Assembly (NCBI GenBank): GCA_976226885.1
Contig: OZ320313.1
Location: 52,638,001-52,702,000, forward strand
Length of the DNA: 64,000 nucleotides
Reading direction: 5' to 3'
From: Iphione sp. A-MEVVRFRX5
Lineage: Eukaryota
Shown here: positions 1 through 64,000 of the stretch, piece by piece
Numbering within the stretch: the stretch's first letter is position 1
How the letters are laid out: the number at the start of each line of letters is the position of its first letter
Notes under the pieces: model-generated
Database searches by the model: none
What the model was told of the DNA's origin: nothing
Seen by the model: the letters and a program-made list of their open reading frames with translations, nothing else
Made by a program: the position numbers and the translations under genes

Positions 1-3000
1 AAGGCAAAGGTACTGAAATTCGAATGTTGAGAAATTCGTACAGGTTGTACATGTAGATATCGAAAAAATAGAGAAAAGACTATTGAGAGTCTTCTTTTTG
101 ATATTTGTGGTCCCCTAAAGATTTGCGTGAATTCCTGTAAGTATAGATTGCCTTGCTTGGTGTACAAGTGAAAACATCCCCAAGGATACTGTCGTTGCTG
201 GCCTCCCAACAGGGAGAACGACCGCTCTTCTCGCGCAATGAATGACTCGCTGAGTGACTCACATAGCCTCCAGAAGCTAAATAAAGTCGTCACCAATGGG
301 CTCCAGATCAGAACCAAACGACCTTTTCCCTAGGCAGAAACATGCTGGAGAATCCCTTGGGCTATGACGACAGCGGTTTACTGGAAGAATACCTTCTGGT
401 GTTAAGGACGGTACGTCTAGTTTGGCCAGTCTCTCGGTTGGTTAGAAAATCAGTCCTTGCTGAGAGTCGGAGGATAAACAAGATAGCATTTCTAGGAATA
501 GCTACTGCATACATGCCTACATTCTTTACATTGTGAAAGAAAATTCTGAATGCCCTTACGAAAGCAATCATTACCCCGGAAGTAGAATGGGTCTGAGTAC
601 AAAGCTAAGGTCACAGACTAACAACAGTGGCAGTTAACGTCTGAAGATTTGCCGACTGATCAAATACGTTCACAACAATGAACTGGTCACTAAAAACTGT
701 GGGACGCCTATTGCTACTACGCATCTACTCTATCCTTAAGTGTACCCGCAGGCACCTGTCTCGAACACTCGATGTCAGCGACGTTAACCAGCTCTAACAC
801 ATCCATCAGACATTATCAATGACGGTAAGAGGCATATTTACTAGACAGTCTACGTGCAAAACTACCAGCGGCGAAGTCACCTTTCCGGACACTTTTGGGG
901 AGTGAGGAGATAAAAACAAATCGATCCTGAAGGCGTTTGTCTCCGAGATTAGCGGCGACTGCGGCTGATGAGGGCTCCAAACGCAGTGAGTCAGAACAAG
1001 TTGGCAAACGTCTTGGAAGACCTAACCAGATTAACTGGATTAGGGGTAGGAGGAGGCGGAGGGGAGGAGGAGGAGGAGCGTACGGCTATAGGGTGGCGAT
1101 AACGCTTTGATCCTCCAGGTTACCACGGACGAATTAGACAAGCCGAGCGTTCGCCGCGCCCGAACCGCGCGGTCGTCGACATCACAGACCAGCGCGCTGC
1201 CATGGAAACCGTTCAAGCGGCGGCCATTTTGGCCGCTGAGTGAATGACCCGAACGTTAAGGCTACGGTCGTCTTGTATTTCACATTATCGGCGGAATCAT
1301 TATGACGATCATTGCCGCTAGTCGTGTCAGCCGACCGGCACGGACAATCCGCTGCTTGTGATCTTATTATTTTTAGGGGTGGGCCCCCGATCCGGAGCCC
1401 TCTCCCGTCCCCGGAATTCTTGGCCCTAGCCTCTGAATCATAGACTACTCGATAGATGGCGCGAGCTGGCTTTGTCTTCCCATAGTCATTACTGTAACGA
1501 GATCTCACGATCCGCTGATTCGTTCGGCGATGTCAACTCTATCCAAGTACTGACAAGATTACAGTTCCGGAACGTAGGCTTCCCCCCTCAAACCCTCCCC
1601 TGCCCTTCGACTCTCTCCATATCCCCGACAAGCCCCTCCCGTGACTGTCATTCTCCTCTATGGTGCTGTGAGTTGTGTCCTCATCAGTTCTCAGAGTGCA
1701 TTCTTCCATAGCATCCTCGTCAAACTTTTAATTCTTCTTTTTCTTCGTCTTCTTCTGCTTCTTATTCATCTTCTTGTTCTTTTCCTTCCTTTTCTGTTTC
1801 ACACCTATCTTTACTTCCTCGTGGAACATCACTGCCATTACAGTAGTTGGCTGACCCTCTTCTCTTTACTCTTCATCTCTTTACCTATCGTTGGTCAGGA
1901 TGTTTTGTTTACAAAAAGAAAGTATGGGAAATAGTAAAGACATAGTTAGGTAACGCATGATTATTATTTATAGGAACGTACAAATATAAGTAAGGATGCT
2001 ACAAAGTGTTAAGCCGAAAGAGACCACATGATGTGGACAATGTAACCCTCATGTAACACCGCGAATAATGCGTTTTATATCCGACATCGGGATAGTTAAC
2101 CCTCCGAAACATTATCCCGCCACCTTCCCCTGGCAAACGCTTCTGGCAGCCAGATGTGCGCATCCCAAGCACACTAGTCCGCCTACATGGAAAAATCGCA
2201 ATGTTTTGGGCGGGAGAACAAAAAAATAACATGGGGAAAGAGAGTGTTGACGGGCCGGGAACTCGCAGGATGTGCCGACAGAACATGAGGCCTAGCGAGG
2301 GGAAGTTGGAGCAGAAAATGTAAAGACATGAAGAGGTTCGGTCTCTGCGCCAAGCGTTCACGTTTGTCTTCTGAGATTAAATTTTCAAAATTAGTAGCAA
2401 GTATTACAAAATGAATACAATATGTTTTACTAACCTTCAGAAGTTGTGGAGAACGTCATCGTTTATCAAATACATTTACATGTATGAAGGAACGTTTATA
2501 AAGTTCTGTGCTATCTGCAGTTAATAGGGATGGATCTCTTACGAAAGGAAGTGGTATAGCTTTATTGTGTCTGAGACGCGATACCTCACATGCATTTCTA
2601 ATATTCTCTCTCCAAGAGTGTCAGAGGCAATGGGTCAGGTTTTAGTGCCTCAAACGTGAGTACACTCTGCTGGTTTACACCAACCCTCATCCACCAGCCG
2701 TGTACATGTATATATAAAACAGGGACAGCTCAAGTTGCCCCAGGAGCTATCATCGCCTGTACAAGATTGGGACAAGGCCTGTCCTTTTACATTCACGGGA
2801 AGTACTTTGATACCTGTCAAGTGAAGACGGGAGAAACATTTCTTTTTTCTCTCAATTACACGCACTAATCTCTCAAATGTGTCCGATCAAAAGAGACACA
2901 GCGAGAGAAAACTATTTTCTGCAGTGACTACATGTACATCAAGGAAGTGACCTATGCCAAACTTTTTTTAATAATGCATGGGTAACTTAGTAAAGTCCAC

Positions 3001-6000
3001 GATATATTCTTGAAAAGAAGGATTTCAAACAACTGCTGTGGTTTTCAAGGTTGACTGTACACAAGAGTCTAAGATGGATTGATTGTTTACACTAATATAT
3101 TTTACTTTGTAAAAACATATCCCCCAAACCTTACAATATATGACAATAAGAGCTATCACATCGAAGGAGATGTTAGCATTCTAAACATGCCCGGAGTGCA
3201 TAGTCTGTAAAACCTTTTGAATAAAAAGTATCGTCTTTTCCATCAAAATTTCTAGAAATAATATCGGATCCCTCTCTTTAGAGAAGAATTTTCAGCAAAC
3301 ATTTCGTGAAGGACATACTTTATACAAATTATTAGGTATAAATTATTGATTTCAGAAACTGTAGCTGAGAAATCTAAGTAAAGACCCCACAATCGACTCT
3401 CGTTAAAGTATGCAAAGATTTACATGTATTGTGCTGGGGCATACTTATACTGATCGCAACTTTGAAAGAAGTAAGTACTCGTTTTTGCTGCAAATTCCTG
3501 TAAATTGACGTTTGCGTTAAAAATTCCAAGGGTTCTTACATGTTCTTCGTTTTTTTCTCTAATCGTTAGGATTTTGATTTGATGTAGAGTCAATTTAAGG
3601 TCTAAATTGTAAGTGCAAGCTTTCTGTTTTTCTTTACGTCTATCTCTACTCCTCAATCATGTTTTACACACCACATTTTGTCCTTTCAAGTTGACATCGA
3701 TTTCACCTTTTTCGCTTGACAGATCGAAAAAAGCTGCTGAGAACCTTCCGATGCCCTGCATGTGTCCGCTCGCAGGGGGTCACTGCTCCCGGGTAGTCGC
3801 ATGGTCTTCACACAGACGCTTGATTAGCGCCCCCTTCAGGAAGTGTTGGCTACCTGTGGTCACCATGGCGACAACTGTAAGGATGAGACGGAGCGGCCTC
3901 TCCGAGAGCCTCCAGGATGCTATGCAGGGTATCGCTCCATGGGCCAAGATAGGACAGGGTCATAGGGACCACCCTCTCTGGGCCACCCTGCCCCGACCTC
4001 TCGACCCTTGACCCCCGACCCCTAATGCCAAGTTAGTGTCAGACTTGGGGCGATTCCTTAGAGACGTGCTGATCATGCCGATAGTGAATTGACTGTCGGT
4101 CTAACCTCTCTGCAGATAGACTCCACATATTATGGTAACCTTCTAGATATGTACATGTGGCGGATAAATAGGTAGGCTGTCGGGAGTGTCTTGCTCAAAT
4201 TCCTCCCCCTGTGACTATGTCCGTGGGAATACTGTATGAGACCAAAAGGTCAAGAATCACCCGAAAAATTTTGAGCAGAGATTTTCGAAGCAGTCGAACC
4301 CAAAATGGAACCCTACACTTATTTGTTTTGATCAGAGACAGAGAGACACTTTAGAAGACCAATTCCAAGTGAAAGCCAGACTTACAAATGGTGGATACTA
4401 CTCAGCATTCAATTTTCCAATTTAGATAAGGCAAATAAAATTCAAATTCTGACAGCAGTAAATGTCATTCCTCATATCTAGAAATGTCAAAATATAAGCC
4501 AACATGAGACGTACGGTTAGAACAGATGCACTGCAAGGCATAATTGGATAAGACAAGCTTTACTGTATCTTAAGTTTTAAAGCCTACCTTTCCATTTGCA
4601 CGGCTGCGAGAAACTACGATTCGAATTAATATCATATCACAAAGAATGGCATGGAAGCAAATATGGCAGAATTGGTTTCAAAGAAGACGAGGCATAGAGA
4701 TACAGAAGATACAAACAGGTAGATGTACGCCTAGAGATAGATGGACAAATACAGCTGCAGGAAAGGGCCCTCATTGCTAATGAAAAAATTGTTGCTGGCA
4801 GTCCATGGGTGTGCGGCGTTGACAAGTCCTCCCAGCGCGCCCAAGGCGGTGGTGAGGCCGTGATGAAACCATTTAGCCCGCCATAATAAGTTACACCCCT
4901 GGGTGGCTCTGCTTCTCCATGAGCAACGCCCAATATCTGTCGCTCTTTTATATACAAAATATCACGAGCCAGTCACTTGTGTGCAAAGAAAGCTCACTCC
5001 GACTTTGGTGTTTTAAAAATGTAAATAGGCCATCCCTGTAGCGATTAAATATTCGATTTATAGTTTTATAGAAACCGTTACTTCAAAGAGAGCATCAGGT
5101 AAAAAACTTTTGATTTAAGGACGTGTTTTCCATGTTTCAAAAGGTGCTAATGTATAGTAAGCGCCCTTTATTTTAAATACACACTTATGTATTTAACTTT
5201 CCATTTCCATCGTGACTGTCTCCTCAAATGCGTCTGCCCATTACCGATAAGGCAATGCATGTTATGCTACTAACGAATGATCCCGATAATGATCAATCCA
5301 AAATTGTGGCCCTTTTTACTCCTTCATACATGTATCCCTATCCCGTCCTCTCTTTCCTACAGTTTTCAGTCTGCGTCCCATATCTTATCCTCTAACACCT
5401 ATTCAGATACTGTGCTGTATCCATCACCATCGCATCAGTCTCCGTTATCTGACGGAGCAGCACAGAAGAGAAGGATCAAACAACTAAGGCCTAGCAATGC
5501 TTAAGTATGACAACTCTCCATGTTAGTGAGACAAAATGATTGCACTCAGTTGCATTTAGCTTCCAATTGAAATGTTTCTGTACATCGCCTCAAGAAGGTC
5601 TTGATTGCAGATCACAACTGTCGTCCGTCCCCTTTGGCGAGTATAAGCCATCGGTATGAGTGAAACCTCCGGGCATTTTTCCGGATATCATCGCACAGTT
5701 TTACTTCTATTGATTTGCATAAATGTTTGCTGCAGAGATGCGGCGGTGCCTCTTGAGTTCTTCCTCTCATGCATGCTTTTTTTCTTTTACGGAGACACGT
5801 TCCTGATAATAACAAAACCCAAAATGCCCGGGACACCCAATCGTCAAGCAAACACGCCAAGTCTTCATATTGACTTCCCTGATTCCCGCTAGGGAATGCC
5901 CTAGTCCCTTCGGTTACAACGTTGTAATTCCGGCTGCAAAGATGACTTGTTGAGCGTTATGCCCAGAAGATATGAGCTGCATTTTTTTCTCTCCCCTGCT

Positions 6001-9000
6001 CATAGCCCGGACGAGGAATATTTCTATCATGAGATCTGTTCTTCACGTGGCATCGTCCTTAGGGGAAATGTGATGATTTCAGATCCTCGTCAAGATAATT
6101 AGAGTCATTTCAAGAGGCTCGTATTTTTTTCCAACAGAAATGTTATCCTGGCGGGGTTGGTGTAGCTTGTTAGAATCTAGAAGTCGTTGACACCCGGAAC
6201 TAGTAAGCGCCAGTCCGGAATTAGTTCGACGGAGCCTGGTTTGGGCCCGACATCCGCGCTATCAACGCATGCCATCAAACACCGCACTCAATCCATCATG
6301 GATTCTGATTGGTCTAAAATGGACCGGCGCTTTCTCCGGGGTGTTTTGTGACTAAGGAGGGAGGGAGCGAGGGCGATGAGGTTGTGAAGCGGAAAGGTGT
6401 CCCTGGACGGGAGGGACACAGCATGGAGGACTGCCAAAAATAGGTGGGGGAGGGGGCTGTAGAGTAACCGGAGGCCAGTCGAAGGCGGCCCCTCCGCTGT
6501 ATCAAAATTGCACAAATTGAATAAAAGGCAATGGCCTGGCGGTATGAGAGTTCGGGCGGATGGCAAGATGAAGAATTGCCTTCATTTCATTAGCCGAGCT
6601 GTGTTGCTGGCACATGAAGCCAACCAGTCAGCGAGTAGTCGGAGGCTCGACTTGATCGTTTTCACTATTACATCAGCGGAGGCCAGTTGCTGGTATCGCC
6701 GCAGAAGCGTCTGCGCCCATCACGTGCTGCCCCCTGGGGGGAATAGAATCAATTTTCTGTCATTTTTCCTCTATCCGACTTGCAGCAAACAGTTCGACCA
6801 TTTTCCAACGTAAATGAACTGTGGCACGAATAAATATGTTCGTAAAGAATTGAAATAATGAATTTTATAAAAACTGACAGTCGTCCTTCGCGCGAAAAAA
6901 AGGTGATGTGGAAATGGCAAAGCTCTAAACTTATAATTGAACAGTCACTTTTTCGACTTTCGTCGTAGGCCGGACTTACACTAATTAAGACACAATTTCA
7001 AACCTCTAAATGACGTGAGTATATCTCGTAGAAATATCGAAAACGAATGGCTGCCTTACAAATTACCAATTCAATTAATGAACTGCAAAGGTGTGGGTAA
7101 ATATTAAATACAGGATCGGTAGATTCTTGTAACATATATACAGAAGGCGTCCATCACTTATCTGGGGTCTCACCTGAATGATTATGGGAAAATAGGATCA
7201 GCACTTTTATCCTGACCAAATCCCACGTGAATCGCCACCACCACTAGGCCACCTGTGCCTCTGCCTTGCAGTCTCATGGAGTAGTTGACTTAGTGAGCTT
7301 GGCAGGCCTGAGTATACAATCCATGGCCACTGTGAACAATTAACTCACCGTTTGCTCGGCGGACTGGGCGCAGACGGCCTGACTGGCTTCCTTAGTGTAC
7401 CAACAACCCCATCGGTCTCTTCCCCACAACTCATGCTAGGCAAATGAAGCACTGGTGGCAAGACAGACCATCGCTCACTCTCTTGTCAATCGATAACAAT
7501 GCACCTCTTAAAAGTTCTCTATATCAACTTGAATTGGTCAATCATTTCAGCCTCCACACGTTGACATTTTCCGGTATAATTACATGTTTGTGAAGGTCGT
7601 TATGTTTACGGATCTGTGATCGCTAGATTACTTGTGACTGAAGATTAACATTCTATGGCGAATCAGGCAATAGCTCTATTTCATTCATCCAATTGTGTGC
7701 TTACTTCTCATGTATTCGACATGTCATATGATGGCAACGGTCCATGGGGACGAAAGATCATGTACTTACAGATTCATAATATAGATTCCCTAAAAGCCGA
7801 GGAAGACCTTAGAAGACAACCGAAGAATGCAACCTCTTTTTGTCTTCTAGTGGAGATTTGCACATATTTTGATGTATACTTTGTGAACCTAATGGAAAAT
7901 TGAAAACAAAGACATCATACGGGGGCTAGTTGGGTGGAATATCATATAAACAGCTCTTAAGTATGTCGAAATATACAGTAAAGGTGAGGCCAACATACTG
8001 CTTCGCTGTTTGGAAGCACATGTAGCTTGAATCATACTAACCTGGATCCCTGCTTAAACAGAAGCCCTCTGTTTACAAGTTTGGTTTTTTGGGGGAAGGA
8101 GTCTGTGATCTGAGTGCCTTTCACCGCGATTCCGTAGACGACTCATGTCATCAGACTCTTAGAATCGTACCTCCCTGTGGGCTCATATAACACCGATGAA
8201 ACCGTTTTCTTTTCGCAAAAAGCGGATAAATATAAACATTGCATATACACCTGTCTGGCTTGTCAGAGCGTTAAGGCCTAGGACACACAAGGGGTTCAGT
8301 ATTGGCATATTCTCAAAAGAAACGACGACGAAAATTTCAGTCGGCCTGAAAGTCAGCTGAACAGTCACCCCTATCAGCTCCATGCCTGACAGTTGTTTCT
8401 GACAGTCGTGCCGACAAGCAAGTCCGACAGCCTGGTTCCAGTAGTTAGTATCAATACCTAGGCCTTTCAGTTGAGCTCAAGAGTCTGTCTCACTTTCAGC
8501 CGCGACGCTTTGCTTCACAGTGAACCGAAAATTCATGGCCGACGATCACTTCCGAAAATCTCGACTGACGGTTCTCGGCACTGAGCTAAAATCTTCCGGT
8601 GAAGGAAGAAGACCGAGACCTCAACTGCCGGCGGCAGCGAAGCGAGTACACATTAGATCAGGTTCTGTGGCGTCTAACTGGATTTGCGACCGTCGATGAG
8701 GCCTGGGACGTCGGTGCTCACCCTTAGGATCCAGCCTCGGGCATGACGACCGCCTCTGATGTGCAAATAATGCACGTTGAGTGTGCCGTGAACGAAGGAA
8801 CATAGGTTTTGTGTGTTCGGTGTTAGGATTGCAAATGTAGTGACTTTAGGTGTCCGTCTTCAATTCTGATTTGACATCTTGCGGGGCAAACGCGTATGAA
8901 TGAAATGATAGCCCTACGGGCCGTTGTAATACACATTACTTAGTTTGAACATCGAAGAAAGCAATTCAAATGAAATTCAAGTGGCCAATAGTAGTTCAAG

Positions 9001-10083
9001 AACTTCTAGCAATCTTTACCCTACTCATTAAAAATGTTGCTCGAAAGTACTCCGTCCCCAGTGAAGTTTTATGCTGTTTGTGAGATTATGTAATATATAT
9101 AAATACATATTAACTACATGAACAGTTTTCTTTTCTGAAAACTGGACAGTACAAATGCCTAAAACCTTTTCGTATAAAGAATTCACAAAAACAACTAGGA
9201 GGAACTGCACTATATTTCACTTAGTGTAGGAATACATGTACTGTCCTACTCAGGTTTTCTCTCTCCCTTATACTGTTTCATCAGTTCCTGACGTAGTGAC
9301 CCTCTTTAGGTCACACCAAGCTCATTGGTTCTTTTCCTATGTGTGTCAAAGTCAACTACGAACTGAACAGGCTGAACATGTGCTTCTTGTGACTCCTCCC
9401 CCTCCCGCGGCCAATCTCATCAACCAGTGCAAGCGCCGAAGGCACTTGTTACGTGTAATAATACTTATACATTCGGCCAGAGTTACATGTCCACCATGCA
9501 AATGTAGACTCCAGTGGTCCCAAAATATTCGCTGTAAGCATATTTTAACTGAGTTTCAAATCTGTACCAGACCAAAAACAGAATAATATGGATGGTATGT
9601 GTGGAATCATTAGCGGGTCATCAGATGCAATTAGCAGAGTAAACGAAAGAGCCACGAAGGAAATCTGTATAAATTTCAAAACCTGTCTTCTAAGAATTAA
9701 CACAATTAACTTTGCAAGCAAATTTACTGTCTAGGTACACTCTAAGCAGGACAATTTCGGACTTATGTAGGAGAATAATGTTTTAAAACCGACCAGCGAG
9801 AACGAGGCTGCTTTTGGACAAATGAATGAATGTTTATTGAGGGGATTAATTTTGAAGATCTGCACTGTAGCAAAAAAAAACAGATTTATAGGCACACACC
9901 AAACAAGAGGGACCTCTCTGTTAACGAGTGTCTAGACATCATTAAATGTTATTTAAAAGGATAATAATTGCATCCTTGCGATAACTGCTTTCCAGTATGC
10001 AGAGTTGACTACCAATGTTCAGCGATTCACAAAAATTAATTGGGTATTTCTCATTAACGGTCAGGGCGTTTTGACAGATTTGA

Positions 10084-10213
10084 NNNNNNNNNNNNNNNNN
10101 NNNNNNNNNNNNNNNNNNNNNNNNNNNNNNNNNNNNNNNNNNNNNNNNNNNNNNNNNNNNNNNNNNNNNNNNNNNNNNNNNNNNNNNNNNNNNNNNNNNN
10201 NNNNNNNNNNNNN
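10084..10213. other. Assembly gap (130 N)
   Basis: Run of n. Confidence 1.
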
Positions 10214-12182
10214 AGGAAAAGGGGACATTAAGGGAGGGAGACCAGGAGGCACTGGGATTTGGTGTATGCATCACACATACCCAGAGGACAGTCATTCCGA
10301 CCAGCCAGCGTTGCAAGGTTTAATAAGAAACCGTTAAAAAGAGAGAGGGAGCCGGCTATTAGAGGCAGGAACCGTCAGCAGCGTGGCCTTATTGAACTGA
10401 CAACGACTCACGTCCGCGAAAAACACCTCATTGACAACTAACTATGGTGGTCAGATAGAGTGATAACTCAGTCCCCGTGACCATGCGCTCGGAACTCTGC
10501 CCTGTCCTGTAGTCGTTCAGCTGCTCGGGTAGTGGTGTCGTAGACCCAGCTGTGCCATCCAGGCAAGGATTTATGCCCCTCGTCATAGCGCGCTCGTGCC
10601 TGACGACCGCTAGCGCACGTCGCCGCTACGTCTCGGTCACGTTACGGCTACGCCCTGTCCGTCTTTCATCATAGCATCGACCGCGCGACGGTCACGCAGG
10701 CGCAGTGATCATATTACACTGATTAGCACTGCCGAACTGCCAATGCGCAAGTCAACTGAGGCGCCACCGCCAATCGACCCCTTGTGGAAACACAGACTAT
10801 AAATTTCTACCCGGATTGGACCAGTCGCGACGCTACTTACGTCGTAGACCTGTGTGTGGCCAATACAATTCGCTTCTTTATATATTCTAGTAAGCCCGGT
10901 AAGGCAAACAGTGGAATACGATTTCGATATGACTTCACTGTTTCCTTCAAATCAAAATTCGCTTCAGATGTGTTAAAGTATATATACAAATGTAATTACA
11001 GAACAAGAAAAGACACGGCCCCATTTTTTCAGGTAAGATGTTATAAGATTATTTTAACTTTTCTCTTCCCCTCTCCCTACCCCTCTGTCACCAGTTTCTA
11101 TTGTGCGTGTGTGTCTATGTGCGCGTGTCTGTTCCCTGACACCATTCATTACCAGGGTGAGAAAAATGGCCGCCCTCCCGGAGTTCCTTCCTCCAATTGC
11201 CATCCAGCAGTGAGCAGCTCGCTGGAGTGGCTCCATCCGCTCCTGGGCCCCTAGGTCCCCAATGCCGAGACCATTAATAAAGAAAACCCGTCATTTTCTC
11301 GCCTTTTTTCTGGTCCGCCTCCTGCCTTACTCACTCTATCCTCACCTATCACTACGAACCTCATTAATGTCTGGGTTTATCAAGGCTTTCAGCCAATTAG
11401 TGCGCAGAGGGTAGCGACGCCGGGTGGAGATATCGGTGCAAATTGTCCAGTTTACTTCCAGGGCACGCAGGAATGTGTATTTCTACTAATGACACCATTT
11501 CTCAGCATATAGGCAGGTACACATGGTACACAAGAAATATCATCGGCAAGAAACTGATAGTTTCCCTATCACAAACATACACTGGTCAGCCTAAAGAGAC
11601 ACATTCCACTTTCAATATGATAATAATTCGGTGCGATGTGTCTCCAATAATTTCTACATCAGTGATGAAAGGTGCAGGTAGTTGGCACGTTTGCCAAATT
11701 GAAGATGGAGAGATGATGGAAACGATACATGCATGGCCGTCATAGGCGCCGCCCTCGTTCAGAATGGGTTCCACCCATATGTTTTGAATTTTGCAATGAG
11801 ACCGTCTCCCAGGCGATAGCTTTCACAGCCACCCTACAGGACGTCGATATATTGTCCCTAATCTCTGCCATATTTACCATGCATCACTTTAGTCGCTGTC
11901 CTTGAAAAAAGGACGCGACGACTAACAAGGAAACTGTAACCCCTGTTGCCTGTCACATGTTTTCGATTTATGGTTGGAATTGTTCTAACCTACACCAATT
12001 TATATCAATCATGTTCACTCTACAGATGAGAGATAAGAAAAAAAGAACAATTTCAAGACATTCCCGTGTGCATATTATATTATCGAACAGCAAATGTAGC
12101 AGTACCAAAAATATGTGCTTGAAGGAAAAAAGATTCACCTAGATTCTTATCAAGCTAATTCTATTGTAGAATAAGGTAAGTC

Positions 12183-12417
12183 GTGGTGCCACGGCCAGAT
12201 GGAGTGTACTCGGTGACCCTGGTACTGGTAATAAGTGTACAGAGTCGTGGTGCCACAGTTTGGTAAGATGTACTCAGTGACCTCGGTATTACAGTTGAAT
12301 AAGATAAGTCGTGGTGCCACGGCTAGATTAGGTGCACTTTGTGACCCTAAAGGCTGGACTTAAGAAAGAACCGTGGCACCACCGTTATTCATAGCAAAGA
12401 AAAAGTTAGGGGTGACC
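12183..12417. promoter_or_regulatory. U3 tandem repeat (about 64-bp period) carrying four GTGG(TG/CA)CCAC palindromes and four GTGACC motifs
   Basis: GTGGTGCCAC at 12183, 12247 and 12311, and GTGGCACCAC at 12373. GTGACC at 12213, 12277, 12341 (each exactly 30 nt after a palindrome start) and 12412. The same array is in the 3' LTR at +9905. Confidence 0.85.
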
Positions 12418-12560
12418 TTGGGCCCTGGTAATCCAGGCCCCTATTACTTTGTAGCTTTTGCCTGTGCATTGATTGGTGGAACAGAATGACACTGAACATG
12501 TTGTAGCAGTTTTATTCCATACATTGATACATGGCCTGATCACATGACACTGTGGATTGC

Positions 12561-12590
12561 TATAAATAAGAGCCCAGTGTGGCAAATAAA
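12561..12590 (+). promoter_or_regulatory. LTR TATA box (TATAAAT, 12561) and AATAAA poly(A) signal (12585-12590); 3' LTR copies at 22466 and 22490-22495
   Basis: Motifs are in the sequence, in the order usual for a U3/R junction. Confidence 0.7.
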
Positions 12591-12784
12591 GTCAGTCTGA
12601 ACTTGGATTACGTTGTGGCACTTGTCTCTTCAGGGAATGATAGGAACACAAAACCACTTGGAGCAACCTTAAGGGTGGGCTTGAGGATTACCTAGTGGAG
12701 CAATACTAGTAAGGCAACTAAGCCAGGATACTAGCAGTCATAGCTGGATACTGCCAAGTGGAGAATTAAACACGCATATTACAC

Positions 12785-12802
12785 TGGTGTCAGAAATGGG
12801 AT
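12785..12802 (+). other. Primer-binding site, probably tRNA-Leu
   Basis: TGGTGTCAGAAATGGGAT starts 1 nt after the 5' LTR. It matches the complement of the tRNA-Leu 3' end (TGGTGTCAGAAGTGGGAT) with one mismatch. Confidence 0.85.
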
Positions 12803-12814
12803 TCCCCAGACAGG

Positions 12815-13666
12815 ATGGCTACAGCGTATGTCTCAGTGGATGATGAGGTTCAGATTCGGGTGACTAGTCCTACACCCGCCGAGGAAGAAGACGAACACTT
12901 TGAGATTGCTCCAGAGGAGCCATTGAAGATGAACACCTTGAAACCCGAACGCTTCGATGGGAAGACTGTCGATTGGGACAGCTGGATTGGCCAATTTTCC
13001 GAGTGGGCGGATGCATGCCGTTGGGGCGAAGATACCAAATGTTCGGCCCTAACTTTGTCGCTCACCGGGACAGCACGCATGTTCTACGGAGACTTACCCG
13101 CAGATGACAAGAGGGATTATGCCTCGAGGGTGGCAGCCCTGGAGCGGCGCTTCGGCCGACGCAGGGATCGGGTGGTAGCGATGCAGAAACTGTCCGGAGT
13201 GAGACGACAGAAGGACGAGGACATCCGAGACCTGGCTGACCGGGTAAGGAGGTTAGTTCGCACAGCTTATCCCGATGTAACCGGGGAGACCAGGGAACTG
13301 GCAGCCGTGGCGGCCTTTCAGAGGGCCTTAGCAGACTCCTTGCATCTCAAATGCCTGGAGGCAAAATGCACCACCCTTGACAATGCCATCCAGGTAGTGG
13401 AGACTCAAGAGCGGTTCCGGGCGAAGACAGTTAATGTGGTACAACAGCCGCCCGCTCCCCCAGTCACTCCGACCTGGAAGAAGGAAGTGGAGGAGATCAT
13501 TGCGCAGGAATTACGCAAGTTCCGTGAAGGAGAGAAAGCCCAGGAGGAGGGAAAACCTCGGAGACCGCGATTTACGGGATGCTACCAATGTGGACAACAA
13601 GGCCTCTTTAAGCGGGATTGCCCACAGGCCCCTACCCAGGGAAACGCCCAGCAGCCAGCCCAGTAG
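12815..13666 (+). CDS. gag: Gag (283 aa) with capsid-like core and a degenerate C-terminal zinc knuckle
   Basis: ORF begins just after the PBS. Contains retrotransposon Gag-like motifs (KPERFDGKTVDWDSWIGQF; RRQKDEDIRDLADRVRRLVRTAYP) and CYQCGQQGLFKRDC (C-X2-C-X4-L-X4-C). Confidence 0.92.
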   Translation: MATAYVSVDDEVQIRVTSPTPAEEEDEHFEIAPEEPLKMNTLKPERFDGKTVDWDSWIGQFSEWADACRWGEDTKCSALTLSLTGTARMFYGDLPADDKRDYASRVAALERRFGRRRDRVVAMQKLSGVRRQKDEDIRDLADRVRRLVRTAYPDVTGETRELAAVAAFQRALADSLHLKCLEAKCTTLDNAIQVVETQERFRAKTVNVVQQPPAPPVTPTWKKEVEEIIAQELRKFREGEKAQEEGKPRRPRFTGCYQCGQQGLFKRDCPQAPTQGNAQQPAQ

Positions 13667-16600
13667 GCCAGGAGGGCTTGGCTGAACAGACCCCTACGGG
13701 GCAGATAATGGAACAAGGCCAGGGGCCACATTTACAGGTAAGCGTGAGGGGTGACAAATACTTGTTTCTCATTGACACGGGGGCTGAAGTTTCCATTATT
13801 AACCCGGGGGTGGTCCCTGGCCTAGATGGTGAAGGCGGGGATGTCCGTATTACTGGGGCAGGGGGGCACGTTATCCCCACATTGGGCCGGGAGATTCTGG
13901 AGGTTGAGATAGCGGGTCAACAGTTTACTCATCCTTTCCTGATTGCCAACATTGGGGAGGAGGGTCTGCTGGGGAGTGATTTCCTCAACCAACATCAGGC
14001 AGTTATAGATTTAGCACAGGGGAGGGTTCGATTTGGCCCAGGGATAGGCACCCGACAGATTCTGGGAGAACGGGTCCCTTTGCGTTTGGCCCATGACGTT
14101 ACCCTTCCCCCGGGAGAGGGAATAGCAGTCCCCCTAACTAATGGGGGTGGTGACGCCTTCCTAGTGGAGGGAGTAGAGGAGGACCAATTGAGGAGAGGGA
14201 TCTTTGGGATTCGAAGTGTTGTCAGAACTGCATTACCTTTGTGGAATCTCCAAAACCAAGAAGTTACGTTGACACAGGGTACCCTGGTGGCAATGGGTTA
14301 CCCTGCCAGTTGTCTAGAGAACAAGGAAGGAGGGTACCCGGCTAGAGTCTGTGCCGTTCGGAGGGAAGTGGAAGCAGTGCTGAAGAATTTGCTAGCGCAG
14401 GCCGCCCCACGCTTGGAGCACGAAGAACAAGGAGCATTAGCCGAGGTGCTCAGGAAACATGCGGCCGTGTTTGCTCAGACAAAGGGGGACTTGGGGAGGA
14501 CCGATATCGTTCAACACCGAATTTATCTGACCGACCCCCACCCCATCAAGCAACCTCCCAGGCGCCTCCCGCTGACACGCCGGAAGGAGGAGCGGGAGTT
14601 AGTACAAGAGATGAAGACTTTGGGGGTGATACAGGAGAGTAATAGCCCTTGGTCCAGCCCCGTGGTCATGGTGCGAAAGAAAGACGGTACCACCCGGTTC
14701 TGCGTAGATTATCGAAGGCTCAACCAGCAGACTAAGGTGGATGCATACCCCCTGCAGAGAATTGACGACTCATTGAGTACCCTGGCCGGAGCTCGCTATT
14801 TCTGTTCATTAGACTTGGCGTCGGGGTACTGGCAAGTACGAATGCACCCCGATGACCAAGAGAAGACGGCCTTTTCTACGTCGGTGGGCCTGTATGAGTT
14901 CACCGTGATGCCATTCGGTCTGGTGAATGCTCCGGCCACGTTTGAACGCTTGATGGATACTGTGCTTCGTGGATTAGCCTGGGAACAATGTCTGGTGTAC
15001 TTGGATGACATTCTGGTTTTCGGTCGGGACTTTGAAGAGACCTTGTGTCGCTTGGACAATGTACTGAGCCGCATCGCCAGTGCCGGCCTGAAACTAAAGC
15101 CTACGAAGTGTCAGTTGTTTCTGGAGGAAGTCAGTTTTCTAGGCCATGTGGTGTCGCAAAAAGGAGTAGCTACTGACCCCGTGAAGACAAAAGATATTAT
15201 CGAGTGGCCAACCCCACGATGCACGACAGACGTCCGTGCTTTCCTGGGGATCTGTTCCTACTATCGCCGACATGTTCCCCAGTTCGCCGATCTAGCAGCC
15301 CCGCTTAACCGGCTGACCAGCTCGCGAGTAAGATTCTCCTGGGGCCCCCAAGAGGAGGCTGCCTTCCAGAGCCTCAAACGCGCACTCAGCACCAGCCCGG
15401 TCCTGGGTTATCCTCATGCAGAAGGCAGGTACTACCTGGACACCGACGCCAGCAATGTTGGCCTGGGGGCCGTTCTGGCCCAGGAGCAGTTGGGCGAAGA
15501 AGTTGTGTTAGCCTACTTCAGCAGGAGCCTCAGCGAGGCTGAGCGGCGGTACTGCGTCATGAGAAGGGAACTGCTGGCCGTGGTAGCTGCACTCAAGCAC
15601 TTTCATTTCTACCTGTATGGGCAAGACGTCACTGTACGCACTGATAATGGGGCGGTGAGCTGGCTGACGAGGATAAAAGACCCTGAGGGACAGCTAGCCA
15701 GGTGGCTGGAGAGGATCGGCCAATACCAAGTACAATTCGTGCATCGGGCCGGCCGCCTGAATTCAAACGCAGATGCACTCTCTCGGCGCATTTGCAGACA
15801 GTGCAAACAGCCTCACCTGGAGCAAGAGGAACCCATATCAGCCACGGTACGGGTGGTCACGCGAAGTCAAATCACTGACGCCTGTTCACAAGATCTGCGC
15901 CGGGAGCAGCTATTAGACGAGGCAATAGGGCCTGTCCTGCGACTAAAAGAGAACGAGAACGACCGACCCTTGTGGGACAAGGTCTCGGCCTTGCCCGCCT
16001 GCGCCAAAGCCCTCTGGAGACAGTGGGACCGGCTAGTGGTGCATGATGGACTCCTACAACGCCGCTGGTATGGGATCGGGGATGGGCCGTCTAGGCTACA
16101 GGTTGTACTCCCCGCCAGCCGACGAGATGCAGCCATCGAAGAAGTACATGCAGGTCGCACGGGAAGTCACCTGGCAACGGATCGTACCACCTACCTGATT
16201 GCCCTCGCCTATTATTGGCCTGGGATGAGGCGAGAGGTGGAGGCCTTCTGCCGCCGCTGTCATTGCGCCCTGCTGAATGTCAACCCGTACAAGCCCCAAA
16301 CGACGTTAGTGACCTACCTGCCGGGAGAACCGATGGAGAGGTGGTCCATGGATGTGGCCGGCCCCCTGCCTGAGACTCGGCGGGGGAACAAATACATACT
16401 GATGGTGGGTGATTATTTTACGAAGTGGTTAGAGGCTTTCGCCATGCCGGACCAGAAGGCTGGCCGGGTGGCTACGCTCCTTGCTGAGGAAGTTATCTCA
16501 CGATATGGGTGCTTCTTGGAAATCCACAGCGACCAGGGCACGAACTTCTGCAGTGAGGTCCTAACAGCACTCTGCCAGTTTCTGGAAATTAAGAAGACCC

Positions 16601-17274
16601 GTACGACCCCGCGTCACCCACAGAGTGATGGATTTATAGAGAGGAGTTTCCGTACTGTTGGGCGCATGGTGAAAGCGCACTGTTATGAGACACAAGACGA
16701 TTGGGACGAGGCCTTACCCTACCTTATGATGGCATATAGGGCCTCCCCGCAATCTAGCACGGGGTATACCCCCAACCTCCTAATGTTCGGACGAGAGGTC
16801 GTACTACCGGTACATGCCTGGGCTGGGTTCCCGCAACATTGTCCCGACGAACGACCCCTCCCGGAGAGGGTAGCTGAAGTGAGTCGCCGACTTCAAGTCG
16901 CTTTCAAGACCGTGCGACACCATCTCCAGCGAGCTGCTAAGACCCAGGGACGGGCGTACGATCGGAGGGTCGAGGGAACTCAACTTCGGGAAGGGGACGT
17001 CGTTTGGCTACACGAAGCCCAACCCCCAAGAGGTCAAAGCCCGAAGACCTACTTCCCCTGGATTGGACCCTGGCTGGTTGTCAAACGATTGGACGATGCA
17101 CGGTATGTCGTTCAGCGCACGCGAAAGGCGAGACCGAAGGTAGTTCATCGCAACCGCTTGCGGCGCTACTGTAGTGGGAATCTACCACGGTGGATAGTCA
17201 GTTGGCGGCGAGCCCATCTCCCGACGGACGGAGACCGGGCAGGGACAGACGATTCAAAGGAAGAGAGGCTATAG
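13618..17274 (+). CDS. pol: Pol polyprotein: aspartic protease, reverse transcriptase, RNase H, integrase (probably entered by frameshift near 13645, not at the listed start)
   Basis: PR: FLIDTGAEVS. RT: LDLASGYWQV, MPFGLVNAPATF, YLDD. RNase H: LDTDASNVGLGAVL, RELLAVV, TDN, ADALSR. IN: H-X6-H finger, MDVAGP / HSDQG / FIERSF (DDE) and a GPW version of the GPY/F motif. Uninterrupted 1218-codon frame. Confidence 0.97.
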   Translation: MPTGPYPGKRPAASPVGQEGLAEQTPTGQIMEQGQGPHLQVSVRGDKYLFLIDTGAEVSIINPGVVPGLDGEGGDVRITGAGGHVIPTLGREILEVEIAGQQFTHPFLIANIGEEGLLGSDFLNQHQAVIDLAQGRVRFGPGIGTRQILGERVPLRLAHDVTLPPGEGIAVPLTNGGGDAFLVEGVEEDQLRRGIFGIRSVVRTALPLWNLQNQEVTLTQGTLVAMGYPASCLENKEGGYPARVCAVRREVEAVLKNLLAQAAPRLEHEEQGALAEVLRKHAAVFAQTKGDLGRTDIVQHRIYLTDPHPIKQPPRRLPLTRRKEERELVQEMKTLGVIQESNSPWSSPVVMVRKKDGTTRFCVDYRRLNQQTKVDAYPLQRIDDSLSTLAGARYFCSLDLASGYWQVRMHPDDQEKTAFSTSVGLYEFTVMPFGLVNAPATFERLMDTVLRGLAWEQCLVYLDDILVFGRDFEETLCRLDNVLSRIASAGLKLKPTKCQLFLEEVSFLGHVVSQKGVATDPVKTKDIIEWPTPRCTTDVRAFLGICSYYRRHVPQFADLAAPLNRLTSSRVRFSWGPQEEAAFQSLKRALSTSPVLGYPHAEGRYYLDTDASNVGLGAVLAQEQLGEEVVLAYFSRSLSEAERRYCVMRRELLAVVAALKHFHFYLYGQDVTVRTDNGAVSWLTRIKDPEGQLARWLERIGQYQVQFVHRAGRLNSNADALSRRICRQCKQPHLEQEEPISATVRVVTRSQITDACSQDLRREQLLDEAIGPVLRLKENENDRPLWDKVSALPACAKALWRQWDRLVVHDGLLQRRWYGIGDGPSRLQVVLPASRRDAAIEEVHAGRTGSHLATDRTTYLIALAYYWPGMRREVEAFCRRCHCALLNVNPYKPQTTLVTYLPGEPMERWSMDVAGPLPETRRGNKYILMVGDYFTKWLEAFAMPDQKAGRVATLLAEEVISRYGCFLEIHSDQGTNFCSEVLTALCQFLEIKKTRTTPRHPQSDGFIERSFRTVGRMVKAHCYETQDDWDEALPYLMMAYRASPQSSTGYTPNLLMFGREVVLPVHAWAGFPQHCPDERPLPERVAEVSRRLQVAFKTVRHHLQRAAKTQGRAYDRRVEGTQLREGDVVWLHEAQPPRGQSPKTYFPWIGPWLVVKRLDDARYVVQRTRKARPKVVHRNRLRRYCSGNLPRWIVSWRRAHLPTDGDRAGTDDSKEERL
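13639..13697 (+). other. -1 programmed ribosomal frameshift signal (gag-pol)
   Basis: Slippery heptamer G GGA AAC (13639-13645) lies in the gag frame and pol is in the -1 frame. After a 6-nt spacer comes a stem CAGCCAGCCC (13652-13661) / GGGCTTGGCTG (13674-13684). Confidence 0.8.
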
Positions 17275-17779
17275 AAGGATGCCTCGGCGAAACGGCGAAC
17301 GGAAAACCCCCATCTCTTGAAGTGCTCTTGAAAAATGTTCAGGGTAGGCGACGTGGGAAGCCTGAGGTACCAAGATGCCTGAAAGTCCCAGGAGTGGGCG
17401 AGGTGGGCAGCCCGAGGGTGCGTAGACACCCAAAAACAGCCCAGGGAAGAGGGAGACGCAGATCCCTGCAGGTGCCGGAAATATGGTCGGAGGTACGAGG
17501 AGCTCACCTGAAGTTGCAATTCGTGCAACGAGAAAAAGAGGCTCCTGGGGGAGGACTGATGAACGCCCCGAGATGCGAGCTGAAAACCCGGAAAGGTTCA
17601 TGGGGGGAGGCGACCATCCCCTAGGGCACCTGAAAATCTCTGTGGAGGGAGAGAATGACTGAACACCCTGCAAGAGCACTGGTCAAGAGGAGTTGGGGGG
17701 GAAACGGCAAGGAGATGTGGACCTCCTGGAACTCGGAATGGGAGTTCGAAAGAGCCCAGAAGAAACGGAGAGAAGGAAA

Positions 17780-17910
17780 CCGAGATGCGGGCCATTCCCT
17801 CTGGAAGTGACGCCAAGATGTGGTCCTTGTCCTCTGGTAGAAGAAAGGCCAAGCCACGCTCTATGTCCTCTAGAAGTGAAGCCAAGGTGAGGTCCTTGTC
17901 CTCTAGATGG
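17780..17910. repeat. Four degenerate 33-36 bp tandem repeats (CCRAGRTG...CCTCTRGA)
   Basis: Units start at 17780, 17813, 17849 and 17882, so spacings are 33, 36 and 33. Related cores lie at 17370, 17568 and 17710. Confidence 0.75.
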
Positions 17911-18018
17911 AGGGGAGAAAAGACAGTCAATGATCATTGAAAAAAAAAAATCAGTGGGTTATAATCTACAGTAATAGACGGAACACTGAACGCAAGTATA
18001 CAAGATGTGAAAGAACAA

Positions 18019-18024
18019 TTTATT
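18019..18024 (-). terminator. Poly(A) signal for the antisense gene
   Basis: AATAAA on the minus strand, 88 nt after the stop codon at 18112, followed by a T-rich stretch. Confidence 0.55.
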
Positions 18025-18111
18025 ACAGAGTAACGTATTTTCAGTCTGAAGTGCAAAACACATATACTAGAGGACGATATGTACAGTTCGGAAGTATACA
18101 GTCCGGCAGCC

Positions 18112-18848
18112 CTACTCTAAGATGATCGGATAGCTAGCCGAATCTCCGGGTTGCATCTCAGGAAACCAGTCCCGCAGAATATCGTCGGGCAGGTCATCTA
18201 ACAGAATCCTGCCGAGTGCTGGACCGGTAGCTGGTGAGCCAACCGGAGTGGGGCGTGAAGGCGTGTCCTGAGTGGTGCCACTGGAGGAGGATGAGGGCGA
18301 GCACGGCCCGAAGAGAGCGTCCGCCAGCAGGCTGATAGACCCGGCCGAACTCGGGCGGCCGGAGTCCGTACTGGAGGGCGGATCCCAGGGGTCCAGCCGG
18401 TCGGTGGTCCAGCTCCCTGGAGACCAAGAAAGGCTGGATGAAGCGGCCGGTGAGAGGCAGGGCGGCGTCATAGACCCCCCCCGGTACCAGCGAGGAGACG
18501 GCTCGGGGGGATCACCCAGCGTGGTGAAGTACGATGCCACCATCCGGGGGCTGATCTCCGGGGAGACCACCTCTGTGCGGGGCGCGTAAGACGGGCTCCT
18601 TGGAATGGTCGAAGGTGGTGTGAAGGATCGGGGGTCGGCGACTGATGGCTCAAGGGGGTAGACAGAAATATCTACCCGATGGTTCGGCCCGAAGAGCCGG
18701 ATGGTGCCGGGGGCTGGGACAAACAGTGGCTCTGTGAGAATCGGGTAGAGGCCGAAGATCCTGATTGTCGGCCCCGGGGTGCCGATGTCCAGCGCCCGGT
18801 AGTACCAGTCCGGGGGCTGGGATCTGAAAGAGGAAGAGAGCTGCGATG

Positions 18849-18888
<40 letters not shown>

Positions 18889-19282
18889 GGAAGAAGAAGA
18901 TTGGACTCACCCAGACCAACTCCGGGAGAATATGGCTGCCACACCTGAAAACAAGAGAGGGTGGAATCTTGTAACAGCAAACACAACTGCAACCATCCCA
19001 ACAGGTAAAGTCTCTGACAACACTTGGTAGGCAAGGGTAAAAGGAGAGAACCCCCATTGGTGAGCAGGAAAGGGGAGGCTTGCAGGGGGGGTACACCCCA
19101 TTGGAGGGAGGAAGGGGGAGGTTCACCCCCCAACCATAAGGGTAGGCCCTACCCTGGGAGGGAGGAAGCAAGAGGGGGGGCTCTCCAGTTAACCCCTCTA
19201 GATAAATACACTGAGGTAGGGAAGCTTACCTGTCCTCCATGGGGGGGTATCCCATCAAGTAGGCAGGTGGCCAGTAGTCCAT
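18112..19282 (-). CDS. Three-exon antisense accessory gene, 271 aa: join(complement 19230-19282, 18911-18944, 18112-18840)
   Basis: ATG at 19282. Intron 1 (285 nt): CAG|GTAAGC ... CTCTCTTGTTTTCAG|. Intron 2 (70 nt): TGG|GTGAGT ... T39-CATCGCAG|. Exons of 53, 34 and 729 nt join in frame. Protein: MDYWPPAYLMGYPPMEDRCGSHILPELVWLSSSFRSQPPDWYYRALDIGTPGPTIRIFGLYPILTEPLFVPAPGTIRLFGPNHRVDISVYPLE...ILLDDLPDDILRDWFPEMQPGDSASYPIILE. Confidence 0.8.
18849..18887 (+). repeat. A39 homopolymer (the poly-T tract of antisense intron 2)
   Basis: Seen directly. It lies between GTGAGT and CAG on the minus strand. Confidence 0.95.
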
Positions 19283-19313
19283 GATGACAATCCTCGTCGA
19301 GGCCGAGTCAGCG

Positions 19314-19349
19314 AGTGACGGCGGGTCGAGTGCAGCGCCCCCTTATATA
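19314..19349 (-). promoter_or_regulatory. Internal antisense core promoter (TATATAAG plus Inr-like TCACT)
   Basis: Minus-strand TATATAAG at 19349-19342. TCACT with its A at 19316, 33 nt downstream of the TATA start. First ATG at 19282. Confidence 0.65.
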
Positions 19350-19374
19350 GCTGCCGCAGGCCAGAAAAATAATC

Positions 19375-20182
19375 GTGGTGCCACGGGCCGAAAATCTTAT
19401 GACGCAATTTGTGAACTACGCCGCGGGGAAACGGATTCGACATGCAACGAGGAGGAACAAGTCAGGAATAACGGTGGTGCCACGCCCCGGGGGACATTTG
19501 TGGATCAAGACAGGAAATATTGCAAGAAGAACATCGCGTAACGAATCGTGGCACCACGAGTGGGGCTGGGCCGGAAATGGATAACGTCAACATCCGCGTC
19601 TGCCTCGCTCTGGATCCGGCTACGAAGAAAAATAGCCGTGGTGCCACGGATAAAAAGTGAAGGGTGGAGGTGACTTAAAATTAGCACACGACAAGTTTAA
19701 ACAGTGTACAGAGAAGAAAAGGGTTGAAATAACTGTGGTGCCACGGGCAGAAACGTTTGCAAATAAAAACGAAAACTTTGGGAGAAATCGCGGCACCACG
19801 GTTTGCTTCAGAAGATCAGCGTCCACTGTTGGATTTGCTCCCCCTCCCCCGTGTTTCTCCAGGAACAGGACAGGCAGGGCCCCCGGTCAACTGTGCACCA
19901 GGGGAAGGTGAAAACAAAGATCTATCCACCAATTTTGCGGAAGGAGGAGGAAACTTACATCGAGCCCCAACGAAGCGACAAGAAAAATCCGTGGCACCAC
20001 GGGCGGACTGGTCGTGAGACGTCAGGTAATTCCTTCACTTTGAATAAGATTGCCCTCCCCGGATTGTTATTATTCTCCTGTGATACGTAATCTATACGGG
20101 ATCTGTGTGCCTAAATCTTGTTTTCGCCGTATGTGACCGTGGTACCCCGAAACACCTGGACCCTAAAAAACGGTGGCACCGC
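19375..20182. promoter_or_regulatory. Internal array of the LTR palindrome GTGG(TG/CA)CCAC
   Basis: Exact copies at 19375, 19474, 19548, 19638, 19735 and 19991. One-mismatch copies at 19790 and 20173. Most are preceded by an A-rich run and flanked as CGTGG..CCACG. Confidence 0.85.
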
Positions 20183-20189
20183 GGCCAGA

Positions 20190-21581
20190 ATGCCTCGCCA
20201 TAAGATCGACGGCCCCACTCTCCCGCGCACCCTGGACAAGGACGACCCCCTCCCGGAGGGGACCAAGCTCTGCCCCAAGTGTGAGGTCGCTGGGAAGCGA
20301 CGCCCCTTCTACCCTGGCGACTCCTTGAAGCGCCATGACGACGAATTTCATCAAGGAAAGCGCAGGCGTTTTGTCCGTTGTTTTCTGTGTCCGAAGACAC
20401 TCAGCGAGGACCAAACCTGGGTATCCCACCACCGCCGGTACCATCCATGGGCGGTGAACCTGGGGATGGTGGAGCGCCCCTATCGCCGCTTATATGATGC
20501 GAACCCGGCACCGACAGTTGAGGCTCCCGATGACGAGATCACCGAAATTATTCTGTGGGCCCGAGAATTACGCCAGCGGGGAGACTACCTCGGACCAGAG
20601 GAAGCCGAGGCCATGCTGGCTGCCTCATCGCGGAGGGCCCCGGCCCCTCTACCGCTGCGGAAATGCCATCTAGCTGATCCTCGACCTGAAGGGGCATTGG
20701 AATTGGCAACCCCACGACTACCTCCGACACCGGACTCCGAAGAGGATGCCCACCGCCCTGTTGGCTCACCTCAGCCAGGCCCTTCCTGGGAGGCCGCTCC
20801 TCGGACCGGGCCATCCGCCGAGCCAGAAGGTGCCACTGCCCAACTAGAAGGGGTCGGTGCTAGGGATACCGGCGCCACTGGAGAGACCGACTACCCAACT
20901 GCTGCTGGCAACCTCCCACTGTTGTTGGAAGGGCGATTGGTCCGCCTCGCCCGTGCGGACGTCCCCCCTGGGTGGGTTGACCCCGCCACTAGGTTAGTCC
21001 GCGACATGCTGGATGGAGTCGCCCATCCGAGGATACCCGTGATGAGGAGCCGTTTCGAGCCAGCGGCTGTGCGCCTTCCCCCGACAATTACCTGGCCGCC
21101 ACCCCGTTGGGGGGAGATGACACCAGCTCAACGCATGATGACGAGTGCTTCGCTGGCGTGGGTGCTTCAGCTTGCCGAGGAGGGGGACCGGCTGCCAGGG
21201 ACATTGCTAGGCCCCCTAAGGAAACGACCTGCTCTTCTGCTGCCGGGACTGGAAATACCGACAGCCAACGAGTGGGGGGACCCGGCCGACCTCCTCACTC
21301 GCAATAACAAAACCATTGAAGCCGCCGAAGCCGCCCTGCGTGACACCCAACCCGGACCCTCCCGAGGACCCCGCCGGGTAAACACAGAGCTCCTCCAGTG
21401 GACCCAGCAGGCCCAGGAGGCTCATCGACTTCATCAAGCCCGACACCCCACCTTAGCGGACATTTGTAACCATGCGCCGCCCCTGCAGTCCCTCCTCAGT
21501 CTCGAGGACGTCTGGGGAGATGATGAAGAGGAGGAGTTAAGCACCGAGGCGGGTGACGCCCGAGAAGGTTCTACAGAGTAA
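20190..21581 (+). CDS. Accessory protein (463 aa): two N-terminal C2H2-type zinc fingers, Pro-rich linker, uncharacterised C-terminal domain, acidic tail
   Basis: Long open frame with first ATG at 20190. Finger 1: C-X2-C-X8-F-X5-L-X2-H-X4-H (CPKC...FYPGDSLKRHDDEFH). Finger 2: C-X2-C-X3-L-X5-W-X2-H-X4-H (CFLCPKTLSEDQTWVSHHRRYH). Ends DVWGDDEEEELSTEAGDAREGSTE. Confidence 0.85.
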   Translation: MPRHKIDGPTLPRTLDKDDPLPEGTKLCPKCEVAGKRRPFYPGDSLKRHDDEFHQGKRRRFVRCFLCPKTLSEDQTWVSHHRRYHPWAVNLGMVERPYRRLYDANPAPTVEAPDDEITEIILWARELRQRGDYLGPEEAEAMLAASSRRAPAPLPLRKCHLADPRPEGALELATPRLPPTPDSEEDAHRPVGSPQPGPSWEAAPRTGPSAEPEGATAQLEGVGARDTGATGETDYPTAAGNLPLLLEGRLVRLARADVPPGWVDPATRLVRDMLDGVAHPRIPVMRSRFEPAAVRLPPTITWPPPRWGEMTPAQRMMTSASLAWVLQLAEEGDRLPGTLLGPLRKRPALLLPGLEIPTANEWGDPADLLTRNNKTIEAAEAALRDTQPGPSRGPRRVNTELLQWTQQAQEAHRLHQARHPTLADICNHAPPLQSLLSLEDVWGDDEEEELSTEAGDAREGSTE

Positions 21582-22056
21582 AGAAGGGATGAGTCACTGT
21601 TAAGCTAATCTTTTAGAAGGAAAGCATAAAAGGAACTGTATCCGAAAAAAAAATATATTTTGAAGGTTCTTTGTTTGTTGCTTGGTAAGCAAGCTGTACT
21701 CCTGCCCCCAATGGGGGATTGCTATTCTGGATGCTCGTGAGCAGGAAACAAAAGAGGACTGTACCTCCAAAAAAAAAAAAATTTTTTTGACCACTGGATT
21801 TCACCCTCTGTGAGGGGTGGCTACACAAGAGAGTTAAGGCCAAAAGTAGAGGACTGTACCTCACAAAAATAAGGAAGAATTAAAACACGAGTATTTATTC
21901 AAGGATGGACTGTTTGACCCCAATCAGGGAGCACGGGGGGGGGGGCCAACAACTTATAAGACTATACCTACCCCAGAAGTTGAAGGAGGACTCCCCGATA
22001 TGCCCGGCTAGATGGTAAGTACCCTGACTCCTGTTTCACGAGGGGGACTGTGTTTT

Positions 22057-22069
22057 AAGGAGGGGAGAG
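22057..22069 (+). other. Polypurine tract
   Basis: AAGGAGGGGAGAG immediately before the TG of the 3' LTR. Confidence 0.9.
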
Positions 22070-22688
22070 TGTAGAATAAGGTAAGTCGTGGTGCCACGGC
22101 CAGATGGAGTGTACTCGGTGACCCTGGTACTGGTAATAAGTGTACAGAGTCGTGGTGCCACAGTTTGGTAAGATGTACTCAGTGACCTCGGTATTACAGT
22201 TGAATAAGATAAGTCGTGGTGCCACGGCTAGATTAGGTGCACTTTGTGACCCTAAAGGCTGGACTTAAGAAAGAACCGTGGCACCACCGTTATTCATAGC
22301 AAAGAAAAAGTTAGGGGTGACCTTGGGCCCTGGTAATCCAGGCCCCTATTACTTTGTAGCTTTTGCCTGTGCATTGATTGGTGGAACAGAATGACACTGA
22401 ACATGTTGTAGCAGTTTTATTCCATACATTGATACATGGCCTGATCACATGACACTGTGGATTGCTATAAATAAGAGCCCAGTGTGGCAAATAAAGTCAG
22501 TCTGAACTTGGATTACGTTGTGGCACTTGTCTCTTCAGGGAATGATAGGAACACAAAACCACTTGGAGCAACCTTAAGGGTGGGCTTGAGGATTACCTAG
22601 TGGAGCAATACTAGTAAGGCAACTAAGCCAGGATACTAGCAGTCATAGCTGGATACTGCCAAGTGGAGAATTAAACACGCATATTACA
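22070..22688 (+). repeat. 3' LTR
   Basis: Copy of 12165-12783, followed by the TSD CTAT. Confidence 0.97.
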
Positions 22689-25600
22689 CTATCATGGACT
22701 CTTGTCTATGGTTTATAAGTAGTGGTTCTTCCGACAAACATGTATCATATTTCTTAGTCAAATCGAGCATTTTTTCCAAGGGAAATTTGCAACACGTCAG
22801 CTTGGTAGCTACCGTATATTTTGTTCAGAAAAAAACACCCATTTTCCCAGAGGTACAATATAATCTGCAACAAACAAAAAAAAGAAAGCATTTCTCTAGT
22901 TATGCTGCACTGACAAATGGCAGAAATGGTAAAATGTGAAATTGTTCTCCACTGGTAGGAAATACTATAGCTATCCCCTCTTTTCCTGAAGACACGTAAA
23001 ATATAATTTACTTCCCGGATACCCTTGGGATGTCACTAACCTATATTCATGACACATGAGGAATTTCACTGTACATGTATATGTACATGTACATCTCAAA
23101 CACGTGTTATATTGAGATCATTTAGGAGACGAGAATGAAAACCCATCGTGTCATGAAGAGGGTGACTGGTAAACGGTAAAAATAAAATACAAACACATTT
23201 GCGGCATGTTAAAAGTTGAAATGTCAAACCTTGGTGACAGCTTACCGAATAACCTGAGTCTGGTTCCCGATGGAGAACAACAATAGGAAACGGGGCGCAG
23301 TGACACTGAAACATTCATGTCAAAGCCACCATTCACCCTCAATATGGATGGAGGAGCGTGTAAGGCGGTAAAAGGGAGGGTGGATTCGGGGGTTTTCTTT
23401 CGATAAGATAGGGTGCCATGTGGACATGTCTCCGACGACCAGAAAGCTGTGAAATAGGTACAGACGATGTACCGTGGCGTCAGTAAATGTCCTGCATCAA
23501 CGCCTGCTCTGGCGCCCAGTTTCGCGAAATTATATAACAGAACATCATTATACATCTACAATAACTGCTTATATGTCATATAAAAGTACTTGTCGTCTGG
23601 TCGGGACACTTTAATAATGTTGTTTAGAAAACTAATGGAAGGAAGGAATTCGCCTGGAAAAGAAAGTGCATACACTTTTTATTTATACGAAACCACATGG
23701 CTCTTGATTTCCTCTTCGTACAGGGGATATCTTGATGAAAAGTTAGCACCAGTGGCACTCTACAGTTGTATTTTTATTGGCGACAAGCGAACCGTATGTG
23801 CCTTGACGTAAATATTCGTCAATAGCCTTTAAACTAAGATATGCACAGTACTTTTGCTGCATGGATATGAATATATTGCGACTCAGTCACACCCAGTGAC
23901 AAGTACACATAAATGTAGATGTGCATATAAAGTGTACATGCTAATTATGCATTCGAGATTTGAGTGTACAAATCAATGTAGAGTATCATTCTGTTCATTG
24001 GTACCTGCAGCGGAAAGCCTTTTCGCAGTACATCCGAAGAGTTGCCTGGAACATTGTCGCCCAACTCGTGCCGAGCCTTCACTATAGGCTCTTTATTGCA
24101 CATATAGAGAGATGTTGGCTCAAACACGGAGATAAAAGGGCGGGAAGAGAAAGAGAGTGGAGCTGGAGGTTGGCGATGAGAGTGTCGGGGAGCACCCGAT
24201 GCGACCGGCGCCAGCGAAGGGCTAATTGATTCGGACGTGCTGGAAAGCGGACACATGTCATTCTATTACGGCCCATGTCAACTCAATAACGCTGATGCCT
24301 CGGGGGTCCCTTGCTGCTCCCTCACCGCGCAGCAAGGCCGGCGCCGACTAGCGGGCAAAATGTCACAGTTTGTGTCCGTGTTGAGGCCGAGCAGGGCAAG
24401 TTGAAGGTGGCGACCTCCAACCCTCGCCGGAGTCGGCCAGGCTTGGCGACATTTAGCTGTCAGTGGCGGATGGAGAAGCCCGATGAGCAGGCCCTGTTTA
24501 TTTACATGCCAACCGACAGGCGGGGCATTGGTGAGGGCCATGCAGAAATGGCTGTAATTTTAGGCAGGCCCTACGAAAAGGACAGGGCAGACTCGGACCA
24601 ACGAACCGAGAGGCAGCAGTGTGTATGACCTCTTCTCCTGGGAAAAGATGCCACATACGGAAACAAATCAGCCGAAGGAAGATCTATGCATACGGAGATT
24701 CGCATATAATCGTACCTAGCGCCATAAAACAAAGTTGTCGTAAAGAAATATAGAAATGTGATTCTAATAGCTAACATTCTAATTCGTCGAAAGCACCGAA
24801 CTGCCGTTCTTGTTATCCCATTCCGTTATTGCATGATCGAACGGAAAATCTAATCAACTTTATTGGTTAAAGTGTGCATTTTGTATTTACCGGGAAAGAG
24901 GCGCAGCCCAGACATATCTTACTACTGTACATCGCTGTTAACAGTTATCGCGAAGACCAAGCTGGAAGTCTATTGAGGCATGTAGCCAATAGAATATAAG
25001 GTGAACGGAACCCCTGGCGAGGGAAGCATTTCAAAGAGATGGCATGAATGGAAGCAAACGCCTGGAAAATCGAGACATGTGTTGTGCGCACCGGTAAGAC
25101 GAACGGCGATCAATGGAAGAAGCCCAATCACGCGTCGACGGACGGATGAATTATCAATAAGGGTGTTTATAACGGACTGACGTGATTCACCACTAACCTA
25201 ATGACCCCGACGTCCTCTAGCGGCCGTTTAACCGCATGTGACGGACTCATTTTTGTATCCAGTTTCGCTTTCGTTGAGATCTTTAAGAAGCCGGTTTGAA
25301 ATAATTAATGGCTTCTTCTGGATATGCATACGTCAATTAGATGGAAAGGCCCTTGTTAATACCTTTGACAGAAATAGACAGAAATGTAAGAGTTGCTGAT
25401 GCCTTTATATAGCCATGCCACATGTCTAATCTAATATACAGGCAATTCAATGAAAACCTATACATGTAAATCAGCAGTCTGATAAGTAGCAACTGTCCTT
25501 GTGTTGGTCGAGGAATTCACGCGACGTCGCTTGCGTCGTTATTCAAATTGGTGCCCTTTAAGATTAATGCTAAGTCTGTGAGGGAAGGGGTGGCGACGCT

Positions 25601-28600
25601 CGTCCAGGTTGTGGTCTCGCGGAGTCAGGTAGCAAGCAGCGTTGCTGTCAAACGCCCCTCCATCAAGAGTGAGACAATGGACGTTAGTTGATCCCAGGAG
25701 GGGTCTCGGCGCTGCCTCCAGACAGGACCTAGATGAACAAACGGACCGTGATCGGGGAGCAGCGGGGAGGGGTAGGATTAGATCCGAGCTCCACTTTGAT
25801 CCCTAAGCACCAGGAGGTACCTTCCCAGCAGCTCTATGCAACTACCCCTCCAACGCGCGCGCACACACACGCACGCACACATATGCGCACAACACCTTCC
25901 TTTAAAATCTCCGAAACCCTCCTTGGCTACTATCCTCTACCCTCGCCCCACTTGGCGTTCGCATTCTGTGCTCATATGCACCAGCTGACCCCGTGACTCG
26001 TCTTACCCGCCTGGGGGATATATATGACTGACCTGTCACGCCCGTGCTTACTCTCCAATCCATCCCTCCTACTTGGTCGCAGCGCCGCCCCCGAAGCACA
26101 CGGCGTTGCCTCGCCTTGTTTTTGCGCCCTGCTGTATTATTCCAGGCCTGCGATAACAAATCGTCGTCGCCAGCGTCCATTACCTGGACTTGCCCCCCCC
26201 TGCCCAGAACACCATCTACATAATCTACTTCCGAGAAGGAATGTCTGACATTATCAGCACACGTGAATTGAATAATGTGCCTGAATTCTAATCTAAATAA
26301 ACTATATCCAGCCTATAGACCATTACACTAGGGAGAGAAAGCGACGGTAGAGACAAAAAGTAGCTTAAAAGTAAGGGGAGGATATAGAAAATAAACTTAA
26401 ATTATGTTTCAACAAATGAAGTCTCTCTCTCTCTTTAATACAAGACAGGACGCGTGCGAGGAAATAGTAACCATAAACCAAAGTGAGGGGACTGGAAGCC
26501 AGTCGAGTATAGCCAAGGTTGATCCCTGAGGAAGGTCCGTCTCAGAACTTTTCAGGGTCACACAAGCAAATATGCCGGCCGCTGGATCATAGATAATCTC
26601 TCCGATTGATCTCTGAGGGCTATCCCCGGCGGCATGCCTCCATCCTTCGTCTCCTTCCCCCCGGCCTTTCTTCCCCTTGTTTTCCCACGCTTTTTATCCC
26701 ATCATGGGAGTTTTCACTTCAGCCATGTTTCTTGACTGAATCGTTCCATACCTGCCTGGATGAGCAAGGTCCTGTAAGATGACCGCCCCGTTTGCAGGCA
26801 AGTGACAGCAACCGACGGCAGCAACCGCTCTCTCACGCGCGGAAGGAGCTGTATGTCATTCTTATCGCTACTGCGGGAGATTTCCGCTGTCGATGGGTTG
26901 TATAGGTCATAGTGTTGTTACCGGACGTTTCAAGCAGAAAACCCGACGACGATGACACGCCAAGTCCTTCCGGTTGGCTAAAGATGCGCCGCGAGGAGGC
27001 GGCGACAGGAAAACAAGGGGCGGCAGAATGGGAAGAACGTAACGCATTTGTGAGTGAATGAGTTTGTGCATGTGTGTTTGTGAGCGAAATATATTCCTGC
27101 GCGGGTGGACCTATATAACATCAAAGATACATGCAGAATATTTGTACGACCAAAATCACGAGTGGAATTTCAGGAATACTACTTGACTAGGATAGCACCC
27201 TACGATTTATTCAGAATCTTCTTTTTGATTCTGAAGAAGCACAGAACAGACGAGGTGAGAGTTCAAAGGGAAATCGTTCTAGGTACTGCCCCCGAGTTGT
27301 ACAACGCATCACCGTCTATTTTCCTCCGCCTATCGCCTGTGGCGTAAGGTTTTCCACTCGACAACGTCAGTTCACACCCAGGTTGATACCGAGGCTCGGA
27401 TGGCAAACGTCACCCAATTTGCCTGACTAATCGCTCGCGGCTGGCTCCCCCTCCTTCTCTTGGTTGCTTTCGGCGGCACCTGGTGGGTTTAAGCGCTGTG
27501 CCGGTGGGCACACCTGAAAAGCAGGCAGTCACTTCAGCCGCGTTAAGTATTGACTCGGACAGGTACAAAGGAAATGTTTGATCATGTTTGCGTCAGAAGT
27601 GGGGGGTGAGGCCCGAATGAAGGATAAAAGATAAGAGGGGCGGATATTGAATGAGAAAGATGGAGGGAAGGTAAAGGTGAGGGAAAGATAGAGCAACACT
27701 GTGGTGAACTAAATTCTAATACGCTGGGTGTCTGATAACGAGGAATCGATAGGATAATGCTACACAAGTATCGGTTTGTATGTGTGGAAAGAAAGAGAGT
27801 CTGAGCGAAAGAGAGAGTCGGGGATACTAACACTGGAAATAATATCGCGACAGTGCAAGTATGGGTAAAAACTAAGACCAATTGTAGTCAACTGCTGGAT
27901 AACATGTAGCGAAATCTTCAGAGGAAATGGAGGCAACAAATGGAAAGCGGAGCAGACAGAAGGGTGCGGGATTAGTCGGTCGGTCAGCAGCTGGCTGAGC
28001 CAAGGCCTAGTCCGGCCTCCTTTCAGCCTCTGACTCGCTGCCACCGTGACTTGCATATGGGCATCCCGCATGGTTCGAAGGTCATAACTACACGTGTAGT
28101 CTGTCGGGATGGCTGTGGGTGGATGTAGGTAGGTGGGCCGAGAGAGGATCAAAAGGAACCCTGTGGAGAACCGGCACCGAGGCCCACCTTGCGGCGCAGC
28201 CATGTGAAAATGCCCGCTGGAATAATTACGCTAGCATGTGTACTGCTTTATGGTAGGTTAGTAAAGAAAATAGCGCCAGAGTGTTCGGCCTTAAGCACCG
28301 GACTCTTCCCACACGACAAGGTCCTCAACCGTCGGGGTCAAGCGCTTCTGCAAATTGCCTGTTTACCGTTCCGCTCAACTCTTCGTTCAAGTGGTGGCAT
28401 AATTTCACCCACACTCTCCGCTACATTGAGCATAGCTGCTTGTCCTTGGATGGAGTTTTCATGACAATAAGCAGCAGGAAATTGCCTCTGCGTGTCCATT
28501 CTGGGTGCACACATGGCGGGGGCTTACAAGTCGTTGTCCGCAGGAGAACCTGTTATTTCAAGGGTGGGTCGGGTGGAGGTATCAAACCTCATGGAAAATC

Positions 28601-31600
28601 CCATAATTGCCGTCCCCTTATGAAGGCAGGTCGTATTCAAAGGTGGTTCTTAAAAGTCGCTGTACTAGTCAGCCATGACAGTAGATTGCAGCTCTCATAT
28701 AAATCCCCTTAAAATATACCAAAAAGAAAAAGGACTTCTAGATACTTCTGTATTTGACGGATACGTTCGCTTCGCATTACCTGTTAACGAAGAAAGAATC
28801 GAATGCACATCGCTTACAAAGCTATAAATAAAGAGGAGTCTTTGGATGCTCGATTACTTACTGCTGTGCAGGCGGGGTCGTCAAAACAGCGTGCAAACGT
28901 GATGCTCGTCTGTGAGTTCAATGCACCCATCGCTCCAAGTTTCTGTGTGAGAAAAGGAGAAAAACAAAATTATGGATAAATGCCAACGCGCAAGGCAGTA
29001 GAGCAACCATTACACATAGATACATTTCTGTGTTCGCGGTGTACAGAATTTTTTCCCTTTGTTTGCATTTGCATCTGCATCGGGAAAAGACATCAGACAA
29101 AGAGAAGGACGCGATATGTAGTGAATCGTCTTTGTTTATAAATAACTATTTTTAGTGAGTTTACTCCTTTGCGGTATTTTATCTATAATTCCTAGGTATC
29201 TTAAATTTTATTTATCCCTCTCTGTCTCTGTCTTTCTCTTCTCCCATCTAACTGAAAGGAAGCAAACGGAAACATCCATCAATGCAATACTTCCTACATC
29301 ACATTTCAAAGTGTAGAGGCGTAAAACGATTCTTGGTGACCGCTCGCAATTAGGCACAAACCATTATTAATAACACAGATTTACGAGATAATTAAATCAC
29401 AGCCAAGACATGTATCTTGTCAGTGAAGCAAACTCAAAGATTTCAGACCAAAGCGATCAAACAGAGGAACATATAAAGCGTTTGTAAAAGAACTATTGTC
29501 ATTACGTCTGTAACTAGCCTTCTATGGAAAATTCGTCGGTTTCAAGGGCTTTGATTGCCTTCATATTCTACCATCAAACCACGCATTTAAAGCACCAAAA
29601 CTACTGTTTGTGTGGAGCTACATGGGCTGCTGTGTCCAGGATAGGGTCACTTCATGTACCTTTTGCTCCATTACTATTATCTCCACCCTTGCTTGCTTCC
29701 ACTTAAACCCGCAGAACATCACAAAATCGTCTACCTTCGTACTCATTATTACATTTTCTTTGGCTCTTTGACTTGCCAGAACCACCTATCTCCCGCCGTG
29801 AGGATAGCTACTATCCATACTGCCCCCAAACCTGGCTTTCCTACAATGTATAGGCGCAAGCTGGGCACCCAAATTTGTATATCCCTCCTTTTCCAGGGCA
29901 AAGGATTTGCGCCCATTGAGAAGGGGTCTTGCCATGGAGATGGCATCAGTGTGTGTTGTCCTGCTATCCGCCCGATTCCATGGGAGCGAGGTTGTTCGGG
30001 CCGGTTGAATGGGGTTGTTTAAAAGGGTAGCCAACAAGGACAGAAAGAGATAGCGAACATGAAAAGAAGGCATCCAACCAACTGTATACAAGGGAATGTC
30101 TATGTGTGGGAAACTACGGGAATAAATGCCTAACGCACTTAAACCTCTATGAAATATTGCATAATGTAACCCGTAAATGTGTGTCCTACTAACAACATAC
30201 ACTGTGCCTTCCGAGGTGTACTACACTATATGTTTACGTTCCATATGTTGGGCCTAAAATACAACGTCAGTTAATGGTTATACAATTACATGTTGTGCAA
30301 ATTTTACTTTCTCAAAGGAGCTGTTGTTTTATTGATTATGCCTGTGTTTTATAACAAATATATTCTTTTCTTTATCTGTTTTTGATGATGTAGGTTTGAC
30401 GTCAAAACAGACCCTTCCAAAAACTTTCTTTCAGAGTTGGACGCTCAAGTGGCAATAGCTGTTTTTGTGCGTCGTGGAAGACTTTTAAGAGCCTGCCTTT
30501 CCTGTCCTACCAGTCGATTCTCCTTTGGAGACGCAGCTGTCATTCGGGCCCGAAGCGATGTAATTGGTTTGGCTTTCCCACTGTTATTTCACTTGGCCTG
30601 CACCTTCGACGGCGTGGAGAGTCGCGGAAAAAGCGGACGAGGGCGGTCGTGTCAACAGGACGCCTCCATTTGGTCGTAATATCTATTCCACACTATGATA
30701 TTTGCACAGATCTTGGGGCCTTCAATTGTCTCCGCCGTAAGAGGGTATTGATCTCAGCGCAGGCCGAACAGCCGCCGCCCGCGCTGCCCTCTGCTGGGGG
30801 AAACCTATAGCCTCAAACCGGCAGTGGAGATTTAATCTCGACGCTGAAAAGCACACTTTTCAGCATAGGGTGGTCCACTGTGGCAAGCACTGGAATCGAT
30901 CTGGAGCAGTGCCCCGACCACTTCGACTACTATAAGCGACCGGCTCCGAAATACCCTTTAAGTTACCACGGGCGCAGCTGAGTGGAAAATGTGAGTGGTT
31001 AAATATTTGATATCGGGGTTGCCCATGTTGTAACGGGTGGCTTGCCTCCGTAGAGAGAGAAATGATAGGGAGAGGATTGGCCAAAGTGGACGATGCTGAA
31101 AGTGAGGCCTTGGCTCCTTACAGGGGCCCCTCCCTGCTAGAGGCCTCATGCGGTGATATAGCGGAGTGGACTAAAGCTCAATGAGATAGCGGGTCAGGGG
31201 CTTTAGGAGAAAAGATGAACCCCGTGGCTGACCGATTGGACAGTCTGTAGAGGCAATGCTTTGTGTAGCTACGTTTACCCTTGTTATCGACACGGGGGAT
31301 GTGGACACAGGATATGCTTCTTTGGTAAAACTCTCAAGGATAGGAACTGTCGAACCGGGGCGATTTCTCATATCTCATAAAGCAAGGAAGGCTTTGGCTG
31401 GAGGGGGCGATAAAGAGACAAATAGCGGCGAGTTCCGACGCCATAGTGGTCACGTATAGCCATCTGCTAGTTCATGGCAGTGAACAAAAAGTAAAGAGAA
31501 AACGAACTACATTGTATAAGGTACATCTCCTTTTACACTCCTTATGAGCGTCGAACGAATAACTCTTCAAATAATATATCAGGAATATGAAGGCCCATAG

Positions 31601-32994
31601 TTATTTTGCAAGGGCAAATATGAATAAATATTCATTTTTTGAAACATTAATAGAAAGAAATTCAAAACAAGTATATAAATGTACGTGTACATGTAAGCGG
31701 GGAAATGATAAATAAATGCTTTCCAGCAAATCACAATTTAGGGCACAAAGTTTTGACGAATGCTTCCCTAAGGCGGCACCACTGGATCCCAATGTTAATG
31801 TCAAGCCGTGCTAAGTGATATTGATACAGAGAGCAAACTAACTGCCGACATCAAATCTCCATTTACCTCCTCCCTTTGAAGCTGAAGCGAAGTATATCGA
31901 TTCATCGCCTCACTTCAATTTCGCCCGCATATGTACATGATCACCAGATGGTTTAATGCACGGCTAGCTCCCAGCAGCAGTGGGCTGAGCTCGTGGTTAG
32001 ACTGTTTTGTTTACGTCTTGCATTGGGAAAAGAGTGAGCTTGTTTCTAAATGGAATTGGTCTACAACGCATTGATGGACAGCGTGGTAGTTCCAAATTCA
32101 GATGTCACAGAACGGCACCTCCATTGTTACATAAAATAATCAAATGACGACTTGAAAATATACTTTGTGTCCCTAGTATTAGACGTATTTACCGGACGTT
32201 CCGTTGCAACATATAGACGAAATGTGTCATGTTTGACAGCGCTACTCGGCGAAAGATAGCACACATGTGCCCGGGGAGAACGTAACTTTTGCTACACTAC
32301 TCACATTCCGCTTGAGTGACTATTGGTTGGGCGTGTGCTACCACTGCCAGTGACCCGCGGCACTTAGCACAGTCCTCCTGCGTGAGAATGGCGCCGGCTG
32401 TGCACCAGTAACAAGACTTATAGAGGCGCAAAGGCAAATATACAATGAAGATAGCTTGACCAGATCCAAGGCTCTCCTAAGATTAGATACGGTGGCAATA
32501 GAAAAGTGTGAACTATGAAATTAATAGTATGCGGATAGAAGTGGACGGTGCTTTTGTGTAAAATGACTACCAATTTTGCTGGCAGGTCGGGTTGTATTTG
32601 CAAGAATTATTTTAAGGGTCTTAGTGATAGCGGATTTCACCTGTATCTGAAGTGGTGGTATGCGCGAACGTCGCCAGTTTTGTTTCCTTGTTGCCGCGTG
32701 AATGTGGTGATTTTGGGGGTAGTGGGAATGTTTGGCATGGCGCCTGTGGGAAGTACCGTCTGAGGACAACACTAGCAGCAGAAATTAGGGCGAGGTAGAG
32801 GGATCTTGTGGCCCTGACAAGGGACATACACTTTAATGATTTTATTGATCCGGTCACAACACGAACACTCACATCAGTCACTGGTAATGGTGTCAGAGGC
32901 CTTTGGGGGAACGAGAGTCGAAGTGGGAGTTGAGGCTGAGGAGGACTTTTTCTAACTGTGGGATAGAGGATGGCCAGTTGTAGGCAAGCTGGAC

Positions 32995-33165
32995 GAGGTC
33001 GAAGAGGAGGAAGAGGAGGAGGAGGGGGAAAAGGACAAAGAGGCAAGGAGGAAAAGGAGGGGGAGGAGGAAGGGGAGGTGGAGGAGGACGAGGAGGAGGA
33101 TGAGGAGGAGGGGAGGAGGAGGAGGAGGAGGAAGGAGGAAGGAGGGAGGGAGGGGGAGGGGCAAC
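32995..33165 (+). repeat. Imperfect (GGA)n polypurine tract
   Basis: About 170 nt almost entirely G and A. It generates the low-complexity ORFs here. Confidence 0.9.
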
Positions 33166-35480
33166 TAGAGTGTGGAATGGAATGGTGGGAGCCCACGGGG
33201 AAGCATCCTGCCAGCCGACCCTTGAGTATGACGGTTCCTCTGGGACGTAGAGGCGGGAGCTCACGCTGTTCGGGTTGGGGTTGGGCCACCTCCTTATCAG
33301 AGGAGTGAGATGAACGAGCGCCTGGTGCGCCAGGAGGAGATGGGCGGGGCGGTGGCCACTGGACGACGGCGGCGAGGTGGCTTTTGACAAATAGGTTTGA
33401 TAACAAGGCCAGTAGAGCTGGAGGTCTGTATGGTGGCAAAGCAGACGCCAAGAAAACAACTGTGGGACAGGGATTTCCCCTTACTCACTTGACCCATAGT
33501 TTCACGATGCAGCTCCAGCATCATTATAATTTATTATTTCGGTACATGTACATGCAATAGGTCTGAAGACCTGTAATGTTTGGTAGCATGAAACAAGGGC
33601 AATCCAGTGTATCCACGGGCGTTATGGAAGAAATGTAGTTCCGAGAGGGAATACATGCTAGTCTTGATTTGCTTTGTGTTTATTTGGCTAGTTGTACACG
33701 TTTATAGATAATAGCCCGATACAGCCTAAATTAACAGTACACATGTATAATTGCAGCGTGTAATCCAATTATACATGTATAATTTTATTACTTACAATTA
33801 ATGCCAAACAGGCATAGTTGTTCAGGTAACACTTAAACCTCTACCGAACCGGAAAGTATCTGGACTCACATGAAAAATGGGAATGAGGAAGCCAAGAAAT
33901 AACTCGAACTCCTAGCATTGTCCCCTTACGAAATTGACAGCATGTTTAAATATTTTTCTTTCTCATTCTACCTTTTAATCAGTTCAACTAAAACTGGTTA
34001 GTATTTAGCTAAACAAAACAGAAAACATCGGTAAATATACCATCGGTGAAAACTACTTTCCCCAGCTCAATGCGAACACCTAGCTGAAAGATGCCTGTCA
34101 GGATGGAAATGAGTCCCTTGTGTATACAGGCGCCATTTCGGATCTGATCCACTAGAAACAAGGGGCAAGGATGTGATGCATCGGCAGCTTCACTCCAGGA
34201 GTTCTGATAAAAAGGCAACAAACAGATTGAACAAGATTTTGATTTTGGTGTTATGGATTATTCGCTATTGAGGCTTTTATGATAAGAGAATAAGGCTGTG
34301 TTCACTTGCATCCTTCTTTTTCCTTTCTGTGTCTGGGCATGGGTGCGGATTTTCTCCCAGCCCTGCCTTTACTGTTCAATCCATTCACATATGGACAGAC
34401 TTCTCTGCGTCTGCATGTGGACGCAGATGAGATGGGTTTGGTATGGACACGGATGCAGACTTCCATAGAATGCAATGCCAAAGGGACCTCTCCAGACCAT
34501 ATGGAAGTAATTTACTAACTCTGCAGGAGGGAAGTTCGTGTACACACACAGGGTTGGATTTTTCGTTCGCTTACATGTGAACAGTCCGTAACTGTAATAT
34601 AAGACCTGTTAGGAGTGGGACATCATAAGCTCTCCTGTAGAATGTCTGGTGTAAATAAAGACCTACGAACCTATGAAAAATGAGTTTGTATCTGTATCTG
34701 TAAACTATATTCAGGTACATTTATACACACACGTGTGCTTTGATACGTCAATGATGCTGTAAAGGTGTCGATTTTTTAAACACAAGTGACATACACTGCA
34801 GTGTAAGCAGCACTCTATTAAGTATGCCTCCTTTCAACCAGCTTTGGGCTTGGATCTGGATGGTCTCCATATATACATATGATATACATATATTACGTTC
34901 AGGAATAAAAAAAAAACGTATGTATATGTGTGTATTTAGTTACAAAATAATGTAAATGGTTGGATACCTTTCCTGTGACTTGAGTTGTTCAAGTGCATGT
35001 AACCCATAGCCCCACCGCTAAAAAAAGAACTCCGCGGGAGCATACTGGAATAAATCGAAATCCAGATGAGTTCAGCGCAGGTTGATCTGTTTCATCCATG
35101 CCTTGATTTGGCGGTATACCGACCTTATGGACGATATGGCTGAATGTCAGACATATCCTCAGGGGAACAGGCAGGCTATCGTGAGAAGTGGGCGCCGAAC
35201 GCTTGCCTATGCCTCCTGCGCCTTCCGGTAATCACTCAAACAATACAATCAAGGCCCTTCTATTGTGACGGTCACGAGAGGCTTCGTCGAGTGAGAGCCA
35301 ATACAGGCATAGGCACGCACGCACGCACATACGTGAAGCTGAACACAACCGATGCACCCATTACTCGAAGGCTTTGCGGACACACACCAACACACAACTG
35401 AATGCACCTACACACATACACAAACATACACACGCAGCTCCAGGTTTTTGACGGATCTGGACACACCAACACAGACGTCT

Positions 35481-35484
<4 letters not shown>

Positions 35485-35560
<76 letters not shown>
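35485..35560 (+). repeat. Compound microsatellite (CT)32(CA)6
   Basis: Seen directly. Confidence 0.97.
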
Positions 35561-35561
<1 letters not shown>

Positions 35562-38269
35562 TGCCAGCTTCCTCAACTACATTCCACGTTATAGCACTGT
35601 CGCCAACCTATTGCTGACCCTGAGGCTAAACCTGCACCAATCGTCGGCCGTGTCGGCCTCCCGGAGACGGGCGCGCCTCGGCCGGCCTCCAGTGGCGGGC
35701 ACAAGTCGGCAGTGGCCCAATAAACCGCCGCCGCTCTAGGGGTCCACTCAACCCCTGCCACGTAACCATCCCATTTCCCTCTAAAGTATGAAGTTCACCG
35801 CAAAGGTTGTCTCATGAATCCCTAGGTCTTGCCGATACTTTTCTCCTGTGCCTTTGACAATGTAAACTCTCAACAGCCATATATCATGAAGTATCCCCCG
35901 CTATTTCTCTCAGTGGTCTCAGTCGTCCTTTCCTTCGCCTCTGTACATACCCTATAATTGTTGATGAATTTATACTCAGAGAAAGACATGTGAATATCCG
36001 CGGATACCAGGTGCATGTTTTAAAATGATCTTGATTTAAGACCAGTTTGTACATCTAATCTACAGATGTATGTAAGGTATTATTATATTCTAACTCTCAC
36101 TACCTATGCACATTACTCGTTCCCGTGTCGTTGGCTCAGTGTTTTCCCCGTCACTGTTTATGGCATCGAGATTTATGGCAATTTGCGCACCTCCATGGAG
36201 TGAAGCACAAAGCCTTGCGCCGGCACAGCTCGATGACTGACCTATAAATTCCCATCAAGTCCTGAAATTTGTTGTGGATTCGGCCGTATCGCACGCCTGA
36301 TTTCCCTTTCGCATGAAATCACCGTGGTCGCAGCCACCGCAAGTTCGTGTGTGCGTTTAGCTGAGTGCATTTGTAGCCGTCGCCGGTGTTGGGATTCCGG
36401 TGATGGAGGTTGGTTGGGGGGGAGGAGGGTATGGGTGGAGAGGCGAGTGGTAAAGTCGGGGTGGTGAGGAGCCTGGCTTTCAGCCCGCCTATGGTGTATC
36501 GATGGAGAATGCGGCCTGATAAATTTGGCTGGTTATGGTTTATTGAGGCCCGGGTGTGAAGCCATTATGGCGTTTGGGGGCGAGAGCGCCGGCGAGCGGC
36601 TTATTGGACGGCGGCGACATCCAGCCCTCTTATTGCACCGCGCACGGCGCGCCCGCTACACACCTAGGGCCCCAACCGCCACCGCCCACCTCAGGAGGGC
36701 CCTTCCTCCCACACAAATTCACTCGGTCTGCCTCTAGTCAGTGATATCGCAGAGTCAGTATGTGATATTTGGGCGAAAGAAACTGGTCTCGCTGGCAAGT
36801 ACACGTGTGGCATCCTCTTATACTGCTTTACTACTAAGGGATTTTAATACTTATATGTATTGAATCGTCTCCATTCAAGCTACATATGGGGGGAGAACTA
36901 CGCTATGAACAACTATAATCAATTCAGCTTTATGTACCTTTTTCATTACCCATTTCATTATCTTTTTTTATTGTGAAATATGAACTTTGTGCAGGAAGGT
37001 AGCATATTTTCCCTTTTGGGACTCATCTAGTTGTGGGCAAGAATAAATGTTCTGCTCGCAAAGAACCACCTGTGATGAGTGTTACTTCCCCGCGGGTACG
37101 TCAATGGTGTAAAGGTGTAGACCAACTACGAGCGATCTGCAAGTGACCTACAAGCTAAGATCATAATGGTGGATTACACGCTGTCGCCCGTCGCAGCAGT
37201 TACGGTAGGCCGTCAGTGTATCGAGATGAAGCAAATATGACGCGTGCATATTGCATAAACCTATTGGTGGGAGGGCTCGGTAATAAGTCAGCTGCCGACC
37301 ATATCGATCTACCGCCTGTTACGTCAATAGAATCGAGCGAAGTAAACACTAACTGTCATGCAACCTCCAAAGTGCCATTTAATAATTCCTCTCGGCCAAG
37401 AATGCAATTCCGTATTGAAAGGTCTGAAAAACGATACCGTTACAATTATAGAGATTTCCAAAGGTGTTAATACGCCACAAGATGAGTCTACAATTAACCT
37501 GCTGGGTCAGATCTAGACTTTGCCATCGAGCTTCATGCAGGGGACCATGTACATATACATGTACTTGAGCATATCTACATGAATGTATCGAGGGCGTGTA
37601 GCCGACAGGTGTAGCTATTCTGAACCAGTGCCACGGCGGTGTCGACCAGCAGATCCAAGCAGCAAAGGGACCCGACCAGCCACAGTGGTAAATGTGAAAA
37701 TAATAGCAAGTCACCGCCAACTGCCCTGGCGGTATGGATTTATGACTGGTTTATTGCTGAGCGACAAGCTTAATAGATTGAGCGAGTATTCAGCCGCGAT
37801 CAAGGTGATCCATGGACAGCGAAGCTAACGTGAGATGGGACTACAATGCACTAGAGGGAAGGGAATAGTCCCGAAAACATAGGGAAAACAATTAGGAGAG
37901 ACAAGGTAAATGGGTAGATAGGAAGATAACTTGTGACAAGTAACAAAGAAAAAACAAAGGACGGTACACTGCGAGGGAGAGGGGAAAGTAATAATTCCAC
38001 GGGCGTTTTTATAGGTGAATAAAAATAAAAGAGGGTAATGATATTCTATGATGCACCTCGTACATTTTAAGTAATGGGTTTGGTAGATAATAGGAAATGG
38101 GGAGGCAGACAAAAATAAAGGAAAGAAAGAAAGAAAGACAGAGAGAAGAGAGACTAGGCATACATCAAGGTTAGTGTGTGCCTAGCAAGATATATAGGTA
38201 CAAAGGGACGATCGCTTGAGACGGAGGTGAATGTGGGTGAGCGAGGTTGTTGAGGGCAGCTGAGGAGTG

Positions 38270-38470
38270 AAGCGCGGGGCGGCTCGGCGAGAAGTTCAGC
38301 GATGCTCCTATTGCCAAAAAGCTCCCCCGTGCGGAAGAGCACGCACGTAACTCGCGGCTCGGCGCGCGCCGCTCGCCACTGACGGCGACGCATGCGCACC
38401 GAGCATATGCTCAATAAACGTGGCGGACCGCAGCCGGAAAAGGTGGGAAGGGGCAACGTCGTGATGCATG
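38270..38470. promoter_or_regulatory. CpG-rich promoter-like segment with an NRF1-type motif
   Basis: CGCATGCGCA at 38389-38398 inside a dense CpG stretch. No linked exon identified. Confidence 0.3.
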
Positions 38471-39433
38471 ATGGGAAGGTGTTGACGGGGGCATGGACTT
38501 TGTCAGGACAGATTAGTGTCAGTGGAGTGGGCGACTTGAGCGCTGAGATTGGCAACGGCGAGGGGAGGAACTAAGCCACGGAAAAAAGTACGCGTCAAGG
38601 CCAATGAGGTCGTGATGAGGTATAGAAAAGGTATTCCTAGGAGAACCTGTCAGGAGAAAACTACACAGACAATGGTATAAGCCACGTGACTGGATGGCAA
38701 TGACAGGGATGGAGGACCTGGTTAAACATTTGAGGTCAAACTCTAATATTTACATGTAATTATGGACTCGCGAGTTTGATAACACAAAATAAGTGATGGC
38801 CCGTAATGTTTATTCGCTTTACATTTTAGGATGGGTTGGGTTCTGCGACCGCAGGAAAAAAGTGCCTGTGGAGCCTGACAGTATTTTGTGAGAATTATTC
38901 GTCCATTTGGCAGCAGTGAGAACATAAATTGTATATCCACCTGGCAAGCGGTAGACAGCTCGATGTGAGGGAAACGAGACTGTCTGTTGAATGGGTCGTT
39001 ATTCACACCATCCATCAGATGTTTGGCACTGGCCAGGCGGCATATGTAAAGAGTTTTGCCATTCTACTTCCGAAGGGTATATAGGCGCTAGTTTGTTGCT
39101 CACGTAATGAGGAACAACGCAAGGAACATACATGTACTTAGCACGTCTGCCACCTCCCGGTAATAGTTTTGTGTATTGATCTTAAATACATCTGGTGTAT
39201 GGAAAGTACAAAATAAGATCGTTATACAGTGTATATAACATATATACGTCCATGCATCAAACTGTCCTTATGTGTTGGGCCTATGTGTTTCTGATTCCTT
39301 AGACACTGGCATACTGGAAACCCCTCTGCTCCGTGCATAGATTGTCGAAAGGCACGCGTATTTTTATTTTTAATTTTTCGGTTCACTAGGAGATCAAAAT
39401 ATCTTTCAAATAATCAACTCAGTGATGTCTCAG

Positions 39434-39561
39434 NNNNNNNNNNNNNNNNNNNNNNNNNNNNNNNNNNNNNNNNNNNNNNNNNNNNNNNNNNNNNNNNNNN
39501 NNNNNNNNNNNNNNNNNNNNNNNNNNNNNNNNNNNNNNNNNNNNNNNNNNNNNNNNNNNNN
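39434..39561. other. Assembly gap (128 N)
   Basis: Run of n. Confidence 1.
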
Positions 39562-42500
39562 CATGTCCATGGTAAATGATTATTCGGTCTGTGAATGGCA
39601 AGAATATTGGCACCTTATAACGATCATCTGTATCATTCGCAGTAAACGCTGTAACAAAAGTATTTTATAAAATTACTACTGATAAGCTACGTTGAAATAT
39701 GTTTGAAAGAATATATGATAATGACATATAGAGGTCGTTTTTAATAACTTACTATATGTGATAATAAATGCGTCTAAGGGTTACGGGATTCGGGCAATGA
39801 AAAGATAGGAATAGGAAAAACCGTTTGGGGATATGATATCCTCGGGTCTACTTTATATTTTTTAAAGTTCAAATGTCTCATATGAACCTTCATCGGTTGC
39901 CCATATTGATATGGTATTTATCAACTAATTAACAAAGAAGTAGATCAACTACGAACCGTTATTAATTTTCGGCATTGGGTAAACTGAGGGTGCCAGATCA
40001 AGTAAATACGCAAGTAGATAATCCTATGGGGTTTAAACCTAATGTACGCTAATCCCGTCGGCAAAGACTCGATGATCGTGAATGATTCACGCCGACACGA
40101 CGGTGGCCCGGCGTGCAATACTGCAGTCAATAAACGATCAACACTAATTAATTATGAAGGCGATCAAACTGGCGTAATGATTTCACAATAAAAGGCCGTG
40201 TCTGGGGTTTCACCGAGAACGGCAGATGGAAACAAGAGCAAAATGTAGTTAAACTAAAGGGAATGTGGCACATGATGTGAAGGGAAATTCTCCTGTGCGA
40301 CTGACCACTGGATGGTGGGCGACCGAGTAACCTATAGAATCCACTATTTATGAAAGACACCTGCCATCTTTCTCACAGTTCGGGCTTTTATTGGATTCTC
40401 CTTGTGTTTCTAGCCCTCGTGAAAAATAAGAGAACGCAAACTTCAGACCTTGGCTTAACATAAAAGACACTCGCCTGCAACCTTGATAAGAAACATGTAT
40501 TTTTTCAGGTCTAGTTCTATCGAACGACATTTTTGCTGAGTCATTTTCGTGTGACATGCATGAGCGTGCGCTTGCCGTTTCCGCTTCATAGCTCCAGGAA
40601 TATGGTGTTGAACGCAAGTAATTCTATGAGAAGCGCACATAACCCTTCGGCGGACATGATAAGGGTTTTCTTATGGCGTCATTGCGTTCAATGAAGTTTC
40701 CATCTTCATCCAATATCCTCGTAAACAATGTTGATGCATAGAACAGTGTCCTCCTGGAATTCGAGTCAGTTGTACATTGGCATTTCTTGAAGAATACGTG
40801 TACATATACACTCTACATGTACATGCATGGATGTGTGTGGTTGTTTAAATTAAAGTGGAATGTTTTCTTGTTAGTAACGAATTTTGAATATTAAAACATT
40901 GTAGATGTTCTCCTAGGTTTATTACTCTTACTGTACGTCACCGAAACAGATTCTATTTTGCTGTGATAACAGGAACGGAATGATAAGAAAATTATTAGAG
41001 AATGGCAGTAGAGCGAAGTGTTCATTCAGATATGAAGTCAGCAGAGCACTGTCCCTAATTGCCCGTACAGGGATGACAGGACACCAAACTCCTGTGCTCC
41101 AATCGTGATTGTCGAATTGTATATTTTACATCCGTTTCTGCTAAACATAAATATTGCTTTGGGTGGGTGCATTGAAATGCAGCATTCATAATGAAATTCC
41201 CCTCCGAAGTTGGGCATTGTACCTTCCACGGAGGTGCTCAAGCAATGCATTTCAGATTCCCCATGGGTGAACAGAAATATAAAGAAAGACTTCCATCTCA
41301 AAGATATTCAATGGGGTCTTTTGGAAAAATGTTCTGAAAATACTTAATGATCTGAGTTCCTCTTGCATATTGCCGGGAGTTCAGGTGCAGAGGGGTTATA
41401 TATGATTAACGTATTCCTTCAGTATCGCGAAGGACACACTTCACTGTAATACGAATGGATTACGATTTATCCAACTTACATTGGAATATGGCATCTGTAA
41501 TTAACTCGTGTGTGTATCAGAGGTATTTAAAAGAGCAATCTCAACCTGTCAGGTTCAGACACAACATAGCTGTTTTATGACCCAGTTCTTCCGCTTTGAG
41601 GTTGACGCTGCTAAGGAACCACAGGCAGCAGTTGTCTTAACGAGCCAAGTCAGGTTGTTCACATCATTATTGCCTTCCCGAGATAGATTGCCTTTGGAAA
41701 ACAACAGAAGGTATTCAAGTCCAAATGCATAAAAAAGGGGAGAGGTAGAGGGGAAAATGGTACGATGTTATAAGAAGGACATAATCGATGGAGCCGGCCT
41801 ATGAAAGCTGCCAATAATGCTGGAAGTAGCTACGCCGAGGCCCCAGCTGCACAGTAATATCCTTGGTGGCCGTCTATTCGCAGCCATTTATAACCTGGTC
41901 ACGTTTGCATTGTCTTTAATAGATTAAACCACATGGAGAGAGGGGAAATGGGTGGTTCTGACTCTGGGTAATAAGTACAGGAGGGCGCACTGCGCTGTAA
42001 GGCGGGCACATTATTTCTCCTGCCAACCTCCAGTAGCAATATACTCCACAATGTATTCGGTATACCACCTAGCATATGGTCAGTGGCGTTGTTATACATG
42101 TACGCACATGGTTGTATATATGAACATATACATATACATATGTGTACACTTGTGCATTATAATAATATTTGTTGAAAGGTATACCTTTCTGCTGACGATA
42201 TTAAATGGTAATATCCTATGATATATAAGATTTAATAATGCCAATGTCAACCATCCACCATTATAATTTTGTCTTCAAAAGTCACCGCATGTATAAAAAA
42301 GAATCTTAATATATGTGGGCCTACAAAAATATAAACACGTAGCTATGAAGAGGCGAAGTATTAATTGGTACTATATATTCCTTTTGAAAACACAAAACGC
42401 CCAAGCCAAATGTTACATTCGTATCCTGATAAGGTTTCCATGAGAAATGGCTACTAATAATATTCCGACTGTCCGAGGATTACTATAGTGTACAGAGGTA

Positions 42501-45500
42501 AATTCTGATATCAAATGGGGCAAGCAACAATGCAATAAATTCATGGTTACTTATGGTAAAGTATTCGACTTCATGATTTGTTTTCAGGTTTTACAGATAA
42601 TTATCAGATTAATAACGTGAGTTTTAATAGTTTTTGATGTGCTCTAACGTGACGCATAGACATATATCCTGGGTCAATCCAAGTGTCTTGCTTTTGTGAT
42701 GATATACTGATTGTTTATAACCGTGGCAATTGTGCACATGTACATGTACTCAATATCGGGATGAGTTCCGTTCCAAGTCTCTGGTGTGATGCGTGTGCTT
42801 CGCCTTTGCGTAGTATAGTATTTAACCTATGTGCTGGACAGCATATACGGGCGGCGCCTTCCTGTGTGTAACCCTCCCCACCAGTGAGTGAATAGCGCGT
42901 CACCCGTAGCTTCTACACGCGGGTTATGATGGATGGAAGCACCAATGAAATTGATATCGATTCCGTGTTGGCACGGTGTGCGGTTCAAATCCGCCGCCGC
43001 ACAAACTAATAAAGTCGACGCTGTCGGAGGTGTATCAGGTCTGATAGTCGCACGTAAAGATGTTAGGCACTGGGAGGGGGCGGGGGCGGCAAGTGGGGCT
43101 AGCGTTAAAGCATTTCATGTCCGTGCGACATACTGATATGACCCGCGCACCCACCAGAGGCTCTAATGTTGCTGTAGATAGGACCAAGTGATTCAAAGGT
43201 ACTGATGACGCCTAACCTTGAGATAGCAGAGGCGTTAGAAAATGAGGTTCTCAAGAGCCAACCATAAAGGGGAAAAGTTGTGGCCTGGGTGCTCGATATA
43301 TTATATTGTTTTGAAAGGGAACCTTCCCAATGGCATCCACAAAGATATGTTCCCGGTGTTGTGGAAACGAATGAATGAAGATTTTCATGGCATACAGCTA
43401 GAGGATGATTTGACGTATTTGGCCGCCAATTCATCTTTGAAAGCTAATCCGTTGATTAAACAAGTCAATGCGTAGAGATACGGATGCGGTGTATACGATA
43501 GCATGATAACTTCAGGACAAAAATAAAGTAGGTAAACACTGTACATAGCATATCATAATTAGGCTTTCCTATCATGAGTAAACGGATGCATGTATTTGTA
43601 TCTGAATTCCGCATATGTAATAAATGATATTTCTTTTTAGCATTTACTTTTTTTCCAAATTTCATATCCGGTTCTTGGACTTTTTGAATGGAAAGGAATA
43701 CAAATGAACGAGTAAGAAAGTGTTTTTTAAAAGTCGATTTAAGTTGGTGTCTATGGTAAGAATGTAGATAAGATCCTTCTTTCCTTGTCAGGTAAAAACT
43801 ATTGGCCTGTCGTGACTAGACTTCTTATTATCATACTGCAGTCGGCAGGCTTAGGAAGATAGCACAACCATTGATGACCTTGGTGCCTTTTGAACAGCAC
43901 AACTGGCCAGCCGAATACTACATCTCGAAATGGGCATGACCCCAGAGGCCTCTGTCAAGCAGAGTCTATTCACCTAAACCAACTCTCGATCAGCCTGAAA
44001 TGCATACCCTTTCAGAGGGGGGACTGTGTCTGTATGCTCGGCGCGTCCCGTGTTTTCACCGTCTTTCTTCGGCCGGACTCGGTCGCGGTTAATCCAATAT
44101 ATATCTGTTGGCCCTGCCTATTTCTGCATCGGCTCATTCCATCTTGCAGGATCAATGTTTGCCGAGGACCCCTCTGCCACAACAAAGGTTGCTTTCTCCT
44201 TTGATGCAGTTGGGATCCGCCAGTATAAGGAACGGTGAAGGAGACGGCAGCAGAGGCAAATGGCATGGGTAGTGATGGGTAAAGAGATAGAACCCGGGCA
44301 GCTTTGGGGCCACGTCGACTTCCGATGAACAAGCGCAGACGGTCTGATGTGATCGAGAATAATATGTAATCAATCAACATATTTCCACTTTAAATGGCTG
44401 CTGTTTCTTCATGCATACAAATACATGTACACAAAAGGCACTGTATTACTTATTAGTGAGTGTCATGATGGACATTGCCGCTTTAGAATGCAGATAACTC
44501 TTTACCACTAACGTCCCGAGCCTATACATGTAATATCTTCACTAAAAAGGATAACGACCTCGCTAAAATTGTACTCTTCACTTTTCCCATTTGTCAACAT
44601 ATTTATTTATAGGGAAAGGAAGCCACTGACAACTGTGCTCTGCTATACTTGCGAAAATATATTTCTCATACAGAAACATTTTTGTGTCTGTAAAGATAAC
44701 TAAAAGGAGTGTCGACAGGAGAAACTTCCTGTTAGCGAGACTAACGGTGAGGTCCAAATTACATTCATTTATAAATCTCTCCCCAATGCTGTCCCTTGCC
44801 CTTGTTGCCATTTTCGAGACTGCCGCCCCTAACCGGATAATGCTTATCCAATATGGCTGACGCCCAGTGGCAGGACTTTCTATCTAATTACAGACAGTGA
44901 CCGGTAGCCTCAAATTGCTCTACCAACATGGTAGGCACACCTAGGTCTTGAGGAGCGCTGGGGATCTTCTCCTCATTGTCGTGTCTAAGTGGCCTCGGAC
45001 GTGCAAATGCACCTCAAAACGAGGCGAAGAAACCGGAAGTGACCGTTAACCCGGCCCTGACCTAGGAGAGTTAGTGCCAACTTGAGGTAGGCGAAAGGGC
45101 ACTTGGGTAGTCACGGGAGGCAGGGAGACCGAGAAGGAGGACGAATAAGGTAGTGAATGCAGCTAGGACTTGTAGAAAGGATTTGTAGAGAGATTATCGA
45201 GGAAAGATTTTCTTTCTACCGTATCGTTTGAATCTACCGTAACGTCATACCGTTTTGCTGTAACATTTCAACATTAAATAATTCTTCAACATATGACAGC
45301 ATCGACTTCCAATTAAAAACGGGAATACGCTGTATTGAATAAAAGTGATCGGGACTAAATGTTACAATTATTGCACAGAATAATTCGGAAAACAATTTTT
45401 AGATATAATGCTGTGAAATGTTGTGGTTATCTTGCTGATCTATTTAAAACAATTATGACCAAAATGCGTTACATACCTGTACTTGTACTATTCTTTCAGA

Positions 45501-48500
45501 ACACGTTTACAGAATCTTAGAAGTCGTGAGCATTTTCGTGTAGCAACCAAGGTACCTAGAGTAACCTTTGTTGTAGGTAACTCTTGTAAGGAATACATGT
45601 AGATTGATACTTATACCCAGTCATAACAAACATGTCCGCTACATATGTATCCGATTGCATATATAGTAATGTTCTAGAGTAGCAATGGGGAGATCTGGAG
45701 GATTTTAAGCAATTTCAGTATGACATGTTTGAATAGGTGATGATGTAGGTCGTCTTCGATCTATATAAGGCATTCTGTAACACATATTAACGGTTTTCGC
45801 CTAGGCGTAGTCCTGAAATATCAGTAATCGATGCGCAAGCGAGCGCACCCACCTGAAGCAGAACTGGTAAGACAATATCAAATTACGTAGACTAGGACCT
45901 GTCCAAAGACCTCCAAATGAACACTTTCTAGTACCCAAAGCGGTCAGTGAGAGCTACGTGAACTTGAAGCAGACAAGGACTTCCCTGGTTGCAGAGTATC
46001 CCCTGGAGCTGTTTGGCATGCCATATCCTGTCTGACGATCGATCCTTTCATGAGAGGACCTCTGACGTAATGGCACGGCCATTGTGGCTCCTAGGCCGGC
46101 CAACTGGGTCGTGAGCAGCTCAACGATATAGAGCCACGCTAGGGATGCGAGGTGCTAAAATATCACAAAAACTACATAATATAATTATCCAATGTATACT
46201 ACTTTAATCTCTCTGGGATTCTCCTTGTCCTATGACATTCATGCACTGCTTTTAGTCTACCGAGGCAAAGGATGCTAAATCATGGACTGTATCTTAATCT
46301 ATTCTAGAGAAATAACACAAGAATGTAAACAATAAATAATAAAAAAACTAGTTTTATTTATTATGTGAGCGCATGTCAACAACTAGACTCTCAAAAAAAT
46401 ATCAAATATCGTGACTTTCATCCTTTCTTCACAGTACTTGGGTATCTAAGTGACAAAATGATGGTTGTTGGAAAACGTCTTTCGCTAATCGCATCTATGT
46501 TTACAGTCATACAAAACACGCTGAAAGTGAACACCTCACTGCTGTGATTCATGGAGTCAGGCGGATACGCTTTTTAAGGCAGACTAGAGGCGCACCAACC
46601 AGAGTCTGAATAGCTTGGAGATACCGGATCTGTTCCCAATAAAGGGGAGGATCTAAAACAGAGAAAAGCTCCTTCCTGAGTGGGCCAATTTATCACTCTA
46701 GTCTTACATTTTGATGGCTCCACACCTGTCACCTGTCCTTGACAGAATGGGTTTCTATGTGTATATATTGTGAGCTGGCACAAAAGGAGACTAAGTATGC
46801 CTTGCATGTGTCTGATGTTAGATTCGCTAGTGATCTTTTTCCTCGGTTCTTTCATGTTTCCCTTCATAACTTAAGGGCCGAACCACCCATGTATATGGTA
46901 TGGGCTTTGCACTTGCGCTTAAAAGTAGTTCGGTTGTCTTGTGACTAAGTGCTTGGAACAACTCACTAACTTCATCATCGCCTTCATCTATAAAACCCAT
47001 AGTTTCGACGATAGCCAGAGGCCAGTGCTTACCAACACACAGTAATTTGGTAAACGATGTTTTTTTCTAAAAGAAAGTCATGGCCGTGTGTCTATACGTC
47101 ATCCTTTCTCCATCTAAAACACGCCTTCATTCTAAAACACGCCTTCACTAATGAAACATTTTCTTGCCACTGATTATTTCAAGGTGTACCCTTCTTTCTC
47201 CTTTCCTACAAGACCATACTCGTGTTTCGGGATGGCACGGCAGGAGGCAATAAATCAGAAGAATTTAAAGCATTATAGCTTGGAGGGGGAGCGACAAAAG
47301 TGGTCCAATATTTGCGCATGGCTCGCTCGCGCCCGCCGACCATTACAAGTGACGCACTACCGCCATATTTCATTGGTACGCCACCAGGGCGGCACTGACG
47401 TCGTCTGACGTATCCGCCAGACATCCGGATCACGTTCCGGATAGAGAATCCTGATTGATCATTAGAGCGGGTCGAGGTTAACTAAAGCGTCTGTAGTAGG
47501 TTCACTATGGGGGGAGGTAGGACGAAGGATCCGCCGTCTGGCGGTGGGCTGGGGTGATAGCCTAAGGGTGAGGCTGGGGGAAAGGGTGGGAGTGGGGGTT
47601 GAGGTTGGCAGGGATGATCCCCTACACGTCACCAGGGTTACGCCTCCGACCGCACGGAGATAAAAGCTGGTCGCTAAGCACCGGGCGCCAACCGAAACCA
47701 CCGGAACCAGAATACAAAAGGACCGCGAACGGATCGCTTACGTATGTGATAATGGATCCTGACGCCACTGGCAGGGGGCCGCTTAGCATCCTGCTGAGTC
47801 ACGGCTGTGTGAGTTTCACACCTGTTTGCCGGGGTCGGCCCCGGTTCAGACGCTGGCGCCTAAGGAACCCCAAGCATCGCCTCGTTTTGTCTGTCCTAAC
47901 CGCTCTGACTGGCCTGATCCAGCTGCAGTGTTCAGAAGGCACACCTGAGATGAGTGGATGTGATTAGATAACGCCGTTCACGGGACACACTGGGTTAAGG
48001 GGCTTTGATTCGGTCAGGTCTTGGGGTGATTGATCGGTCTCCAAGGGACGTGAGAGGTCGGCGGGTAAAGGCACAACACCAGCTAGGTGGGACAGGGCAG
48101 GCTGAGTGAGGCTGGAGACTAAAAGGCTCAATGAAACTTATAATGAGGTAGATTCCTTGTCAGGGAAAGCCTTGAAAATCTCTCAGACATCAAAAGTTTG
48201 AGAACAAAAAGCAAACTATCACTAAAACAAAGGCTCTATTTCTCTCAAATTAGGAGAATGCAAGCCCCATTTAGTGCAAGTAGGTTACTGTATGGATTTA
48301 GGCTGGATTTCCATGCATCCGGAAATTACCTCCAGAGTCCGGACTGCCTGGTGCAGGGAGAAATGATCCTATTGCTTACAACGGAAGTCTTCTCATGGGT
48401 CCGCATCCGTGTTCCATGGTCCATGTTCTGGAGACAGACATGGGCCAGCAGCATATGTAGATGGATGTTTTCAGGCATAGAGACATTGTCTGTCATATTA

Positions 48501-50625
48501 CAGATGATGTAAAATATTTTCTAATTTGCATATCATTTGCATGAAACCCACAGAGTTTCCACTGATATACCTCAATCTCCATGGAAAACCACACAATTTC
48601 CACCAATATGCCTAAACCTCCATACATACATATTTACTCGCTCTCTCTCGCTCTAGACCCATAGGCAGCCTGCCTATGGGTCTAGTCTCTAAAGCATCAT
48701 TATATGATACGTAAAATAATTGGATATTGTGTAAAAAGTTCTTTTTACAATATTCCTATGACGCATGTTTTCCATATAGTAAGTTGTTAAAGTGTCTTTC
48801 TAAATGAGGGAAGGTTGTGGTATATTCTCTATGTTCCAAACACGGAGGCAGACAATAACCTTATGAAAACTTATTAATACTCGAGGCAAAAAGTGTGATT
48901 GGATTCAAGATCAAGACGATAAAAACGTCTAATGAAATCAGGAACCTATGATACACAGGTTTCTCCTCAAGAAGAACCAATCCTTTGATACGTGTGTCGC
49001 AGCACGTGTACAATTATAATGTATTAGCATAACGCACCAAGCCCAACTGGTTTTGACACAGCGTTAATGTACACTGAAAACAAGCCTTTGATGATAGCTC
49101 ACTTGAATGCCTTTTTATTATTTTGTGTTCTGATGACAGAAAAGCGACTTAACGAAAAAGCGACACCAACGAGAAGCAGTTTAAAGATGAAAGAGAGTAT
49201 ACATTTCAGTGGAAAAACAGGGTAGTCATGCGTGAGATTTAACTAATATTCATTACAGTCCGATTTAATCCCCACGCAAAAGTTGGGACTTTTTGTTTGT
49301 ATCAACCTATCTAGGTATGCATTTTAAGGACAGATGAGACACTTTCGTATCGCTCATATGTAATTCTCAAAACAAATTTGAATTCTTGGCACGCCTATGG
49401 AACGTTTGTAATGACGTCCGTAGTTGGTAGCTATGTATTTCACCTCATAACGTTTCTGCCATATGGTATACGAATAGCTTGTACACTTGCAGATACTGTA
49501 GGTCTGGATATTGTATAGTAACGATCTAAAGAGCGAATGATGTCAAATTGAGGTCCTCAGCTGCATTTCTGACGGATCTACGCAAATGCCCCTGGTCGTA
49601 ATAGGGAAAAACCGATAAAATCTTATTGACCGATACATCTAGACACCAAATCATTAGATCAAAACGGTCACGTTTAGTAGTATATGCCCTGGGCACAAGC
49701 AGTACAAAATACAAGATCGATTCTTGCCCCTAGTTCAGTCCATTACAATCCCCTCAGATTGTTCCATGACCTTCTAAGATTACAGTCCGATAAGAATATC
49801 TTGATCCTTTTTATCTATGAGGATCACGCTTTTGGGACAAATGCAGAGAGGATTTCCTGGTAAAGATCGGGCCTACTTATGCAAGGTATGCTTTGTATTC
49901 GCCAGATATAGTGTTGCAGGAATGCACCAGACTGAGTTTTCGACCAGGCTCCTATTGATTTTCATGTATTGACCTATCTTGTAACTATTGAAGGAACGCC
50001 TGCCCGTATTTGTACCCAAACAGAGCAAGCCTCTCTGCCTCACCAATGAGTGGTCTTGTCACACACTCACGCCATCGACCCCCGGAGACTGAATGTAACG
50101 TAATCACCGATTGGCCCCGGCGATGTGCCCTTGTGGCTAGACATGGATGCATTTATCGGTCTCATTGTCTAGAGAGTTCCAGTAGCTCCCGCCATTCTCT
50201 CGGTCACGGATGGTAGTGAATACAGAGTGCCTAACCGTTAAGTGCCCTCTCCTCCGTGTTTAAATGGTTGATTACTGTTAACAGTTATAGATCTACGTCC
50301 TTCGTAAACAGCACTTAAACTATTCCATAAGATGTTCTCTATGTAAACATCAAGAAGACGTTATAATGTGGTAAAACAACTGCTTGGATATAAACAAGAA
50401 TGACTATATTGCGGATATTTGTCAGATTTACAATGCTCTATGTTATCACCAAGTAGTAAGTTAAAAAGATAACATATTCAACACATTTAATCTTTTTATT
50501 ATTGATGATTTTATTTTAACTTAAGGGTCATCCAATGCTTTTAACGTATAGAACAGTATTTCTCAAAGTATACCGTTTACAAAATGGAGGATGCGTGTGA
50601 CAATGTAGTGCGGATAGGAAAAGTT

Positions 50626-50984
50626 ATTTCATTTTTCATTCATTTCATTTCAATGTATCTTTAACCAGGAACTAGATATTCTCTATCACATGACAAAGCT
50701 CTTCCATATCCTCCTGGGGTAGCATACTACCATCTATTGTTGAGAATTGAGAGACCAGAATACCCATGGGTTGTCCCCTATTCTTATTTTGAATAGGTTT
50801 CTGGGGTCTTTTTGTGCATAGGGGACAGAATCCTATACACCCACGGCCTTTTTATGAGTTGTGGACCACTCTAGGTTGGGGCTACAGTAAATCTGTCTGA
50901 TCGTGATCAAGAGTCCCAAGCCCGGGATTGAACCTGCAACCTTTCAATCAGTGGACCAGTGCTCTACCACTGAGCTAACTCCCC
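50626..50984 (-). mobile_element. tRNA-derived SINE (about 360 bp)
   Basis: Minus-strand head GGGGAGTTAGCTCAGTGGTAGAGC (A box) ... GGTTCAATCCC (B box, 50934-50924), with an anticodon arm that does not pair. About 260 nt of body, then a (GAAAT)-type tandem tail at 50659-50626. Confidence 0.72.
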
Positions 50985-52799
50985 ACCCAATCGGTATCAA
51001 TAATTGATATATACTGTGCACTGTAACGGCCATGCAGTACTGGTGTGCATAAATGAGTTCTGTTCAATTAAACACCAACTGAAAGCAGCAACTGAAGAGC
51101 GTGGGCGATCATATCTAAATTGACATTTTTGTAGCAATATGTAGCTCATTAAACTCCGCAAAATAGCAAATATTTTGACACATACATATCTTGTACATAA
51201 CTGAAATGGCAATCCGGAGAATATTGTAAGGGGAACAAATTTTTGGATGGTCTCAGGATATCATTGGCGAAGGGATGTTTTAGAGTGATTTTGTTGAGCC
51301 TGGCACACGATTGTTCTGGAGCTCGGGCCTTGTAATTCGACAGAGGCAAAATGAAACGAGGTGTACGCATTGTTTTAAAAGAATCAGTTGGCTTCGGTCG
51401 GGCAACGGTTCTGTGACTTGTAAAGGGACGGTAGGGACAGCGAATGGAGCCTGGTCTGCAGTGGAACAGTTCACATCAATGTTAGCATCAGACAAGATTT
51501 TCAATTAAGGCAAACTACGAGATCCTTCCTTGTGGATCTATGGCAACTGTATCGGATATAGGGGAAAGAAGCTGGATCTTTTTGCCTTTCCACTTATCAG
51601 TGACATGGTTGCTTATCTACAAACTCTAGCACTATTGTGTTTCACCCGAAAGATGGAGGGACTGCAGATAATGAGGCACAGCGACAGATGCAAGTAAAAT
51701 CTTTGACTGTAAATGTCTGTTGATCAACAAAGATAAACACGACTGATCTTTTAACATTTATTTTATTCACTGCTATACCTCCCTTCATGTGTATCGTCTA
51801 CCTGACCTCCTTCATACCATCATCATATACACGTACGTGCGTTGGTTCTTCGGTGCCTATTCCCTGTGTTTCTCTTGCTTTTTTTCATCATTTATATTCA
51901 AAGACACATACGGATGGACCTTGAGGCGTTGAAGGTTCTTGGCAGGGCTCTCAGTCTTTTATTTATATCCTCATTGGTGAATGGCATGCCAGGGACATAG
52001 AGAGGAATCCATTGTTCAATCGCAGCATGTGCGGCTTTGGACTAAAAACACCCAGCCAATAACCCTTTTGAAGTCTAGAAACACAGAGAGAAATGAGCGA
52101 AAAAAGGGCCTTTGCGCGATGCCTGAGGGGATGGGCGAGCAGCAGAAAGTGGAGGAAAAGAAGTGGGTTATTAATTGGCTGCGGCTGGTGTAAACGCGCG
52201 TGGTATGGGGAGGATAAAACGGCGATAGAGGCCAGTGAGCCTAGAAGGGTCCAGCTGGTCCACCTGGGCTTTTCTCAAGGCTATCCCTCAACGCCCAGTG
52301 GCTGTCCGCACGGAACCCATCCGTAGCCACATGAAACGACTGGAGTAGGACCCTGGACGAACAGGCAACCGCAAGCTTTGGACGTTTATGAGTTCATGCT
52401 GCCACAGATGACCGTAGGTTGTCACACAAGCCCCGGGACAGGGAGCAATGATTATGCTATTTATCATTTGGTTTTGTTCATGTATTTACTTCTCTTTTTA
52501 AACATCTGGCTTGTAAAAAGAACCATAGGGCGTTTGCCCTACCGTATCGTTCCAGAATCTCTTACCGGAAGACCAGTTGAATCCTCATTCTACCTAACGT
52601 CATACTTACTCATGTCCTAAGGTCCTCTGAGCGGAAACAATAGTTGCTCTGGCCGATGCAGGATGGAGGAAAATTAACAGCGCCCGTGATTCCTAAACGA
52701 TTCAAATTGCTCTCGTTCCTCCCTTCATCTTCAAAGACCATATTCATCTCACCTGCAAAGATCAAAGCGTTCACCGATGTGATGTCGTCGGCGTCCACG

Positions 52800-52813
52800 G
52801 TCACCATGGTAAC
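52800..52813. promoter_or_regulatory. RFX X-box-like palindrome
   Basis: GTCACCATGGTAAC. A similar GTCACCATGGCGAC lies at 3859-3872. Confidence 0.3.
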
Positions 52814-54445
52814 CCGACACGCCACCTGGTGAAGAGGTCGGCTGGTCATGTGGTATCAGCTGCTTCTGTGATTACAGTCAGGTGTGGCGGAGTCACATTC
52901 CTCCAGACGTTTAGGTATCTCCCTCCCCGAGGATAAGGCTGACAGGGCGACCAGTAGGCCCCAGTCCTGTTTGCGATGAACGTTTGGGGAGTACATGTGG
53001 GAAGAGTAGCGTCTGCTTTTCTCAACAGAGTTGTTGCGAATAGCTCACAGATGTTCGGGTGAAGCAACCACCAGGGGTCAAAACATTCGTGCATGTAAAT
53101 ATGAAATTAAAGAAGGGAAACATGTTCCCAGAACTAGTCAGCAAGAAGTTAGTGAATAATCTAATAACAACAATAAAATCAGATCAGATTAGAATTTTAT
53201 TATCAAACTACTATTCTAAGCAGAGTAGTCTTCACAGATATAAACTTCATCACCTCTGTATGGACAGTTGGTATAATAGATGAAGAACGGCATTTTACCA
53301 AATGTGATAGAATTAATAATAATAATAATAATAGAATTGCAGTTGCTATCTGTCATTGATAGTTCATTTTAAAGCATTGAGTCCACTCAAAGGTTTTGGG
53401 CATATATATGCTGTATAATATTGTCAACTGAAAGGCTGGACCATGTCTTGCTTGCTGGACCTTTCTCTCAACTGAATGTATCCATTACATCAATAATATT
53501 ATAAATAACTCTATCCTTCTATAAACCGTAATATATGTAACAATATATCTGAAATGCAGACTGGCGATATCACGAATCAGACGTTTCTGATATTATATAT
53601 AAATGATGGAAAATGCTTTGTTTTGATTTGTTGTTGGTTCTTTTTTCGTAGGGTCTTGGTGACTGTTGTATTAAATAATAGACAATGGTCAGTATGTAGC
53701 AGTATGATAGATTTACACTTAGCAATCATTTGCACTTTTAGTTAATGAGAGCTTTAGCTGAAGGGGCGGTTTCGATACCTGCATATGTCTCCATGCATTT
53801 TCAGTCCATTTTGGTCTGTTTTTATGCACATATTGATTTCAATGAAGGGTGTCATGCACATCTCTTTGCTTTAAGGTGCTTTCGGGTCTGCTTGAGGTCC
53901 GTTGCTTATTTGTGAGCACTGACTGACAATTTAATGCACACGGACACCAACGGACCAGTAAGATAGAGAATACATGTATATCCATCGTAACAGGCAGATT
54001 TCCTCATACTTCCTCATTTTTCCTGCACATTTATGCACAAATACCTCCTTTTTCATAATTTTTGAATAATTTTTGCTGATGTTCACAGCTTTAGCATCAT
54101 TTTCATCCTTTTTCATCATTTTCCCGATCATTTTCACAGATTTTCATGGCTTTAAGCATTATCATCAAATTTCATCGTTTTAATCATGATTAACACACGC
54201 AAACACACTGTTTGCAATGCACCTGAAAAGCGCTACTCTCTATGAGGCTGTATGAAGGAAAAATGCATGTAAAACGAATATTTATGCATGTAGATGGCAA
54301 ACGCAGATGAATGCGCCTCAACACACATAGGGAAACTGGCCCTAAAGAGAAAATATACTTAAGTTCTAACGACTGCAGTTTCACCTTAAATCATCGCTGT
54401 CTGTCCTTTCATATTTAAACTTAATTTCCTCTTTTTTCATAGGCA

Positions 54446-55362
54446 CCAAAAAGTATCCTTAAGTATTTAGTGGAAAGGACTTTATCTACCATTTACACTG
54501 ATTACAATTTCCACGGCTATAGCATTGGATAATAATTGATAAAGATGGGAATAATGTAGCATTTTAATGCAGAAGTGTCTGCAAACAACCAGGCATGGCC
54601 ACGGATGGGGGTCAAGCCTTGGCAGATGCTTTTAACAACATCAGTCAGACCAATTTACATGGTGGGGCTGCAGAGGCACAATGGCAGAATCTCGTGGATG
54701 AGTACTTTCTCTATGAGGAAGAGGTGAAGGAGGGCCTGGTGGATGAGGGGGATGTTGAGGAGGTAGAAGAACAATTGGAGGAAGAGGAAGAACCCTTAGG
54801 AGACATCTATGATTCACTGGTAGTCACTGATCCTACTGAGGAGATCCTGAGAGACTAGTGGGTGCACTGTGAAAACTTCAGGTGAGTTCTTTTAATCTGC
54901 CACAACAGTGACACGCAGTTGCTCCTAACAATTGAAGAACAAACATATTAGAGAATTGTCTCTATAGTTGCAAATCCCCTTTCAGATTCTGAATTCATGT
55001 TAGAATAGGTTTTTATCATTGCATTTGTATTTAGGGCCATTTTAGAATTTTCTAAACTATGAGAAACTGACCATGTGAACATATCCTGTAGGAGTTTGTG
55101 CAAAATTAATAGGTTTTGACTGTTGTATTTAGGGCCATTGTAAATTTTTTTAAACTGGGAAACTGACCACGTGAACATATCCTGCAGGTGCTTTTGTAAA
55201 CACTAAATTACGACAACTGCAGCAAACAGTTCATGGCAACCGAGTTGGCAGACGGCAAGAATTTTTCCAGCTGTCTTCAGGTACTTATTGCTTCCCAAAA
55301 AGTATCCTTAAGTATGTAGTGGAAAGGACTTTATCTACCATTTACACTGATTACAATTTCCA
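54446..55362. repeat. 68-bp direct repeats (54446-54513 and 55295-55362, one mismatch) enclosing a two-copy about 100-bp tandem repeat (about 55024-55200)
   Basis: CCAAAAAGTATCCTTAAGTAT[T/G]TAGTGGAAAGGACTTTATCTACCATTTACACTGATTACAATTTCCA occurs twice. TGTATTTAGGGCCATT...GAAACTGACCA[T/C]GTGAACATATCCTG occurs twice. Confidence 0.85.
54595..54881 (+). pseudogene. Exon-like coding fragment with an in-frame stop, possibly from a DNA transposon
   Basis: Protein-like MATDGGQALADAFNNISQTNLHGGAAEAQWQNLVDEYF plus an acidic stretch. Acceptor TTTAATGCAG upstream and strong donor CAG|GTGAGT at 54882. A TAG (54856-54858) interrupts the frame 8 codons before the donor. Confidence 0.4.
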
Positions 55363-58300
55363 AGGAACGGCCTATATATGAACATATACATTAGATAAAA
55401 AATACCTTGGGCCTCGCTATCACGTAACATAAATGCAGCCAGATAAAGCCCCAGTTCCAAGGGTCATGTGGCACCATGCCTAACCCTGCAGGTGTATGTG
55501 ATGGTAGGGGTGGGCGAAGGATAGGTTGGCGATGAAGAGAAAGGAGGTTGCCCACGCCCATACCCACACGACTAGAGAGAAGCCTGACGCCCAACTCCTC
55601 CGGGCGCGACCTCGAAACGACGCCATTCTCACGCGTAGCTTCCATCTAGGGAGACGATTGTCACTCAGCAATATTGGTCATGACAATGGCTCCATTGGTT
55701 GTGCTTTGATTGGCTTTGTTTGTGGGAGGAGGATAGCGGCCCGCTGCCAGAAAGAGTGTGGGCCAGATACACCATCCGCCACCGGCCCACTCCACCTGCT
55801 TTCAGGCTTGCCCCCCAAGCCCTCTCTCGCCCTGTCTCTCTCCTCAAACTAAATCCCAGCCTCCTCCTTCACCCAGGTTGCATCGCAGCTCTTACAGCAA
55901 TTAGCCTCAGAAGGGCTCTTCCTACTGTAAGAATATGCGCGATAGGCTATGAACAAGAGGTCACAGCCCATCAAGTACCCTCTTTTTCGGTATGTATTCT
56001 CCGTAAGAAGCAGCACGCCTAGGTTGCTTTGCATTCGGGGAAGGAAGCGGTGCCTGAGAACGGCAGGTCAAAAAGTTAGCCTTGCTAAGGAAGAATGTCA
56101 GGTGCGCCGAGATAACGATATCACGTGACAATGGAAGTGAGCACTGCGAAACTTGTCTGTCTGCGTCGTCGGGGTGGTGGGGGTGGGGGGGGCGTGGTTG
56201 AGAAGATGCAGCCGGCGGCCAATGAAACACGTCTATCTCTAATGGAGAGGACGGTAAAGGAGCACTGTGGGAACAGCTTCCGAGAGGATTACAGCAATAG
56301 ATCAGAGCAATAGATGCGGCAAGATAAGTTAAGCAAGGCGAAGCTATGTGGGAAATCAACAGCAAATAACAAAACATATCCAGCAAATTAAACCGTACAA
56401 TTGAAGGCGTCCAGTGCGAGTAAAGCGATATAAAGTTCTGAAGCTTTTAACTGGATAGAAGCTGAAAGATCAACTCGGAAAGCTATGCCAAAAGGACGAT
56501 GGCGGTAACGCAGCAGGGGGCCCACGGAGAATGAGAATTCGGAAAGGGCTGTAGACAAAGCGGATAATTGTGTTTGAAAGCCCCTACGCAATATTTCAAA
56601 TAGAATAAAATTCATCTCGAGGCAATGTTGACCCAGGCGAATCGATCCTATCAAAGACATCGGTGGCGCCGTACGCAAGTGTACAACTAGTGGTCGCTTC
56701 CCGAACTATCCCCCTGTTCCTCGGTCAAATTGATTGCAAGCCGGAAGAATCCAATGGCCGCATAATTCCTCCGACCTCCAGACTGCTAAAAAAAGGCTTA
56801 AACTTAATAGAGGTCCGATTCCGGTGAGGCTTGGTCTACAGGAATGAACTTTACTACTGTGGATATTCACTGGGCGTCTTGAAACAACTATTCCATCTAC
56901 CGACGATTGATTAGTGGTCATAGCGGAGGGTAGATAGGGAAAATATTACACATTCCATTCGAATTAATTTGAATTAATCATAATCGGTATCAGTGTAAAT
57001 TGGCGGTTTTTGGCGCCAAAGCGTAAACATTTTTTTCTGTGCCTGTTACCAATGCATGTGTTCAAGGCATGCCCTCCTAAATGGATAAACTGTCCCCGTT
57101 CCAATGTGACAGTTTCGGTTGGGAAGCCCTGCACAATTGGGCCGTTTTCTTATGCTACTTCATTAGAAAGCATAAGAAATGGAGACTCGGGAGAAAAAGG
57201 ACTTATTCATACATTGGGGACATTTATGGAAATAACCGCGTGCTGGGGGAAATCATCAAACGAGGCCAAACTTGATGTTGCTTTGGAGGCCGTCGATGCA
57301 TGATCTGGCCGTATTATTACATCACGCCATGTTCTTGTTGGAGCGTTGCAAACGATTCCAAATTCTGATGGAATTCTGTTAAAAAGATTATTTTTATCAC
57401 GAAAGGGGACAATTGGGTTCTCTTTATTCTATTAATGTTTCTTGCAGTGATTCCATCCTAAGCCACTAGTTGTGTACCTCCCGGTTCCACATTTTTCCAC
57501 CCCTCGGTTATTCGGATTTTATTTTCTTGCATTGTCCCTGCTTCCCTCATATATGCTAGTTACACAGATAGCTGGCGTCTGCATTATTATGTATCTTTGA
57601 CATTCTGTTATGGTGTTTTCTATCGACAGCTGTGTCGTTATAGATACAGTGTAGGCGCGGAACAGAAAGTGATTTTCTCGAGTTGTTCGAAGTTCGTCTT
57701 TGTTAAAACATTATGCCACTGCTTCTGTATCTTTCTTGTGCCGGAAGACGCTCGGTTCATACAGGCATTCACACAAAGGCATGCGGGCACGCGCACGCAC
57801 GTTGAAAAACGAGTGGTGACATCCTATTCCCTTCTACGCGTGACATTGCACGGCTCATTGCCTGCATGTCGCAACATTAACTTCTCCCGCCTATCCCATG
57901 AAAGAGTCCATCCACGAGGAAACTATTGGGGAATGGGGATGGGGGCTCAGATGCTTCGTTGGTAGGGGGGATAGAAGCGAGAGTGGAGCCATGGTAGGAG
58001 CCACCGAGCGCCATTAGAGGTAGCTCAGAATCCAGGAGAGGAACTTCTGCCGTAAGGAACTGCCAACATTCCCCCAGAAACGTAATGTTAGACGACTCTT
58101 TGCTAGACAGAACAACTACGATATGAGGCATGGTGAGCACTCTTACCCGTATGTTTCTCATGCTTTCTGTTCAACGTATGTGTTCTTGCACGACTCCCTC
58201 TAAACTCATATGTTTACAGCATAAACAAAATTAAGCTGTTTTCCCCTATTAATAAGTTTAATACACATTTAGAAGAGAATCCCTACGTTAGGTTGTTTTC

Positions 58301-59234
58301 TAGTCATCAATGCAAAATACAGTTACATTCACAGGATAAGCCAGAAAAATAGCGAACCTTGAATGAAATAGAGCGAGGAAGCCGACGGCGTGCTCTATTG
58401 ATGAGCGGTGACCTGCCATTGGGGACCAACACATCATCGTGTGACTGCCGATGGCAGAGGTGTTAGATCTAAACAGATGAGCACCCACCAAGGACACCAG
58501 CCTGGCCCCTGATTCTACACGTCGCGACAGTTCTTACGGGGTCACCGTTTTATGGGGAGGTAAATTCAATAATTCATGTAAGGCTAGCCTTAGGATCAAT
58601 TAGCAACTAAATAATGAATGGCCATAACCCTTCACTACAGGATCTCTGCAGGGATTTTAGCGGGTTGGCAAGCGGCGTGAGTCATCGATACCGCAAGCGC
58701 CCCAGCTTATTGATAAGAAAGCAGGGATGTTCGGCTAAGGAAGAACCCAGCCAGTACTCTTCGTATCCCGTGTGTTTCTCTCATGTGCCGGCCTACATTA
58801 ACATTCACCCATACCACGCCGGGTTTCGGTACCGATCCGATAACTAGAACTCAGCACTACCTCATGTGTACATTATCACTTCTAAACATATGGAAACCTA
58901 GTTATCCCCTGATAAGCAGGATGCATGTTGATGAAGGAGACTCCAAAGGGAAGCACTGCTCTTCTTACGTAGTACTTATGGCTAGATTATGCGTTGCGTT
59001 AATCTTACGTCGCCTGGGGCGGTATTATTTGTCACTCAATAGATGCAGGCATAATGGAGCAGCAACCAGTTGACGCTGGGAAGACCTCTGGATACTAACA
59101 CGGAGTCAGTGAGGGCGTCACAGGGCGGCCGGTTCAAGACGCGATCAATCATCCGCAAAGCAGATGACAATTGCTCGCGTCTCCTTCCACATCGCCCCCT
59201 AGACTACCAGTCTCACGTACGCCTGCCTACCGGC

Positions 59235-59431
59235 GGCGCGAAAATCCCTCGCCACACACGGCGCGAAGACCTCGAGTGGCCCGATTGGCAAACGGTTTTC
59301 AATTCATTAGCCCGGGTCCTACCATGCGACATGCTACGTAATCGAACGAGCTTTAATATGCATCCCTTGAGCTGCTCGCGAAGGCATCCTGCGAGGGATT
59401 GGCCCCGTTGGCTAATTCGTACCACTTCCGG
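59235..59431. promoter_or_regulatory. Promoter-like motif cluster (E2F, CCAAT, ETS)
   Basis: GGCGCGAAA at 59235, GGCGCGAAG at 59260, ATTGG at 59284 and 59398, ACTTCCGG at 59424, in CpG-rich sequence. No linked exon identified. Confidence 0.35.
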
Positions 59432-62400
59432 CGGTCGGTTCCTAGAAGGGAAATGCGTCGATTAATTCTATGTGGTCGGGTAATTTTGTTCTAGTGATTA
59501 ACGTGCCGATGTTTTAGAACCTCCTTTCCTGTTTATCTTTCATCTCATTTTCATAGAGTGTGGATCGTTTTCGAGGCAATTGCACAAGAAACAAAGGTCT
59601 TAACCTTTACATGAAGGTCTAATGGTTGAATCTTTATAAATAGTCATTCAGTCTATTGCTAAAAGACCTGAACTTAACTAAACGCATAGAGCATACTTAA
59701 AGTTCCTTTCAACTGTTCAGTGTTGCACAAATTCGTTTTTGATGTACAGTTTGAAAAGTATTCGCTAGTTTACATCATTATCCTTGTTTTATTCATGTTT
59801 GTCGCCGAAAGCATTAGTTGAAATCATTTAACTAATGTGAAACTCTCTTCGTACATAGAGTATAGCCTAGGACAGCTCCAGTGAAATGTCGTTAGACTGA
59901 CGATAAATGCAGGACGCATATAATACTAGATGAAAAGGTGAGAAACGTTTAAATATTCTTTCAGTAAGAGCATGCATACATGTACATACATGTATGTATA
60001 TCGTACGAAAATTGAAAACTGGCCCAAACTGAATTATCAGCATAGTTAGGAAAGGGTCTAATTTAGAACTAGGGTAAGGGTGAGGTTAAAATTCTTTAAA
60101 CATCATAAAGGAACGTTTTACATTTTAATTCACAGGTTTAAGTCCGAGGGAAGTCCATGGGACAGTCTGGGAAGGAATGATGCCTAGAGAAAGAGTGTCC
60201 TAGAGCCAGAAGTATCACACACTGACTTAGTAAAAATTCCCAAAGCACTTTTAAAAATAGGGAGCAGCTTCTTGTAAATGCGCCATACAACATATACATA
60301 ACAGTACACACCTGAACATGTTGAGCTTGTTATTAAGCCTCATAGCTCCACCTCATGGTGGGAACCGGCCCTTGCTGTCAACAGGTTCCTGAGTGCATTC
60401 GAAATTTAAGTAGGAAGGCCATTTATTCCCCATGTCAGCTTTGTTTTTCACGAGATAATTTTTTTTCAATGGTCAAAAAAAGACACCCTTAGCCGACTGC
60501 TCGGGACCTCTTGGCTGCAAACGTTACCCGGAACGCAAACAGGCCACAAGGAGAGTTGAAGAGGAACAAGACAAAACACTTATGATTATCCATGGTTGCC
60601 TAAAGGTAAGACAGCTTAAGTAAAGTCCCTCTCTCATGCGGCAGCAGGCTGGATGTGATGGTCTTTAGAGGAAGCATGAGACATCCTTCGTGGGAGGCAA
60701 ACAAAATGCATCTTTTGTCACGGCCAAGGCGGTTGCCTCCAGGCATAACCAAAGGACCACGGCTGGCCGTTGAAGACGCTGTTTGCAATGGCCGGGGAAC
60801 TAACTCGGGCCGGCTAATGCATAATGATGCGTGCAAGCACGTGCGTGTGCGTCAGAAAGCATGCATGTATGGATGTGAGGGGTGTGCTGTGTCTGTGGTA
60901 GTGTGAGGACGTGACTGCAGGGTGAAACGGGGAGGGAATGGGGTTGTGTCAATGCCAGGATGCCTTCACTTCAACAGTTGTTCGCTCGGCTGGGAACGAG
61001 GCAGCTGGAGCATGGCGCAACATACGAGAATCTCGTTAATTAAGACAGGCGTAAGAGTAGCAAGTAAAACGAGGCGCTCTCTGTATACGAATAGAAAACT
61101 TCCTTGGCCAATATGGCCGGTGGCGGCATGCGACGATACAAAGCATTCGTCATGAAATCCGTCTCTCTCGCCACAGAAATTCATTTTAAGATTGATATAT
61201 GGCATTCGGTAAACGCCCCTCACAGCTATCTATCCCAGGTGTATGCTTTGGTTGATAATGCCACCCATGCACCGCCGGCCTTGCCCATCCACCGACTTGC
61301 CCATAACCTGGCTGGCCTGCTTACCGCCTGTAACATGTGTAATAGCCATGTTTACTGCCGGGTGCTGACGCGGCAAACACGGACTCTTTTAGATCCCTCC
61401 CGAAATGACCTCATCCGCCCCAGCAGGACCAGGCTGTCCCAAGCCCAACGTCAATCTTACTTCCGGCACATCCACACCACCTTTAGACCGCGCGAAAGAT
61501 CTGCCGACGTAACGATTAGGCCGCCTGCCTAGTGAAGTGAGTTCTTTTTCCTGTCTGTGTAAGCAGCGACTGTTCTGAATCAACGCAACTGCTGGGCCGA
61601 TTTGCAAGATGCAGTCCCACTGGTGACCGCTGTTACCCTCAAATTCAAAACAATTGTGCACAATGACTTGCATCTATAAATACAACCGCATGCTCTAAGA
61701 ATACCCAACAGGAATGACGCAACCTCATAAATGTCTATATAAGTATGTACAGGTGAATTAAACAGCCATTACTTGGACGCCAAGTTATGTAAGCGCAGCC
61801 TATAACTGTTTGTGGACTCTCCTTCCTTTGAACCATCCTTCAAGGAAATTTTCTCTTTTTCACGGTGAGAAAAAACCGTTAGTAAGAAGGCTTTTTTCCT
61901 CTCTACTTTCCGTTCATTCTTACTCATGCTCATGTTTACTTCCCTCTACCACTGGGTCCCATCTTCAACACATCCCTTATCTCAACTTCTGGCGTGCCCC
62001 TATCGGCACTGTATATATACCTGTCTTCTGTGCGGCCCATTACCTGTCGGACGCGGCTGGCAGCCGGCCCCCGGCGCCGTTAATGATGCTCGCTTAATGA
62101 GGCGAGCCCCTCGCGGTCTCAGTCCACTGCCGGTAGCTCCCTGGGGCCCAGCAGCATCCCGCTCCATGATCGACCCACCTCGGACCGCTCCGCCCGCTCC
62201 CAACAAACCTAAAATCCGACCGACAGCCGTAACCCGCTCACCTCTTCAGTGGGCGCCGGTGAGACAGCGGTGCGCAGATTTGGCCCATGTCTACCGCCGT
62301 TGGGGCCCGCTTTGCCTCCCTGTCTCACTCCTCCGGGCGTCACACGGGCAGCACAGCACCTCTCAAGTATTATACCCTGTGGCTAATGGAGGCCAAATGC

Positions 62401-64000
62401 TGCCTGCCAACCGCTATTTCAAAGTTGAAACTGAGGTGTACAAATCAAGTGCTAGCTCCTCACGATAGCTAATCTTATCTCGATCCGCTGCTGGTATACA
62501 TGGTACTGCCTAGGCTCAGTAAACATTGCTAGGTCGTTTGAGCCCGAACACTTCTATTCGCAAAAACGTCTTTCGGCCCAGTTGAAAAAAAATCCAATAC
62601 CGCCCTTTATCATCTAGGATGTTTATGGTTGCATGTGCCGATATACATGTGCGTTCATGAAAATGTGCTATGTTTGTGAGAAAAAGAAGTCGTAGTAAAG
62701 CATACAAACTGAAGGCGGTGGTGTTGCTCTTTTCCCTTTTGCATGAACTGGTCCCCTTGTAGCCATTGCGATTCTTGTTGGAGGTGCTCTCGGGGAGTCG
62801 AATAAGAACATTTAAAATCCAATACATGTACATGTTTTTTTTCGTACTGGTTGACCTGTTTCCACACGGAAATTTCACGGTCATCATACGAAAACAGCTG
62901 GTGGCATAACCGTAAAGACCTCCCTCGGCCGGCTGGGAGAAACTCACTACAATCTCTTCAACAGCTCGGCGTCTGCTAGCGACGAACTCGCTTCTTTACA
63001 TCCTCAGTCGACAATGGCACTCACATCAGGAGTTACTAAGTAGAAGCCCTTTCCTACCGTGAGAGCTAAATCTGCACTTATAAATAGCTTAAACTTTGAG
63101 TCCGTGGCACTTGCTATTCAAAATGAAGCTTACTTGTTATCGTGCACGTTTTTGTGGAAGGTTAACGTCTAAATACCTAAGTAGAATCGGTTCTCTGTTA
63201 AACTAAGCTTTATTAGGCAAAAGTATGTATATGGACGAAATAACGACCCAAGGCTTCCGCTCTCATTCCTCTCAGTACACGAACATATCGTGTATCGGTT
63301 CTCCTCAGTGAATAAATAGAGCGTTTGTATATCGCCTATGGCAAGAGAGGCTGTGAAACCATCCTGAAAACATCCTTATCGATTTCAAAACAACAAATCG
63401 CATTAAAAGCTATTATCCTACTCTAAATCGCCCGAGACGGCCAGTTGATAGATTAATGCAAAAATAAAGTAGATCTAATCTATGAAACTGCAGTCAACTA
63501 TGTCCTTCTTCTGTAAAATTTCTAAACAAACGGCTCCAAGTCGGTCAATAAAAGAGACACCGCTTGTCTATCTGGCCGGAGCGGTTATAAACACAGACCT
63601 GCATCAGGCAGCCTTATATCCCCAATCGCCCATCACCACTCGCCTTGAATGCCACCTCCATCCAGAAAGTTCCACCTTTTAGTCAGCACCTGGTTTAGCT
63701 AATCGGCCAGCGTTTGACATGTCAGGATTACCAGATAACCTGACGTGCTACTTGTTTTGGCTGACACTGTTCACGTGCTCAGCTCGTTTTAGTTGCCTCA
63801 AGCACTTCTGCTGATTTAAGTGCATGCAGCTAAAAGTCTAAAGGAGCTTTTCAATGAGACCAAAGTTAACTACAGCGATCCTTTGATATTCAACACCTCA
63901 ATGTCCACATCGTACATACTTATTTGGCCAGTTTTTACCCAAAACAGGTTGGAATTGATGCCCCCAAGTTTCGATGTGCTTTGATAAGCTTTGGTATGCC

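Follow-up and report, generated by a model that had tools for sequence, protein, structure and literature searches.

A Ty3/Gypsy retrotransposon with a zinc-finger gene after pol and a motif repeated in its LTRs and internal region

LTR retrotransposons with non-env accessory ORFs, internal promoters or antisense ORFs are documented (PMC5408684, PMC11952523, PMC4402516, PMC7264820). In bdelloid rotifers, Vesta, Juno and other elements carry a family-specific non-env ORF3 after pol. These ORFs encode GDSL esterases, DEDDy exonucleases, coiled-coil or transmembrane proteins, have been gained and lost along the pol tree, and are typically expressed from spliced messages of their own (PMC5408684). 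Gypsy elements of the Drosophila MDG1 group (412, mdg1, Stalker and blood) have two accessory genes kept by selection, sORF1, for which a helix-turn-helix is predicted, and sORF2. Both are short (63-107 aa for sORF2), lie upstream of gag and are expressed from the unspliced LTR transcript (PMC11952523). Some classes of the Tor elements of Oikopleura transcribe their third gene not from the 5' LTR but from an internal promoter that they have in addition (PMC4402516). Finally, in the plant Tat/Ogre/Retand, Grande and RIRE2 elements, pol is separated from the 3' LTR by a long stretch that contains extra sense or antisense ORFs, some of the latter with a promoter of their own (Grande gene23); the products of these ORFs are orphans and in some cases nuclear (PMC7264820, PMC11963269).

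The element described here is a Ty3/Gypsy element of 10,524 bp at positions 12165-22688 of the window, that is, the whole stretch of 64,000 nucleotides that was analysed, and its gag, pol and ORF3 frames are all uninterrupted. It is of a known kind, being one of the animal LTR retrotransposons that carry an accessory gene other than env. Like the bdelloid elements, it has a third non-env ORF after pol; the bdelloid paper, however, does not contain the word 'zinc' and describes neither an array shared by the LTR and the internal region nor an antisense unit (PMC5408684). With the MDG1 group it shares being an env-less animal Gypsy element that encodes accessory proteins, but its finger protein has 463 aa and is encoded after pol, and the gap between LTR and gag is only 31 nt. 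Tor is likewise an animal Gypsy-like element; its third gene, however, is env, neither an antisense gene nor a regulator encoded by the element is described for it, and its internal promoter was shown by experiment, while that of the window element is predicted (PMC4402516). The Tat/Ogre-type elements belong to plant lineages; a review of plant elements lacks the word 'zinc' and hence describes no finger protein.

The Su(Hw) array of Drosophila gypsy, an insulator in the 5' untranslated region, repeats a short site about a dozen times in non-coding DNA, and Su(Hw) itself is a host-encoded zinc-finger protein with 12 fingers. The window element is similar in that it, too, is a Gypsy element with a short site arrayed in its non-coding DNA; the Su(Hw) sites, to our knowledge, do not recur in U3. 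In Arabidopsis, VANC of VANDAL21, a plant DNA transposon, is an anti-silencing protein that the transposon itself encodes and whose targets are arrays of short motifs within the element. VANC is, as far as we know, not a C2H2 protein, and none of our results shows anti-silencing by the window element.

Complex retroviruses offer a further comparison, namely foamy viruses, in which Tas goes together with an internal promoter, and HTLV-1, in which Tax goes together with the antisense HBZ. The layout with accessory genes 3' of pol is shared, and an internal promoter with cis elements of the LTR and a spliced antisense gene, predicted here, would be possible further likenesses. Unlike these viruses, the window element has no env and is a Metaviridae-type retrotransposon, and the regulatory link is hypothetical. 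An earlier note on this DNA had likened the regulatory logic of the element to theirs. Searches of Pfam and PDB sequences with the element's own proteins gave no retroviral trans-activator or antisense bZIP, and no sequence or domain similarity to Tas, Tax or HBZ. As judged from the sequence, the likeness is one of layout only. The same note had also considered the combination of features to be possibly new. Non-env ORFs, internal promoters and antisense ORFs are known, but our literature search found no description of a C2H2 ORF3 in a Gypsy element, and the claim is to be narrowed accordingly.

The element and its genes

The two LTRs (12165-12783 and 22070-22688, + strand) are 619 bp long, run from TG to CA and are 100% identical, and the same four bases, CTAT, lie directly outside both of them as a target-site duplication (12161-12164 and 22689-22692). 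In the 5' LTR, TATAAATA is read at 12561-12568 and AATAAA at 12585-12590. A PBS-like word beginning with TGG (12785-12800, +) starts 1 nt past the 5' LTR, similar words being present at the matching location in two of the relatives discussed below (L001 and L010), and a polypurine tract (22057-22069, +) adjoins the 3' LTR. The element is thus, as proposed earlier, a full-length Ty3/Gypsy LTR retrotransposon, and it was recently inserted. A search for further copies of its own family found none. The flanks of the element have a CpG observed/expected ratio of 0.81-0.84, that is, no CpG depletion, so that the animal host is most probably an invertebrate.

The gag gene (12815-13666, +) is open and 39% identical to the gag of L001; its 283 aa give a weak match to a CCHC knuckle close to the C-terminal end. 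The pol gene (13618-17274, +) is open throughout and encodes protease, RT, RNase H and an integrase with H2C2 and p58-C domains, the domain matches including RVT_1 (4.5e-34) and rve (1.6e-13). Within the gag/pol overlap, a GGGAAAC heptamer in the gag zero frame (13639-13645, +) may serve as the site of a -1 ribosomal frameshift. The named pol relatives are from arthropods, one sea cucumber and one fish, and NCBI records name them after transposon 412.

The stretch from pol to the 3' LTR comprises 4,795 bp (17275-22069), in agreement with the 4.8 kb without env reported before, and a domain search downstream of pol found no env domain. A tandem repeat with a 33-bp unit and 3.2 copies (17798-17904) is located in the spacer after pol. 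The usual place of env is taken by ORF3 (20190-21581, +), an open frame of 463 aa with two C2H2 patterns, which confirms the sense zinc-finger gene noted previously. Its 488-codon open run was reached in 0 of 1000 shuffles and its codon periodicity has a p of 2e-7; the analysis supports ORF3 as a real protein-coding zinc-finger gene. The predicted protein has an N-terminal classical C2H2 pair with a basic linker between the fingers (20271-20444, +, from pattern matches), followed by a middle part that varies and is acidic or of low complexity and, at the C-terminus, by a conserved block called WPP (20952-21299, +, from profile searches and a five-lineage alignment). The acidic stretches of the window ORF3 include a C-terminal acidic tail. 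The finger pair matches finger pairs of a cellular C2H2 protein with an E-value of 8e-6, and the finger profile matches the classical DNA-binding C2H2 structures of Aart, CTCF, Kaiso and TFIIIA (best 1.4e-10). For the WPP block, no structural or family match was found, and a single-sequence structure model, with a pLDDT of 38, was useless.

What is new is that this zinc-finger ORF is, on the homology searches, not an orphan but has homologues in related elements. A sense ORF3 homologue lies 3' of pol in four relatives (L001, L010, L012 and L013, in three other assemblies), whose pol is 42-47% identical to that of the window element. The WPP block is conserved in all four, and the N-terminal C2H2 pair in three of them (L001, L010 and L013). 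The ORF3 of L001, a 14.2-kb element with identical LTRs, matches the WPP block of the window element with an E-value of 0.012, and when a WPP profile built from the window element and the L001 family was searched against ca 1,800 six-frame ORFs, those of L012 and L010 ranked first (E 4.8e-5 and 1.3e-3). It should be pointed out that the similarity between lineages is low, 20-34% over short blocks with single-pair E-values of 2e-5 to 0.012, and that the L010 fingers were missed by a finger-pair profile from which L010 had been left out. ORF3 is absent from L002, L003 and L011, and its distribution is therefore patchy.

In the five-lineage alignment, the WPP identities track the pol-core identities. 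The clusters of ORF3 and pol comprise 427 and 777 members, respectively. Within the L001 family, which has a high copy number, dN/dS is 0.30 for ORF3 (30.5 synonymous vs 27.5 non-synonymous changes, binomial p 1.4e-5), 0.10-0.12 for pol and 2.1 for an antisense ORF of that family. At the level of these alignments and substitution counts, ORF3 is shown to be old, to have diverged in step with pol and to be under purifying selection, the latter as measured in the L001 family. The conserved finger-WPP ORF3 is a solid result.

The repeated motif and the candidate antisense unit

The 10-mer GTGGTGCCAC has 15 exact copies within the element and zero elsewhere in the window. Allowing up to one mismatch, there are 19 copies in the window vs 3.4 expected, a number reached in 0 of 100 shuffles, and 17 of the 19 are inside the element (15 of these exact). 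The arrays, both the U3 and the internal one, are thus supported as far above chance. Each LTR has four copies, in the clusters 12183-12382 and 22088-22287, and since every one lies upstream of the LTR TATA we assign them to U3. Three of the four are co-oriented within a degenerate 64-bp tandem unit, and the fourth is inverted along with its A-rich flank. The internal array (19375-20182) consists of eight copies, six exact and two with one mismatch, at spacings of 55-201 bp and in mixed orientations, the last one ending 8 nt upstream of the ORF3 ATG. Apart from an A-rich run 5' on the + strand, their flanks have nothing in common, and the eight copies are therefore independent instances. A ninth internal copy is found at 18272, within the antisense ORF.

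The arrays of a 10-bp palindrome described in the earlier note are thus present, four copies per U3 and an internal array, but the palindrome is imperfect, with 5-bp inverted arms (CGTGG / CCACG) and a 2-bp centre, TG or CA. As the A-rich run precedes most internal copies by a few bases on the + strand, the site is composite and directional. A literature search with the motif word gave a fungal cluster promoter motif as its sole match.

On the - strand, a candidate antisense transcription unit (18019-19350) is predicted from signals and frame. It would comprise a TATATAA (19349-19343), ca 60 nt from the start ATG, then exon 1 (19282-19230), with the ATG at 19282 in good context and the donor CAG/GTAAGC 53 nt after it, an intron (19229-18824) that contains a T39 tract at 18887-18849, and exon 2 (18823-18112), which includes the stop at 18112; an AATAAA follows at 18024-18019. 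The frame is open through to the stop only with exon 1 joined directly to the acceptor at 18824/18823. The predicted product, 254 aa and Pro/Ser-rich, has no homologue among 5.8 billion proteins and no counterpart in the L001 and L010 families, with which it was compared. The stop-free run of 264 codons was reached in 11 of 1000 dinucleotide shuffles, where the longest run is on average 146 codons, and the exon has a weak codon periodicity with its own frame the best of three. The spliced antisense gene (19282-18112) proposed earlier hence keeps its well-ordered promoter, splice and poly(A) signals, but with weak coding statistics and no homologue it is a predicted model only. The DNA separating ORF3 from the antisense ORF resembles a bidirectional promoter with a TATA box.

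Explanations of the module

The explanation that we prefer, and to which we give an even chance, combines an ORF3-bearing Gypsy element with a window-family module under one shared factor. The element belongs to a set of Gypsy lineages with a third sense gene between pol and the 3' LTR, and ORF3 would serve the element's own cycle as a nuclear cofactor, its fingers binding nucleic acid and its WPP block a conserved partner. Since relatives carry the gene without the arrays, this role would be independent of them. The family of the window element has, as an addition, a 2.9-kb module between pol and ORF3, with a bidirectionally usable TATA box and then eight composite sites, each consisting of an A-rich run and a CGTGG-NN-CCACG dyad; the site also occurs four times in U3. 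Together the sites may form one enhancer-type module through which a single factor controls the LTR promoter as well as an internal one; a dimeric host transcription factor would be the most likely candidate, ahead of ORF3 itself. Judging from the sequence signals, the internal promoter would drive both ORF3 and an antisense transcript, translated or not.

The earlier note had favoured an autoregulatory circuit. In the form weighed here, ORF3 would bind the dyad motif, probably as a dimer, and would activate or de-silence both the LTR and the internal promoter, from which it is itself expressed, with the antisense product as effector or modulator. The motif shared by U3 and the inter-ORF region, with one copy immediately before the ORF3 ATG, would fit such a circuit, as would the DNA-binding-type fingers, the basic linker and the acidic stretches of ORF3. 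The finger helix residues also differ between the window element and L001, as do the U3 repeats, which are GGRACGA arrays in L001, although this concerns two families only. However, the expected co-occurrence failed: no motif common to the LTR and internal non-coding DNA is present in the L001, L010 and L013 families, all of which have ORF3, and the antisense ORF is missing from L001 and L010. Relatives keep ORF3 without the arrays, an outcome named beforehand as speaking against such a circuit; conservation of the gene therefore does not include the circuit. Moreover, no result links the fingers to the motif; two fingers would read ca 6 bp, and a composite dyad site of ca 20 bp is unexpected for a two-finger monomer. 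Also the lack of resemblance to known viral trans-activators in the own-protein searches speaks against the circuit, which we consider speculative and unlikely.

Another option is that the arrays bind a host protein in a non-promoter role, such as a boundary/insulator or chromatin targeting, cf. the Su(Hw) array, while ORF3 has some other task, for instance exporting or packaging RNA, directing integration or counteracting host silencing. The eight independent copies, 55-200 bp apart in non-coding DNA, may be likened to known host-factor arrays of Gypsy elements; ORF3 is conserved without any array, and its Arg/Ser-rich middle in L001 is reminiscent of RNA-processing proteins. On the other hand, the U3 copies precede the LTR TATA by 180-380 bp, where enhancers are usually found, the internal copies adjoin a TATA box, and no candidate host factor can be named, the only literature match of the motif being fungal. 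This option seems unlikely to us. We also deem it improbable that only gag, pol and ORF3 matter, with the 2.9-kb module as a passenger and its antisense ORF as a chance frame on a pyrimidine-rich strand. The shuffle statistics and the Pro/Ser-rich, homologue-free product would agree with this, and the antisense ORFs of the L001 family evolve neutrally, while the relatives manage with 0.6-1.5 kb from pol to ORF3. Nine occurrences of the 10-mer with unrelated flanks, however, exclude chance or simple duplication, and the TATA box, the start in good context, the strong donor, the long-tract acceptor, the frame continuity and the poly(A) signal are correctly ordered around a weakly periodic exon. 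Furthermore, an element with identical LTRs has just taken the whole module through a replication cycle.

Structure and class of the element

The element is a single LTR retrotransposon of 10,524 bp (12165-22688). Its two LTRs (12165-12783 and 22070-22688) are 619 bp each, are identical at every base and have TG..CA ends, and a 4-bp target duplication, CTAT, is present outside both element ends. A PBS-like word beginning with TGG is found one base past the 5' LTR, and a purine tract (polypurine) adjoins the 3' LTR. These are the structural features of a Ty3/Gypsy LTR retrotransposon. The open gag frame (12815-13666) starts 31 nt past the 5' LTR and is overlapped by the open pol frame (13618-17274), which lies in the -1 frame. 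A heptamer in the zero frame within such an overlap is the usual arrangement for programmed frameshifting, and a GGGAAAC heptamer is indeed located inside the gag/pol overlap in the gag zero frame. Not a single stop or frameshift was counted in gag, pol or ORF3, the sense ORF that follows pol.

According to Pfam, the pol domains are, in order, protease (35-129), RT (352-511), RNase H (575-703) and integrase (832-1182). The integrase comes after the RT, which is the Gypsy order, and the element is thus of the Ty3/Gypsy (Metaviridae-type) class. Pol clusters with Gypsy-type polyproteins, with 6,226 matches at E ≤1e-50 that have the same Pfam architecture and bear names such as transposon 412 or K02A2.6-like; the grouping is by these match names and the Pfam architecture. 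The element is not an env-bearing (errantivirus-like) Gypsy: its sole long sense ORF after pol encodes the finger protein, and the ORFs of 17275-22069 gave no env-type Pfam match, even with the E threshold relaxed to 10.

In the protein collection, gag, pol and ORF3 had no exact match, which indicates that the window's family and the host genome are absent from that collection. A pol scan of bacterial and archaeal genomes returned a single 36% fragment. Nothing resembling the element was found elsewhere in the window, and no match was obtained in Rfam and tRNA scans of the window or with Pfam on the six largest flank ORFs. The GC content of the element is 55%, compared to 44% for the background in the window, and the CpG observed/expected ratio of the flanks is 0.81-0.84, which indicates that the host does not have a vertebrate-type methylated genome.

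Some smaller features can also be mentioned here. In the LTR (12561-12590), the distance from the TATA box to AATAAA is only ~17 nt, from which it follows that R is very short and that the poly(A) signal comes shortly before the inferred start. The spacer after pol contains a 33-bp tandem repeat (17798-17904; 3.2 copies, 66% matches), and between the ORF3 stop and the purine tract (21600-21880) a word like GGACTGTACCTC occurs three to four times, with an A run after each. Far from the element, there is a 71-nt direct repeat (54446-54516 and 55295-55365), 97% identical and 849 bp apart.

The zinc-finger gene ORF3 and its relatives

ORF3 (20190-21581, plus strand) is an open frame of 463 aa. Its length is beyond chance, being reached in none of 1000 shuffles, and its codon periodicity is clear. 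Near the N-terminus there are two tandem C2H2 patterns of the form C-x2-C ... hydrophobic-x5-hydrophobic-x2-H-x3-5-H, the first of which has five extra residues in the hairpin, and the protein also bears a basic linker and acidic stretches. Taken alone, the ORF3 of the window stays below a reporting match to Pfam zf-C2H2. Its fingers are similar to finger pairs in one cellular protein, for which zf-C2H2 scores 2.7e-33, and a profile of ORF3 finger pairs retrieves DNA-binding C2H2 proteins among solved structures (best 1.4e-10). The C-terminal block, called WPP here, has no match to anything known in Pfam or among solved structures. Neither a word-based nor an exhaustive HMMER search found full-length ORF3 homologues, the only hits being the finger pairs of the one cellular C2H2 protein. 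A JGI metagenome scan with the finger alignment gave only an ordinary multi-finger cellular gene (L004), and the single-sequence structure model of ORF3 has a pLDDT of 38.

Relatives with an ORF3 were reached through pol similarity. The best full-length pol match, P0002, with 46.5% identity, is located in L001, a Gypsy element of 14.2 kb in another assembly; its LTRs are identical, it is flanked by a 4-bp duplication, and its PBS and purine tract are like those of the window's element. After pol, L001 has a sense ORF of 921 aa that is similar to the ORF3 of the window both in the N-terminal finger pair (E 2e-5) and in the C-terminal block (E 0.012). At 90% identity, the L001 clusters have 427 members for ORF3 and 777 for pol. 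Three further lineages, L010 and L012 from one assembly and L013 from another, carry in the same place a sense ORF with the same C-terminal block, whose core is an invariant W-P-P. When the profile was built from the window and the L001 family only, the L010 and L012 ORFs ranked top among ~1,800 six-frame ORFs. The finger pair was found in L010 and L013, in the latter continuous with the called ORF, while L012 has the WPP block only, with the finger pair absent. Finger pair and WPP block are both present in the window, the L001 family, L010 and L013, a grouping that is defined in this analysis. No finger/WPP ORF was found in L002, L003 and L011, which are pol relatives at similar pol distance. 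The WPP-block identity follows the pol-core identity (46% vs 71% for L010-L012 and 25% vs 58% for window-L001, with lower values for other pairs), which fits an old acquisition followed by vertical descent with some losses.

Selection was estimated from five L001-family copies, compared as they stand. The dN/dS is 0.10-0.12 for pol and 0.30 for ORF3, the latter with 30.5 synonymous and 27.5 non-synonymous changes (binomial p of 1.4e-5 for the synonymous excess). A 138-aa antisense ORF in this family, with 2 synonymous and 11 non-synonymous changes, behaves as neutral. In one of the four copies L005-L008, pol is in two pieces (one break). The zinc-finger gene pointed out in the earlier note is real and conserved, and it is better founded than could be known when it was proposed.

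LTR retrotransposons are usually viewed as gag-pol machines, with host factors supplying transcription. Here, a zinc-finger gene has remained associated with pol in lineages that are deeply diverged (42-47% pol identity); it occurs in at least four genomes, in families that are high-copy and recently active, and it is under purifying selection. At the level of the sequences, this suggests that some animal Gypsy lineages may bring their own nucleic-acid-binding cofactor. The main value of the finding is this conserved finger-WPP ORF3 family. The finger pair and the WPP block together make a searchable gene family, relevant to how retrotransposons gain regulatory or host-interaction functions toward retrovirus-like complexity.

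A number of additional observations were made on the relatives. Between pol and ORF3, L012 has a ~1.7-kb segment that shares 92-93% identity with the 3' portion of its own LTR (one copy), and either an LTR-derived promoter within the element or rearrangement of this copy would account for it. In L010, an unusually long stretch of ~4 kb (4978-8936) with a short pol-like fragment separates the 5' LTR from gag, and four ~163-bp tandem units with TGCCA-N3-TGGCA dyads are found right after ORF3 (16990-17650). L001 has a 99-bp tandem array (20674-21349, 6.8 copies) ahead of the 3' LTR, and the middle part of its ORF3 is Arg/Ser-rich, reminiscent of RNA-processing proteins. Its GC content is 60.5%, with 34.6% in the flank; taken together with the values of the window (55%/44%), these Gypsy lineages stay GC-rich whatever the host background. 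The surroundings of L011 are transposon-rich, with piggyBac-like (DDE_Tnp_1_7) and Harbinger-like (DDE_Tnp_4 plus Myb) transposase genes.

Motif arrays and the candidate antisense unit

We now turn to the repeated motif, GTGGTGCCAC, for which 19 matches at ≤1 mismatch were counted on both strands of the window, where 3.4 would be expected; a count of 19 was not attained in any of 100 shuffles. Of these matches, 17 lie within the element, 15 of them exact, and there are no exact copies outside the element in the window. The motif had been described as a palindrome, and it does have five-base inverted arms, but the palindrome is not perfect, the two-base centre being TG or CA. Each LTR contains four copies located 180-380 bp upstream of TATAAATA and therefore in U3, where three of the four fall within a degenerate 64-bp tandem unit. 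Internally, there are eight copies at 19375-20182 and one more at 18272. These copies did not arise by duplication of a longer unit, as their 80-nt flanks are 25-40% identical, with the exception of an A-rich run that lies a few bases to the 5' side on the plus strand. The inverted U3 copy keeps this A-rich flank and matches an internal copy at 19 of 19 bases. Since the A-rich flank travels with the inverted copy, the site is a composite of ~20 bp with a dyad core.

Another option considered was that the internal array is a diverged LTR copy. Comparison of the LTR and internal-region sequences showed no likeness outside the motif sites, and this option was rejected because the similarity is confined to sites of 11-21 bp. 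The motif arrays look clearly like selected cis elements, common to two promoter-like regions. A literature search on the motif word returned only primers and one fungal cluster promoter motif: the same 10-mer, GTGGtgCCAC, is an over-represented palindromic promoter motif of a secondary-metabolite gene cluster in Fusarium graminearum (PMC4198257). The match is probably a coincidence; the fungal case shows that a factor can use this word as its site.

On the minus strand, the signals of the modelled antisense gene (~19350-18019) fall in the proper order. These are a TATATAA (19349-19343), an ATG in good context (19282), a strong donor 53 nt past the ATG, an acceptor with T39 directly before it, an open frame that ends at 18112 and is in frame only with exon 1 joined directly to that acceptor, and an AATAAA (18024-18019). 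An antisense-oriented intron would survive the RNA cycle of the element, which is consistent with the spliced model. The evidence for antisense coding is weak: a stop-free run of this length occurs in 1.1% of shuffles, the exon periodicity is modest (p 0.011), and the codon usage is no better than background. The predicted product is Pro/Ser-rich, with no bZIP found in it; no homologue of the product or exon was retrieved in a word-based protein search, and no counterpart was found in the relatives compared. The spliced antisense gene proposed in the earlier note is thus reasonable as a prediction, with the ordered signals in its favour, and the weak coding support and the lack of a homologue against it. 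To judge from the sequence, a translated antisense gene is a tentative reading that we regard with some doubt, while some form of antisense transcript is more likely than that.

The T39 corresponds to an unbroken A39 on the plus strand (18849-18887), which is unusually long as an internal homopolymer for an element with identical LTRs. We have also considered that this tract is the tail of a captured sense-strand retrocopy, but this was rejected as the only open frame at that place belongs to the opposite strand. A three-exon antisense model with a small exon-like piece at ~18.9 kb was likewise rejected, since it leaves the long frame.

The proposed regulatory circuit and known systems

Accessory genes other than env have precedents. 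Non-env third ORFs are found in animal LTR retrotransposons of bdelloid rotifers (PMC5408684), the Drosophila MDG1 group has small accessory ORFs, for one of which a helix-turn-helix is predicted (PMC11952523), Oikopleura Tor has an internal promoter for its third gene (PMC4402516), and the plant Tat, Retand and Grande elements have extra sense and antisense ORFs (PMC7264820, PMC11963269). The small ORFs of the MDG1 group are located between the 5' LTR and gag, whereas gag here begins only 31 nt past the LTR. A targeted literature search of limited coverage found no description of a C2H2 ORF3 in a Gypsy element, and the novelty is a finger-WPP ORF3 within the already known class of animal LTR retrotransposons with a non-env accessory gene. 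Searches of Pfam and PDB sequences gave no trans-activator (Tas- or Tax-type) or antisense bZIP (HBZ-type) homology for either accessory product. The likeness to foamy-virus Tas and to HTLV-1 Tax and HBZ is therefore in layout only, as no homology appears when searching with the element's own proteins, and of the Tas-/Tax-type systems only a cis motif common to LTR and internal region is shown here.

The earlier note was largely right about the layout, that is, an intact Gypsy element with a finger ORF after pol and a motif in both U3 and the internal region. It went on to propose a circuit in which the zinc-finger protein binds the motif in the LTR and the internal promoter, with the antisense product as an effector or modulator, and gave as a test whether finger ORF, antisense exons and motif occur together in relatives. 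This was not seen in L001, L010 or L013. L001 has another U3 repeat, GGRACGA, in ten copies, and no array was found in its internal region; the tandem array of L010 follows its ORF and has no counterpart in its LTR; and in L013 there is no room for the module between pol and ORF, and no words common to LTR and internal region were found. The conserved job of ORF3 does therefore not need the arrays.

Within the window's family, the circuit is possible, considering the shared arrays and an ORF3 predicted to have DNA-type fingers, a basic linker and acidic stretches. A host factor that is dimeric or has several domains would explain the dyad core with its A-rich half no less well than the ORF3 protein. 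The regulatory circuit is thus a hypothesis that the available relatives weaken. In its full form, an animal Gypsy clade would encode its own sequence-specific factor; the ORF3 protein would bind the composite dyad sites of U3 and of an internal bidirectional promoter, and this binding would give an autoregulatory switch coupled to the spliced antisense gene. We consider this unlikely. If true, the switch would have arisen independently and would be the equivalent, in a retrotransposon, of the regulation in complex retroviruses.

Of the members seen, the element in the window is the most elaborate, as it combines the finger-WPP gene with a motif-studded internal promoter-like region and, possibly, an antisense gene that contains an intron. 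Reverse transcription can leave an antisense-oriented intron in place, so that the element offers a natural example for studying the way in which modules of this kind are gained.

Follow-up and report, generated by a model that had tools for sequence, protein, structure and literature searches.

A predicted spliced antisense accessory gene, back to back with a zinc-finger gene, in a young Ty3/Gypsy retrotransposon lineage

The window analysed here, a stretch of 64,000 nucleotides, contains an intact 10.5-kb Ty3/Gypsy LTR retrotransposon (12165-22688, plus strand) that houses a gene on the opposite strand which, judged by conservation across copies, is real, protein-coding, intron-containing and under selection. 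The gene is predicted to consist of two coding exons encoding 254 amino acids, a structure that we regard as very probable. We propose that it is a spliced antisense accessory gene of a young Ty3/Gypsy lineage, part of a foamy-virus-like module, whose product may act as a SUMO/ubiquitin-linked anti-silencing adaptor; as a whole, this proposal seems to us evenly poised between right and wrong. It bears on the open question of whether the retrotransposons of animals produce activators or counter-defence proteins of their own; in a review, plant VANC is named the most convincing transposon-encoded silencing suppressor (PMC6719617).

The host element is a Ty3/Gypsy LTR retrotransposon by its LTRs, target-site duplication, primer-binding site, polypurine tract and order of pol domains (Table 1). 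Both 619-nt LTRs are identical, a CTAT target-site duplication stands on either side of the element, and the nearest database relatives of its Pol are invertebrate Gypsy Pol proteins, the best with 64% identity, so that the host is probably an invertebrate. The 4.8 kb between pol and the 3' LTR hold two extra genes arranged back to back, the antisense gene and a sense ORF of 463 amino acids, and no env-like frame. An env-like third ORF was ruled out as an identity for the gene, which is antisense; the maximum hydropathy among 16 antisense and 17 zinc-finger proteins is 1.3.

Table 1. Features of the element and its accessory module, in window coordinates
Feature	Position	Strand	Basis or remark
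5' LTR	12165..12783	+	619 nt, TG...CA; identical to 3' LTR
Four CGTGG-N2-CCACG palindromes in 5' LTR	12165..12783	+	spacing about 64 nt
Primer-binding-site-like stretch TGGTGTCAGAAATGGGAT	12785..12802	+	after 5' LTR; sequence and position
gag frame, 298 aa stop to stop	12770..13666	+	C-terminal zinc knuckle; zf-CCHC weak, E 0.022
pol frame, 1220 aa, intact	13612..17274	+	protease-RT-RNase H-integrase order (Ty3/Gypsy)
AATAAA poly(A) signal of antisense gene	18019..18024	-	87 nt after stop
Last coding exon, 1 nt + 236 codons + stop	18112..18823	-	open frame, conserved across families
Predicted intron, 406 nt, GT-AG, phase 2	18824..19229	-	acceptor YAG at 76/78 loci
Poly-T run, 39 nt	18849..18887	-	at least 15 nt in 71/76 loci with exon 1, all six families
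Inner donor GTGAGT	18905..18910	-	upstream of poly-T run; 74/76 loci
34-nt cassette (exon 2 of the three-exon model)	18911..18944	-	family A only; frameshift if joined to 18823
First coding exon, 53 nt, phase 2	19230..19282	-	donor CAG/GTAAGC after 19230
Initiator-like TCACTC, about 31 nt downstream of TATA box	within 19311..19349	-	sequence, alignment
TATA box TATATAAG	19349-19342	-	76/76 loci with exon 1, one mismatch allowed
Non-coding spacer between divergent genes, 840 nt	19350..20189	.	nine palindromes; predicted bidirectional internal promoter
Sense accessory ORF, 463 aa from ATG	20190..21581	+	two C2H2-like fingers
Polypurine tract	22057..22069	+	sequence ahead of 3' LTR
3' LTR	22070..22688	+	identical to 5' LTR

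The antisense gene runs from an ATG at 19282 to a stop codon ending at 18112. The TATA box, initiator, ATG and downstream AATAAA listed in the preliminary description of this DNA are all present in the window, and the TATA box recurs at every surveyed locus that has exon 1; the AATAAA lies 48-121 nt past the stop in full-length copies of families A-D, which are introduced below. The promoter is predicted to be internal, as had been suggested, with the TATA box at 19349 and the 3' LTR starting at 22070. This sets the gene apart from HBZ of HTLV-1, likewise a spliced antisense protein of an LTR element. The HBZ promoter is the 3' LTR (PMC7264820), whereas the antisense gene starts about 2.7 kb inside the element and its product has no bZIP.

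Joining exon 1 (53 nt, phase 2) to 18823 keeps the frame and yields 17 + 1 + 236 = 254 amino acids. The preliminary description had proposed two GT-AG introns and three exons with one 271-aa frame. All sites of that model are in the window copy (acceptor TTTCAG/ before 18944, donor TGG/GTGAGT after 18911, AG at 18842-18841) and the join is arithmetically in frame (53 + 34 + 729 nt, 272 codons, 271 amino acids); it was also right that the unspliced frame is bounded by a stop at 18909-18907 (ORF 18112-18906) and that its first Met is codon 100 of the model's exon 3. ORF-based annotation misses or mis-starts spliced antisense genes of this kind. However, the second acceptor does not hold up across copies. 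Among the 30 closest copies, all of which keep the TATA box, the ATG, donor 1, the acceptor at 18945 and the inner donor, 18841 ends an AG in 12 and a TG in 18, whereas the AG at 18825-18824, 17 nt beyond, is kept in 30 of 30 and marks the exact point at which sequence homology between families begins. A branch adenosine usually lies 18-40 nt from the 3' splice site; the 70-nt intron 2 of the three-exon model, ending at 18841, has adenosines only at -2, -7, -61, -62 and -67 and so offers none in that range, and the acceptor at 18824 has a branch-like TTCAT with its A 24 nt from the 3' end of the intron. Of 43 family-A loci, 42 retain the two splice sites that flank the 34-nt cassette, but only 14 of 42 possess an upstream AG that opens an in-frame three-exon route (12 of them at a distance of 17 nt and two at 23 nt), the cassette has a stop in four of 42, its peptide is not conserved, the exon is absent from families B-G, and the homologies of exon 1 and of the last exon meet exactly at the two-exon junction. 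It is therefore improbable that the 271-aa form is the main product even in the window copy; it is possibly a minor isoform of the sub-lineage that carries the extra AG, and the conserved product appears to be the one with two coding exons.

Genome searches with the antisense and finger proteins, in each of which 150 of about 940-1100 candidates were scored, yielded 54 further 10-kb stretches. The copies are divided into families A (the window), B, C, D, F and G, with Pol proteins 61-96% identical to that of the window, and a pol-deleted family E. The six families with pol make up a survey of 78 loci, from which six family-E loci and the locus L071, all without the anchor domain, were left out; since the 78 loci were chosen via the accessory genes, the presence counts are biased. 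The last exon is full length and open at 70 of the 78, in all six families. An intact ATG exon followed by a phase-2 donor is found at 74 loci (two others are without exon 1 and two have a 1-nt slip), and reading through donor 1 adds R and then a stop, one codon on, at 76 of 76. Exon 1 measures 89 nt in families B-G and 53 nt in A, with phase 2 throughout; it ends GYPP[MIV][ED]D in five of the six families, and the peptide across the two-exon junction reads PP[MIV][ED]D-R-SQ[PTA]PD in five. Of the 30 closest copies among 367 candidates, for which integrase DNA was the sole criterion of choice, 29 carry at least 150 amino acids of the last exon and the remaining one carries 136.

The last exon is under purifying selection. 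Pairwise dN/dS between the window and three diverged family-A copies is 0.09, 0.07 and 0.07 (0.07 for pol in one pair), and 0.12, 0.28 and 0.15 against families B, C and D, where dS is near saturation. The two other antisense frames have pN/pS of 1.6-2.4 and 7-10 stops, and the mirror sense frame has 0.25-0.28 and nine stops, the expected shadow. The gene is taken to be protein-coding because values of 0.07-0.09 occur in one frame and the other antisense frames exceed 1.6 with many stops; the comparison of dN/dS across copies, which the preliminary description had named as a check, thus indicates purifying selection. The alternative that the antisense RNA is the working product and the frame a by-product is very improbable, being largely refuted by codon-level selection as read from the alignments. 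Antisense non-coding RNAs from internal promoters are known, for instance in micropia (PMC7264820), but here selection is confined to one frame, the last exon is mostly open, no long sense frame lies over the antisense frame, and the poly(A) signal falls about 750 nt short of the pol stop, which would leave the RNA without pol overlap.

The intron persists in recently transposed copies, in agreement with the earlier proposal that an antisense intron can be kept within an LTR element. Antisense introns are invisible to the spliceosome on the sense genomic RNA, and this one would be copied along because it is antisense to that RNA; a spliceosomal intron with regulatory-looking features can thus pass many rounds of reverse transcription. 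These features are an inner donor and a poly-T run, which is poly-U in the antisense pre-mRNA and poly-A in the genomic RNA. Missing from the preliminary description were the inner donor as a conserved but non-productive site, its neighbouring poly-U run, the divergent gene for a zinc-finger protein, the family-specific palindromes, the shortage of lysine and the motif at the C-terminus. At the loci inspected, the inner donor lies 5-56 nt ahead of the poly-U run. It fits U1 better than donor 1 at 23 of 23 loci of families C, D, F and G and equally well at 10 of 10 loci of family B; in family A, the match is equal at six of 41 loci and better at none. Across the 78-locus survey, no conserved in-frame product arises from the inner donor. 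Its use without donor 1 leaves the immediate stop in place, and the nearest upstream AG creates a 34-nt exon in family A and a 1-nt exon in B, both frame-shifting; in C, D, F and G, an AG directly precedes the inner-donor GT, with 10-15 pyrimidines in the 20 nt before. Two candidate products were rejected, namely the frame resulting from cassette inclusion, which was without selection in the dN/dS analysis, and one from an alternative start within the intron spliced in frame from the inner donor, which exists at 30 of 41 family-A loci and one of 33 others and is not conserved.

From these patterns, the inner donor and the poly-U run are likely to form a splicing switch or a recursive site. As a recursive (zero-length exon) site or a U1 decoy, the inner donor would lead to the same two-exon mRNA, and its position directly after a pyrimidine-preceded AG in families C, D, F and G fits this reading; however, the gaps of 34 nt in A and 1 nt in B shift the frame and the introns span only 116-413 nt, whereas recursive sites are known chiefly from very long introns, and we consider the reading rather unlikely. 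With a splicing switch, only the join of donor 1 to 18823 would make the antisense transcript productive; a transcript spliced from the inner donor but not from donor 1, or one that includes the 34-nt cassette, would give a truncated product. A host factor binding U-rich RNA could gate the protein by cell type, for and against which we see equal weight; gating of splicing by such a protein has a precedent in Drosophila msl-2 and Sex-lethal.

Beyond its two fingers, the divergent sense ORF has a basic patch, a second conserved block and an acidic C-terminus. It matches no Pfam family and has no homologue among 8000 scored; Atlas leads point to C2H2-type clusters (0.87-0.91). The palindrome CGTGG-N2-CCACG occurs nine times in the spacer, four times in the LTR, never in gag-pol and once in 53 kb of flanks (shuffles: mean 0.1, maximum 2 in 1000); the copy closest to the TATA box of the antisense gene is 25 nt away from it, and another abuts the ATG of the finger gene. 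Family B has GGCGG-N2-CCGCC-like sites in spacer and LTR and zero to three of the A type, and family D has CTTGG-N6-CCAAG in both, locus L064 carrying 12 D-type palindromes in the spacer, nine in the LTR and none of the A type. The A-type palindrome is found in the spacer of families C and F, whose LTRs are partly covered, and the palindrome of family G is degenerate. Since the site differs from family to family, and does so in spacer and LTR together, its binder is probably encoded by the element and most simply the finger protein. Finger residues and palindrome show no obvious change in step, and families A and C have the same palindrome at 44% zinc-finger identity.

We hypothesize that dimers of the zinc-finger protein bind the palindromes and activate the LTR and, in both directions, the internal promoter, similar to Tas of foamy viruses, a step to which we give somewhat better than even chances. 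Tas activates the LTR and the internal promoter via DNA binding in both and is species-specific (PMC7390438). The present module resembles the foamy-virus arrangement in its accessory genes near the 3' end, its predicted internal promoter and its DNA elements in promoter and LTR; family-specific palindromes and the predicted splicing switch parallel the lineage-specific activation and splicing-set output of foamy viruses (PMC7390438, PMC13220597). Unlike in foamy viruses, there is no env, no sequence likeness was found, the genes are divergent with one of them antisense, and the same palindrome, as a putative site, occurs in LTR and spacer, whereas Tas targets share little sequence.

The antisense protein starts, within the last exon, with a conserved domain. 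The preliminary description had noted a foldable N-terminal part of about 95 amino acids with an internal repeat; the repeat (GPTIRIFG / PGTIRLFG) is present and conserved, but the conserved domain comprises about 56-60 residues of the last exon, the first 56 of which are 61-88% identical between the window and six relatives compared. AlphaFold2 predicts, with low confidence, a beta-rich domain (pLDDT 56.8) with a hairpin at residues 39-54, at a pLDDT of 34.5 for the whole last exon. The part that follows is, as described earlier, Ser/Pro-rich (one third Ser/Pro) and contains conserved islands, namely [VI]SP[ED] plus a short helix, W[ST]TDxLDPW, DTPxxP, GPxLxR...IL... and GD; short W/F-acidic motifs of the linker and a C-terminal amphipathic helix are conserved as well. 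Folds and searches alike took the last exon alone; the 17-29 residues of exon 1, which lie outside it, may complete the domain.

In the collections searched, the predicted protein belongs to no known protein family. The last exon had no homologue among 1645 candidates of 129-413 amino acids and no PDB sequence match; a profile of 17 N-terminal domains run against 1.84 billion representatives gave two matches, both tandem-repeat artefacts; and Pfam gave nothing for the window's last exon and seven relatives save one weak match to DUF7820. Foldseek found nothing at E 0.001 among PDB and viral models, where a missing match is uninformative on fold novelty, and VIA-align reached a best Z of 2.2. 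The Atlas lead of the N-terminal domain to FHA (0.87) falls below its 0.9 mark, with a domain model of pLDDT 57. Several candidates were set aside. A metagenome scan gave one locus, a 16-residue match in a bacterial frame without gag, pol or finger gene nearby, which was regarded as chance; the frame is presumably tRNA pseudouridine-synthase-like. LDDLPDDILRDWF, which we take to resemble an F-box pattern, is without Pfam support and partly deleted in family D. Membership in the protein family of Retand TRP28 and Grande gene23 was rejected, PF04195 (Transposase_28) not being found in the last exon.

Could the antisense protein be a brake on, or a partner of, the zinc-finger transactivator, either HBZ- or Bet-like or as an acidic-aromatic co-activator? 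Bet suppresses the foamy internal promoter, and splicing sets the Tas/Bet ratio (PMC13220597); the divergent layout around shared palindromes, the acidic W/F-rich motifs and the C-terminal helix are all consistent with such a role. However, sequence comparison indicates that the parts of the module reassort between copies. In 11 copies, the last exon is at least 99% identical to that of the window, the intron 88% and the 5' part of the zinc-finger gene 66-68%, and the window's intron and finger gene are up to 99% identical to those of other copies. One would expect closely matched partners to move as a unit, and so the reassortment counts against this role. In family E, the last-exon domain is missing at six of six loci and many copies keep an open zinc-finger frame; as the family has many copies without the domain, the antisense protein is probably not needed in cis. 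The predicted complex of finger protein and last exon, modelled without alignments, scored 0.00, which speaks neither for nor against contact. In view of the reassortment and of family E, a brake or partner role is unlikely in our judgement, if less so than the three-exon product.

The preferred reading, an adaptor beside the SUMO/ubiquitin machinery, draws on two properties of the last exon that point to it weakly. The first is a C-terminal P-I-x-[LV]-[DES] motif in 16 of 16 last exons, which would fit a variant SUMO-interacting motif only if Pro is allowed in the first place. The strict pattern is V/L/I-V/L/I-x-V/L/I or its reverse with acidic flanks, and with Pro in first place the motif misses it (PMC3161977); in families D, F and G, it has only two aliphatic residues. 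The second is a lack of lysine: 14 of 16 last exons (proteins of 216-278 amino acids) have none and two have one. Six family representatives together hold one Lys versus 15-17 expected from base frequencies and about six after correction for AA shortage (nominal P about 0.01 after AA-dinucleotide control, the six families being related). Much of this lack stems from base composition, since Asn is also halved in the six representatives (13 seen versus 25 expected) and the other antisense frames hold 0-3 Lys each. Lysine deserts are enriched in proteins of the ubiquitin system, such as the ligase Slx5, and are also found in viral proteins (10.1101/2022.12.08.519562).

A post-transcriptional role, as a Rev- or CERV-like factor for genomic-RNA export or as a particle-trafficking factor, is a further reading. 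Exon 1 has PPxY or LPxY in families A-D, which we read as a PY-type motif that bears on trafficking; the protein has many Ser/Thr-Pro sites, and the pol-deleted copies L049, L050, L072 and L085 retain gag and the antisense gene. A precedent is the accessory protein CERV of the C. elegans Gypsy element Cer1, which is spliced and phosphorylated and without which the genomic RNA is not exported (PMC10309623). Like the predicted antisense protein, CERV is a spliced product with a regulatory role that an animal LTR retrotransposon encodes in addition to gag and pol, although the available text on CERV describes no antisense layout. However, the antisense protein is acidic (23-33 Asp/Glu versus 13-21 Lys/Arg), has no arginine-rich stretch, and its PY-like motif is degenerate outside families A and B, making the role improbable. 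No transmembrane stretch was found in the antisense protein (maximum 19-residue hydropathy 0.8-1.3).

For the SUMO/ubiquitin-linked adaptor, we propose, tentatively and as one joint step, that the C-terminal motif would bind SUMO-modified silencing factors, that motifs in the disordered part would engage ubiquitin or kinase machinery, and that the lack of lysine would let the protein escape ubiquitylation. The outcome would likely be that the antisense protein helps the element stay switched on against host silencing. In its boldest form, which we regard as doubtful, an animal lineage without envelope would carry a cassette in the style of complex retroviruses, in which a finger factor has a palindrome that co-evolves in the LTR and in a bidirectional internal promoter, and a splice-gated, lysine-free, SUMO-targeting effector removes silencers; if true, animals would offer an example of an anti-silencing system that is encoded by a transposon and specific to its family. 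In VANDAL DNA transposons, VANC proteins work via short motifs that are specific to the element (PMC6719617), and the likeness lies in an accessory protein combined with a short, repeated, CpG-containing non-coding motif that varies by family; VANC, however, belongs to plant DNA transposons, no sequence likeness was found, and anti-silencing is here a proposal only.

Plant Gypsy elements and fungal Boty have been described as carrying antisense ORFs in the interval from pol to the 3' LTR, some of which have a promoter of their own and a nuclear product (PMC7264820, PMC11963269, PMC8365987). By position, occurrence in most copies and conservation like that of the other element genes, the predicted antisense gene falls into this structural class, aORF-3R, with Grande gene23, RIRE2 and Retand TRP28 as examples (PMC7264820, PMC11963269). 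Shared with the plant genes are also the absence of a host homologue, an own upstream promoter (in gene23; predicted here) and retention in some non-autonomous copies. In contrast to them, the present gene has a host that is probably an invertebrate animal, no TRP28, SMC or other Pfam domain, a spliceosomal intron that is conserved and includes an inner donor and a poly-U run, a divergent sense zinc-finger partner, and palindromes common to spacer and LTR. The brtn gene, known from the Boty-like elements of Botrytis and Sclerotinia (Zhao et al. 2011, cited after PMC7264820 and PMC8365987), is likewise an antisense accessory gene between pol and the 3' LTR of a Ty3/Gypsy element. A review from 2020 counts spliced antisense transcripts among what has yet to be looked for (PMC7264820). 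The available text of PMC8220671 and PMC13547354 contains nothing on animal antisense genes, and no report of the two-gene module in an animal Gypsy element was found in literature mostly outside subscription papers, Repbase and supplements. As far as sequence comparison goes, what is new here is the probable animal host, the orphan protein, the conserved inner donor, and a divergent finger gene with co-varying sites. Internal promoters as such are known from animal LTR elements, for example that of Tor env (PMC4402516). The six families, with their exchanged sites and proteins, provide built-in specificity controls, and many of their copies are young and intact.

The accessory gene encoded on the sense strand of the retrotransposon, referred to here as the finger gene, has kept an open reading frame across all families of the element, including the pol-deleted family E. 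A homologue search among 8000 scored proteins returned none for this ORF. The LTR and the internal spacer between the finger gene and the antisense gene have in common palindromes whose form is family-specific, as is also the case at the related loci L045 and L064; in family D, the inner spacer of the palindrome is 6 nt long, as opposed to 2 nt. The product of the finger gene likely binds these palindromes. In family-F LTRs, a CAGTT-N9-AACTG palindrome is repeated. Some family-B copies (L047 and L050) carry a TATA-like box in sense orientation approximately 60 nt 5' of the finger-gene ATG, and this box was not seen in the window copy.

Coordinates of features in and around the element
Feature	Window position	Strand	Remarks
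5' LTR	12165-12783	+	palindromes
Short poly-A run	17939-17950	+	beyond antisense poly(A) signal
Antisense intron	18824-19229	-	CpG-poor
Region of the recombination switch point	18846-18900		within or beside the poly-A/T run
Internal spacer	19350-20189		palindromes
Sense accessory ORF (finger gene)	20190-21581	+	two C2H2-like fingers, second conserved block
Short poly-A runs	21647-21655, 21769-21782	+	3' of finger gene
Direct repeat, 71 nt	54446-54516 and 55295-55365		97% identity, 849 nt apart

Pol-deleted derivatives are of two kinds. Some copies (L049, L050, L085 and L072) retain gag together with the antisense gene and the finger gene. Family E (L051-L056) retains gag, the antisense promoter, a remnant of exon 1 and the finger gene, and the domain encoded by the last exon is gone. 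The window copy itself is a recombinant of two sub-lineages, one of which contributed the last exon of the antisense gene and the extra AG, and the other the intron, the promoter and the finger gene. In this single case the switch point falls within or beside the poly-A/T run, which may promote template switching.

The ten longest ORFs of the flanks outside the element were searched against Pfam at an E-value of 0.01, and none (0/10) was matched. Within the element, the antisense intron is strongly CpG-poor, with an observed/expected ratio of 0.13, compared to 0.36 for the LTR and 0.6-1.1 for the remaining element and the flanks. The introns of families B-G (L045, L057, L064, L073 and L077) contain recurring CAGTT words in the stretch that runs from donor 1 to the inner donor.

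What the first reader, a model, noticed from the sequence alone, without database searches (positions are those of the whole stretch)
19375..20182. Internal palindrome array shared with the LTR: a second, possibly bidirectional control region
Seen: six exact and two near-exact GTGG(TG/CA)CCAC copies in both orientations, irregularly spaced (55-201 nt) in otherwise non-repetitive sequence. Most have an A-rich 5' flank and extend to CGTGG-NN-CCACG. The first copy is 26 nt upstream of the antisense TATA, and the last is 8 nt before the zinc-finger ATG. I did not notice the motif elsewhere in the window. Because the flanks are unrelated, this is not a simple tandem duplication. Inference: these are selected binding sites for a dimeric factor. 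Terminal CpGs could make binding methylation-sensitive. A host factor (the TGTGGT/CGTGGT half resembles a RUNX site) or an RNA-level signal such as packaging are alternatives.
Basis: partly seen in the sequence, partly recalled or inferred. Interest (0 to 1): 0.84.

Follow-up and report, generated by a model that had tools for sequence, protein, structure and literature searches.

The report
Retrotransposon with shared palindrome control sites
A young jumping gene in an animal genome repeats one short palindromic DNA site both in its main promoter and in front of a second, internal promoter between two extra genes, so one protein probably switches both on together; plants have a similar layout, and whether the element's own zinc-finger protein is the switch remains open.

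Summary
Confirmed and real. The array lies in an intact Ty3/gypsy element (12165-22688, identical LTRs) between a spliced antisense gene and a sense two-finger C2H2 ORF. All 15 exact copies in the window are inside the element (0.87 expected). The site is wider than reported: an 18-bp palindrome RNYCGTGG-(TG/CA)-CCACGRNY whose centre is only TG or CA. Best reading: a cluster of double-stranded DNA sites for one dimeric factor that co-regulates the LTR and an internal antisense TATA promoter. 'Bidirectional' is unproven: no sense core promoter, and strong splice signals suggest the zinc-finger mRNA is spliced through the array. Binding by the element's own fingers is only weakly supported (code match has 8-46% chance; it fails in 6 of 7 relatives); the same 10-mer is a published fungal promoter motif, which favours a cellular factor. 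RUNX and RNA-hairpin readings fit poorly. Plant Sireviruses already show palindromes in the LTR plus upstream of a third ORF. New here: an animal case, and distant gypsy relatives with a C2H2 third ORF (10 of 42) or their own CpG-centred palindrome arrays (2). Close relatives could not be fetched.

The parts
19371..20186 (.). Internal array of eight 18-bp palindromic sites (10-bp cores at 19375, 19474, 19548, 19638, 19735, 19790, 19991, 20173); a degenerate ninth at 20139 scores no better than background
12179..12386 (.). Four copies in U3 of the 5' LTR (12183, 12247, 12311, 12373), 179-369 nt upstream of the LTR TATA; copies 1-3 in a 64-bp degenerate tandem unit
22084..22291 (.). The same four copies in the 3' LTR
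12205..12347 (-). Three DR3-like words RGGTCA-n3-AGTRCA alternating with the palindrome in the LTR unit; absent from the array and from the rest of the window (nuclear-receptor reading is recalled)
   Evidence: 6 in window, all in the two LTRs
12165..12783 (+). 5' LTR, 619 bp, TG...CA; TATA 12561, Inr TCAGTC 12592, AATAAA 12585; 4-bp target duplication CTAT; primer-binding site follows
22070..22688 (+). 3' LTR, identical to the 5' LTR, preceded by a polypurine tract
12815..13666 (+). gag, 283 aa
13612..17274 (+). pol frame, open; protease-RT-RNase H-integrase order of Ty3/gypsy
19313..19349 (-). Antisense core promoter: TATATAAG at 19349-19342 and an Inr-like TCACTC with its A at 19316, the same 33-nt spacing as in the LTR promoter
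18112..19282 (-). Predicted spliced antisense gene: ATG 19282, donor 19229, optional 34-nt exon 18944-18911, acceptors 18841 or 18824, stop 18112; 271 or 254 aa, Pro/Ser-rich, no relatives found
   Evidence: coding signal weak
18019..18024 (-). AATAAA 88 nt behind the antisense stop
19863..20025 (+). Predicted ATG-free 5' leader exon of the zinc-finger mRNA, inside the array; acceptor 19862, donor 20026; holds site 19991
20026..20188 (+). Predicted intron; 140 nt without AG up to the AG one base before the ATG; holds site 20173
20190..21581 (+). Third ORF, 463 aa: two divergent C2H2 fingers (aa 28-54 and 64-85), Pro-rich middle, acidic tail
18272..18281 (+). Lone exact core inside the antisense coding exon, without the wider flanks

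Best explanation
The array is a homotypic cluster of double-stranded DNA sites for one dimeric transcription factor. The same sites lie in U3, so the factor acts on two promoters at once: the LTR promoter (genomic RNA, gag-pol) and an internal TATA promoter that fires in antisense into a spliced accessory gene. The zinc-finger ORF on the other side is made from a spliced sense RNA that runs through the array, from the LTR or from a start within it. Shown: the sites, their enrichment, width, centre rule, and position against both core promoters. Inferred: protein binding, promoter activity, splicing. For the binder my first guess is a host dimer of bZIP-like geometry (about 0.4 overall; the form R-T-x-G-(TG/CA)-C-x-A-Y is that of C/EBP sites, recalled), my second the element's own finger pair (about 0.25).
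For: 15 of 15 exact copies inside the element, 0.87 expected; 1 exact copy in 612,513 bases of 61 related loci. Centre TG or CA in 12 of 12 distinct sites, which are reverse complements as a DNA site would give; no other spacer length is enriched. Dyad symmetry beyond the core holds in 10 independent sites (-2 Y 10 of 10, +14 Y 10 of 10, -4 A 10 of 10, +11 G 9 of 10; p 1e-5 to 2e-4). Both promoters have TATA and Inr 33 nt apart. Antisense donor 19229 and acceptors 18945 and 18841 rank at or above the 99.8th percentile. The identical 10-mer is reported as an enriched promoter motif in 12 of 16 genes of a co-expressed Fusarium cluster (PMC4198257 section 8). Sirevirus palindromes show the same double location (PMC2829016). 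Two distant relatives with long accessory regions have their own dispersed palindromes (8 and 7 copies, at most 3 in 60 shuffles each).
Against: No expression, binding or chromatin data. One copy of the family only, so conservation against flanks is untested. The antisense exon 3 has a weak coding signal (-0.10 bits per codon, best of six frames but negative) and no relatives. Two sites fall in the predicted leader exon and intron. In L038 only 1 of 34 post-pol half-site matches lies in the presumed LTR and in L039 none of 12, so sharing with the LTR is not general. No animal factor with this half-site was identified by any search.
Confidence: 0.65

Rival explanations
1. Self-regulation: the element's two-finger protein binds the palindrome as a dimer and activates (or de-silences) both promoters, as foamy-virus Tas or plant VANC proteins do.
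For: Finger 1 has Ser at +3 and Arg at +6, which read G-T in engineered fingers; finger 2 has Glu at -1, which reads C, 5mC or T (PMC12264921); together Y-G-T, as in the half-site C-G-T. Both variant copies change the middle base of the finger-1 triplet (GTG to GCG). Acidic tail (10 D/E in the last 23 aa) and positive codon score. The motif is family-specific. A C2H2 third ORF recurs in 10 of 42 related loci.
Against: A random palindrome holds Y-G-T in 38-46% of cases and the fuller pattern in 8-11%. Finger 1 has Pro at -1 and finger 2 no basic residue at -1, +3 or +6. The code-predicted word is enriched in the element's own control regions in 1 of 7 relatives only (L005, z 2.1; the other six z -2.2 to +0.9). 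L039 has a palindrome array but no finger was found (87 frames scanned). The same 10-mer occurs in fungal promoters.
Confidence: 0.25
2. The region is a truly bidirectional promoter that also starts the zinc-finger mRNA.
For: Two genes point away from the array; CpG o/e 1.04 against 0.82 outside and 0.36 in the LTR; a usable donor at 19670 (98th percentile) precedes the acceptor at 19862; known LTR-leader donors are only moderate (12675, 12709). L038 has the same divergent layout. Tor elements use an internal promoter for their third ORF (PMC4402516 passages).
Against: No TATAWAAR and no TCAKTY on the + strand of the array. Three upstream ATGs before 19670. In L005, L006, L007, L018 and L030 the C2H2 ATG follows an acceptor by 0-3 nt, in L005-L007 within about 110 nt of the end of the pol match, which points to splicing from the LTR as the usual route.
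Confidence: 0.35
3. The factor is RUNX, reading the CGTGGT/TGTGGT half.
For: Both variant copies are GTG to GCG, a change the recalled RUNX consensus TGYGGT allows.
Against: C precedes GTGG in 19 of 24 half-sites and T in 2, although CpG decay would supply T. Only one half of each site ends in T. A monomer site does not explain symmetry out to -4.
Confidence: 0.04
4. RNA-level signal (packaging, export or splicing) made of A-rich leaders and small hairpins.
For: The A-rich flank and G at +16 keep to the + strand; several copies fold as 5-6 bp stems with a 4-nt loop; Cer1 makes an export protein from a spliced mRNA (PMC10309623 abstract).
Against: No fold beats its shuffles (z -1.68 to +1.26, 10 of 10). 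The two loop types are reverse complements. The 5' LTR copies lie upstream of the start site. The + strand is A-rich throughout the region (AT skew 0.27).
Confidence: 0.07
5. Neutral relic of an old duplication of U3 into the internal region.
For: Two 11-mers and a 9-mer shared in the same strand and order (4 of 2000 shuffles and 0 of 138 real windows give two 11-mers); flank polarity is uniform.
Against: Masked alignment not significant; cores are nearly invariant while flanks are unalignable, which needs selection; the DR3-like half of the LTR unit is missing. Common origin and selection are compatible.
Confidence: 0.06

Closest known systems
Sirevirus repeated motifs (RM boxes), plant Ty1/copia (PMC2829016; passages and sections 9 and 19 read)
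   Same: Family-specific palindromes of 10-20 bp with CpG, 8-32 copies, diverged flanks, clustered upstream of the LTR TATA and again upstream of the third ORF; binder unknown; internal promoter proposed.
   Different: Here Ty3/gypsy in an animal; core GTGG/CCAC instead of CGG/CCG; the array lies between an antisense gene with its own TATA and a C2H2 ORF, not an env-like gene.
Foamy-virus Tas, internal promoter and Tas response elements (PMC3798896 passages)
   Same: Two promoters, an internal one next to accessory genes, both answering to one DNA-binding dimer.
   Different: No env; the evident internal promoter is antisense; binding by an element protein is not shown; Tas is not a C2H2 protein (recalled).
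VANC/VANDAL anti-silencing (PMC5735166 passages)
   Same: Dense, family-specific short motifs in non-coding parts and introns of the element, partly in tandem units, beside an element-encoded accessory protein.
   Different: VANDALs are plant DNA transposons; their motif is not a spaced palindrome; binding and demethylation are shown there and untested here.
Retand/Grande antisense ORFs (PMC11963269, PMC7264820 passages) and Oikopleura Tor internal promoter (PMC4402516 passages)
   Same: Long pol-to-3'LTR region (2.9-6.6 kb there, 4.8 kb here) with antisense gene and its own promoter; internal promoter in an animal gypsy-like element.
   Different: No TRP28 or env domain here; dispersed palindromes instead of tandem arrays; two divergent accessory genes.
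Fusarium graminearum cluster C02 promoter motif (PMC4198257 section 8)
   Same: Identical 10-mer with the TG centre, one copy with TA, in promoters of co-expressed genes.
   Different: Fungal host genes, one site per promoter, binder not named in the text I read; no link of descent is implied.

Membership tests
Ty3/gypsy LTR retrotransposon | LTRs with TG...CA ends, target duplication, PBS and PPT | tested here: met
Ty3/gypsy LTR retrotransposon | pol order protease-RT-RNase H-integrase | tested here: met
Sirevirus RM boxes | Palindromic motif repeated upstream of the LTR TATA and upstream of the third ORF | tested here: met
Sirevirus RM boxes | CGG-CCG core signature | tested here: not met
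   core is GTGG-CCAC
Sirevirus RM boxes | Carried by a plant Ty1/copia element | tested here: not met
   gypsy domain order, animal relatives
Foamy-type Tas/IP circuit | Internal promoter driving the transactivator gene in sense | tested here: inconclusive
   no sense core promoter; splice signals present
Foamy-type Tas/IP circuit | Element-encoded protein binds sites in both promoters | not testable with these tools
   code match weak
Foamy-type Tas/IP circuit | Retrovirus with env | tested here: not met
   no env family matched in the post-pol ORFs scanned
VANC anti-silencing system | Dense family-specific motif in non-coding regions | tested here: met
VANC anti-silencing system | Accessory protein binds the motif and removes methylation | not testable with these tools
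   needs binding and methylome data
VANC anti-silencing system | VANDAL DNA transposon with a VANC-family gene | tested here: not met
   retrotransposon; no Pfam family for either accessory ORF
RUNX site | T before GTGG and a single asymmetric site (consensus recalled) | tested here: not met
   T in 2 of 24 half-sites; symmetric 18-mer
Classical DNA-binding C2H2 pair | Two C2H2 fingers with a short linker | tested here: met
   finger 1 has 17 residues between Cys and His, linker 9
Classical DNA-binding C2H2 pair | Bulky polar residues at -1, +3, +6 that match the site | tested here: inconclusive
   2 of 6 positions are specifying residues
bZIP (C/EBP-like) site | 10-bp dyad R-T-x-G-(CG/TG/CA)-C-x-A-Y (form recalled, no motif library on hand) | tested here: inconclusive
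   form met by 15 copies, but third base G; no bZIP encoded in the post-pol region

The most novel reading that the evidence does not exclude
An env-less animal LTR retrotransposon carries its own sequence-specific regulator: a two-finger protein that binds a family-specific palindrome at both the LTR and an internal promoter, with TG/CA at the dyad standing in for a methylated CpG, so that the circuit works or lifts silencing on methylated DNA. The C2H2 third ORFs, histone H3-like genes and private CpG-centred palindromes of distant gypsy relatives would be a wider, undescribed class of such self-regulating elements.
Probability: 0.22. Interest if true: 0.87.

Novelty: new variant of a known kind. 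Interest (0 to 1): 0.6.

Why it matters
How animal LTR retrotransposons switch themselves on against host silencing is largely open. This element is intact and very young, and offers one short site, two promoters and one candidate 75-residue protein, so a single gel-shift and a pull-down can tell self-regulation from host control. In plants the binder of the equivalent Sirevirus boxes was not found in the paper that described them. The recurrence of C2H2 third ORFs and private palindromes in related loci suggests a broader accessory layer in invertebrate gypsy elements; my ten literature searches, of which I saw the top 3-25 listings each, did not show it described.

Tried and rejected
No relatives of the whole third ORF (0 of 8000 candidates); its first 160 aa found 2 proteins among 1.84 billion, copepod proteins with four finger pairs. 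Their finger-1 helix shares D+2, S+3, R+6 (0 of 503 generic fingers), but the element's pair scores 17 bits on their profile against a median of 35.7 for 374 generic pairs: descent rejected as unproven. The same holds against the gypsy relatives' pairs (27-34% of generic pairs score as high): same place and layout, homology not shown. Two single-sequence folds were unusable (mean pLDDT 41 and 39); no fold search was run. Atlas look-ups gave unnamed or weak C2H2 clusters for the third ORF and nothing for the antisense exon. No Rfam match in the window. No Pfam match in 45 other window frames of 100 aa or more, 42 outside and 3 inside the element, so the host was not placed beyond 'animal, probably invertebrate' (named pol relatives at 56-60% are mostly arthropods, one mollusc). 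No tandem period in the array and no common helical phase. A fixed purine-pyrimidine kink alone does not explain the centre, since TA and CG never occur in 12 sites. CpG decay explains how TG and CA interconvert but not why both are kept, and the fungal motif has TG too. The RT tree (quick method only) puts the element with three unnamed proteins at 64-65% identity whose DNA could not be fetched; its count of label changes is unreliable because the nine protein rows have unknown status. The cluster look-up for these proteins could not be made. A paper on the fungal cluster's regulator was not held. No supplements were read; those of PMC2829016 hold the per-element maps.

Full report
Setting. 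The finding lies in a Ty3/gypsy LTR retrotransposon at 12165-22688. Its two 619-bp LTRs are identical, end in TG...CA and are flanked by a CTAT duplication; gag and pol are open and pol has the gypsy domain order. It is therefore a very recent insertion. Between pol and the 3' LTR lie 4.8 kb with a predicted spliced antisense gene, the array, and a 463-aa sense ORF. The host is an animal, probably an invertebrate; I did not place it further.

Observation. All eight copies, the spacings and both distances are as reported. GTGGNNCCAC occurs 15 times in the window, 0.87 expected, all inside the element: four per LTR, six in the array, one at 18272. Allowing for having picked the motif after the fact, the best palindrome of that form reaches 6 copies in the region and at most 3 in 500 shuffles; of 63 real windows outside, 59 have 1 or 2, one has 4 and three have 52-121, which I take to be microsatellites. 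One-mismatch copies outside the element number two.

The site is wider. Over 12 distinct sites (24 half-sites) a purine stands at -4 in 24, a pyrimidine at -2 in 23 and C at -1 in 19, giving RNYCGTGG-(TG/CA)-CCACGRNY. In 10 sites chosen to be independent of the LTR tandem unit these positions stay significant. The centre is TG in 7 and CA in 5, never anything else. TG and CA are reverse complements, as a DNA site read either way would show, and they are also the two decay products of a CpG; the outer CpGs, by contrast, are kept in 19 of 24 and decayed in 2. The A-rich flank is real (p 4e-5) but follows the + strand: all 5 CA-centred copies fit a profile of TG-centred flanks better uninverted. 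One true inversion exists: LTR copy 4 equals copy 19474 over 19 nt in reverse. U3 and the array also share two 11-mers and a 9-mer in the same order (4 of 2000 shuffles), while a masked alignment is not significant. A common origin with U3 is possible; selection is still needed to keep the cores.

Two promoters. The LTR has TATA at 12561 and TCAGTC at 12592; the antisense promoter has TATATAAG at 19349 and an Inr-like word with the same 33-nt spacing. Sites lie 179-369 nt upstream of the first and 26-824 nt upstream of the second. The antisense gene has top-ranking donor and acceptors, two in-frame splice routes (271 and 254 aa) and an AATAAA; its coding signal is weak and it has no relatives. 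The LTR unit adds a DR3-like word that the array lacks, so the two regions share one input and differ in another.

Bidirectional? The + strand of the array has no TATAWAAR and no TCAKTY. It does have the only + strand acceptor scoring 6 or more in the element (19862), a donor at 20026 and the longest AG-free stretch of 826 gaps, ending one base before the ATG; that last acceptor itself scores poorly (matrices from memory). So the third ORF is probably made by splicing, with its first exon either in the LTR leader (moderate donors at 12675 and 12709) or in the array (donor 19670). In five relatives the C2H2 ATG follows an acceptor by 0-3 nt. I give a sense start in the array 0.35.

The zinc-finger protein. 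It is probably coding (only frame of six with a positive codon score) and has two divergent C2H2 fingers. By published rules (PMC12264921, parts 1-2 of 6 read) and engineered helices (passages of PMC3077364, PMC2634973, PMC3607563) finger 1 reads G-T and finger 2 ends on C, 5mC or T, which fits the half-site C-G-T, and both variants change the loosely read middle base. But this match arises by chance in 38-46% of palindromes, the fuller pattern in 8-11%.

Relatives. A scan of the genome collection returned 63 distant gypsy loci, evidently host DNA inside microbial bins; 61 were analysed. The motif occurs once in 612,513 bases, so it is family-specific at this distance. Of 42 loci screened behind pol (38 with 350 nt or more), 10 carry a C2H2 ORF: six sense pairs (L005, L006, L007, L009, L017, L018), three single fingers (L022, L023, L030), one antisense pair (L038); several are near-copies, about five lineages. 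Homology to the window's fingers is not above generic pairs. Of 21 post-pol regions tested, the three longest (window, L038, L039) hold dispersed palindromes at 6, 8 and 7 copies, at most 3 in 60 shuffles each; L017 has 3 copies of one, from what looks like a short duplication; the other 17, all shorter and so less able to show it, do not. The L038 and L039 palindromes are centred on CpG, and both elements carry a histone H3-like gene. Against self-binding: the code-predicted word is enriched in the own control regions of 1 of 7 relatives, and L039 has an array but no finger found. In L038 and L039 the motif is almost wholly outside the LTR.

A cellular precedent. The identical 10-mer with its TG centre is reported as an enriched promoter motif in a co-expressed Fusarium gene cluster (PMC4198257, section 8; found among 121 papers holding such 10-mers, 25 listed). 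This suggests that some ordinary eukaryotic DNA-binding domain prefers this word with this centre, with no need for CpG decay. The form matches C/EBP-type bZIP sites with one base changed (recalled); the element encodes no bZIP-like stretch behind pol. RUNX fits poorly, and RNA hairpins do not beat shuffles.

Comparison. The nearest known arrangement is the Sirevirus RM box: family-specific CpG palindromes upstream of the LTR TATA and of the third ORF, binder unknown. Internal promoters are known from Tor elements and antisense genes with their own promoter from Grande and Retand; bdelloid third ORFs are diverse and spliced, with no zinc finger mentioned (PMC5408684 passages). Foamy Tas and VANC are the models for self-regulation. 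The element works like the first and may work like the last two; it is a member of none. Searches for a gypsy element with a C2H2 accessory regulator (listings only) showed no such report; subscription journals and repeat databases were not covered.

Verdict. A real, selected, shared regulatory site cluster beside a credible antisense promoter (0.65). Host dimer about 0.4, element fingers about 0.25, the rest other or unknown. New variant of a known kind; interest 0.6, higher if the fingers bind.

Noticed in passing
L038:3711-6481 and L039:9252-10496: Two distant gypsy elements carry a histone H3-like gene between pol and the 3' LTR (Pfam Histone E 6e-29 and 2e-30); L038 also has an antisense C2H2-pair gene pointing away from it, the same divergent layout as the window element, with repeated AGWACGTWCT-type palindromes; L039 has repeated TTCGAA palindromes.
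   Followed up: partly
L005:6198-7511, L006:8466-9032, L007:3822-4175, L009:5039-5683, L017:6746-7435, L018:3181-4014, L022, L023, L030: A C2H2 third ORF behind pol recurs in related gypsy elements; in L005-L007 it is followed by an Arg/Ser-rich tail, which could point to RNA processing or packaging.
   Followed up: partly
L017, L022, L030 (U3 and spacer before the C2H2 ORF): CpG-dense ACGC/CGTA-rich patches occur both in U3 and just before the third ORF (7-15 CpG per 100 nt against 4-5 in gag-pol).
   Followed up: partly
window 12205-12347 and 22110-22252, minus strand: Three DR3-like words per LTR, none elsewhere in the window; may be nuclear-receptor (hormone) elements (recalled).
   Followed up: partly
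window 21630-21872: Three copies of a 25-nt word around GGACTGTACC followed by A-tracts between the third ORF and the polypurine tract.
   Followed up: no
window 17780-17909: Degenerate 33-36 bp tandem repeat behind pol.
   Followed up: no
window 18849-18887: A 39-nt A run that is the pyrimidine tract of the antisense intron.
   Followed up: yes
window 19230-19282 and 18540-18944, minus strand: The predicted antisense protein starts with a PPxY word and has Tyr-Ser-Pro-like words; role unknown.
   Followed up: no
window 19400, 19589, 20024, 20090: Four of the seven bZIP-like words found in the element lie in the array; the patterns were chosen after looking, so this is a lead only.
   Followed up: no
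P0121-P0145: A copepod protein family with four repeated C2H2 pairs of nearly fixed helices; its finger-1 helix resembles that of the element.
   Followed up: partly
L003-L063: Many bacterial and archaeal genome bins in the collection contain animal-type gypsy elements, some with both LTRs, apparently host contamination.
   Followed up: no
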